Assembly (NCBI GenBank): GCA_051362555.1
Contig: CM120649.1
Span: 8,308,001 to 8,372,000 of the forward strand
Direction: 5' to 3'
DNA length: 64,000 nucleotides
Origin: Lingula anatina
Lineage: Eukaryota; Animalia; Brachiopoda
Shown: positions 1 through 64,000 of the stretch, in pieces
Numbering within the stretch: position 1 is the first letter of the stretch
How the letters are laid out: each line of letters starts with the position of its first letter
Translations under genes and position numbers: made by a program
The notes under the pieces: model-generated
Database searches by the model: none
What the model saw: only the letters and a program-made list of their open reading frames with translations
What the model was told of the DNA's origin: nothing

Positions 1-3000
1 TGTCAAGAGGTGCTACAGAGCCGTATGCACTCCGTGTACTATGTAAATGGACAGGGGCGGATCACTTCCTTTCCTGTAATTCTGTTGGGTGTATAGTGGA
101 AAGACTGTCGAAAATCACCACTAGGGATTGTGCAACGAAATTCGAACCGCGTTTCCCGTACATTCTCAATTACTGTTTTCCAGAGTTCAGTGTAAGTCCC
201 AGTCGGACATGTATGTTTGGACTGATGAATGGAACTTTGTCCTCTAAATCGAATCAGGATGTGTCTGCAGAGGCTCTGGCACTGCTTCTCGAAGAATGCA
301 AATCGTATACAAACGTACTGCAAGTAGGGAAGACAAGGTACAAGAATTATCACTGCATGATGTGCATCGACGGAGCACAAGTTTCGCCCAGTAGGACATG
401 TAATGGTAAGTGAAATCTTCCCGATCTTGACTGCATAGATTAATTTTGATGATTAAGGGTGAAATATATTTAGTACCACGAGGGCTATATGTTATGACAA
501 TAAGATTATTTGACATATTTTGTGCATGTAGTGATATCGCTGATTTGTAAATAGGGCGACAGAATGGTTGAACGATAACATGCAATGGGGTTAAAATAGT
601 AAAGCATAGAGATCTTAAAATTTATTTGTTAAGTTACATGTTAGTAATATTCATATATCACAAAAATTCTTGAAAACCCTGGGTTTACAAAAATAAGCAT
701 GTATATCAATGCATGTATATGAATGTTGCAACGGAAATATGGACAATGATGCTTTCGAAAGAGAATTGGAAAATGGTTTGAACATTATCTGTAGAATTAA
801 CTGAGCAGATGCCTGTTGTAAGGGGTGGACTATAGGTTTTGTCTAAGTGGGGGTAGTACACTGAATATATGGTCCATTTAACATTTAATTTTATTAAAAG
901 TAGAGTGTTTGTCCAAATGTAACTTTACTAACATCAGCCTCGCGCCTTAAGTCACTGAAAAATAACTACTAGCTGCATCTGTTCTGGCACACACAAACAC
1001 ACACACACACACACCAAACGTAAGCGGAATAAAATTTAAACCTTCGGTACTGAGGCTCGCAGCACCATCTCACGTTCTCCAATCGAGCTAGTTTATTTTT
1101 ACTAAAGTAGAAAATTTATAACTTGTCATGAAAGCAGTATGATGCCTTACTACTCAAAAATTGCGTAGAATGTTTATTTTACATTAAATAAAGCAAATAG
1201 CTTGCGGCCACTTTCGCGGTATGGCCCGGTTTTTAGAAATTGAAAAAAATCCGTGTCGTCTTTTTCTGCAGATCATAATATTTAGTTTTTTTGTGTTTTT
1301 GTTATATTTTAACCATTGAAATAATAATGAAATCTTCCAATACAGTTACGTCCATGATTAGCAAGGCGATATGGTGACAGGGAACAGTCAAAGGATTTAC
1401 ATGAAAGGCGACAAAACTGCATTCTTTTCAAAAATAATTTGCAAAACCTTTGTCACTAGGCATTGCGAAAAATATACTTTAAGTTGAAGATAAAATGAAT
1501 CAGCAAATAAACATCTCGTAATACCCCTTTGGCACATTCTAATTTTGTTAGCATTATAGGAACGTGCAAATATTATCCAAAAGGGTTTAATTTTAAAACC
1601 TTTGTTACTAAAACTTTCCACGTGAATCGGATGTTTGCATGGTTACACAATAGCTAGATTTATTACACAGTTTAAGAAAAAGTACAATTCGCGCATATAT
1701 TTTTTCTTCAATCTTCGCTTTTCTGTGTTCTTCAAATGGACCTATATTTTGAGAATCAAGGTTTAGCTAAAATGCATGCTAAATTCACTAAATGAGTAAC
1801 AATAAGCATATATGCTCTAAAAAAACTTCGCAAAGGATAGCATCAGACACGTTCATGCTCTTGATTCTTGCATTCAATAGAAAAACTATTTCAAGCATTT
1901 GTGGGGATGTGATCCGAGTGAACGTATAACGAATTTCAACTGTTCTGTTTATTGACAAACTAAGGCTGCCAACTTTGCACGAGTAGCGCAAATATAAACA
2001 GGGTTTAGCACTTGGCCCAAATCGGGTGGGATTAAATTAAACTGCCTCCCAATCAACTCGTTAATCGCCAGGAAATCTTGTGCCGCTTTTCATTGGTGCA
2101 TTGTGTTAGCCGAGGTCTTTATGGAACCGGAACTACAGTGTATATTGTTCTTACTTCCCCCAGGACTGTGCACTATTGGTTTAGTAGTTAAGTCATAGTT
2201 ACTTTACAAACCGAAATAATTAATAACAAATACTGATTATTCCTTTTGAATTATTATTATTTGTTTGTTTGTTTTGTTTTGTTTTGACATAGCATCTATG
2301 CAATTAATTGACGTTTTATATGTATTCCACACACTGGTAGGATCTGAGAAAGGGGAAATACAAGTATTTCAGCCGCTAGACTTCGGATTTTACCTTAAAG
2401 GTGACATTACCAACCCCCAGCCGATGCCACATGGCCTTGTAAGTATGCGCCATTTCATTATTTTGTTTTTCCCAGAACCATGCATCTTTTTCTCAAAATG
2501 CCGAAAAGCGGTATTTTAAACTTGTACGATTTTAGAGTTGGGGTCTAAATTTCTTTGCCTTTGATAGGATACATCAATGTTCTGCATCCATTCCATTGGT
2601 AAAGAGGGCGGTTTGTTTATTTTGATTGTTGTCTTTCAGTCTTCGGATGAAGAAGGGCTGCTCTGCCCTCCTGGCTTTGGACCAGATGAAAGTGGGCAAA
2701 ACTGTCGTCCGATAATGTATGATATCTCGCTTGTGCCGTACAATCTCACGCTAGAGTTCAGCACTTCCGATGACTTGCAAGACGCTCTTACCTTGTGTCC
2801 CAAGATAAAGGAAGCTATTTTTCCGTTGGTCGAAGCTTTTCCCGGGGGTGCATATTTGCTTGAACACGATTGTTGGATACAGGTATTATTTCCCAGATTT
2901 TAGAAATCGCAGATCGTTGAAGAAGTCTTAATTTGGGGTATACCAATATTGTTTAAAGTGAGAATTGATGTAAAGGTGGTATCTTATATTGAAAACCCAA

Positions 3001-6000
3001 TTGTATATAATTACGACTGTCCCAACTGAAAAATTAATATAAAGTATGCATTTTACTACACATAAAATCATGACCGTATGCTTATAACAGTTTATGTTAC
3101 AAAGCTGATGGTTGTTAAAATTAATATAAACAAACAGATATTCAAATATGATCACGTTTTCTTTCGTTAGGGATCAAGCACTAGGGATCATCTAAATCAT
3201 AACTTCACCGGCTCTGACCTCGAAGATGGTGACGTCACCGGCCCTGACCTCAATGATGGTGACGTCACCGACTCTGACCCCGTAGATGGTGACTTCACAT
3301 ACTTTGTTGAGTTCCGCGGCACACTGGTCTTTGTCACCCCGGTGCAGAATTTCGTAGATGGACTGGAAAAAGTAAAATGCCTGAAGCAGAAGATCGAGCA
3401 AGAGGTACGTAAATGACGGATCCACTATCCAGAAATAATAGTGAAACGAAATTACAACATTTCAAATAATTATTGAGTAAAATTGGTCCAAATCATTTTG
3501 GTCTCAAAACGTGTCAAAGCGTAACTATTACGCGAACTGTTGAGGAATATATACAAGATACCCATGGGCGTGACGCTATGGACAGTAACCCCACTGTGCC
3601 CGGCCTGCTGCGTGACGTGATTGGCAGTAACCCCATTGTGCCTGATCTGCTGCGTGACGTGATTGGCAGTAACCCCATTGTGCCCGGCCTGCTGCGTGAC
3701 GTGATTGGCAGTTACCTCTTTGTGCCCGGCCTGCTGCGTGACGTGATGGGCAGTAACACCACTGTGCCCGGCCTGCTGCGTGACGTGATTGGCAGTAAAC
3801 CCATTGTGCCTGATCTGCTGCGTGACGTGATTGGCAGTAACCCCACTGTGCCCGGCCTGCTGTGTGACTTGATTGGCAGTAACCTCTTTGTGCCCAGCCT
3901 GCTGCGTGACGTGATGGGCAGTAACACCACTGTGCCCGGCCTGCTGCGTGACGTGATTGGCAGTAACCCCACTGTGCCCGGCCTGCTGCGTGACGTGATG
4001 GGCAGTAACCCCATTGTGCCCGGCCTGCTGCGTGACGTGATGGGCAGTAAACCCATTGTGCCCGGCCTGCCGCGTGACGTGATTGGCAGTAACCCCATTG
4101 TGCCCGGCCTGTTACGTGACGTGATGGGTAGTAACCCCACTGCCCGGCCTGCTGCGTGACTTGATTTGCAGTAACCCCATTGTGCCCGGCCTGCTGCGTG
4201 ACGTGATGGTCAGTAACCCCATTGTGCCCGGCCTGCTGCGTGACTTGATTGGCAGTAACCCCATTGTGCCCGGCCTGCTGCGTGACGTAATTGGCAGTAA
4301 ACCCATTCTGATTGTGCCCGGCCTGCTGCGTGACGTGATGGGCAGTAACCCCATTGTGCCCGGCCTGCTGCGTGACGTGATTGGCAGTAACCCCACTGTG
4401 CCTGATCTGCTGCGTGACGTGATTGGCAGTAACCCCATTGTGCCCGGCCTGCTGCGTGACGTGATTGGCAGTAAACCCATTGTGCCCGGCCTGCCGCGTG
4501 ACGTGATTGGCAGTAACCCCATTGTGCCCGGCCTGTTACGTGACGTGATGGGTAGTAACCCCACTGTGCCCGGCCTGCTGCGTGACTTGATTTGCAGTAA
4601 CCCCATTGTGCCCGGCCTGCTGCGTGACGTGATGGTCAGTAACCCCATTGTGCCCGGCCTGCTGCGTGACTTGATTGGCAGTAACCCCATTGTGCCCGGC
4701 CTGCTGCGTGACGTAATTGGCAGTAAACCCATTCTGATTGTGCCCGGCCTGCTGCGTGACGTGATGGGTAGTAACCCCATTGTGCCCGGCCTGCTGCGTG
4801 ACGTGATTGGCAGTAACCTCATTGTGCCTGATCTGCTGCGTGACGTGATTGGCAGTAACCCCATTGTGCCCGGCCTGCTGCGTGACGTGATTGGCAGTAA
4901 CCCCACTGTGCCCGGCCTGCTGTGTGACTTGATTGGCAGTAACCTCTTTGTGCCCGGCCTGCTGCGTGACGTGATGGGCAGTAACACCACTGTGCCCGGC
5001 CTGCTGCGTGACGTGATTGGCAGTAACCCCACTGTGCCCGGCCTGCTGCGTGACGTGATGGGCAGTAACCCCATTGTGCCCGGCCTGCTGCGTGACGTGA
5101 TTGGCAGTAACCCCACTGTGCCTGATCTGCTGCGTGACGTGATTGGCAGTAACCCCATTGTGCCCGGCCTGCTGCGTGACGTGATTGGCAGTAAACCCAT
5201 TGTGCCCGGCCTGCCGCGTGACGTGATTGGCAGTAACCCCATTGTGCCCGGCCTGCTGCGTGATGTAATTGGCAGTAAACCCATTGTGCCCGGCCTGCTG
5301 CGTGACGTAATTGGCAGTAAACCCATTCTGATTGTGCCCGGCCTGCTGCGTGACGTGATGGGTAGTAACCCCATTGTGCCCGGCCTGCTGCGTGACTTGA
5401 TTGGCAGTAACCCCATTGTGCCCGGCCTGCTGCGTGATGTAATTGGCAGTAAACCCATTGTGCCCGGCCTGCCGCGTGACGTGATTGGCAGTAATCCCAT
5501 TGTGCCCGGCCTGCTGCGTGACTTGATTGGCAGTAACCCTACTGTGCCCAGCCTGCTGCGTGACTTGAATGGCAGTAACCTACTGTGCCCGAGTCAACTG
5601 CCTGACGTCAAGGGCAACAAACCCAACTAACAGTATAAAAAATTAAGAATATGCAATAATTTTGAACAGACTTTACTAGCGCACCCAGTGGTCAGAGAAT
5701 ATATAGACTCTGCCAACAGAAACTATTTTGGATCTTTATAAGGGCGAAATTACCAGTTAAATCTCTTCTTTTTTCCCAATAACTCGGTATAGTTGTAGTG
5801 AAGTGCGTCTCATGGCCCAACATTACACTTGGTGATTATTATTATAATTTTGTTTGTTTGTTTGTTTTACTATTAAAGGTTAATATTAGATTTCATAATT
5901 CTGAGAAAGGCATAAAAGACATTAAAATGTATTCTAAGAACTATATTCAAATGGAAATGTATGAACTGTAGTTGATAAATCAAAGAAATCACGTTTAAAA

Positions 6001-6855
6001 AGATTGGCTATCAAGCTAAGTCGGAAGTGAAGAACTCGCTAGGGCATTATACACAGTTCTCAGGGTAAAAACCACGCTTACGAACATGCACACTTAGATT
6101 CTATGCCTGCAAAAATGCGCGAACAAAATTATTTGGTGAAACATTTCATATCCCCATGGACAGCATGCGGACACACTGAAATTAACCTCAGTGGCACGAA
6201 AATATACCGCGAAAGCAAGTCTTCTCTTTAGCTGCACTGCAATACGTACATCCTTCCACATGTAACTAATAATTTAAAACAAACCGCTGCACCACTGCCC
6301 TTGCATAGCTCCCTATACGCCAGAGGGCACACGCTGCACCACATCTGTCCCTGCTTTGTCCTGAAAAAATTGCAGTAGTTTGTACCCTAACCTGTTAGTT
6401 GACACCAACATTAACCTAAAGCAACACACTAAAATCCACAAAAAAGAAAAAAATTATTATTTCTCCACAGCGCTACAGTCTTCTACAACAGGCTTTGATT
6501 GAACTATTTTGTTTCAACATGTCGCGATTGAGCTATTTGGTAGTTTCTGCACCTTCAGATATCATGCTGCACTTTTGTCAATCAATTTTCTTTCTCACTT
6601 CAGTACGAAAACATGATAATTGGTGATGTGAGAATGTCGCTGGTTCCGGGGAACGTCGGGAACAAATCTACGTGCATACCTGGAATCAAACCAACATCCA
6701 TCATCCCTGAAACAACCACGGGGAATTCCGCCGTGAAATCTGAGACGCACGAGAAGAACGCCAAGTCCCGTGATGTTACTCAAAACCGTGTTCGGGCTGA
6801 TAACCTTTTCACTTGTCTGCTCTTAGCATTGTGGTGGAACTGTCTTTGTCGTTAG
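1..6855 (+). CDS. 3' part of a Cys-rich extracellular protein with hydrophobic (GPI-signal-like) C-terminus; exons <1-405, 2341-2438, 2640-2882, 3171-3404, 6604-6855
   Basis: Frame open from window start to donor G|GTAAGT at 405; later exons have AG/GT ends with matching phases (1,0,0,0). Motifs CKSY..V....YKNYHCMMC and CPPG..PD..GQNCRP resemble Cys-rich ectodomains of invertebrate adhesion/Methuselah-type GPCR-like proteins (recognition from memory). Ends LFTCLLLALWWNCLCR*; no 7TM region seen. Confidence 0.65.
3565..5630. repeat. 42-bp GC-rich minisatellite, about 49 units, intronic
   Basis: Unit CTGCTGCGTGACGTGATTGGCAGTAACCCCATTGTGCCCGGC repeated head-to-tail inside intron 3405-6603; explains the long repetitive ORFs on both strands. 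Confidence 0.97.
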
Positions 6856-7214
6856 ATGTGACCTTCTCCTCTCAGGGGGAACACCTTTCTTTCTCCAACT
6901 CGACAAGTGGAATTAGATTTATCGGAACATCAAATCTGCAGTACAATAATCTTCACTTTATCATCGTATTTGTAGGTTTTTATTATTCCTCTTTCATCGT
7001 ATTTATTTGTGTTTAATCCATTAAAACACACGTTTATATAGAACTTTATATAGCAGATTAAATAATTACTTTTCCTTTATTGACCAAGCTATACCATATC
7101 CACATTTGGTCACAAAAACTTAAAAGTACGATTCATGATCTGCTTTTGCGGTTTGAAGTTCCTAGTTTAAGTTTGAGATTGGTGAGGGTCAAGTTAGAAC
7201 TTAATATGTCTTAA

Positions 7215-7790
7215 GCAGGTTGTATTGAACCATTGATAGTAGTCATTGTTTGAATGTGATTTGCATATTTATTTAGACAAGTTAATTTGAAATGTATCTT
7301 TAATTAACCTTTGATATAGTCAGATGTATATGTGTCGGGTTGCATGAACCATTGATAGAAGTGATAGTTTAAATGTGATTTGAATATTAATCCAGATAAA
7401 TTAATTTGAAATGTATCTTTAATTGTTAACCTTTGATATAGTCAGATGTATATGTATCGGGTTGCATGAACCATTGATATAAGTGAAAGTTTGAATGTGG
7501 TTTACATATTTATTCAGAAAAGTTAATTTGCATGTATCTTTAATTAACCTTGAAATAGTCAGATGTGTATGTGGCAGATTGCATGAATTATTGATAGAAG
7601 TGATTGTTTGAATGTGATTTGCATATTTATTCAGACAAGTTCATTTTAAATGTATCTAAAATTAAACTTTGATATAGTCAGATGTAAATGTGGCGGGTTG
7701 CATGAACCTTTGTTGGTACTTATAGTTTGAATATGATTTGCATATTTCCTTAGACAAGTTTATTTGGAATGCATGTATAATTAAAATGCA
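7215..7790. repeat. About 120-bp AT-rich tandem repeat, 4-5 diverged copies
   Basis: ATAGTCAGATGT...GTTGCATGAA recurs near 7315, 7437, 7555 and 7673. Confidence 0.85.
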
Positions 7791-7874
7791 AATTAAGTTA
7801 AGGGATAAAAGAGGTAAGACGCAGAGAAAAGGGGGAGATTGATAGGTGCTAGACAGACTGACACGTAGAGGGAG

Positions 7875-9015
7875 CCTTCTCCGTCCTCTCAAACCTTCTC
7901 TCCGACCTCTCATTCCCCCTCTCTTTCCTCTTATACCATCTCTCCGCCGTCTTGTACCTTCTCTTTGCCCTCACATACCCTGTCTCAGTCCTCTCACACC
8001 CTCTCTCCGTCCTCTCATCCCTCTCTCCGCCCTCCCGTATACCTTCTCTTAGCCTTCACATATCCCTGTTTCCATCCTTCCATACCTTCTCTCCGTCCTC
8101 TCATACCCTCTCTCCATCCTCTTATACCTTCTCTCCATCCTCTCATACCCTCTCTCCGTCCTCTCATACCTTCTCTCCATCCTCTCAAACCCTCTCTCCG
8201 TCCTCTCTTTCCCTTTCCCCGTTCTTTCATACCCTCTCTTTGCCCTCACGTACCCTGTTTCCATCCTCTTATACCTTCTTTCCGTCCTCTCATACCTCTA
8301 TTCCTCCTCTCATACCCTCTCTCCATCCTCTTATAGCTTCTCTCCGTCCTCTCATACCTCTATTCCTCCTCTCATACCCTCTCTCCATCCTCTTATAGCT
8401 TCTCTCATACCTCTATTCCTCCTCTCATACCCTCTCTCCATCCTCTTATAGCTTCTCTCATACCTCTATTCCTCCTCTCATACCCTCTCTCCATCCTCTT
8501 ATACCTTCTCTCCGTACTCTCATGCCCTCTCTTCTTCCTCTCATACCCTCTCTCCATCCTCTTATACCTTCTCTCCGTCCTCTCATACCTCTATTGCTCC
8601 TCTCATACCCTCTCTCCATCCTCTTATAGCTTCTCTCCGTCCTCTCATACCTCTCTTCTTCCTCTCATACCCTCTCTCCATCCTCTTATACCTTCTCTCC
8701 GATCTCTCATACCTCTCTTCTTCCTCTCATACCCTCTCTCCATCCTCTTATACCTTCTCTCCGTCCTCTCATACCTCTCTTCTTCCTCTCATACCCTCTC
8801 TCCATCCTCTGATACCCACCCTCCGACCGTTCGTTTCTTCTTTCCGTCCTCTCATACACTCTCTCAATCCTCAATCCAATCATATACCCTCTCTCTCAGT
8901 CCTCTCATAGCTTCTCTCCGTCCTCTTATATCCTCTCATCGTTCACTCATTCTGTGCCTCTCTTCGTCCTCTCATACCGTTTCCTGTCCTCGCATACACT
9001 CTCTCCGTCCTTTAT
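7875..9015. repeat. 21-bp pyrimidine-rich minisatellite (CCTCTCATACCCTCTCTCCAT-like)
   Basis: Over 1 kb of C/T-rich tandem units; gives spurious PLIPSLH / SPSSHT ORFs. Confidence 0.93.
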
Positions 9016-9711
9016 TTGCTTCTCCTAGACTAGTGACACAGGTTACGTGAAAATATGTAGACTGACTGGTGACAGCCATTTCCCCAGCAGATGTCAAGGC
9101 AGTAAACCCCTCCTGGATGTTTATTAAACACACATTGTTTATTCCAAATGCTACTGTACTGCATGACCATATTTCAACTTGAAAATATAGTCAGAATGTC
9201 ATTTTGATGCCATGGTACATATACATTGAGTATATAGAACGTCAGTGTGAACATCTTTCAAATTCCACCTTGACTGTTTGAATATTTTTTGATTGTTATT
9301 GAAATTTTGAGCATCGTTGGATAACCAACTTTTATGACAGGCTGTCGAAGTATATTTTCAACTTTTAAACAACTACTAACTTTCTTAACATCCCGCAATA
9401 TTTGCACGTTATTATCATTTTAATGTAATTCAATTTCTTTTGCAATGTGGTTATCACAAAAACATGATTTACTTCAACTTTATCTATTAGCTTTTGATTC
9501 TTTCGAGTTATTTATTTTGGTCCTAATGATCATACCATTAATCGTCTTAAGGTACGTGTCACATTTATTACTAACGACTTTCCTTGGATGTAGAGGTTTT
9601 AATATATGATGACAGGTTGAATAATCTTGATGCGGCTTTGTGCGAATTTCCGTTAGCGCTGTTTACCAAATGCCGCCACGATAGTTACTTATGACTGTGA
9701 CATAACATATT

Positions 9712-11255
9712 AACAAGGCAGAAAGCTGTCAAATGTACAGACAAAAGGCAAAAAAATAAAGATGCAGAAAACAGGCCATTTTGTCAATTTTGATACAATA
9801 ATAAATAATGCTTATAACAGCACAGTCAATGAACACTGAGCTTATTTGCAATATTAAACAACATTTACCTGCATAATTATCACTGATTCCTAATCATGTG
9901 ACACTGTTAATTTAGACTTTTACAAACTGTATCTGGCAGAGAGCTAAACCTATGGGAGTTTAAATTGAAATCTCAACATGTGTGTTTTATGTAATCTCAT
10001 TTAATGGCATCTTGAAACTTAATTAGGCAAGTGAATTCATAGCTCTGAACTTAGCTAGGTAATGCCCAAGGGACAATTACAGACTGACCATCCATTGTAG
10101 CCATATAACACCGAGAGCTATGTGAAAAAATTAATATTTCATAAAGAATCGCATTACTTCCAAAACAGAGAGCAATCACACTGATTTTCCCCACACAAGC
10201 TGCACTTCAGTCCTATTAATCTTTTTAGCAAGTTTGAAATCTTAAGTGACATAGTTTTCCCTTAATGGTCATCATGGCAGCAGTGTCCAAATTGGAATTT
10301 TTTAAAAACTTTTATGCAATATTACATAACGCTTAACAGTATTATGACCATCAATTTTTAATAATAAAATAAAAGTTTCATGGATGTTCAGAAAATGTAA
10401 CTAGCAAGGGTCTTCAAGTCCATGGGGGTTCAAAATCACACCTTGAAAATGCCAATATGTGAAAAATTAAATGTTCACCAAAACCTGTATAACTTCCAGA
10501 AAAATCAACCAATCACAATTGTTTTCCCGCTGTATTTAAGTCCTATGTTTCTTTCCTGTAAGTTTGAGAGGAGTTAGTGACATGTTTTTTTTATAATGCT
10601 CACTGCGGCGGCAGTGCCCAAAATAGGGTTTTCATCAATTTTGATGCAATACTAACAGTTTAGTCACCACCAATCTTTAATAATGTACTGAAGGTAACAT
10701 GGATATTTAGAAAAAGTGACAAACAAATATCTTCAGGCCCATGAAATTTTTAAGTAACAGCTTAAAAATGCTAATGTGAACACCAGAGATATCTCAACCT
10801 GTATTTTTAGAAAGATGATCCCTCCAGCGATTTTCAAGACAATAGGCTGACCGGTTTTCCTTGAAATATGTTATCAGTATGAAAAATAACAGCATAATTT
10901 TTGTAACAATGGTCTGATCAAGCTGATTTTCAAACTCGACCTGTATTTTAGTAAGATTGATCACTTCTGTGGATTTCAAGACAATAGACCATTCGGTTTT
11001 CCTTGAAATGTGTTATCAGTGTTGCATATGCTGAAACAAAAAAGAGAAAAAACAGTATCACTTCTGAAAAATGGACCAATCATGCTGATTTTCGAACTCG
11101 ATCTGGGTATTATGAATATTCATCAATATTCTGTAAGTTTCATGCCAAAAGGTAAAACGTTTTTCCATTTATCGCGTTATCGGTGAAAGTGCACGGCGAC
11201 GACAGACGCAGGTGACGGCTATATGTACAGAGACATCTGTGTCTGTACATAAAAA
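9712..11255 (-). mobile_element. Helentron-associated (HINE-like) non-autonomous element with internal tandem duplications
   Basis: Terminal hairpin ATGTACAGAGACA-TC-TGTGTCTGTACAT next to an A-run at 11223-11255; ATGTACAGAC at about 9732 is inverted relative to the outer hairpin arm; internal duplicated blocks at about 10100-10790 and 10830-11130. Confidence 0.45.
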
Positions 11256-11439
11256 GGGGCGCTTTAATGTTGTTATGTTGAATAGCAAATTGTTTAACAA
11301 TTAAATTTTTAAGACATTTAAAGCATTGAAGTTGAAAATGTGACGTATCGGATTCCTATGCCCTGGAGTGTTGCTAGCAATAAAACGTTTGTACAATTAT
11401 TTGGAAGTTTAATCATTTGGAGGCCGTCATAGAAGAAAC

Positions 11440-11758
11440 ATGGGTGCTGTCCATCTCATCCTCGCCGCACTTCTGTTTGTTCTAACATTTTGCCAAACTG
11501 CAGCCACGGAGGACGGAGAGAAAGGTAGATAAAATTGATTAGTCGTACTGCTTTTTATCATATTTATTTCTTGGTTGTTTATTTTTGTCGTCATTCAAAG
11601 TTAATGTATTCATTTACTTGATATTGTCGTTTGTACATTTGTTTTTATATGATTTGATTTGTTTTTATATGATTTGATTTATATGAAATCAAAATGAATT
11701 TGTATCCAAATTTGAGCTTGTGAAAATATATTGCGACTTAAATTTTCATTTTGCTCAT

Positions 11759-11819
<61 letters not shown>

Positions 11820-14800
11820 AAAGTAATTGCCATATTTAACAGACTATCCCCTCAAACTTAAATAACTGAAGTTTGTCTCTAAAATAAAACGAAATACTTT
11901 TGACTACTTAAGTACTGCTGAGTCCATCCAACTACCCAGGAGATGTTAAACTTTCTTAGAAGGCTGTAAATACCACAAATCAAATTGGGCTATGTTGTAT
12001 TATCAACATAAGACGTGTTTCTTACATGTATACTTAGTGTAGAGAGTCGTTAATCTGAAAATGCAGTGGATAAGAACATTTAAAATAATCAAGCGGCATC
12101 ATTGCAAAATAAAAAGAAAAAAACATCGATATTTTGGATTTTTACTGGGAGATTTCCGTCCAAATGAAAGTAATACAATTATATTTCAATCGCACCCGAA
12201 AAACATTTCAAGTATTTAATTTCATTATTTTATTAAAATTTGGCAATTCTGAGACAAAGTCATCATTTTGTTTTGGATGACATTTTTACTTTAACTGTGT
12301 TGCAATAAAATTAGTTTTGCACTCGTTTAAAAGTAAGGTCCACTCACACTACCATTAATTAGACTGTCAGAAGCCATATCCTCAAGACTCCAGGCAGTGT
12401 ATCCTCTGTACAAGACTCCAGGCAGTGCGACCATGCAGTCATACTGGCAAGGTACAGAACAACTCGTATGGCACTGGCAACCCGGCATAGACGCTAGACG
12501 CATAAAATGGCGACAAGTTGCTTGACTCAGTTCAAATTTACAACCCAGAACAGCAATGACAGAACTCGCGTGTACAGACGAGTCCAGATAGACGTGACCT
12601 GAGCGAGCTCATCAAGTGTGGCGGTGGTAGTGTAATGATACGTGGTGGGTTTTCATTACACCAACGCATTCCCCTTTAATGTTTATCTCACCAGATTCTT
12701 CTACAGTAATGAGATCCTGCCATTCCTCCGACAGATATGTCAGGGAGCCATTCTACAATTTGACAACGCACGTCTTCACCGTCCTCAAAAGTTGCCAGTG
12801 ATTTTGCAGAGGAACGTCCGCAGAATGGACTGATCACCCTATTCGCCCGATATGGACCCTTATGGGACCACTCAGTGCTATGATTTCAGCAAAATAACTC
12901 CGAACCGTAGATCTCAATAAGCTAGCTAGCTCAAGAAGGGAATTCGATTCCATGGCAGTAGCTCCAGACATTCACTACTCAATTGAGAGGCGTTGTGAAG
13001 CAAGTGTGGTTTCCAAAGGCGGACACACATGATTCTGAAAAGACTTTAAAGTTCTAAATTTAATTTTTGACCCTCTTTAATTTTACACCCATTAGCATAA
13101 TCGAGTTTATACTGTTGATTCGCCTTCAATTCCATATTTTTCCTCCCGCTCTTGGTATTCCGTTCAACTCTCCGATAGGGGTCTCTGTTGGCTGTTACAA
13201 ACGTAAAGGAGTGTTTTATTCAGTTTTGCGAAAAGCTACCGAGACTCCTTCCGGAGGAAACCTTATCCACTATTCTGTGTGGACACTGATGCAGAATACT
13301 CCAAAATTGCTAATATTTATCGCTTTGTGTTTTTATTAGTCTGTCGGACATAAACTGTGCAAGACTTGCGTTCCACTGGGATACATGCCCTAGCCGCGAA
13401 TTATCAAGGTTCGGGTAGGTCATTGCCTCCTGGGATACGCATGCGCCGAGAAATATTTCCCAGGGACCTGATAACATGCATTGCTTTCATACTGGAGCAA
13501 ATATGTAGTGCCAATAAATCACGAGTACATATATTATTGTGTTGAAAACATAGATGTTTTCTTTTCAGCAGAACTGAATTAATGGGTTTATGTTTTCTGC
13601 TATGGACGCCCTCTTGTATTACAAGGTGAATGGGCGTGTTATTGTAGATCCAAAATTCATGATATTCCCTTTGGAGTGACACTTTGAAAAAATAAATCGT
13701 TGATTAATTCAACACCAAAGGTGTAAACCAGTGACACCTTGAGATAGATTAATTCCCTTTTAAACGAGCAATAAATCATCTCAAAAGTCAAGTGTAAGGG
13801 GACACTCTTTCATGCATTGCGTAAATAATATTACTTGTGCGGTATCAACTTGAATCACCCGATTTATACTGCCTCCTCTCAATGACACGTTTGCCCTTTC
13901 CAAACACTGATTTGTGGTCTTCGCACTCATCCATTGTTACATTATTTATTCAATGGAAATTTAATAAAAGGCAGATTAATATATGCTTGATGGAGTGAAG
14001 GTTGACTGATAACTAATCACTATCTCGTCTTAAGGTGACCGTTACGTTAATGCAATGCGCTTTCACGTGAGAAAAATAAAGTAGTTGTTTACTATTCATC
14101 TCATTGTAGCGTACTGTGGCGAACCACCCCAAGTCCTGTTTGCATATCGAGTAGCCTCAGCAAAGAATTACAGCGAAGGCGAGAGAATCCGCTATAGTTG
14201 TAAAAAAGGTTGGTTCATGAAATTTAAAATGCGGGAAATGATGTATGTCATGTTTGGTGAATACAGGACTATAGACAATCGGGTTTTATCTTTAATGTGT
14301 TTGCGGATACTTGGAATCGATTGTGCATAATACAGGCTGGATAAGACAAGGAGAATGACTGTTAACATGTATGGTTTAAAATATAACTGTTTAAAAAAAC
14401 ATCCTTCTTTGTTGCCGGCGATTTCTAAGGGAATCATGTCAAAATACTTTTCACAATGCTATGGGAATTGGGCATATTTGCGTAACCACGGTGATATTTT
14501 TAACTATAAAGATATATTTTTTCCATGTTGTTTTTTTTTTAATTATTTTAGTCTACATATCTATAATATAAAAAACAAAATGGTGATTTTTTTCGTGCCT
14601 TCTAGGATATCAGCATGTTGCCGGATCTTCATACAAATTCTGTCACACGGGAGTATGGGTTGGGCATAACATTATATGTGAACGTAAGTAGAAAATAAAT
14701 GATTTACTTAAAAATCATCGCACAATGTCAAGGGTTGTAATGTTTGGATTAATTTTCCCTTACTGCGGTAACTATATATATATATCTTATTCTTATTTTC

Positions 14801-16761
14801 ATCACCATTTATTTGTGCAAACAAGTGCGTTTTCTTATTTATCAAAACATCTACAGAATATTATTATTGGACACTTATGAAGATTTTTTTTTTTGTGATG
14901 CGCATTTTTTGCAAGATCTCGCATAATTTCGTTTTTGTAGATTCGTTATTTAATGCGTTTGTATGACTGAATAGTATTCATTATTCAGAGTATCTCCAGA
15001 ACGTACTTATGCAGGTATCTCAATGAGCACTGCAGAATGCGGGTTAACATTGGCGGGTTTATTTTTGTACTCTTTCTATAGAAATAACACCATTAGCGGT
15101 CATTTTGGACCCCAGGGCTTTGGTTGACTACAAACGCCAATGTTGTATCTACGGGTGGCATTCACGCGGCGCAAACCAGTCGTGTGCGTCCTTGGTAATA
15201 TCGATGTGCGAGCCGTGCAAATCTGCCTTCCTGGAGTGTTGTGCGTACCAAGACGGGACCAAATACGACCTGCAGCACAGTAAGAAACCATGATGGTGCC
15301 ATTTATCTATTTAGAATTAGACAAGAATATCAAGCGACCATAAGCAGCAACGATATAGTTGTGCTTTTTGAATGCCATTGTGTCCAAAGTTTCGGGAGTC
15401 GAGTTTTCACTCTATATCGTTATACATTATATTTGTATACTTTTTATTGACTGTTTGAAGCGTTATCTAGAGAGTAAAGCATTTCGTATATTATATTATA
15501 TTATATTATATTATATTATATTATATTATATTATATTATATTATATTATATTATATTATATTATATTATATTACAGTGCACTGTGCTCACCCCCCAAAGG
15601 TGGCGCACGCTTACGTGTCGGCCCCAGATAAGTTTTATGAACATGGAGAGAAAGTTCACTACGCTTGTTTAAAAGGTATTTTCAAATGTGGCACTTAATA
15701 TTAAAAAGCAACAAAAAAGGCATAGATAAGATAAAAGGTACAAATATAGGATCTGATTTTTGACAGTAGCAATAGTATTGAACAGTATTAAATAGTATTA
15801 TGTAACTACATTCTCACACAGCAAATGTTCATACAAAGCCTTCCAAATGTCTTTTAACGTGTTCAAGTTACAAGAGATCTACAGCGAACGTCAAGTCTTC
15901 TTTCCAGAGACGAAAACGTATCTACACCGTTCCTTTTCTTTTCAAGGCTATCAGCAGACCTCCAACTCTGCATACAAAGTTTGTGAAAATGGAACATGGG
16001 CGGGACAAGACATCGTTTGCGAAAGTAGGTTATCATATAAATGCATATCATTCATTTTTTTCTGACAATTCCTTTTTTTGTGTGTGACTACCCCATATTT
16101 TTAACGTGCAATTGTTATAACGCACATTACGAGCTTAAAATATAATTGTAATTATAATTGAATTGAATAACGTAATGATTTAAAATGAAATCAAAACAAA
16201 GTTTTCAGTATTTGAATGCACATTCACTGAGAATAAAAATGGAGTCATTTGACTCTCTAGTCAGAGTCCGGCACCCCTTGACACTCATGGAGTTAATCTG
16301 ACCCCTATATAAGGGTCAAATTACCCCACTACCAGAGTCTTTAGACTCACTTATCAGAGTCAATCACCCCTGGCTCTCATGGAGTCAATTTGACTCTAAA
16401 ATCAGAGTCAAATTACCGGGGGCCAGTGTCTGACTGACCCCTTTCACCGACTCTCTTCACTCGCTGGACAGTAAGCCGCGTTTCAGTACTTGAGATGGCA
16501 GTGAGAAGACGGCGTGGAGAGAACAGTTTTCATCATCCTTTGTCAGTATAAACATTACTTTATTGGCCATAGTTGGTTTTTTGCATGAACAAGTGGTTTT
16601 CTGTGTGTTTCTACATGCAGAACTCGTGCACTTATTACTGGCCCTGGCTTTCAGTTGTCCACACCCTTTATGTGATACGTTGGTATTCAGGTCAGCAGGT
16701 TTTGTTACCAGGTTGTAGGTTTGACCCGCCAATGCACTGGGGGAGGTATGCTCACTCATTG

Positions 16762-16834
<73 letters not shown>

Positions 16835-18045
16835 ATGCTGTTTATTACCAGATTTACAAACTGTTTATTATTGCTAACGCAACTTCACATGCGATCGGAT
16901 GGCCTTGTGGTTAAAGTGTTATATGATGAATGATACCTGCTGTGGTCCCTCTTGGCACTCTTCCACTTAACTTTTTTCATAATGTGCCAAAAATCCCTTT
17001 ATATGGGGTCATGGTGACTCTTTTGTAGAGATAAATCAAGGGATTAAGGGATGTCTGAATGGAGTCAATTGTGACCCTCCTGTGGGGTCTGGGATGGCGT
17101 TACTCCATCGGAGTCAACTTGACTCCAATTGGGAGTTATTTAAGGCACCACTGCTGGACTCCAAGTTTGGAGTCACTTGGACTCCGATTTTATTCTCAGT
17201 GTTTCTTTTTAATAGGAAGTTCAAGCAGCATGGAATTCAGACAGTAAATGTACAAACTAATAAATATATTTTTCCTTCAAAACACACTAGTGGTCCAGGT
17301 ATAAATTCCGTGATACGCCCATTTAAATGGAAATCTGCTCTGCTTTTCCCAGTGATATTTGTATAAAAATTTTAAAAATGCATGTTCAAGTTGCCCTCTC
17401 TCATGAACAAGATGGACGTGGAATTTATTATTTTGTTAATTTCTTTGATTTCCGCCAAGCTCTATTAGATACTTAGATAGAAATATCTAGGGCAGCCATT
17501 TTTATATCTGTGCATTTTACAACCAGCTGTATATCATGTTAGGGTAACTTTGGCAAAATCCCCATACATTCAATGTAACAAAAGTGACGTATTTTGAGAC
17601 ACTACATCTCGAAAACGCCATGGGCTACAACCAAGGCAAAATATCATTCCATTTATACCTGTATATTACATTGTTTTAACTCATACTGATACGCTCTCTA
17701 TATTTAGGCATACATTTTTTATTTAAGTTGCTAGGACGGACATTCTGTATTTGGAATTGGATACAGACTATATTTAGTAAATCTCTCGATCAACTCTCTT
17801 TTTGTGCTGTTTCCTACACAGAGATTCTCCTGCCTGAAAAACCGGACGTGCATCCAGATGTACTGAAGGATTACATTCGGCAATGCTGTCTAACAGGGTT
17901 GAGAGTCGAGACCGGAAGTGAAAGCTGCGAGGAACTGTCTGTGGACATGTGCGAGCCCTGCAAGACCCCGTTCCTGAAGTGTTGCTTTGATAAAACCATC
18001 ACAATAGATGACCCAAGTCTTTACACCGGAATTGAAGAAAACTAA
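11440..18045 (+). CDS. Secreted protein SP-Sushi(CCP)-anaphylatoxin-like-Sushi-anaphylatoxin-like, 286 aa; exons 11440-11524, 14110-14208, 14606-14683, 15082-15279, 15577-15675, 15947-16024, 17822-18045
   Basis: Signal peptide MGAVHLILAALLFVLTFCQTAA; all six introns GT-AG and phase 1, total 861 nt. CCP1 CGEPP..YSCKKGY..C..G.W..IC; CCP2 CAHPP..YACLKGY..C.NG.W..VC; ANATO-like CCIYG..C..CEPCKSAFLECC and CCLTG..C..CEPCKTPFLKCC. Confidence 0.85.
11761..11814. repeat. (AT)n microsatellite
   Basis: Pure dinucleotide run. Confidence 0.95.
12330..13035 (+). mobile_element. Degenerate Tc1/mariner transposase relic in intron 1 of the Sushi-ANATO gene
   Basis: Fragmented motifs in order: GGGSVMIRGGF (cf. 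GGGSVMVWG), LQFDNARLH (cf. QQDNARPH), SPYSPDMDP (cf. SPDLNPIE), RRCEASVVSKGGHT (cf. RRC.AVI...GGHT); stops and frameshifts. Confidence 0.8.
15487..15573. repeat. (TATAT)n pentanucleotide microsatellite abutting a splice acceptor
   Basis: About 17 units ending immediately before CAG at 15574-15576. Confidence 0.95.
16225..17201. mobile_element. Non-autonomous CACTA/EnSpm-like TIR element (977 bp)
   Basis: TIRs CACTGAGAATAAAA...GGAGTC / GACTCC...TTTTATTCTCAGTG, TT on both flanks, many subterminal GAGTC/GACTC repeats; internal (TA)n at about 16764-16830. Confidence 0.75.
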
Positions 18046-19354
18046 TAGTATACATTTTATATTATATGTTTATTTATTTTTATTTGTTTATTTTATTTAT
18101 CATTATTATTATCATTATATCACAAGAAATATGCTACGATTTTTAAATCTGACTTACTCGGTTACGACCCTTGTCCAAACGGTTGAGTCTTCTCTTCTAA
18201 TTCAACTGTGAACTCTATAAAGACATTACAGAAGATCTTTTTAACTTAACAATTTTTAAGAGCATTCTAATGCATTTAATGATACTGAAAAGTTTATATT
18301 TCTCATGCAAAATGACCAGATATAATTTAGGTTAGTATAAAAATACAAGCAATGATGTCAAAGTCTTGTATAAAACATTCTTTTTTACTTGTTTAAATGA
18401 TCAGTAAATTATTTTTAAAACTTATGAATTTTAAATGTACTTTCACACGTTTTAGTCTCTCATAACCCTTAGTAGGGTGGGTTTTATTTTTTAACGTGAG
18501 ACGTTAATAATATCATAATAATTATTATCACTGATTGATAATAATGGCAAAGCTCCGTCTCTGTGCCTTGCTATTCTGAGTTGCGGAGTCTGTCAGTGAC
18601 TCTTTATTCTGATTATGATTACTATAATTATTATAACGATAATAATAAATTGACAGTAGCTATTGTAATTGAATTATACGAAGTTCTGTATTTCACGTGA
18701 CTCTCTTCTGAAAAAAAAAATTGATCCACTTACGTATACACAAGGCGGGGCTGAGAGCGCATATATCACTGCTGCAAAAACCTTCACAGGCTGCAGGGAC
18801 TGTGATAAATGAGATTAAATGCATGGATTTAGAAATTTAAAATACACGAATGAATTAAGCATGTATGAGCAGATAAATAAATTGTTGTCTAGATATTTAT
18901 GAGGAGTTATAATAACTGGAGATATGATTATTCCTTATACATGTATACTCTAACAAAATGTGTTAAAACTATTCTCTTTTCGAATACGTCTTACTCCAAA
19001 TGACAACACCGATATTTCTCTTCGGACTTTTTCTGGAAACGATGAAAATTGCAGGATTCAAAGCATCGCGACCAGACGTAGCGACGTTGGGCTAGTTATG
19101 AAGTTTTCACCCAGTAGCTGGATAATGGGTTATTGTCTCAATGGCTTTGGAGAGACAATTTCTTTGTAATAAAATTGATATTGCTAAAATATTCAGAAGA
19201 ATTATTATCATCATCATTATTTTATTCTTTATTTTATTTTTGTTTTTATTTTTATTCATATTTCCCTTCTTCTCCTTGTTAAAAGGGCAATAAGGGTATT
19301 TTATGCCATATGATATTCTAAAACTGCAAAACAAGGCTTGTCTGGAGTGAAAGT

Positions 19355-19505
19355 TGCGTTCACATGAAAAATCTATCTTCTAAAAATCTAAAAAATCTAT
19401 TTGCGGTACGTTGTGATCACGGTCTGTGCCCTGAATACCCCACGGCGTAATTACTGGCACCGCGAGCCAGTTACTTCCAAAACTGTAATTAATTCTTGGC
19501 GCTGT
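19355..19505. mobile_element. Truncated copy of the palindromic MITE at 47509-47762
   Basis: TGCGTTCACATGAAAAATCTAT...CTGTGCCCTGAATACCCCACGGCGTAATT...GTTACTTCCAAA matches that element in the opposite orientation. Confidence 0.8.
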
Positions 19506-19910
19506 CTCTTTACCTCTATTTTTTTCTTTTCAGCACAAACATGAGTTGGAAAAGGTGCAATTGACCAAATCAGGAAGCCAATTATAACTTGCTCTGGTAA
19601 CGAGGGATTGTCATCATTTTCTGCCAGAGCATTCACCTCAAAATTCTCAAAGCGCTTTGCGGAGAACTGTGGCGAATGCGATAGCTGTGACAGCGTCACC
19701 GCTCGCCGCATTCTCCAGAGAACTCTCAGATGCAATGGACACCATTGGTGCCTCAGACGACACCAAAATCACTGACAACCCAGAGTGGTTCGCTGTGGTT
19801 GTTGTAAAATGATCCTGGCGAGTTAATGTACTTGTTTAATTCAAGAGAATGTCTTACTTATTACATGTAGTTACAATGTAACCACGGAAACCGACCACTA
19901 TATCTCACAC

Positions 19911-20179
19911 TTATTACCTCCGCCAAGGAGGTTATGTTTTCACCCCTGTTTGTTTGTGTTTCTGTCTGTCTGTCATCAACATAACTCAAAAAGTTATGGA
20001 CCCATTTTAGTGAAATTTTCAGGAACTGTCAGAAGTGGGCCAAGGAACAGATGATTAGTTTTTGGTGGTGATCCGGATCAAAAATCAATCAATTATCAAA
20101 AATATCTAAAATTTAGGGGTGAAACGGCATTGGATGGAGACTTTGCTGCCTTGGCGGAGGTCTCTGAATGCTTTTTAGT
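19911..20179 (+). mobile_element. Short Helentron-associated (HINE/DINE-1-like) element
   Basis: Begins TTATTACCTCCGCCAAGG, has a (TCTG/TTTG)n tract, subterminal inverted copy CCTTGGCGGAGGT, ends ...TTTAGT. Confidence 0.75.
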
Positions 20180-20619
20180 AATTGTAAACATCTGAGAAGA
20201 GATGGTGATAAAGTTTGTCCGTCCTGTGAGCAGAGGCGCGTTGGGTAGTGAATTAAATATCAAAAAATGGAAGTTTTTAATCTGAAATTGTTTTTTTTAT
20301 ATTGAAGACACAAAAATATTTTTTTGGTCAAATGAAATGCATTCATGACGTATGGGCATTCCTGTATATTATTCCCGAGCGATATTTCTACATAGTAATA
20401 TGCACTAAATTACATTTAGCATCCTGATCGCATTTCGGACCAAAATATGGTTTCAACTGATCACAGCCAACACTGTGACACTGATGATAAACAGTTATCA
20501 GGAAAAAACAGAAACGTCCGTGGTCTGTTGAGTTCCAGGGATAAGGTGCGGCATTGTGAAAATACTTTAGAATTCAGCAAAATCCGGGGTTAAGGTTCAA
20601 ATCTGTAACTTAACTCCAG

Positions 20620-20640
20620 AATCAAGTATAATTGCGCCCT
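20620..20640 (+). promoter_or_regulatory. TATA-like box AAGTATAATTGCG conserved upstream of all three FReD genes
   Basis: Same motif about 85-95 bp 5' of the ATG in copy A (about 20625), B (about 24937) and C (minus strand, about 37407-37420). Confidence 0.4.
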
Positions 20641-20716
20641 CGTTTAGACTAACGGTTCATCTTGTTACAAACGCCAGACGCGACTAGTACTGTGTGCAGT
20701 AAATTTATCAGGTGCC

Positions 20717-23333
<2,617 letters not shown>

Positions 23334-24019
23334 ATGTGCAAGAGTAACTACGTTTGAAAACAAAACAAGTAGGGCATTTATTTTGGGCAATGTTCTGAGA
23401 AGTCAAAAGTTTGTATACATGTATAAGAATATATTAGATAATTTAAATTATGAAATATCAGAAATAAATGAAGAGAAATATTTCTTAGAAAATGAAGTGA
23501 CTTCGTACAGTATGAACTATGCTGTGTATTGGTAAATCATATTTTCTGTATTTTAAATGGCACAAAGTGACGCTTAGATACATGTACACCCGATATAATA
23601 AGGCAAAGGTCTACTTGTGCAACATTTATGTTGATATGGAAAGAGAACTGAAGTGTGAAACTGTGAACTCTGATTCCAAATACATTACGAATAAATTTTA
23701 GGTTTTGTACACCTTTGATGTGTTTCTATAATTTCACAAATCCAACACAATAATAAGAACACAATAACAGAAACAATATTGAACTGTCAAGCATGTTATT
23801 TGTCTTTACTAAATCTTAAAACCCCGGCTGTAGCTAATAAATACATGTTCATGCTTAGCACAATGTGGTTGAATAAATAAAATGCAAATCGTTCCATAAC
23901 TACAGCAACTGCTTTCTTTTGTGTATGGCGGACAATGGAAACTGAACTAAAAGCCAACTAAACTAAAACTAAAACTTCTTTACAATTTATTATCAGATAT
24001 TTTTTAAAGGTCTATATCT

Positions 24020-24420
24020 TTGTCTATTAGAATGAACATTTGGCGTCGAGAGGTTGTCAGTTTTTGACAGAGAATTCGCCTCAGAATTCGCAGACCGATT
24101 CGTGGACAACGGTGATGAATGCGATAGTTGTGACAGAGTCACCGCTCGCCGCTTTCGTGATGGGTGAGACGTCGTCGCTCTCGATCAGCAGACATGTTTG
24201 GCGACGTAGGAAACATTGAAATCGCTGAAAGTTCATAATGATCCAATGCCCCACCCAAACAACAACAAACAAAAGCACGAGAATCGCAGCTAGAATTCTA
24301 AAATCCTGCCTTACAATGAGGTCTCTATATCATAGGATTTTCAAAGAGCTTCATGGTGAACCTTCTAACAAATGCGATAGTTGTGACAATGTTACCGCTC
24401 GCCGCATTCTTCGGACAACT
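24020..24420 (-). pseudogene. Decayed fragments of the last exon of the vWA membrane gene (related fragment at about 19670-19715)
   Basis: Minus-strand translation IESDDVSPITKAASGDSVTTIAFIT aligns with VESDIASSIGIAASSDAVTTTAFVT at 33680-33755; TGCGATAG.TGTGACA...ACCGCTCGCCGC occurs at about 19677, 24120 and 24373. Confidence 0.65.
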
Positions 24421-25027
24421 CTCAAATGGTCACCCTTTGTGCCTCAGACGATACCAAAATCACTGAAAACTCAGAATGATAAATGCTTGTTTGTCCTGTG
24501 GGCAAAAGCACGTGGGCTTGTGAATAAAATCACAAAAAGGGAATTTTCCTTTCAAAGTGTTAAGTTTTTATTGCACTAATATTTAAAGATAAATATGTGA
24601 GATTAAAGACACTGAAAAAGCTTTTTTGCCAAATGTCAGCATTCATGATGTATGGACATTCCTCCTTATTATTTCCAAGTAATATTTCCTAAATTACAAT
24701 TATGCACTGAATTATCATCCTGATTGCGTTTCGGACCAAAATATGTTTTCAACTGATCATCACAGCCAACAATGTGAGTCTGATTATAAACTGTTACATG
24801 TATATAACATGCTGAAAGCAACATTCCTAACTGTTGAGATTCGGGTTTAAACTGCGGCACTGTCACAATATTTTCGAGTTAATTATGAGCAAAATCCGGG
24901 TTTAAGGTTCAGTCCTGGAACAAAACTCCATAATTAAGTATAATTGCGTCCTCGCTCAGACTAACGGTTCATTCTACCGGTACAAGTGCCAGACGCTACT
25001 AGTCCTGCGTGCAGGAAATCGTGTACC

Positions 25028-28744
<3,717 letters not shown>

Positions 28745-30886
28745 ATGTGCTAGAGTAATTATGTTGAAAAAACAAGAAAATTTAGGACTCCCCCCATTTA
28801 GCAATATACCAAGACTTAGAAAAATTGCATAGGGTGTACTAAATGTGTCTGAATGTAATGAAGTGAGGTAGGTCAGGCTAGAATGTGTAAAATTATGTTT
28901 ATAGTTATGCAATGATGATTTATCTTCAATATTTTCATGCAATTTTGCTTCATCATCCTTACATCGTATCTGTCGAAAGAGACCTACAAAGAAAACATTT
29001 CAATTTGAAACGAGGAAATTTATATCTTAATTGGTTTCATGTATATTGTCACTTCGCTGCAGAATAAATTGTCAAACAACTGATGCTGTTTGATCATTTG
29101 ATTTGATTTTTGGCAGAAAATATATCTATTAAATTGATATTTTTCTCCTCCTCTTGCAAGAAACAACCTCTCATTGCCGTGTGTTTGTACCAAAACTGTT
29201 ATCGTTTTTAACTCACGATGCAACTTATTGACCACATTTGTCATACTTATGTCAACACGATTGAGCGACGACTTGATCTTATTGACCGAAATGTACACAA
29301 CAGGGAGATATATATATCTTATACCGGTATAATGTCCGAATCGTCCGATAAGCGGACGCGAATTCATCGTGACACATATCTGATAATTAAATTTGTTTCA
29401 AGTCGTTTGGGGCCGATATTAGTTTGAACAGTACGTAGGCGTTATGATCCCTTTTATTCTCTTAAAGATATGTTATTGTGAATATAAGTTTTTTCCTCCT
29501 AATACCATAACATTGAGTTGTGTTCTTAGATTTTTCTAAATCTGTTTCGGTTTATTTGAATTTTATATATTTTTCTTGTACGGAAGCCGCTATCTCCAAG
29601 TTAGTCCTGCAAGTACTGCTACATGTAAAAGCAGTTAGGGTGAAATAGGTCGAGGATTGAGGGCTATATAATCACGTGTCCCATTTTCTATTAAGATGCC
29701 AGCAGATGTCCAAGTTCCATTTATACCATTTGTTGCCGCGACAGTTTACAAGCAGTTGGTGGCTGTAAGAGATTGATAAGACCCTGTAGTTATTGATATA
29801 CGTCCTCAAACTTAAAGATGAGAAAGACCACGAAGCAGGGGTTCTTTTCACTTGCATTATATATATGTACTTTGTTAGGATATGGTCCGATAGGTAAGTC
29901 GCAGTAAAATAATATAATGGTGAGATATTTTAGGTGGCAGTACATGTAACTGATATACGTAGTTTGAATTAAGAAGAGAAGGATCATAGACGCACTTTTC
30001 AATTACAGCAGCCATGAGAACATGTTCCAGACAAAAGTAGGGGGTAGTTTATTTACTTGTTCTTGAGTATTGCAGACAAATGGAACTTCTTCAATCATGT
30101 TCGAACTGTATATGAGCCTTGGCTTCAGGATCCACCGCGTTTCACAGGTACAAAATTTCCCAATTTTTCCTTATCATTTCCCTTATGGAAGACAAGAATT
30201 CTGGGATAATAATTTGACATTTTTCTTGTTTTTAATTTTTATTAAGATTTTACAGGCAATAACATATAAACAACCGCTGTTTGGTATGGTCACAAATCGG
30301 GAAAGAAAAAAATTGACCCAAAAAAAAAAAACAGATTAGATTTTCCCTGATTTGAGGACCTTTTCTTAAATTCCCTGAAGCCATATTTCAGGTTTTCTTT
30401 TGTTTCCCTGCCACTTATATAGAAAGCCATTAATGTACTTCCAGTTCACACCCCCCCCTCCACCTTTTTATATATCATGTTATATTTGTGTGAATATTCC
30501 AAACTTAAAACTCTTGGAATGAGAGAAGAAGGGAAGAGGTAACTGCATGTTTTTGTATCTCATGGATGTCTCCATGCAAAAGAAAAAAGACATATTTGGA
30601 GCTTCAGAGGATCACGTGGTGCCAAGCCACTAACATTTTGGTTCGACTTTTTCCTCTAAAAAATAATGTTTGTACGATGGTATTTTCAGAGACAGCGGTG
30701 GCGAGTGGAAATGGTGCGGAAGGTAAATCATATTATTTTTTGTTAAGTGCGTCTCACTACGTCTACACTATAGATCTAGTGTTTTGATTTATCTATAAAA
30801 TTAATGAATACGGAAAATGAAATAAAATTAGTCTTTACTTAGAGACTAAAAGCATCATAAGACATTTTGGCCCATCACCTATGGAT

Positions 30887-32093
30887 CTTGGTCACGTGAA
30901 TGGCAATTATGCGCCAGAATCTGACGCTCAAGAAACCGGACGCTGTCGTAAACCTAGGCGCGTTTGAGTGTGGAGGGGGCGTTGGTTCCTGATGTAAACT
31001 ACTTCTCGTACTTTGCGGCTGTACCGTACTCTTCGTCCTTCTCAAGTATCTTAAGGCCCGGTTCCACTGGCGTTTAGGATATATTTCGCATGAAGTGCGC
31101 ACAAAATTGGTTGATATTCGCTAAACATCCACAATATTCATGCTTGTATCATTCGGCCAGCATCCGCACACGTCCGTAATTATCCGCAGAGGCACTTTTT
31201 TCCGTTCCCAAGTTTTTTTATCTGCCCACAATTTTGGTTGCAGATGAGATGCGCAATACATTCGCAAAACAGACGCAATACATATGCAACACATGCGCTG
31301 TTTTCTGCTCTTATCCGGAATAGGAGAGCATGTACTGAGTATGTAAACCGTGTGTAGAGCGCCTCTATCACGTCCATATCACGAACTAAGATAATATATT
31401 GCGAATATTACGTCAGGATTTAAGCGTTTCTGTTGCGTCTGATTTGCGTCTGATTTGCGGACATCTGCAATAGCATCCGCTTTTATTTGTGATACATACA
31501 CAATACATTATCAATGTGTCCGTAATTCACACTGTTCTTATCAGCACGCTATTGTGGAAAATTTGTCATTTTTGGACAAATCTGTTGCGGATGACAATGA
31601 AGGTCCGGATCCCAAGAAAATCTGTAGCCTCAATTCTCTCTCAATTCATCCTCAATTCATCCTCTCGTCAGTGTGACCGGGCCTTTAGTATTTTGTAGGC
31701 GGGCAGTAGGGGTGCAGATCTTGAGATGTACGTTAGACAATCCCTTTAGGATTGACAAATTTAACACGTTCTCTTAATCGAGTTCCAAGCGTTTTCTCCC
31801 TTTCTTCGATGTTAAAGTGTGTTGGATTTTGCTCACATGAGACTTTATATACCGATTGGAGCCTTTCCATCCTACAAGTTGTTGCCTCAAAGTGTAGGTT
31901 TCACGAATGAATTAAGACCGTGAGTCTGGGACCTGTGTGAGTGTCGGATAGAGTGTCCACTCTTAGGTGGGGTTAATGGATGGCGAGTGTCCAATTCCCA
32001 TAGTTGTTGACTCTGAGTGCCTTGCGTATGTGTCTCACTTCATAAGCTTGGCCCCGTTTCCTTCTGCGCAAAATCACCATTCACGTGACCAAG
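30887..32093. mobile_element. Putative TIR element hosting a nested MITE
   Basis: CTTGGTCACGTGAATGG at 30887 and CCATTCACGTGACCAAG ending at 32093. Confidence 0.5.
31054..31684. mobile_element. PIF/Harbinger-type MITE
   Basis: TIRs AGGCCCGGTTCCACTG / CAGTGTGACCGGGCCT flanked by TTA on both sides (31051-31053, 31685-31687). Confidence 0.8.
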
Positions 32094-32270
32094 GTGTAAA
32101 GAACGCCGTGGTTGGCTGATATAATTTAGTCTCCGGAGTAAAAAAATAAGTCTGTGCTATTACCCTATCTACAAACCATGAAAAACCTCATTCATGGCAA
32201 TATAAAATGCTTAGGAATGTAATTTAATTTCCCCTTGATTGAAACCTATTACTGCTACTTTATATTTCAG

Positions 32271-33969
32271 TATGCGATGAATCAGATGTTGCATTTCTGC
32301 TAGATGTAATCGGAGATCCGAGAGACGCACCGATGATTCAACATTTCATTGGGTCTTTGGTGAACGATTCCTTCAACATAGGACCGGACAACGTCAGCAT
32401 TGCTATCGTTTCTTTTATCCCGTCCATGGATGGCCTTATAAGACTAGCCGACGAACAATCATATGAAAATATACTGGGCAGAATCCATGCTATACGCGTG
32501 CCTCCAAATAATTATCTTCTACACCTTGTTGGAAGTCAAACTCACCGAGCGCTTGAAGTCGCCCGGACGACATTACTTAATCCACTGGATCCTGACGGAG
32601 GGAGATTAAATACCAGTAAAGTAGCTGTCGTTATTAGCACTGGTATCGAAACTTATTTTTGCAAAACTGTTCAAAATGCCCAGGCTGCAAAACTACGAGG
32701 TATTGAAATTTATGCGATAGGGGTCGGAAGCAAGACAAGCCTACTCCCAGAGTTGCAAGCAATTGTGAGTCCACCGGTGCATACCCATGCTTTTATAGTA
32801 GAATCCTTCGATGGACTGCTTGAATTGCCGGTGAATTTCTCCGAAGCTTTCTGTTCAGGTAATTAAAACACAACTCCACTTAGTCGAATCCACTTAGTGT
32901 GGAATCTGCAACTTATGTTTTTGCTAAGGAGGTTATTTTTTTTCAAGCCCCCTTTGTCTGTTTATCACCAGCCTGCGCAAAAAAAGTTGTGGATTGATTT
33001 TGAAATTTTCAGGATCGGTCAATAATTAGCTAACTTCTAAAAAAGTGATACGATTTTGATAGTGATCTTGATCACCATCTGCGTCATCACCATCGCGAGA
33101 TGCATTCAGTGACCTTGAACCGAAAATCAAGGAGGGTGTCGTAAGGTCGTGGTGCAGTGGATGTGCTCTCTACTACCACACGTTATAACCACTAAGTCCT
33201 TGGCGAAAGTCTGCGCTTTCTGAGTGCTTTTCTAGTTTCCATTTACTTTGTTTAATCCTTAGAGGAATGCCTTAAAAGTTTGTTGGTCACGTAATTTATT
33301 TAACACTTGATAATATAAGGCTAGATGGGCCATGAATGTGCGTAGCTGTAGGGCAGATGTCACATAATATTTAAGGTAAAAGACGGTTCCTGCCTCCTGC
33401 AGTGTACATGAACGCAAGAAGAATAGATAACGTTTATTAAGCCGGGAGAGGGGTTGCCTTTTCCCCTTGTAACCCCTACACCCGCTAATGTAAATCGCCT
33501 TCTCATATTTATTTTAGTTTCCAACAAAAGTGCACCATGGCATCCAGAAACAACCAGCTGGTACAGATACTACCGAACAGCTTGCCAAGAGCACTTTACT
33601 ACGCAGGGTATCACAACAGCCACATCAGATCTTTCTGGGTCGACAGCAATATTCATGTCATCTGCGTCACCAAGGATGTCTGTTGAGAGCGACATCGCCT
33701 CATCCATCGGGATTGCAGCGAGCAGTGACGCTGTCACAACTACCGCATTCGTTACTTCGTTCACCAGGACGCAATATGCAAATACTGACATGAAACCTCT
33801 GGCAGATATCGGTGACGGTCCTTCGTCGCCAAAGCAGGATATTGGAATTCTAATTGGGTCAATCGTACCTTCGCTTGCTGCAGTATGTGCTGGTGTCATT
33901 TTTTTGTTGTGTTTCTTGAAGAAAAAGAAACGCAAGGCAGAGGTACAGCCGAAGGAAGAAGGGCCTTGA
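32271..33969 (+). CDS. Type-I membrane protein: vWA domain, S/T-rich stalk, TM helix, short basic tail; exons 32271-32858 and 33518-33969, candidate upstream exons 30076-30147 and 30690-30722; start unresolved
   Basis: SDVAFLLD..FNIGPDNVSIAIVSF..THRALE..KVAVVIS..GIEIYAIGVG..ELQAIVS.P (vWA); TM IGILIGSIVPSLAAVCAGVIFLLCFL followed by KKKKRK; phase-1 GT-AG junction. Confidence 0.85.
32915..33236 (+). mobile_element. Diverged HINE-like element, same family as 19911-20179
   Basis: GCTAAGGAGGTTATTTTT...GAAATTTTCAGGA...CCTTGGCGAAAGTCTGCGCTTTCTGAGTGCTTTTCTAGT. Confidence 0.65.
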
Positions 33970-34578
33970 ACATCAAGTGCGCAGATGTTTATTCCATCAA
34001 TCTTAGAGTTGTATTTCGTAATCAATTTTTACGTACACTCAGATTCAGATTCTGGAGCACGTTTGTTAGCTCTAAGCGGAGATATACGTTAAGAAAACAA
34101 TCATTACGGTTCAAGATTGTTTTATTATTGCGCAAGTACCGGTAGTCCTTTGCTATTTTAGTATGCAAAATGACACCGTGTGCATGAAATTATCTCGAAC
34201 TTTCAAATTCAGTCTTTTGATTTATGTATATTGATAAAAGAATCGACACGTCATTTCTCATCAGATATCTTACAATGGCATAAGCATTTGCATTATACCT
34301 TTTACTTGAGTAAAGGTACGAGGTTATTATACCGGATGTATCTAAACGTCCTATGTGCTATTAAAGGAAACAGAACGTGTAAGCTGTCAATACAAAACAT
34401 ATTTTCATATTTTACGAAGTGAATGAATTTTGTACGAAATAGCCTATTTTCTTTATTTCAGATATTTCAGGATTAAGAGTTTCTGACATATTCTTATACA
34501 AGCGTTTGACTTCTTAAAACGTCACCAAAAAGAAATGTCATATATATTTTGTTTTTCAACATAATTACTCTATCACAT

Positions 34579-37331
<2,753 letters not shown>

Positions 37332-39097
37332 GGCGCCCGATTTCCTGCACACAAGATTAGTCGCGCCTGGCGCTTGTGACAGAATGAACCGTTAGTCTAA
37401 ACGAGGACGCAATTATACTTGATTATGGAGTTTAGTTTCAGGTTTGAACCTTAACCCCGGATTTTGCTGAATTCTAAAGTATTTTCACAATGCCGCACCT
37501 TATCCCTGGAACTCAACAGACCACGGACGTTTCTGTTTTTTCTGATAACTTTATCATCAGTGTCACAGTGTTGGCTGTGATCAGTTGAAACCATATTTTG
37601 GTCTAAAACGTGATCTGGATGCTTAGAAGTGATAACATAATTTGAAAATATCATATTTTGGAACATGTCCCACAAGTTGGCCTCATTATCAGCGGTTTGT
37701 CGTAGGCTCTCTTTTGCAAATTAAAAGTTGCGCATGCAAAACAGTAAAATGAAAAAGCATGTTTATAAAGACATACTCTCAGTAGGATATCCACTCTAGT
37801 AATCAACCGTGGTCCGCAGTCGCTGTGTCATTTCGGTTACTGACATAAAGGATCCCCCCACACCCAAAAACTGTTAACTTATTGCTGCAGACAAAAGATA
37901 GCCGGCTGTGCACGTGTCTGTGAAGACACAATTATTTTGCTGCAGTGCAGGACCGCCAGTCTAAATATCCAAGCACAAGCACGTTGTTAGTATTGACCGT
38001 AATGAATAACACTGGCTTAGAGGGTCTGGGTCACAGAGGTTACTGATACATGGGGTTTCTCTCTAACCCCCACCCCACCCCGCCTCCACCCCTTGTAACA
38101 AACAACTTACATGTAACTGTTCTGTAGCTGACAAGGTCAAGGTCAGTTGTCAAGGTCAGTTGTACATACTGTACTTACTGTCGTTTTGTAACTTCTCTGG
38201 TTACTTATTTTGCAGTCGGTTTTCGTAGTGCACATGTTTTTATTCAAACTCCATATTACTACTACGTGTAAGCTTCCATCGACGACATCCGATTTGCCTC
38301 TACTTTCTCCCACTTTTCACCTCGAGTGAGAACACACCAGCCAGAGGAAAAAATACTTTTAAAACGTAATAATTACGCTTGATGATGCCACGAATTGAAG
38401 AAAAATGAAGGTGCCCCATGGGTTTCGAGGTAGCACCTTACCCCTCCTTCCCTCTTCTTTTTACTACAAACATAGCCCAAAGAGTAACTTGGGACAAAAC
38501 CCAACAAATTCCAAGCCTTAAATCAGAAAATGTGTTCTGCGTATGACAGTCAAATTAATCGCGTATATTGTTTCATATTTGACGAGAGAAGAAGTGTTTT
38601 TCCTTAGCCTCGCCAGTTGGCAAGATATTTTATAGTCCATTCAAAAATGACATTAATTTGTACGACAGTGAGCTCCGATGTTCCAGTTGGTTTTTGTTGG
38701 CATAAATGTAAGTTCATAAGTTCTTTCCAAAGGTCAAAGGCCAAAGATGAATTAACTTTGTTTAAATCAGTATACACCCGTAAACACGTTAGATATAATA
38801 ATACGCTAGCTGCACAGGTATGTTTTAGGGTTGTGTATATATACAATTTGAACTCCCCTTTTTAACATGGTACAAACTAGCATCTACAAAATCGGTGCTC
38901 TTCATATACGTAAAACAATCCAAGCCCTGTTCTAGACAAAAAAATTGATGCATCATCTGTCTAAAAATACCGAGACTGTAAGTCCCCATTGTACGCTTAC
39001 AGAAAAAAGACACACTATGAATGAATTTTATCATTTAAACCGCCTTCATTGTTTCACCTGGTAGAGTGCCGCTTGTTCTCTGGACCACGAGGTCGAC

Positions 39098-42000
39098 ATG
39101 AAGCCGGGGTTTATTCTCGCTGTTATCTGTTTTCTCGGAGGGGTCCAATTCGCCCTCGGTCAAATCCACGCCAGAGATCAATTGGAGATGAAGCTATATC
39201 TTATTTCAATGAGTTCAAGAGTCCAAGCAATTAAGAAATATCTTATTGAGAAATGCCTACAAGTGATACACGAACATGCTGATATGGCAGGTGTAAGAGG
39301 TAAAAGAGACACCGTAGCGGGTCTTCGGATTTTGTTTGCTGAAGCTGAATTGATAAAAATGCAAGAGGTGAGCTTCAATAATTAATTGAACCTTTATTTT
39401 GCTGTGACAACGGTACATAATTGCACAAAATATGTAAATGTGGATATTCTATCCATCGCATTTGTCACTCAGAATAGTGCTAAGAAATAGATTAATAGAG
39501 TCTAACAGTTTAAAGCTCTCATCATTAGATTACTGGTATTTAGTGGATACAGTGGAAGCGCTGTTGATTTCTCGTAAAGGAATCGAGTTGTACGTGTTGA
39601 TTTAATTTATTAAATTACATTTGGTAACTACAGGAAAACGCTGTCCAGTGTGTCTCTTTAGGGTGTATATAACTCCATATTTTATAACAACTTACAGCTA
39701 TACTTGGAATGTGCAGCTGCAACTAACGAAACCACGTTACCGCCAGATGGCACCCCTTTAACCCCGACAGCCATTTTCAATCCCAGTCAACCTACATCGA
39801 CAACAATTGCCACGACTAATAACCCTCAAATTAACGGGCTTGGACCTGGTACTGCAGAGGGCTCATCATCTGAAACAATGGCACCTTCTCTTAAACAGCC
39901 AGTCAAACCATTCAGTGATGTATCCCCTGATACTCCTCAAGCCGACAACGGAAGAACTATCAGTGAATCAAACGTGGTAAAAATGGTATTTACAGCAACA
40001 CTCCAGCCAACAACCAATATATCAGCTGCAATTGCCCAAAGAACAGCCATAGCATCAGCTGCAACATCTCAGTCAACAACCACGGTATCTGCTGCAACAT
40101 CTCAACCACCAACTACGGTATCTGCTCCAACATCTCAGCCAACAACCACGGTATCCGCTGCAACATCTCAGCCAACAACCACGGTATCCGCTGCAACATC
40201 TCAGCCAACAACCACGGTATCTGCTGCAACATCTCAACCACCAACTACGGTATCTGCTGCAACATCTCAGCCAACAACCACGGTATCTGCTGCAACATCT
40301 CAACCACCAACTACGGTATCTGCTCCAACATCTCAGCCAACAACCACGGTATCCGCTGCAACATCTCAGCCAACAACCACGGAATCAGCTGCAACATCTC
40401 AGCCAACAACCACGGTATCTGCTGCAACATCTCAACCACCAACTACGGTATCTGCTGCAACATCTCAGCCAACAACCACGGTATTTGCTGCAACATCTCA
40501 GCCAACAACCACGGTACCTGCTGCAACATCTCAGCTAACAACCACGGTATCTTCTGCAACATCTCAGTCAACAACCACGGTATCTGCTGCAATATCTCAG
40601 CCACCAACCACGGTATCTGCTGCAACATCTCAGCCAACAACTACAGTATCTGCTGCAACATCCCAAGAAACAACTACAGTATCTGCTGCATTATCCCAGC
40701 CTACAGCAACGGTAAATGATGCAATATTCCAACCAACATCCACAGTATTTGCTGTAACCTCCGGATTGATTTCTAAGACAAAAACTCAGCAAACAGCTAA
40801 AATTTCTGAAACAACTACTGTCCCACCACTAGCAGTTACTAACACAGCTTCTCAGCCAACAGCAAAGGTTTTTAACAGAGCATCTCCGTCAACAACCACT
40901 GTATCTGCTGCAACAACCCAAACAACAGCCGCAGTATCTGCTTTGACATCCGAGTCGATTTTTAAATCAACTTCTCAGCAAACAGCAGTGTTGTCTCAAA
41001 CAATTGCTCAGCCAAGGACAACGGTTTCTATCACAACTACTCAGCCAATAGCAATGGTTTTTAACACAGCTACTCAGCCAACAACAACGGCTATTGATGC
41101 AACCACTCAGCCAACGATAACGATTTCTGATGCAACCACTCAGCCAACAGCAACGGTTTCCAACACAACTTCCATTCCGCCAGAGGCAGTTCCTAATACA
41201 GCTTCTCAGCCAACAGCAACAGGCTCTAACACATCTAATCAGCTATTAGATACGGTTTCTAAGAGAACTTCTCAGCCAAAAGCAACGGTCTCTAAGACAA
41301 CTACTCGGCTAACAACAACGGTTTCTAACTCAGATACCGAGCCAACAGCAACGGTTTATAATACAGTATCTCAGCCAACAGCCGCAGTACCTGCTGCAAC
41401 AACCCAATCAACAACTACACCATCTGCTGCAACATCCCAACCAACAGCCACTGTATCAGAGGCAACGGCCCAATTAACAGCCACGTTATCTGCTGCCACG
41501 TCCGAGTCGATTTCTAATGCAACCTCTCAGCCAACAGCAGTGGTTTTTAAAATAGTCACTCAGCCAACAGCAGCAACTTCTTACACAACTACTCAGACAA
41601 CAGGAACGGTTCCTAACACAACTACTAGGCCAACAGCAACTGTTTTTAATACAGCTACTCGGCCCTCAGCAACGGATAATAACACTCAGGAAGCACCTGC
41701 TTTTGCTATTACAATAAGTCGAGAACAATACAAGGCTTCTGCTGCATCAAACCAGCCGCAAACCGGAACATTCCAGCCATCAGTTTATATTTATTCTACG
41801 ACAAACCTGGGAACAAACCCACTGTCTTCATCAACGACGACGGCAACCACTTCCACTACAGCTAACGCTATTTATGAAGCGGCCTCTGAATTAAGTACGA
41901 TTGATACAACGACATCTTTTGAAATAAATGACTTTTCAACTACAACATCGCCTTTTATTTCAAATACCTCTTCTGTCAGCATGATGAGTGAGACGGCTGG

Positions 42001-42784
42001 AGTCACCCCCAATATGTCTAGAACCACTGGCGCCGTGCCAACCGAAGCTACGAGAACAAATTTGACCACCGCCGCGGAGACGGCTATCGCACCGAGTGCT
42101 GATGATCTGCCACAGTCAAGTGTAGTCTATGGGACACTCGAGGTTAATCCTCCTACCCTGCAACTTAACCCAGTGACAGATGAAGGTGGGAGTGCATAAC
42201 ACGTCCTCACAACCTTAGTAATTCGAAAGAAAATTATTGATGAGTAATAACCTACACTAATTGTTATCATTTTTATTCAATACTAATCTTTATTTTAACA
42301 GTTAATTAACCATTGCCTTGATTTATTTGTCTACACTTCCATAGCATTCAAGCTAAAGGCATTTGGTACGAATTGCATTCCCCTGTTAGGGACGTTACCT
42401 GTATAAATTGCCCGACATACATGTACTTCAATATGTCATGTTTAAATTGTAAAAAGAAACATCAGAGGTCACGCATGGGGGCTGTTAATAGCGATGCTTG
42501 GTAATAAATTGCTGTCAAATGAATGGGATGTTAAACGCCTTCTGGTAAAATGTATCCAATAAAGATTAAGATAATGCTGACAATGGGAATAATTTAGGGA
42601 AAAGCGTATAGTTCGATCAGAACTCTCCTCGCGGATTATTTCCCGCTAAACGTTAACTAACATCGGCATTGTTTGAAAGGGGTCTTGAACAAAAAGAACC
42701 AGTGTCATGATGGCAATTATACCCGCCAACATTGACAATTTCCCGGAAGGAGGATTCCCTCGCACGTCCACGTCACCCACCCTG

Positions 42785-42817
<33 letters not shown>

Positions 42818-45800
42818 GGAAAAAACACACAGGAAAAAACAACACGCCCACACAAAAACGGTGTTCCTTTTTAAGATTAAAATATTTTCATCTTTTAATC
42901 TTAAAAAGGAGCATCGTCTTTTAAAATTTTAATGTTTTCTAATGCTTCTGAAAGAAACGTTTCGGTTTTTTCCTTAGAAATACATGTATGTTAGCAGTTT
43001 GCTATAATGAAATACATTGACAACACAAAATGAAAAGAAAAATCAAATCGGCAGGTAAGTTATTTATTAAATTTCAGTTTTAGTCTTACAATGTTTCAAG
43101 AATACCATCAACTGTTTTACAACTTATTCATAGTAACAGCCAGTTTTAACCAATAATTAAAGGTTTTTGCACTCCGATATTTCAGTGTTTGTCGTGTTGC
43201 TTTCATATAGTATAAGAGATTCAGCTTATTTCACACCTCATGCAGGGACAACGAGTCGTAAGTTTTTTAAACTTTCTATGTTACTGGGCTATATTTGAAA
43301 AAATTCTGGAGATTTCTTTGTAAAATCCCAATCGTCTCACTTCATAAAAATTCAGTTTTTGGGGGGATTATAAAATATTCGTAATATCCTTCAAAACTGA
43401 ACTACTCTTTATTAATCCATTGCCTATGGAGGTCATTTTAAGCACTAAATCTCATTCATCACCACTCCATATATATATATTCTTAGTTGTCGCACAAATG
43501 GCCCTTGTGCATAAACGAAAACGAAGAAAAGGGGCACAATATTTCATGCGCCTCGACAGCCATACTTGATATGAAAATCCATCGCAGACACTATATATCG
43601 GTAGATCAAAAATAGCATACTTTGACGACATGTAGATTTTATGCTCCATTTGTAACAAATTTTAATTGGAGCTCATTCGTAGCGTTAATTTTCCAGAGCT
43701 GCGATTTTCGTAATGTGCGCTTTTCTTCACGAGTAATGATACAAATTACACCTTTATTCTTTTAAATACTGCTACTATAGGCCTAGTACTCAAGTCACAC
43801 CTCAGACTCTTTTTGAAACTTGCAAATACACTCTGGGAGAGGTTCGAGAGAAAATCCGGTTTCTCAGCTGGATCAGGTTTTGTCTATATAAGCGTCAAAT
43901 GAGGAAGTTTACTTGAAAAAGCAATTTTTACAAACAATGCCCGCTGTTAAAATAATCGGTATTATCGGTTCCCTTCAGGACAAGCCTAGTCCCATGACAA
44001 CATTATACTCACACAAAGACGGACGTGGTTTTGTATTTGGCATCTCTTCCTTATTGTTTACAGCATCAGTGCCCTCCATCAATGACCGTAAGAAGCAATA
44101 ATATGACGGCAAATTAAGTCACTACACGTTCTAACCAAAGGAAAGAGAGAAAAGTCTGATAGATCGGGATATTTTGTGTGAATTGGGAGATCGGAAGATA
44201 TGTCCCCAAATCGGGAGACTCTTGACTAGACCGGGCGTGCTGACAGGTCTCTGGGCTCCGTATCTCGAAAGGTTCGCTGTGTTGCGCACGTGCGCAAGCG
44301 TTTCGATTCCATAACCGATTCTATTTCGAGATACGGGGCCATGAAATCGAGACACTTGCGTACGTGCAAGTGAGTCTCGATTTCATGGCCCCGTATCTTG
44401 AAATAGAATCGGTTATGGAATCGAGACACTAACACACGTGCGCAACATAGCGAACCTTTCGAGATACGGAGCCCTGGTTAATTTCCAGCTAACTGTTGCT
44501 GCTGTTGTTGAGATTGTTATTGGTGTGATAAAACTACATGTATATGGTTATTTTTTCATTGCGTTCCAGAAAACGACCCATGTAATATGTACAGCGCCTT
44601 AACCGAGCCATGGCGGAACGTGGAACAGGGCAGCAATGTCCAAGAACTTGAGAACGCTTTCGGCCGCGCTAATTGTGACAGCTCTTCTCGTGGCTGGGTG
44701 GCAGCCTGGTATCGCTTTCTGCCCCCTGCCGGAACGATGATGACTCAACAGGTACATAAACCATTTCTTGAGGCTTGCATGGATGACATTTTGGAAGGCT
44801 AAAGGGATTTGGATGCACTTTTATTACTTGAAAAAAAATCGTTAGTCTATCACTCTGCTCTTTAAATTTGTCTGTGGTATTTTTTTTGTCCGAATATAGA
44901 GGCCACAATTTTAGAGATTTTTGTTTCATTTTTTTATGTTGATTGGTAATAGATGGACTGAATGGGTTTCAAAAGGATCAGATTATGATCGGCAATATTT
45001 TAGAATATTTAATGGGGGGACTAGGGATAGGTAATTTAGGGAGGCTATGCCTCTTTGAAACAGGTACGCCATACAGGTATACAGTATACCCTGGCTGCTC
45101 GAGATTAATTACCACTTGTCATTTGGTTTACAGAGTATAACATGTGGCATTTGCCATTTTTATCATTAAACCCCTAGATCTATTGACTTTAAGACAATGA
45201 ATGACTGTTTACAGTGTGTCAAAACATTGCTAACCTGACATCATACTGTTTTGAACAATGCCCATTTCTAGGCATGCCTGTTAAACAAGGCAGATTGATT
45301 TAAGAATAGCCGTACATATTTGTAATGTAAGATCTACTAGTATTGTTTTGAATGGTATCGAGTTCTGTATTTCTTATTTTTAATATAATCTCATTTTAAT
45401 GCCCAGGCTATGGATAGGGAATTAATGCATGATGGTTAACCCCCTATGGGAGTACCAGTACATCATACATGTACATTGATAGCAGGAGGAAACAGAGAGA
45501 TAGATACACAAATAAAAAGATAATTTATTGTAACCAAATGTGCACCATGGAAGGCATCCTTTTTCATTTTTACTGTTGGCATAATCTGTGAAATATATTA
45601 ATTAAAATTAATGTTAATCATTACTTAGACATTTCCTCCAAATCAATAAATATGTAAAAAGCCGTAAAGAACGAAATGTATGTGCTGGATTACAGTTCTT
45701 ATATTAAGTAGCAGCAATCAACTTTCAATTGCCCATAGGGCTAAGGTACCCAGGTCTATCTTTTATACTGTAACTTGTAGCAATGATGCATTCTTGTTGT

Positions 45801-46355
45801 ACTATATTTAGCAAGTTCTTGCTGTATCGAGCAATTTCATTTATCTATTTTTATTTGATTCAGTGTTTGTTTGGGTTTTTGTCCACTTTTTTATTCGTTT
45901 ATTTTCCTTTTATTCTTTATTTTATAATATTTTCAATTATTTATATGAAATGTTATTCAACTATTTTATAAAATTATTCTAAAATTTATTTTTCTTCTTA
46001 TTCCTTCTCCATTTTTGCTTTTTTATTATTTAGATAAAGTTTTCATTGGTACTACAATACCTTTTGTCCCAAACCTAATCTTACCGCTGTACGTTTAATT
46101 GATATAAAATACAATGTCTGTATCTCTCTCCAGTGCCCTGACAGCGGGTCATGCGGAAGTCACGTCTCCCACTGGCTGCTGGGGACTCACCCAAACGTGA
46201 CCGGAAGTCAGGTCACGCTGGATGTATGCGGATCGTTGATTGGTCAATGCTGTTTCTCAACACAGACGGTCAGAGTAAAGAACTGTGGCACATATTTCGT
46301 GTACTATCTCCCACCATTGGGAGGATGTCATCACGGATATTGTGGAACAAACTAG
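39098..46355 (+). CDS. Secreted Thr/Ala/Ser-rich mucin-like protein with C-terminal UMOD/GP2/OIT3-type D8C (D10C) domain, 1053 aa; exons 39098-39367, 39698-42185, 44570-44751, 46134-46355
   Basis: Signal peptide MKPGFILAVICFLGGVQFALG; VRGKR furin-like site; about 830-aa PTS exon; DPCNMYSALTEPWR..CD..WYRF..AGTMM..C....CGSH..WL.G.HP..VC..CC....RVKNC..YFVYYL....C...YC; phases 0,1,0 consistent (3162 nt). Confidence 0.85.
40056..40690 (+). repeat. 33-bp coding tandem repeat (VSAATSQPTTT), about 19 units
   Basis: GTATCTGCTGCAACATCTCAGCCAACAACCACG repeated in the mucin exon. Confidence 0.95.
44254..44473. mobile_element. Fully palindromic 220-bp MITE with CTG target duplication
   Basis: GGCTCCGTATCTCGAAAGGTTCGCT ... 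AGCGAACCTTTCGAGATACGGAGCC, symmetric about CGTACG; CTG at 44251-44253 and 44474-44476. Confidence 0.85.
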
Positions 46356-46711
46356 CTGCAGAATTGTACGGGGGCAATTCTGCCTGGAATACGAGTATAT
46401 GTGTATTGAATTTCCACTGAACTGCAACAAGGTAGATTTCGATTGTATTTGTGTACCCTCCTTTACTAATCCTCCCTCTTCGGTTTCTTTTTTTCACCTT
46501 TCCTCTTAAAACAAATTACCAAAAAAAAAGTATATCCAATTTGTGTAAACACCAAGTCGAAGTCGACCTTATTGACCGGTCAAGACGAAATGTATACAAC
46601 TACATGCATGAGGTACCAGTAGTCCCTGAATCAACTATGAAGTGGGCTTACAGTAGGCCTATATCACACAGCTTAAGTCTCCTTTAACTATATATAATAT
46701 CTGCGTGTGTA

Positions 46712-46777
<66 letters not shown>

Positions 46778-47508
46778 CTTTTTTTTTCTTTTTCCGGTTT
46801 TTCCAGGCGTGCATTATGAATTTTGAACATGACCTTGACACTAATTATTATTCTTGTAGGGCACACACCATTTAAGATTCACTGGTATATGCTTCTTACG
46901 GAAATATATCAATTTATTTAAAAATAAATAAATAAAAACTACACGAATTGTTAAGTCATTTCAATAGTGTGCAATTCTAACATTTACTTATTTACGTTAT
47001 ACATCCTGTATCATGTTAGTTAGTCGGAAATAAAACCCTAAATCGCTTCATTTACAGATATTAAATTGGTTGTTATAATGAATACTACACAAACACATCT
47101 ACTATATCCAGTAAGTGCACATAATACATGTTTTAATTCCTCTCTCTCTAAACTTTCCCGCGAATGTCCAACTTCTTAAATTTTGTAGGTGCAGTAATTC
47201 ACAGGTATAAGGATTTGACACATATATTGCACTGCTCTTAGTGTCCTTCTTTTCATTGCATGCACGAGTTGTACATGTACAACGATGACTACAAAAAATA
47301 ATTTTCAGTTTAAAATACATAAAATAATAGCATGACTTTAAGGTGCGCAATTAAGCCGTACACTCTGCGTGATGTTTCCTTGCTAATCGATGCGTTGTTG
47401 GTGCACTCCCCGTGCACTTAAATCACCGGATGATCTTTATAAAGGGTGCATCTTAAAAATGCGTACTTATTCAGTTTTTAACATAAATGCTATTGCTGTG
47501 CCCACTTA

Positions 47509-47762
47509 GGCTGCGTTCACATGAAAAATCTATTTTCTAAAAATCTAAAAATTTATTTGCGGTATCTTGTGATTACGGTCTGTGTCTTGAATACCCCTCG
47601 GTGTAATAACTGGCAGCGCCGAGAATTAATTACAGCTTTGGAAGTAACTGACTCGCGCTGCCCGCAATTACGCCGTGGGGTATTCAGGGCACAGACCGTG
47701 ATCACAAGATACCGCATGTAGATTTTTAGATTTTTAGAAAATAGATTTAGCACGTGAACGCA
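47509..47762. mobile_element. Palindromic MITE (long TIRs, Harbinger-like GGCTGCGTTCAC end; right end clipped)
   Basis: TGCGTTCACATGAAAAATCTATTTTCTAAAAATCTAAAAAT... mirrored by ...ATTTTTAGATTTTTAGAAAATAGATTTAGCACGTGAACGCA. Confidence 0.85.
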
Positions 47763-48657
47763 TTTCAGTTTGTTTACCTAGCTAAGTTTTCTCATAGATG
47801 AATGCCTGAGACCCGTATTAATTTTAAACTTTTAATTTTACATTTTAATAAAGTCAAGGTGCTCTTGTCACTTCTTAAACCCCATATCAAAAACTATTTT
47901 CTATGTTTTTTTATGTTCTTGTTTTATTTATGTTCTTATTTATTATGGTTAATATCATAATAATAACAAGATGTAGATCAGTGGCGAATGGCTTCATTGG
48001 TGTTACGTGCGAGTTGATGCCCTAGACGCCGAGTTGACGGTTAAAGACACACGGTGTGTGCTAAACCTTTATATAGCACATTATTCACGCTGAGTGTTTG
48101 CTTAAATTTTCTTTGTCAAGAAGCTTTCTCTATCGATCTACGACAAAAGAGCCACTCAAAATGAGATACTTGATCTTCAATCGGGGAAATGGATTTTAAT
48201 TGTGTGAACTGTTTTGTAAAGCGCAAGGGAAAAGTGTTGATTTTTGCCAGGTAACGGTCAAAATCAATGGGTGTTCCACAATTATGTTGCTTTTTATCTG
48301 AACTAACGCATGTTATGATTTTGCGGGAAAACACTTGAGTTAGAACTACACTATTCATTTTTGTTTATGCTTTTCTTTTAATAGTATTCATTATATTCAA
48401 AATATGCCCACTATTTACATATGTAGTAGTCACATTCTATTACACATGTAATTTCTGATCTTTATTTATCTATTAAAACAATGCAAATACGAGTAGAAGT
48501 AAATTTACAGCTAAACCAGCATAAAGGGTATTAAACAGCTGATAGTTAAGTTTAGAAAGTATTTCCCATAATAGCAAGAATTAAGAGATTTTAATTTAAA
48601 TTTAAAAATCAATGAAAAAAGTACAACTCTGATATTGGAAGTCACATTTAATTGGCA

Positions 48658-48815
48658 TCTGACCGACGTTGCGGTCTCAGACTGAGATCTTCCACTAGGT
48701 AAATGACCTGGATGGACTGGTCACCACATATTGTCATCGGTTGGGAAGTGACCGTTTCATCCAGGTCATTACCTAGTGAAAAGTCTCAGGTTGAGACTGC
48801 AACGTCGATCGGATG
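48658..48815. mobile_element. Older inverted-repeat element shared by both lectin duplicates (also about 58067-58220)
   Basis: CGACGTTGCGGTCTCAGACTGAGA..CACTAGGTAAATGACCTGGATG mirrored by CATCCAGGTCATTACCTAGTG..TCTCAGGTTGAGACTGCAACGTCG. Confidence 0.65.
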
Positions 48816-49067
48816 TCAAGATATACACAATTCCATATTTAATTCTACTAAATGTAAAAACATTCACTTATTATTAAATAACAAAAATACGCGTATTATG
48901 GGTCAATAAACGGTTTCAGAAAATTATTATGAATAGACTCGGGTATCATGTACAATATTATGACTCACTTAATAACACACTTTATAATACACGAACATTT
49001 AATGAAGAATTTTGACCAAACCCATGAATTGATTTCGCCCTCTTGACAATACTGTCTCGCCTTACGC

Positions 49068-51192
49068 CTATCCCAAGCAGTTGGCTTCATAATAGTCATA
49101 ACCAGGTTCTGCCTGCAAGTCGCCGGATTGGGCAGTGCTGGACAGTAGTTCACAGGTACATTGATCATTTCCGGTACAGAGAACGTTTACGGCCGCACAC
49201 TCCCAGTGCTGCATACAGGAGATACTGCATTTGATCAGGCTGCGGACATTAAGCGTGGCAAGGGGCACGACGGTTGCGCGAGCACCTTCTGCTACCCGCT
49301 GTAACCTGGCTGTACTTTTAATACCTACAAACAAATATTATTATTATTATTACTATTATTATCATTACTGATGTTGTTATTTTATACCTTTTACAGGTTT
49401 CTCCGACGAAAAACACGTTCGTCTAGGTTAAGCGTCGCACTTCAAATGATCTGCGCTTTAAAGTGAGGTGAGCGGCGTGGCTTCAAACAAGAGGAATTGC
49501 GCTAAACAGTTAGATGTTACTTTCGTTCACCAAGGGACTTTGGCTACCCTTGACACCAGGGAAGTGAGCCACCAACCCCCCTATAACAGGCCTACCCAAC
49601 TACCAGACTCGGCACATAAGGATCCTGAATTAACCGGTATATCGGACCACACTACCCGTTTTCAAGGTGTGTGTCAGATTGCATTTCGGAGTATCAGTCA
49701 GAACACCGACAGGATGAGCCCGCGGTCGTCCTACAAAATTTGCTCTGGGGTATGATACTCCGAAATGCGATCTGACACACACCTTGAAAACGGGTAGGCC
49801 TAGTGTGGTCCGATATACCGGTTAATTCAGGATCCTTATGTGCCGAGTCTGGTAGTTGGGTAGGCCTGTATAATAACCAAAAGGACATCGGTTGTCACTT
49901 TGACCTCCGTTTCCCTGACCTAAAACACCTATCCCAATCCCTACATAAACTTACCATGAACCTCTACTTCACAAAGCTGCAAGGGCATGGCGTCGTTGCC
50001 AACTTTAATGATCAACACATATCGTCCTCTCAGTGGTGACCCACAGGACAGAGACGTGTTCCCGACAGGTGCCGTCCCCGGGTAACTGGCGCAGAGCTTG
50101 TACTGGGTGAATGATGAACTATCCTCGTAAATGAAGCCAACTCTCACTTCAAAATTAACCAGACGCTCAGCTGAAATTAGCGCAATGTTCAACCTGACAA
50201 AAGCTTTGATAATACTTGGGTGCCATGAGTTATGAAAATAACTCGACTACATTTGGTAGATAAATACAAGGATGAATGAAGATACCTCAATATTTGAAAA
50301 CGTTGTCACATGTTAATCAGCTAATATATTAGTACTTTTCCAAACCGGCAACTTTGTTTCAGTTTCAATGTTCAGTTTAAACGTACTTGTTTCGGTTCTA
50401 CATGTGTTACTCCGTTGCAGCATTGAAACATGCAAGTGCGAAGCGTGAATACCAAAAATTAAAAGCACAAAATTAGAATGAAAGTGATTGCTTTTTAAGT
50501 CATTCGGGTTATTTATGAAACATTCCAAGTAATACATCAGCAGTAATAAAGTGAATACAAAACACCTAAGAAGAACAACACTTACAACAGCACTCGGCTC
50601 GGTTTGTTATGATAACACCTGCCAGTTTTTCCGTGGTTTTTAAATCCACCAGCCACCAATTCGCCTGAGCCCAGTTGGTATGGGAACAGCTGCCTCGTGA
50701 CCAGTCGTCGTCATAGTTACCGTCCACAGTGAGATTGGCACTGTATGTCAGGTAGGTGGAACTTTGGTATGCGGGTTTACCCTGGGCCAAACTCTGCCCG
50801 CAACCTGTGCACAGTGGCACACCTGCCGGGGAAAATATTTAGTAGACATTAAAAGATTGACTAGTTTTAGCTTTGGGGCCGTGTACACGTACAGTGAAGC
50901 TTTAAATGATGATCTCTTAGTTGATAGCTTCAACTTGACCCGTCAGTGCTTGATTTCAAGTATCAAAAAAGTGACCGACTTTTCTATGGTTTCACCAATT
51001 AATTTTTTTAACTTTGAATCGTGTTTGCACTTAAATTTTGCCTTGTTTGATATTCAATTTAGAGCTTCAAAGTAAACGTTTCTAACTGTGGCAATAAGAA
51101 AAATTAGATAGCTTTTATATCTTGTGCGACTACCCAATGTCAGACTTACCGAGAACTGTCATGGTAACGATCAGAAGTCTTGGCGACATCAT
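49068..51192 (-). CDS. F-type lectin (fucolectin) + PAN/Apple domain protein, copy 1, 250 aa; exons 51192-51150, 50822-50586, 50170-49955, 49324-49068
   Basis: Signal-like MMSPRLLIVTMTVLGVPLCTG; LAQGKPAYQSS, VDGN, CSHT, WWLVDL, ITNRAECCSERL, GRYV, LQLCEVEV; PAN-type SLIKCSISC....C.AVN......C.CEL; all introns phase 1. Confidence 0.9.
49587..49868. mobile_element. MITE with about 110-bp TIRs (CAGGCCTACCCAACT...), specific to lectin copy 1 intron 3
   Basis: Near-perfect TIRs, TATAA on both flanks; paralogous site at about 58990-59005 is empty. Confidence 0.88.
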
Positions 51193-51576
51193 ACTTAGAG
51201 AATTGCCTTTAAAATACCCTACAACATCGGACTCCTGAAGCGAAACTGATAAATAAAAACAAAAGCACGGACTGAGTGGAACGTGTAAATGAAATAAATA
51301 TCACGCCTTTGTTTCAAAGTGTGCCGTGTGAAATTGAAGGTAATCCCTTTCAATGCAAATAGTAATAAAAACTCGTATGTTTGCACATGTACTGTTTTTC
51401 TGTTTAAACGCGTGTATGCTGACGTTTGTTCTGTTTGTAAGCTGAGATAGCTTTATGCTTCTGTGGCTAAATAAAAATAAGCGGTCGATAACAGCTAGAT
51501 TGCAAAACTGTGATTAAGGATAAAAACAAAAGAAGCCCACAAGATACTTTTTTTATATTTCTTCATTTGTGAATAT

Positions 51577-51631
<55 letters not shown>

Positions 51632-51830
51632 TGCGTTTGTGTGTGATTGACGTGTGTCAAGTTATAAAAATTTTTACTTAAGTTTAATTCTCGATCACAA
51701 AACAGTATAAAAATGTTGTTGTAATATATAGCACTTCAAAACAGGGTCACGAGAGTCTAAATAAATGCCTACTTGTAAGTGGGCCTGTTGTTTGCATCTA
51801 TTAGAAAGAGTAAGTGGCGTTGTTTTATGA

Positions 51831-54800
51831 TAGTAGGCTTGTTAAGAGGTCAAACGCTGCATTTTATAGTACAAATGTCTAACTTGGCATAAATGTACAT
51901 TGGGCCAAAAGAAAATTTTTTATCCAAAGAGACGCCCTATCGATACATTAATTAGCATAAATTATGCAAATTATGTGCCAAAATATATAATATTTCATAT
52001 TTCCATTAATTTTTGGCCTAGAAACATGTGTAGATTATCAAACCTGACTAAAGAAGGGACAAGGAACCCATTTTTGATCATTTGGAAGCAATTGGTGGCC
52101 ATTTTGTGCCTCAAATCCAAGATGGCCGCCACCCACCATTTTGAAAATGGACATAATTTTGCTATTTTATGTTGAATTTTGAAGTGTTTGGTCTAACTAT
52201 ACTTGATATATATATCAATTCCTACTATTTTGGGGGTGCAAAAGTCATTTTTGATATTGTTATGGTGATAGTAGGTGATTTGAAGAAACAAAGAGGGTGA
52301 TTTAAGTGCCTACCAAGATATGTGTGAAGACTGCAAAACCATGGATATTGATAACCCGTATTCAAATATATCTCAATGCAATTTTTTGTTATATGCTATC
52401 CATAATGGACTAAATTATGAGAAAAAAAAACTCATTTTTACCATTATGGAGGCCATTGTGGCCATTTTGTCCCTCAAATCCAAAATGGCCGCCAAAAACC
52501 ATTTTGAAATTGGGCATAATTCGCTATTTTGAAACTATATGTATTACATCTTTGTAAATGAGTAATACGTCGTTTTATATTATTTTCTAGTGCAGAATAC
52601 ATTATTTGTTTCATTAAGTTTGTGCCTCAAATCCAAGATGACCCTCATACGCCATTTTCAAATTGAGCATTATTCACCGTTTTGAAACTATCACACCTTC
52701 ATAAGCGTGCCATACGTCATTTTTGATTATTTCCTGGTGCAGAATGCATTTTCGGTTTCATAAAATGTAAATAGAAACTTTTATAAGCCTCCAAATAAAT
52801 ATAGGATTCAGTCGCCACATGGGCCTGCAGTTTATATGTACAATTAGTAATCCAATTAGTGCAAAACTGCTTTTGCCCGATCTATAAAACAAGTGTCAGC
52901 AAACAAAATGGCTGCATTAAAGCAAAATAATACATCTTTGACCGCATGAGGATAATTGTTAGCCATAATTTTGATCAAAACCAAGTGTTGGTTGCATGCC
53001 GCTATTTTAATAATTTGGTGTAATTTATAACCTTTGAACTGTGCGCTTGTATTAGGTAAAATGGTACTATTCTGGGGGCTCATAAGTAATTTTCCAGTGC
53101 TAATTTGGTGACAGAAGATAATAAAAAGGTACCGTAATATAAGGTTGTAAAATGAATTCCAAGATGAGTTTCGTTGAGTCTGTAACAAAAATGTGGAACC
53201 CGAACCACATGCTCCAATATATCATCTAGATTTATCTTAAGTGACCATCCACTAAAAGATACTGAATAATTTAAAGGTAAGCAATAAATATATATACATA
53301 GTGGTATTATATTATTAATCTTTTACTGGTCAATGTGAACCAAAAAGCCACATGTACATTTATGTCCCAGTCACTGGGGCTTGCATTTGCATGTTAAATA
53401 TAGTCCAGAAAATTGGAAGGGTGAAATATGTGTCGTCTTATAATACTATGGAACTTGGTTAGTTGTATTGATGCGAAAATGCCCGTGAAAGACAAGCAAA
53501 TGGACTTTGCTTTGAAATAGCTCCAGATCTTGTCTGCAAAATCATCCAGCAGCACAAAAAAAAAAAACATGCATGATCAGCTCTGGTAGGCCAATAAGAC
53601 AACAGCCAGTAAGAATTGAGGTTTTGTCAGTGTCCTATGAGAAACAGCCAAACAATATATTAAAATCCAGTTTCCAGAGAAACAAATCAATGCATGAGAA
53701 CATGTCGCATCAGAGGAAAGTTGGTATCTTTACACAAAAGAAGGAATCTGCAAAACCAACTAGAAAGCAGCAGCTGCGCAGGTAGGCAAGAGGGATAAAG
53801 CAAAAAAGTCGAGGAAACAACCTCTTTTCGTAGTTGACAGTGCCAGTGATCATTCCTAGCATGATTTGGCCAGACAAGTCATCTCACTACCAATAGAAAC
53901 CCATAAGGCAACTACATAGTTCTCATTGTTTCCAATGGACGAACAAGCACAAAACATCTACAGTATATGACAACTACAGGAAAATTCATCTTGGAATCAT
54001 CTTAAAATACCTTATGCCTTTGTTATTATCCTCTGTCACCAGAATAACACCGGAAATTAATTACGTACTTCCAAAATAGTATCAATTGATGTATTACGAT
54101 CATATATGAAAGTCCAACAGCTCAAAAAGGTAAATTATGCCATCATTTTAAAATAGTGACAGGCTCTTGGATATGAACAACAGAATAGCTAACAGTAGTC
54201 ACCATAAAGTCGAATCAGCCATGCTGGTCTCTTGCACTTAATCTATGTCTGGCAAAACCATTTTATAATTGTTATATAACATATTTTTGCACAAATTTGA
54301 CTTCAAGACGTATACAAGCGAAGGTGCAGACGTAAGCCTGTATTGGTGTTGGAGCCTTGTAATATTTTCTTTTTGTATTATATCTCAGAAGAGATAAGAC
54401 ACGACTTCTACAACACAAATGATAAGAAACGATGTATAACATGCTAGTGTAAGAGCAATAGCTTCAAATTGATGAGTTATGCCTTACCCGTATTTCAAAA
54501 TTGTGACTGGCGGCCATCTTGGATTTGAGGATCAAAATGACTACCAATTGTCTCCAAAGCACCAAGTATGTGTTCTTTACCTTTTTTGCCATTTTGGTCT
54601 TTGATGCTTGTTTCAAGCTCTTTGGGATTTAATAAAACATTTTGTACTAATTAGACTACATGGCACATGTAAGTCTATTTGACAACTTAAGCCTACATGC
54701 ATATTGATTTTGGAGGCTAAAATAGTTTGTACTCACATTTCATGAAACAGATAATGTATTCTGCAACAGAAAATAATATAAAACGACGTATTACTCATTT

Positions 54801-55539
54801 ACAAAGATGTAATACATATAGTTTCAAAATAGCGAATTATGCCCAATTTCAAAATGGTTTTTGGAGGCCATCTTGGATTTGAGGGATAAAACGGCCACCA
54901 ATGGCCTCCATAATGGTAAAAATGTGTTTTTTTTTCTCATAATATAGTCCAATAGAGATGGTATATAACAAAAAATTGCATTGAGATATATTTGAATACG
55001 GGTTATTAATATCCATGGTTTTGCAGCGTTCACACATATCTTGGTAGGCACTTAAAACACCCTCTTTGTTCCTTCAAATCATCTACTATCACCATAACAA
55101 TATCAAAAATGACTTTTGCACCCCCAAAATAGTAAGAATCGATATATATATCAAGTATAGTTAGACCAAACGCTTCAAAATTCAACATAAAATAGCAAAA
55201 TTATGTCCACTTTCAAAATGGCGGGTGGCGGCCATCTTGGATTTGAGGCACAAAATGGCCACCAATTGCTTCCAAATGATCAAAAATGGGTTCCTTGTCC
55301 CTTCTTTAGTCAGGTTTGATAATCTATACATGTTTCTAGGCCAAAAATTAATGGAAATATGAAATATTATATATTTTGGCACATAATTTGCATAATTTAT
55401 GCTAATTAATGTATCGATAGAGGGCGTCTCTTTGGATAAAAAATTTTCTTTTGGCCCAAGGAACATTTATGCCAAGTTAGACATTTGTACTACAAAATGC
55501 AGCGTTTGGCCATTTTTTTGGTCCTTAACAAGCCTACTA
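51831..55539. mobile_element. 3.7-kb non-autonomous DNA transposon with about 780-bp TIRs and TGA target duplication
   Basis: Ends TAGTAGGCTTGTTAAG / CTTAACAAGCCTACTA; TGA at 51828-51830 and 55540-55542; mirror ORFs 51900-52175/55182-55466 and 52320-52532/54824-55051; empty site TTTTATGAAACGGCGCTAAACTAAAA at about 61057-61082. Confidence 0.92.
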
Positions 55540-55689
55540 TGAACCGACGCTAAACTAAAACCAACCTGTAGCGAAGGCAGCTTGAACATGTCCTCACTGA
55601 CGGAGGCCTGTAAGCAGTTAGAAATAAGTGATATTTGATCAAATGTCATAATTCCTTATAAATTATTAATACCGTAAGATCTCTGCATC

Positions 55690-55851
55690 ACGAAATGTTG
55701 ATTTTTTTTTCTTTTTGCTTCTAAGTTAACCCATCTCTGACCTACCCTGAAAATTTCATCAAAATCGGTCCATAATTTTTGAGTTATGTTGATGACAAAC
55801 AAACATACAGAAGGACAGGGGTGAAAACATAACTTCCTTGGCGGAGGTAAT
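55690..55851 (-). mobile_element. 5' part of HINE-like element, same family as 19911-20179
   Basis: ACAGGGGTGAAAACATAACTTCCTTGGCGGAGGTAAT is the reverse complement of that element's start. Confidence 0.75.
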
Positions 55852-58479
55852 TAGTGTAAACACTATTAGTGGAAGTCAACCTCATTGGCCGGTCAAGACG
55901 AAATGTACACAACTACATATATGAGATGTCAGTAGTCCCTGAATCACCTGTGAAATGGGCTTACAGTATATCACACACTTAAGTCTCATTAAAGTTTTTC
56001 CACGCATGTATTATAAACTTCAAACATTAATTATTGTTCTTGTAGGGCGCACAACATTTAAGATTTACTGGTATATGCTTCTTGCTGAAAGATAATATAA
56101 AAACTACAAGAATTGTTAAGTCATTTCAATAGTGTGTAATTCTAACCTTTACTTATTGCACTGCTCTTTGTGTCCTGCGGGTACCGTGTTGCTTCTCCCA
56201 CATGACCTTAGCCGTACACTCTCTTGAGGCTTTCTTGCCAATCAATGCATTGTCGGAGCACTCCCTGTGCATTTGGAGCAACGCATCTTAAACATTCATA
56301 TTGATTCAGTTTTAAATATAAATGCTATTGCTATGCAAACTAAAGTTACTAAAAGAGGGGTGGGGAAGAGAACCAAAAGACGAGCAAGATGTTCCACCAA
56401 GTGACCAGAGGATTTTGGTATTTAAGAGGGCGTACCGCGCCATATGGTACGGTTTGAACTATGAGTCAACTAGTCGAAATTCCCATTTTAAGAGGGGGCC
56501 ATTGGTGTGATCAAACCCCCCTGACACCCCCTTCTAAATCCACCACTGGTATAAGCACAAAAATCAGCCACAAGTGCATGTACTGGTACTCTTTACCCTT
56601 ACAACATTGCAGATAGGTGATTGCGACTTTGTCCATGGTGTCAAAATTCCAGAAAGTGAGAAATATCCGAATTGTGTACAACCAGTGAATAGCCGGACAA
56701 AAACCTGTGAATATCTAGTAAAAAAAATGTTCAGTTTGTGACCCTTGTAATGGATAGATATCACGGGCTATTTCGGTGTCTACAAACAAAAATAAATGAG
56801 ATTAAGAGTGGGTCTCTGTCACTTGTATTTTTTACAAATATCTGGTGTTTTTATGTAGCTTCATTTACATGTGTTATCGATTCCGAAACTTTTTGACTAC
56901 GGGGGAATCGTAACCATCTCGTTGTGTATTGTGTTTCACTGTCACCTCAGGCTCAATATTTTAACACTTTCTAAACCTAATGATCAACAACCAACTCATT
57001 CGCTGTATGAAATACTAGTGAATAGACGTGTCCTTTGTTTTCATTTCCTCTTTCTCCTTTTCTTTCAGCATATATATGGGAAAATATATATAATATATAT
57101 ATATATTATAACTCATATGGAAGAGTTTTCTTGCAATTCTATTACCCCTGTCTCATCCAGATATTTCCAGAACTGGCGATACCATTTTCTAATCTTGGCC
57201 GAATTTCAGTTAGTTTACATAACTAAGTTTTCTCATAGATGAATGCCTGAGATCTGTCTTAATTCTTAACTTTTAATTTTACATTTTAATAAAGTCAAGG
57301 TGCTTTTATTACTTCTTAAATCCACATCAAAAACTATTTTCCATGATTTTTGAATGAACTTGTTTGATTCATGTTCTCATTTATTATGGTTAATATCATA
57401 ATGAAAACAAGATGTAGATCACTGGCGATTGGTTTCATTGGTGTTTCGTGCGAGTTGGTGCCTTTTTGTTGACGCACGGTGTGTGCTAAACCTTTATATA
57501 GCACTTTATTCTCGCTGAGTTTTTGCTTATTTTCCTTTGTCACGAAGTTTTCTCTATCGATCTACGATAAAAGAGTCACTCAAAATGAGATACTTGAACT
57601 ACAATCTGGGAAATGGATTTTAATAATGTGAACTGTTTTGGATATGGAAAAGCGGAAGGGAAAAGTGTTGATTCTTCCAGGAAAATGAAAACGTTTACTG
57701 CCAGGCCAACAAAGTAACGACCAAAATCAATGAATGTTTCACAGTTACGTTGCTTTTTATCCGAATAAAACGCATACTATGATTCTGTGGGAAAACTATA
57801 CTGATTTATTTTCTGTTATGCTTTCCTTTATATACATTATTTTCATTATTTTCAAAATATGCCCAGTATTTAAATATGTAGTCACATTCTATTACATGTA
57901 ATTTTCTATCATTATTTATCTATAAAAAATGAAAATGCGAGCAGAAGTGAATTTTCAGCCAAACCAGCATAAAGCGTATTTAACAGCTGATAGTAAAGTT
58001 AAAAACCATTTCCCATAATAACAGGAAGAGATTAAATCAATATGAAAACTTTGATACTTTGGCAACTGACCGACGTTGCGCTCTCAGCCTCAGACCTTCC
58101 ACTAGGTAGACGACCAAGGTGGACTGGTCACCATATATTGTCATCGGCTGGGAAGTGACCGTTCCATCCAGGTCATTACTTAGTGAAAGGTCTCAGGCTG
58201 AGACAGCAACGTCGATCAGATGTCAAGATAAACACAGTTCCTATTTTAATACTATACCAGATGCTAAAAACATTCACTTATTATTCAATAACAAAAATAC
58301 GCGTATTAGGGGGTCAATAAACGGTTTCAGAAAATTATTATGAATAGACTCGCGTATCATGTACAATGACTCACTTAATAACATACTTAATAATATACAC
58401 TGTAAAATACTTAATGAAGAAATTTGACCAAACCCATGAACTGATTTCGCCTTCTTAATAAGACTGTCTCGCCTTACGC

Positions 58480-58747
58480 CTATCCCAAGCAGTTGGTTTC
58501 ATAATAGTCATAACCAATGTCCGCCTGCAAGTCGCTGGTTTGGGCAGTACTGGGCAGAAGTTCACAGATACATTGGTCATTTCCCATACAGAGAACGTTT
58601 ATGGACTCACATTTCCAGTGCTGCATACAGGAGATACTGCATTTGACAAGGCTGCGGACATTCAGCGAGGCTAGGGGCACGAGGGCCGCGCGAGCACCTT
58701 CTGCTACCCGCTGTAACCTGGCTGTACTTTTAATACCTACAAACAAA

Positions 58748-58783
<36 letters not shown>

Positions 58784-60441
58784 TGTTATTGTACACCTTT
58801 TACTATTTTCTCCGACAAAAACGTTCGTCTAGGTTTAGCGTCGCACTTCAAAAGATCTGTGTTTCATAGTGAGGTAAGCGGTGTGCGTGGCTTCAAACAA
58901 GAGGAATTGCGCCTACCAATATTAGATGTTACTTTCTTTCATCAAGGGGCTTTGGCTACCCAATACACCAGGGAAGGGAGCCATCAACCCCCTATTACCT
59001 CCAAAAGGACATCGGTTGTCACATTGACTTCCATTGCCCTGACCTAAAACACCTATTCCAATCCCTACATAACTTACCATGAACCTCTACTTCACAAAGT
59101 TGCAAGGGCATGGTGTCGTTGCCAACTTTAATGATCAAGACATATCGTCCTCTCATTGGTGACCCACATGAGAGAGACGTGTTCCCAACAGGTGCCACCC
59201 CCGGGTAACTGGCGCAGAGTTTGTACTGGGTGAATGATGAACTCCCCACGTAAATGAAGCCAACTCTCACTTCAAAATCAACCAGACGATTAGCTGAAAG
59301 TAGCGCAATGTTCAACCTGACATACGCTTTGACAATACTTTGATGCCAAGAGTTATGAAAGTAACTCGACTTTGGTAGATGAATACAAGGATGAATGAAG
59401 ATACCTCAATATTTGAAAACGTTGTCACTTGTTAATCAGCTAATACATGTACACTAGTACTGTACCTTTCCAAACCGGCAACTTCTTTTCAGTTTAAATG
59501 TTCAGTTTAAATACACTTGTTTCAGTTCTACATGTATTAGTCCGTTGCAGCATTGAAACATGCAAGTTTGAAGCGTGGATACCAAAAAAAAATCAAAGCA
59601 TGAAACTATATTGAAAGTGATTTCTTAGTCATTTGGCTTAATTGTGAAACATTCCAAATAATTGATCAGCAGTCATACCTTGAATCCAAAAAACACGTAA
59701 TCTGAGGAAAACTTACAACAGCAGTCGGCTCGGTTTGTTATGATAACACCTGCCAGTTTTTCCGTGGTTTTCAAATCCACCAGCCACCAGTTTCCCTGAG
59801 CCCATTTGGTGTGAGAACAACTGCCTCGTCTCCAGCTGTCGTCATAGTTACCGTCCACAGCGAGACTGGCATGGTCGATCACTCGAGTGGAACTTTGGTA
59901 TGCGGGTTTACCGTAGGCCAACCCCTGCGCGCAACCTTTGCACAGTGGCACACCTGCCGGTGAAAATAATTAGAAGATATATTTTAAAAAATGACTTTTT
60001 TGGCTATGGGAAATATGGAAACGCGTACATGTACAGCGTGCCTTTAAAAAATAATTTCTTAGTTGATAGTTTCTACTGTCGGTGATGGATTTCAAGTGTC
60101 AAAAAAGTGATTAATTGCATATACATTTCCAACAACTGACCTTGTTCCTCAATCTCTTAAGTCATTTATGACCGTTTACAATCAGCAAAATCCCCGTTAC
60201 TGTTTGCGTGCATCACATGGCGTCCTGTAACCGACCTTTTCTCTTGTTTCGTCAATTAATTTTTTTACTTAGAATGCTTGCACTTAAATTTTGCCTTGCT
60301 TGATATTCAATTTAGAACTCCAAACTAAATGTTTCTAACTGTGGCAGAAAGAAAAAAATAGATAGCTTTTTTTTTAGACTACCCAATTTCTGACTTACCA
60401 AAAACTGCTATGGTAACGACCAGAAGCCTTTGCGACATCAT
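58480..60441 (-). CDS. F-type lectin + PAN/Apple domain protein, copy 2, 250 aa; exons 60441-60399, 59953-59717, 59293-59078, 58736-58480
   Basis: Same exon sizes as copy 1 (43,237,216,257); canonical fucose-binding motif H-X26-R-A-D-CCSN-R. Confidence 0.9.
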
Positions 60442-61307
60442 ACTTCTCTCTCAATGAATATCACGCCTTTTTTAAAGTGTGCCGTCTAAAATCGAAGGTT
60501 ATCCCTTTCCATGCAAACAGTTTGCACATGTACTGTTTATTCTGTTTAAACGCCTGTATGCTGACTTTTGTTTTGTACGTAATGTGAGAAAACTTCATGC
60601 TTCTGAGGCTAAATATAAATAAGCAGTCGATAACAACTAGATTGCAAAAAAGTGATTAAGGTTGTATAAAAACACAGAGTTGCTGTCGTGAGGCCCACAA
60701 GATAATTCTTTTTATATTTCGTCATTTGTGATAATATTTGCGTGTGCATGTGTGTGTGAGAGAGAGAGAAGAGAGAGAGAGAGGGAGGGAGAGAGAGAGA
60801 ATGTGTGTGGGTGTGTGCGTACATGTATGTGCGTTTGTGTGTGTGTGTTTAACGAGTGTCATATCAAGTTACATTTTTTTACTTAATTTTAATGCTCGAA
60901 CATAAAACAGTATTCAAGATAAAAAAATCTTGATGAAATATATGGCACTTGAAAATGGAGTCACGAGAGTCTAAATTAATGCCTTTTTGTAAAAATGATA
61001 TTTTTATGTGGGCCTGTTGTTTGCATCTGTTAGAAAGAGTGTAAGTATATGTGTTATTTTATGAAACGGCGCTAAACTAAAATCGGCCTTAGCGAAGTTT
61101 ATTAAACAGCTCTAGCTTTAGAGGAAAATAAAGACACTTATGCCTATACTATTTACTTTTAGCCAGTTGAACTAGATGGTTACGATACAGAAAAATTGGG
61201 GGGAATATTCACTTTATTTTGAGATATGATATGGTATCAGAATATAATTCTCACCAAAATTATGATGGGGAGGCGAGTTAAAGTGACACATTGCCAAGTG
61301 CAGCAGT

Positions 61308-63166
61308 TCAGTTTTTATTGATTTTGACTGTCCCAAAGATACGTTTGCAGACACTCAGTGATTTGGCGCCAAATATTGGCAACCCGTTTGCTTTGTAGTA
61401 TTCCATCAAACGGTGGACGGCGGCATAATGTTCCTGCTGTGCCTGCATGCAGCGTGGGTCCCACGTCCAGTCCTCAATTTCAAAATTAAACAAATTTCTA
61501 TGAATGGCATTATTGTTAAAATGCTTGCACTGGTTTGGGCAAATGTGGAAACCACCTGAGAAGCAGAGACCCTCCATCATAGCTTGTGGGGCGTAGATAT
61601 ACTTGTCGAACGGGACGAAGAGTAGCTCGGAAGTCCTTGGACTGTGCCACTTCCAGTGAATCGAAGTTCTGGCTACAGGCTGATGTTCTCTCTTTGAAAA
61701 ATGCTTTTTATAATATTCCACGGGGACTCGTCCGCGGCTGTCTCCCTTCCAGTTACCGTCTGGGTACATTTGAATGCGGAATTCGTATTCGTCTCTGTGG
61801 AAAGTATATATGTAATGACACATCATATTGAACTGCGATACGCCAATATAACCCTTTGAAATACTAGCAAATATTTCACTAAATGACTTGTTATGTTTCT
61901 TTTCTAGAAACTCTCTCATTTCAATGATATGTCTCACTTTAATGATAACAGGAAAGTAGGACATGCATCGGAGTACTTCCGGTTCACCAAAAAGGAACTT
62001 TATTTTTTGAGGGGAAGAAGGCCAGTACCCAGCAATAATTTTTCCAACAATAGCGGCCACAATGGGTTTCCCGGCAATAAAAAGATCTTCAGGTGTAACT
62101 GTAGTTACAAATAATGTGTCTGTATCAACAAAACCAACATAGTCTGCCTTAGTATAGTTCTCAGGATAGAACATCGACCACTGCTGGCGGTTGTGGCCTA
62201 TGGAATTATATGCATGTGGGTTGGGATCTTCATAATGTATTTCCATATTAGGACTTGTGAGCCTTAATTCTCTGCCAAGCTTGTGATCCAGAACAGATTC
62301 GTTGTCCAGAACGATGACCACTTTGGTGTCGTTCGGCCAGAATAGACGCATGCTTTGCATTAAGATATTGTCATATAAGTACCTCGTTTTGTGGTACATT
62401 CTTACGAATATGACAAAACTGGGTAGATTCTCCCAAGGATTGCCTGTAAAGAAGGTAACATTTTGGATGAGTGGATTTTCGCGCGGGCCATGATTGGAAT
62501 AATTAAAGATATAGAATGACCTAAGTATATAGAATGTCTCGGTAAACTACATTTATGTTAGCTGTATAACAAAAGTACATTAACTATTTGCTCCAATGAA
62601 TATAAATGTAATAAATGATTTACTTTCACAAGTAACCCTTCAGGCAAACTAACTGTTGGTCACATACACATTAAAATAGATAATTCATACTTTGACACAA
62701 TCGCTTATAATTTACACTGACTAACCCGACTACACGTTTTACTATTCAAATTACCTTGTATGATACATGCCTTAGTATACAATGCATTTCTTAACATACA
62801 TTTAAAACTGAAATCTCAAACAAAGGCACCTCTACACATGGAAAGAAGAGGTTACCGTAAAAGGGTACATGTATGTTGTCTACAAAATATAAATAATTCC
62901 TCTTAATTTTTTATATCAAAACACAACACAAATATTAACGTTTTACAAATACATGTACCTAAATTACCTGGATCCTTTGATATACGGCGGCCATGACCGT
63001 CCTGCTGTAAAGTAAAGCCTGGGTTCAGTGAGCTATAAAATGTCTCCGGCCAATATAAGCCCCAAGTTTTCCCATTTTGTGGGATATCGGAATAAAGTAT
63101 GATACACGTTACGATGGATAACGTGGCTATTATAAACCCAAAGAAAGAGCGCCTCGTCAGATCCAT
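61308..63166 (-). CDS. Type-II membrane DxD glycosyltransferase-like protein (GT-A fold), 444 aa; exons 63166-62968, 62443-61308
   Basis: Short N-tail MDLTRRS, TM FFGFIIATLSIVTCIILY, stem, then YVGFVDTDTLF (DxD after hydrophobic strand) and a later HxxWH motif; phase-1 GT-AG intron, 1335 nt in frame. Confidence 0.82.
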
Positions 63167-64000
63167 CACAGTCCACCTCCTTATACATACGACTCCGTAT
63201 GTCTCGGGCTGGGTCTTGGATAATGTGGGTCACTATATTGCGGTAGTTTGCGGTCACTGTAGGGAAAAGAAAATATGCCTATCCTATCAGCTTGTCTTAT
63301 TCAAATCCAGGGGAGACACAACGTCAGCATATAATTTTTAATAACACATAACCACCAAGAAGTCGCATGCGCAGGAGGCAAGGAGGCTCATTTTTTATAA
63401 TTGAATGTGTTAAGTTATACCTTTTACACGCTTTAAAACAGTAACTTCATCGTGACCATTACCAAGGGCAATAGTCTAACCACCCCTTCTTAGTTATAAC
63501 ACGAGTCGGTTACCAGGGAGTAATTAGGCCTATATGGAGTAGTGTCTTACCCCATGACTGGCGCTGCGCTTGGAACACAGTGAAGCGTATTAAAATACGT
63601 TTGTAAGTGATGGATATGTGACAGTCGGAATGCTTTAGTGGTGATAAGTTGGTCTATTGACTGCGTTCATGTTCCTGTTTGTTCGTGCTTTGTCCGAAAT
63701 CTCGTTTGATTGTACGCGAGAGCCCAGTTGTGCGAGCGCCACGCCTTGCAAGGACACTAGTTTATGTCTTGGAATGAGACATGCTTTGTATTTTCAGGTG
63801 GGCGCGACTTTTGTTTCTATATTTAAATAGGTTTAAGGTTTTTCTGTCTTATTTTTTGTTTTCTTACTCAGCTGTTTTTTTCCTCTTATCATCCTTCCTT
63901 TATCTTTCCGTATCTTTTTCACCTTTCGTTACATTTATTGTAATTTGTTTTCGTTACATTTAGTTTTTATTCGTTTCAGTTATTATTATTCGTTTTGAAA

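What the first reader, a model, noticed from the sequence alone, without database searches (positions are those of the whole stretch)
11440..18045. Stand-alone secreted protein made only of alternating Sushi (CCP) and anaphylatoxin-like domains
Seen: seven phase-1-linked exons splice to 286 aa: signal peptide, CCP, CC..G..C..C...F..CC, CCP, second such domain. Established: anaphylatoxin (ANATO) domains are known from complement C3/C4/C5 (released by proteolysis as C3a/C5a) and fibulins, and CCPs are typical of complement regulators, factor B and MASPs. I do not know of a small protein composed only of these two complement-type modules. Inference: a directly encoded C3a-like signalling, antimicrobial or regulatory molecule in an invertebrate. 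There is no LGLAR-like effector tail; a KR sits just before the first ANATO (DYKRQCC). The ORF track shows only fragments, so automated annotation could miss it.
Basis: partly seen in the sequence, partly recalled or inferred. Interest (0 to 1): 0.88.

Follow-up and report, generated by a model that had tools for sequence, protein, structure and literature searches.

The report
Anaphylatoxin module reused in lamp-shell protein
A lamp-shell (Lingula) gene with seven predicted exons encodes a small, likely secreted protein that alternates two Sushi binding modules with two modules related to the inflammation signal C3a; these lack C3a's cut sites and trigger tail but carry a spare cysteine, so they likely work as links that bundle the Sushi arms rather than as an alarm signal.

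Summary
The gene is real. Seven GT-AG, phase-1 exons give 286 aa: signal peptide, Sushi, ANATO, Sushi, ANATO. It is 95% identical to the RefSeq Lingula anatina model XP_013400808.1 ('complement factor H'), so annotation found the gene and missed only the ANATO modules. A 69% identical paralogue exists. ANATO homology holds: a three-module profile hits human C3a at E 6e-8, and the model has the expected helices. The C3a-like signal reading is poorly supported: no C-terminal Arg, no RxxR site, no first helix in the model, net charge +1/-2, and the KR lies inside the module and is absent from the second copy. New here: every module carries a seventh cysteine (C130, C256; M-C-E-P-C), and the closest relatives found are five tandem ANATO repeats in a Lingula chitin-binding/EGF protein. 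ANATO has therefore likely become a mobile module in Lingula. Best reading (0.45): an uncleaved adaptor whose ANATO modules link by disulfide, as in fibulin-2, and present the Sushi arms multivalently. No spliced reads were seen in 8 runs; only the paralogue had reads. I found no description in 10 literature searches, but the main Lingula immunity paper was unavailable. The scan had not noted it before.

The parts
11440..11524 (+). Exon 1: ATG and predicted signal peptide (aa 1-28)
   Evidence: the only strong hydrophobic stretch is at the N-terminus, no C-terminal membrane anchor
14110..14208 (+). Exon 2: first half of Sushi/CCP 1
   Evidence: (PF00084 E 0.0011 for the exon alone)
14606..14683 (+). 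Exon 3: second half of Sushi/CCP 1
15082..15279 (+). Exon 4: ANATO-like module 1 (C108-C141) on one phase 1-1 exon
   Evidence: (PF01821 E 0.099)
15207..15209 (+). Codon of the seventh, non-canonical cysteine C130 (M-C-E-P-C)
   Evidence: (repeat D4)
15577..15675 (+). Exon 5: first half of Sushi/CCP 2
   Evidence: (PF00084 E 0.0018)
15947..16024 (+). Exon 6: second half of Sushi/CCP 2
17822..18045 (+). Exon 7 (coding part): ANATO-like module 2 (C234-C267), acidic 19-aa tail, stop
   Evidence: (PF01821 E 0.0016, 19.8 bits)
17950..17952 (+). Codon of the seventh, non-canonical cysteine C256
   Evidence: (repeat D4)
18644..18649 (+). First AATAAA after the stop; candidate polyadenylation signal (untested)

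Best explanation
The gene encodes a likely secreted, likely uncleaved adaptor in which two anaphylatoxin-type modules, each with one spare cysteine, likely act as disulfide-linking units that bundle the two Sushi modules into a multivalent binder. Shown: exon structure, module order, ANATO homology, seventh cysteine, missing release sites and effector Arg. Inferred: six cysteines per module pair as in C3a (C108-C133, C109-C140, C122-C141). That leaves C130 and C256 free to join each other (closing the chain) or another chain (dimers or longer chains). The Sushi arms then bind an extracellular partner, either a complement C3-type protein or a matrix/mucus component; the partner is not identified. 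Inferred origin: the ANATO module sits on a single phase 1-1 exon and was shuffled, in the lingulid line, into at least two unrelated architectures. The Sushi-Sushi-ANATO three-exon cassette was then duplicated within the gene, and the whole gene duplicated again.
For: The seventh Cys is present in 8 of 8 modules of the four sequences examined (two genes, so four independent modules) and in 0 of 5 modules of the nearest outside relative. Fibulin-2 is a precedent: its ANATO region is a homodimer joined by an unpaired Cys (C500) in the loop before the module's last helix (PMC11220139, passages). That Cys lies 8 residues after the preceding structural Cys, as C130 does after C122. The closest relatives found in an exhaustive profile search are five tandem ANATO repeats, with 13-15 aa linkers, inside Lingula XP_013379695.1, a chitin-binding/EGF/TIL protein where a released anaphylatoxin is implausible. 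The model lacks the first helix of C3a/C5a, as fibulin-2 modules do. No release or effector motifs. The mature chain has an even Cys count (22).
Against: No disulfide or oligomer was measured. In sequence the modules score closer to C3a (35.6 bits) than to fibulin-2 (14.1 bits), which favours a complement-related role, although C3-family scores range from 13 to 36 bits. In fibulin-2 the C500 bond is not needed for dimerisation. The C-E-P-C motif could instead be a redox or thiol-exchange site. None of the four Lingula accessions occurs in the searched shell-proteome supplement, which gives no support for a shell-matrix role. The gene had essentially no reads in 8 runs.
Confidence: 0.45

Rival explanations
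1. Complement regulator or decoy: the Sushi modules dock on Lingula C3/C3b, and the C3a-like cores occupy the ANATO site of C3 or bind a haemocyte anaphylatoxin receptor without activating it.
For: Both module types are complement-type. The best solved-structure hits are C3a/C3 (E 6e-8) and CR1/factor H. Brachiopods have C3 and factor B (PMC11312191, passages). C3a without its last Arg does not bind C3aR, and C5a-desArg is much weaker (PMC4443744, passages), so a tail-less core fits a non-agonist.
Against: Single Sushi modules match factor H/CR1 only weakly (best per-module E about 0.006), and the high totals come from repeat number. The two Sushi modules are 69 residues apart, not tandem. C3a-desArg loses C3aR binding altogether, so a decoy would need another binding mode. 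The nearest ANATO relatives are in a non-complement protein.
Confidence: 0.25
2. One reading: a directly encoded precursor that is cut to release C3a-like chemotactic or antimicrobial fragments.
For: C3a is the top sequence and Foldseek hit. Bivalve C3a-like subunits are chemotactic and are cut at non-consensus sites (PMC8960428, passages). The paralogue's cores are cationic (+5 each).
Against: The C-terminal Arg is highly conserved from cnidarian to vertebrate C3-family ANATO and is absent here: neither tail after the last CC contains Arg. No RxxR site; KR is internal and not conserved; cores are +1 and -2.
Confidence: 0.1
3. Thiol-exchange capture protein: the C-E-P-C motif at the start of the last helix is redox-active and forms covalent bonds with targets (microbial surfaces, matrix proteins) held by the Sushi arms.
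For: C-x-x-C at a predicted helix start (helix 47-55 of the exon-7 model), conserved in 8 of 8 modules. The likeness to thioredoxin-type motifs is recalled, not tested.
Against: E-P-C-K is also invariant in the five six-Cys modules of XP_013379695.1, so it belongs to the module. The second Cys is expected to be tied in a structural bond. The fold is not a thioredoxin fold.
Confidence: 0.08
4. A rarely used or decaying duplicate: the paralogue (XP_013400834.1 type) carries the function.
For: Exon depth about 0 in 8 of 8 runs laid; the only exonic reads seen (5, run X6) belong to the paralogue.
Against: Intact frame and splice sites here and in a second assembly. All 22 mature Cys are kept and the 14 differences touch none of them. 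Tissues are unknown and only 6-30% of each run was read.
Confidence: 0.1

Closest known systems
Lingula anatina XP_013400808.1 ('complement factor H', automatic name); paralogues XP_013400834.1 and XP_013407710.1 ('zona pellucida sperm-binding protein 3 receptor')
   Same: Same gene (272 of 286 identical) and same architecture; paralogues 69% and 67% identical to the RefSeq protein.
   Different: Database names and precomputed domains record only Sushi. No paper naming the searched accessions was found.
Anaphylatoxins C3a/C4a/C5a (ANATO of thioester complement proteins)
   Same: Six-cysteine core; profile E 6e-8 to human C3a; Foldseek top hits C3a and C5a (prob 0.92 and 0.90, E about 1).
   Different: Not inside a C3-type precursor; no first helix in the model, no C-terminal Arg, no release sites, a seventh Cys, loop two residues shorter than in C3a, not cationic.
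Fibulin-1/-2 anaphylatoxin-like modules
   Same: ANATO used as an uncleaved module of a secreted protein; no first helix; unpaired Cys in the loop (fibulin-2 C500); 8r5w Z 4.1, rmsd 2.1 A over 44 residues, 34% identity.
   Different: No EGF array or fibulin C-terminal domain. The modules are single and separated by a Sushi module, not fused in one three-module bundle. Weak sequence score (E 0.31).
Lingula XP_013379695.1 ('fibrillin-1', automatic name): CBM14 x5, EGF, ANATO x5, TIL
   Same: Nearest ANATO relatives found: 28-41% identical, shared E-P-C-K-x-x-F-L-x-C-C.
   Different: Six Cys only, a shorter first loop, five tandem repeats, no Sushi, 1122 aa.
C4b-binding protein / ZP3R (sp56) and factor H-type regulators
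   Same: Works-like analogy (recalled): Sushi arms made multivalent by a small helical, disulfide-linked module. The Atlas listed a Sushi + C4bp_oligo cluster at 0.87, a lead only.
   Different: No C4bp_oligo match; only two, non-adjacent Sushi modules.

Membership tests
ANATO domain (PF01821) | Six cysteines spaced CC-x-C-x-C-x6-CC | tested here: met
   Both modules: CC-x12-C-x10-C-x6-CC plus one extra Cys
ANATO domain (PF01821) | Pfam gathering score 21.4 bits | tested here: not met
   19.8 and 14.0 bits for the exons, 16.5 for P0001, 18.2 for P0002; the full model 1-36 is covered each time
ANATO domain (PF01821) | Significant profile similarity to solved ANATO domains | tested here: met
   Two-module profile: C3a E 1.2e-4, and 21 of 22 PDB hits are ANATO-bearing. 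Three-module profile: C3a E 6e-8, and 36 of 36 hits are ANATO-bearing.
ANATO domain (PF01821) | Disulfide-tied helical bundle | tested here: inconclusive
   Exon-7 model pLDDT 73, though only 2 of 5 models scored above 60. Foldseek ranks C3a/C5a first with E >= 0.9. VIA best Z 5.3-5.5 (C5a), tied with an unrelated chain. Consistent, weak on its own.
Anaphylatoxins C3a/C4a/C5a | Released from a thioester (C3-type) precursor between basic cleavage sites | tested here: not met
   286-aa stand-alone frame; no RxxR; KR lies inside the module and is absent from module 2
Anaphylatoxins C3a/C4a/C5a | Effector tail ending in Arg | tested here: not met
   No Arg after the last CC of either module in this gene; conservation of the Arg from PMC8960428 (passages)
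Anaphylatoxins C3a/C4a/C5a | N-terminal helix 1 (four-helix bundle) | tested here: inconclusive
   Pro-rich coil in its place in both models, but that part has low pLDDT
Anaphylatoxins C3a/C4a/C5a | Chemotactic or antimicrobial activity | not testable with these tools
   Needs assays; core charge +1 and -2 argues against cationic killing
Sushi/CCP (PF00084) | Four Cys plus Trp, score above the gathering cut-off | tested here: met
   56.3 bits against 20.7, two stretches
Factor H / regulators of complement activation | Run of three or more directly tandem CCPs (recalled) | tested here: not met
   Two CCPs separated by 69 residues; per-module E >= 0.006 to factor H and CR1
Factor H / regulators of complement activation | C3b binding, cofactor or decay activity | not testable with these tools
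Fibulins | Calcium-binding EGF array and fibulin C-terminal domain | tested here: not met
   No EGF or Fibulin_C hit at E <= 5; the frame ends 19 aa after ANATO 2
Fibulins | ANATO-mediated dimer through an unpaired Cys (fibulin-2) | not testable with these tools
   Spare Cys is present; the bond needs biochemistry
C4BP / ZP3R | C-terminal C4bp_oligo domain (PF18453) | tested here: not met
   No hit for P0001 or P0002

The most novel reading that the evidence does not exclude
A stand-alone, non-activating C3a mimic: brachiopods freed the anaphylatoxin module from C3 and tethered it to Sushi arms, making a soluble, disulfide-linked complement regulator or anaphylatoxin-receptor decoy of a design not described in any animal, with an acidic and a cationic paralogue dividing the work.
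Probability: 0.2. Interest if true: 0.82.

Novelty: new variant of a known kind. Interest (0 to 1): 0.52.

Why it matters
ANATO is described from C3/C4/C5 and fibulins (recalled; consistent with all ANATO-bearing PDB hits). Here it occurs in two further architectures in one animal, both hidden behind misleading automatic names and under Pfam's cut-off. That makes it a likely exon-shuffled mobile module and suggests that ANATO is under-counted in invertebrates. The 30-kDa protein is a natural test of what the anaphylatoxin core does without its effector tail: linker, decoy or ligand. It bears on how complement signalling and fibulin-type matrix use of the fold are related.

Tried and rejected
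No whole genome is held for this window, so paralogue position and Lingula C3/fibulin could not be compared.

RNA: no RNA holder listed. 8 of the 9 same-species runs were laid (X5 was not), at 6-30% of each run. No junction of this gene was seen. In one search only 15 of 79 joints were displayed, but exon bins had depth 0 except one at 0.13; there were no joints.

Full-length AlphaFold2 on a 3-sequence alignment failed (pLDDT 42); only its helical parts were searched.

Complex prediction of ANATO1 with ANATO2: no verdict (score 0.02, alignment not used); not evidence either way.

ESM Atlas: features gave only Sushi clusters for the whole protein and no usable hit for module 2. Its structure search listed fibulin-1/-2 at TM about 0.55 among unrelated helical hits.

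Dropped rows: 5 of 7 hits of the exhaustive search (P0004, P0006-P0009) are HYR-repeat proteins that match without the CC motifs; three carry bacterial names.

The word-index search is lossy: one search missed the paralogue. 'Only in Lingula' is therefore not shown.

Rejected: KR as a cleavage site; a longer, membrane-anchored or fibulin-like extension (the frame stops in exon 7, as in the RefSeq model); a second copy in the window.

C3-type versus fibulin-type origin stays unresolved: sequence favours C3a, structure ties. The Lingula-only tree has no outgroup.
Full report
Observation. The seven exons are in the sequence with canonical borders, and all six introns are phase 1. Joined, they give 861 nt, 286 aa and a stop. 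The order is signal peptide (hydrophobic stretch only at the N-terminus), Sushi (exons 2-3), cysteine module (exon 4), Sushi (exons 5-6), cysteine module (exon 7). Exons 2 and 5 are both 99 nt and exons 3 and 6 both 78 nt, and the two halves align end to end, so the gene is a duplicated three-exon cassette. The six-Cys spacing occurs twice in the window's six frames; 0 of 100 shuffles gave two matches and 1 of 100 gave one. No second copy lies in the window.

Identity. Exon 7 retrieved P0001, RefSeq XP_013400808.1 'complement factor H' of the brachiopod Lingula anatina, 286 aa. It equals the spliced product at 272 of 286 positions without gaps, and no cysteine differs. The window is thus from a Lingula, and annotation has the gene but only the Sushi label. 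A full-length search gave 2 hits of 504 candidates: P0001 and a 69% identical paralogue, XP_013400834.1, on a contig of the same length. XP_013407710.1 differs from that paralogue at about three residues and may be an allele.

Expression. No RNA holder was listed. I laid 8 of 9 same-species raw RNA runs, 6-30% of each. No junction of this gene was seen, and exon depth was essentially zero while neighbouring repeats were covered. The only clear exonic signal was 5 reads in run X6 on exon 7. They carry F268V and a loose end that translates to the paralogue's C-terminus, so the paralogue is transcribed. Splicing of this gene rests on sequence logic and the independent RefSeq model, not on reads. 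Tissues are unknown.

ANATO homology. Pfam scores are just under the cut-off (19.8 and 14.0 bits against 21.4). A profile of the two modules searched against PDB sequences gave 22 hits at E <= 10; 21 are C3, C4, C5, cobra venom factor or fibulin-2, led by C3a at E 1.2e-4. With a third Lingula module added, 36 of 36 hits bear ANATO: C3a at E 6e-8 (35.6 bits), fibulin-2 at E 0.31. AlphaFold2 on exon 7 gave helices 11-28, 35-39 and 47-55, pLDDT 73 for the best of five models; three of the five were near 42. Foldseek ranked C3a and C5a first but with E about 1. VIA-align gave C5a Z 5.3 (rmsd 5.6, 56 aligned), tied with an unrelated transporter, and fibulin-2 Z 4.1 (rmsd 2.1, 44 aligned, 34% identity). 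The fold evidence alone is weak; with the sequence evidence the homology is secure. Whether the module came from C3 or from a fibulin is not settled.

Why not an anaphylatoxin. The C-terminal Arg is highly conserved in C3-family ANATO from cnidarians to vertebrates (PMC8960428, passages), and C3a without it does not bind C3aR (PMC4443744, passages). Neither module of this gene has an Arg after its last CC, and there is no RxxR. The stretch where helix 1 would lie is Pro-rich coil in the models (low confidence there). Core charge is +1 and -2, against +5 and +5 in the paralogue. Against this: bivalve C3a-like fragments are cut at non-consensus sites and are chemotactic, so unusual processing is not excluded.

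(1) All 8 modules of the four sequences have a seventh Cys, eight residues after the third canonical Cys, in M-C-E-P-C. (2) An exhaustive search of 1.84 billion representatives returned 7 proteins at E <= 0.001. Five are HYR-repeat proteins without the motif and were dropped. The other two are P0001 and Lingula XP_013379695.1, named 'fibrillin-1', which has five chitin-binding CBM14 domains, EGFs, a TIL domain and five tandem six-Cys ANATO repeats 28-41% identical to ours. A last word-index search with the three-module profile gave 3 hits of 765 candidates, all Lingula. These searches cannot see single-module relatives and brachiopods are thinly sampled, so the range is unknown.

Mechanism. 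In fibulin-2 the ANATO region is a homodimer, joined by an unpaired Cys in a loop and also by non-covalent contacts, and its modules lack helix 1 (PMC11220139, passages). By analogy I infer that C130 and C256 join the two modules of one chain, or join chains, so that the Sushi modules are displayed multivalently; in logic this resembles C4b-binding protein (recalled). This is inferred, confidence 0.45. The partner may be complement C3 (brachiopods have C3 and factor B; PMC11312191, passages) or a matrix component. The rival that the cores themselves engage C3 or an anaphylatoxin receptor as a decoy gets 0.25, a released agonist or antimicrobial 0.10, a little-used duplicate 0.10, and a thiol-exchange role 0.08. 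Four Lingula accessions were absent from the searched supplement of a shell-proteome paper, and one list there names three other Sushi proteins (PMC13425148, passages and supplement search; I saw 2 of 16 PF00084 rows).

Surroundings. Downstream lie fibrinogen-related, VWA, D8C and F5/8-type exons, a neighbourhood of secreted and lectin-like genes. No complement gene was recognised among the 20 ORF pieces scanned; this does not discriminate between the models.

Novelty. Ten literature searches (listings only unless stated) showed no description of a Sushi + ANATO protein or of the searched accessions. I also saw passages of PMC9835746 and PMC5094078 and a supplement search of PMC4595640, with nothing relevant. 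The main Lingula immunity paper (Gerdol et al. 2018) is not held; I saw only its citation, and it or its supplements may mention these genes. The scan's own notes hold no look-alike. Verdict: a real gene with an apparently undescribed arrangement of known modules. It is not a member of the anaphylatoxin, factor H or fibulin families. New variant of a known kind, interest 0.52.

Noticed in passing
P0005 = XP_013379695.1 (not in the window): Lingula protein named 'fibrillin-1' is a CBM14 x5 / EGF / ANATO x5 / EGF / TIL mosaic with five unannotated tandem ANATO repeats (aa 604-818); a chitin-binding ANATO protein worth its own study.
   Followed up: partly
P0002 / P0003 (paralogue, not in the window): Paralogue has cationic ANATO cores (+5 each, mature pI 8.5 against 5.9 here) and is the copy seen in RNA reads; a better candidate for antimicrobial tests.
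   Followed up: partly
window 12380-13050 (intron 1): Broken, frameshifted reading frames with motifs recalled as Tc1/mariner transposase-like; a 45-aa piece had no Pfam hit.
   Followed up: partly
window 11000-11260, 16230-17200 and 19350-19500: Dispersed repeats covered by RNA reads at mostly 88-95% identity, very deeply for the first and last.
   Followed up: no
window 21814-36459: Cluster of fibrinogen-related-domain exons on both strands, at least three genes.
   Followed up: partly
window 32243-33969: VWA-domain exon followed by a Ser/Thr-rich stalk and a likely membrane helix with a basic tail.
   Followed up: no
window 39065-46352: Likely secreted gene with an 845-aa Thr-rich mucin-like exon followed by uromodulin-type D8C exons.
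   Followed up: no
window 49944-59969 (- strand): Tandem F5/8-type (fucolectin-like) exon pairs.
   Followed up: no
window 61311-62546 (- strand): 412-aa uninterrupted frame with a D-x-D motif and no Pfam hit at E <= 1; possibly an unclassified glycosyltransferase exon (inference).
   Followed up: partly
window 3470-5630: Tandem repeat array with long open frames on both strands; coding status unknown.
   Followed up: no
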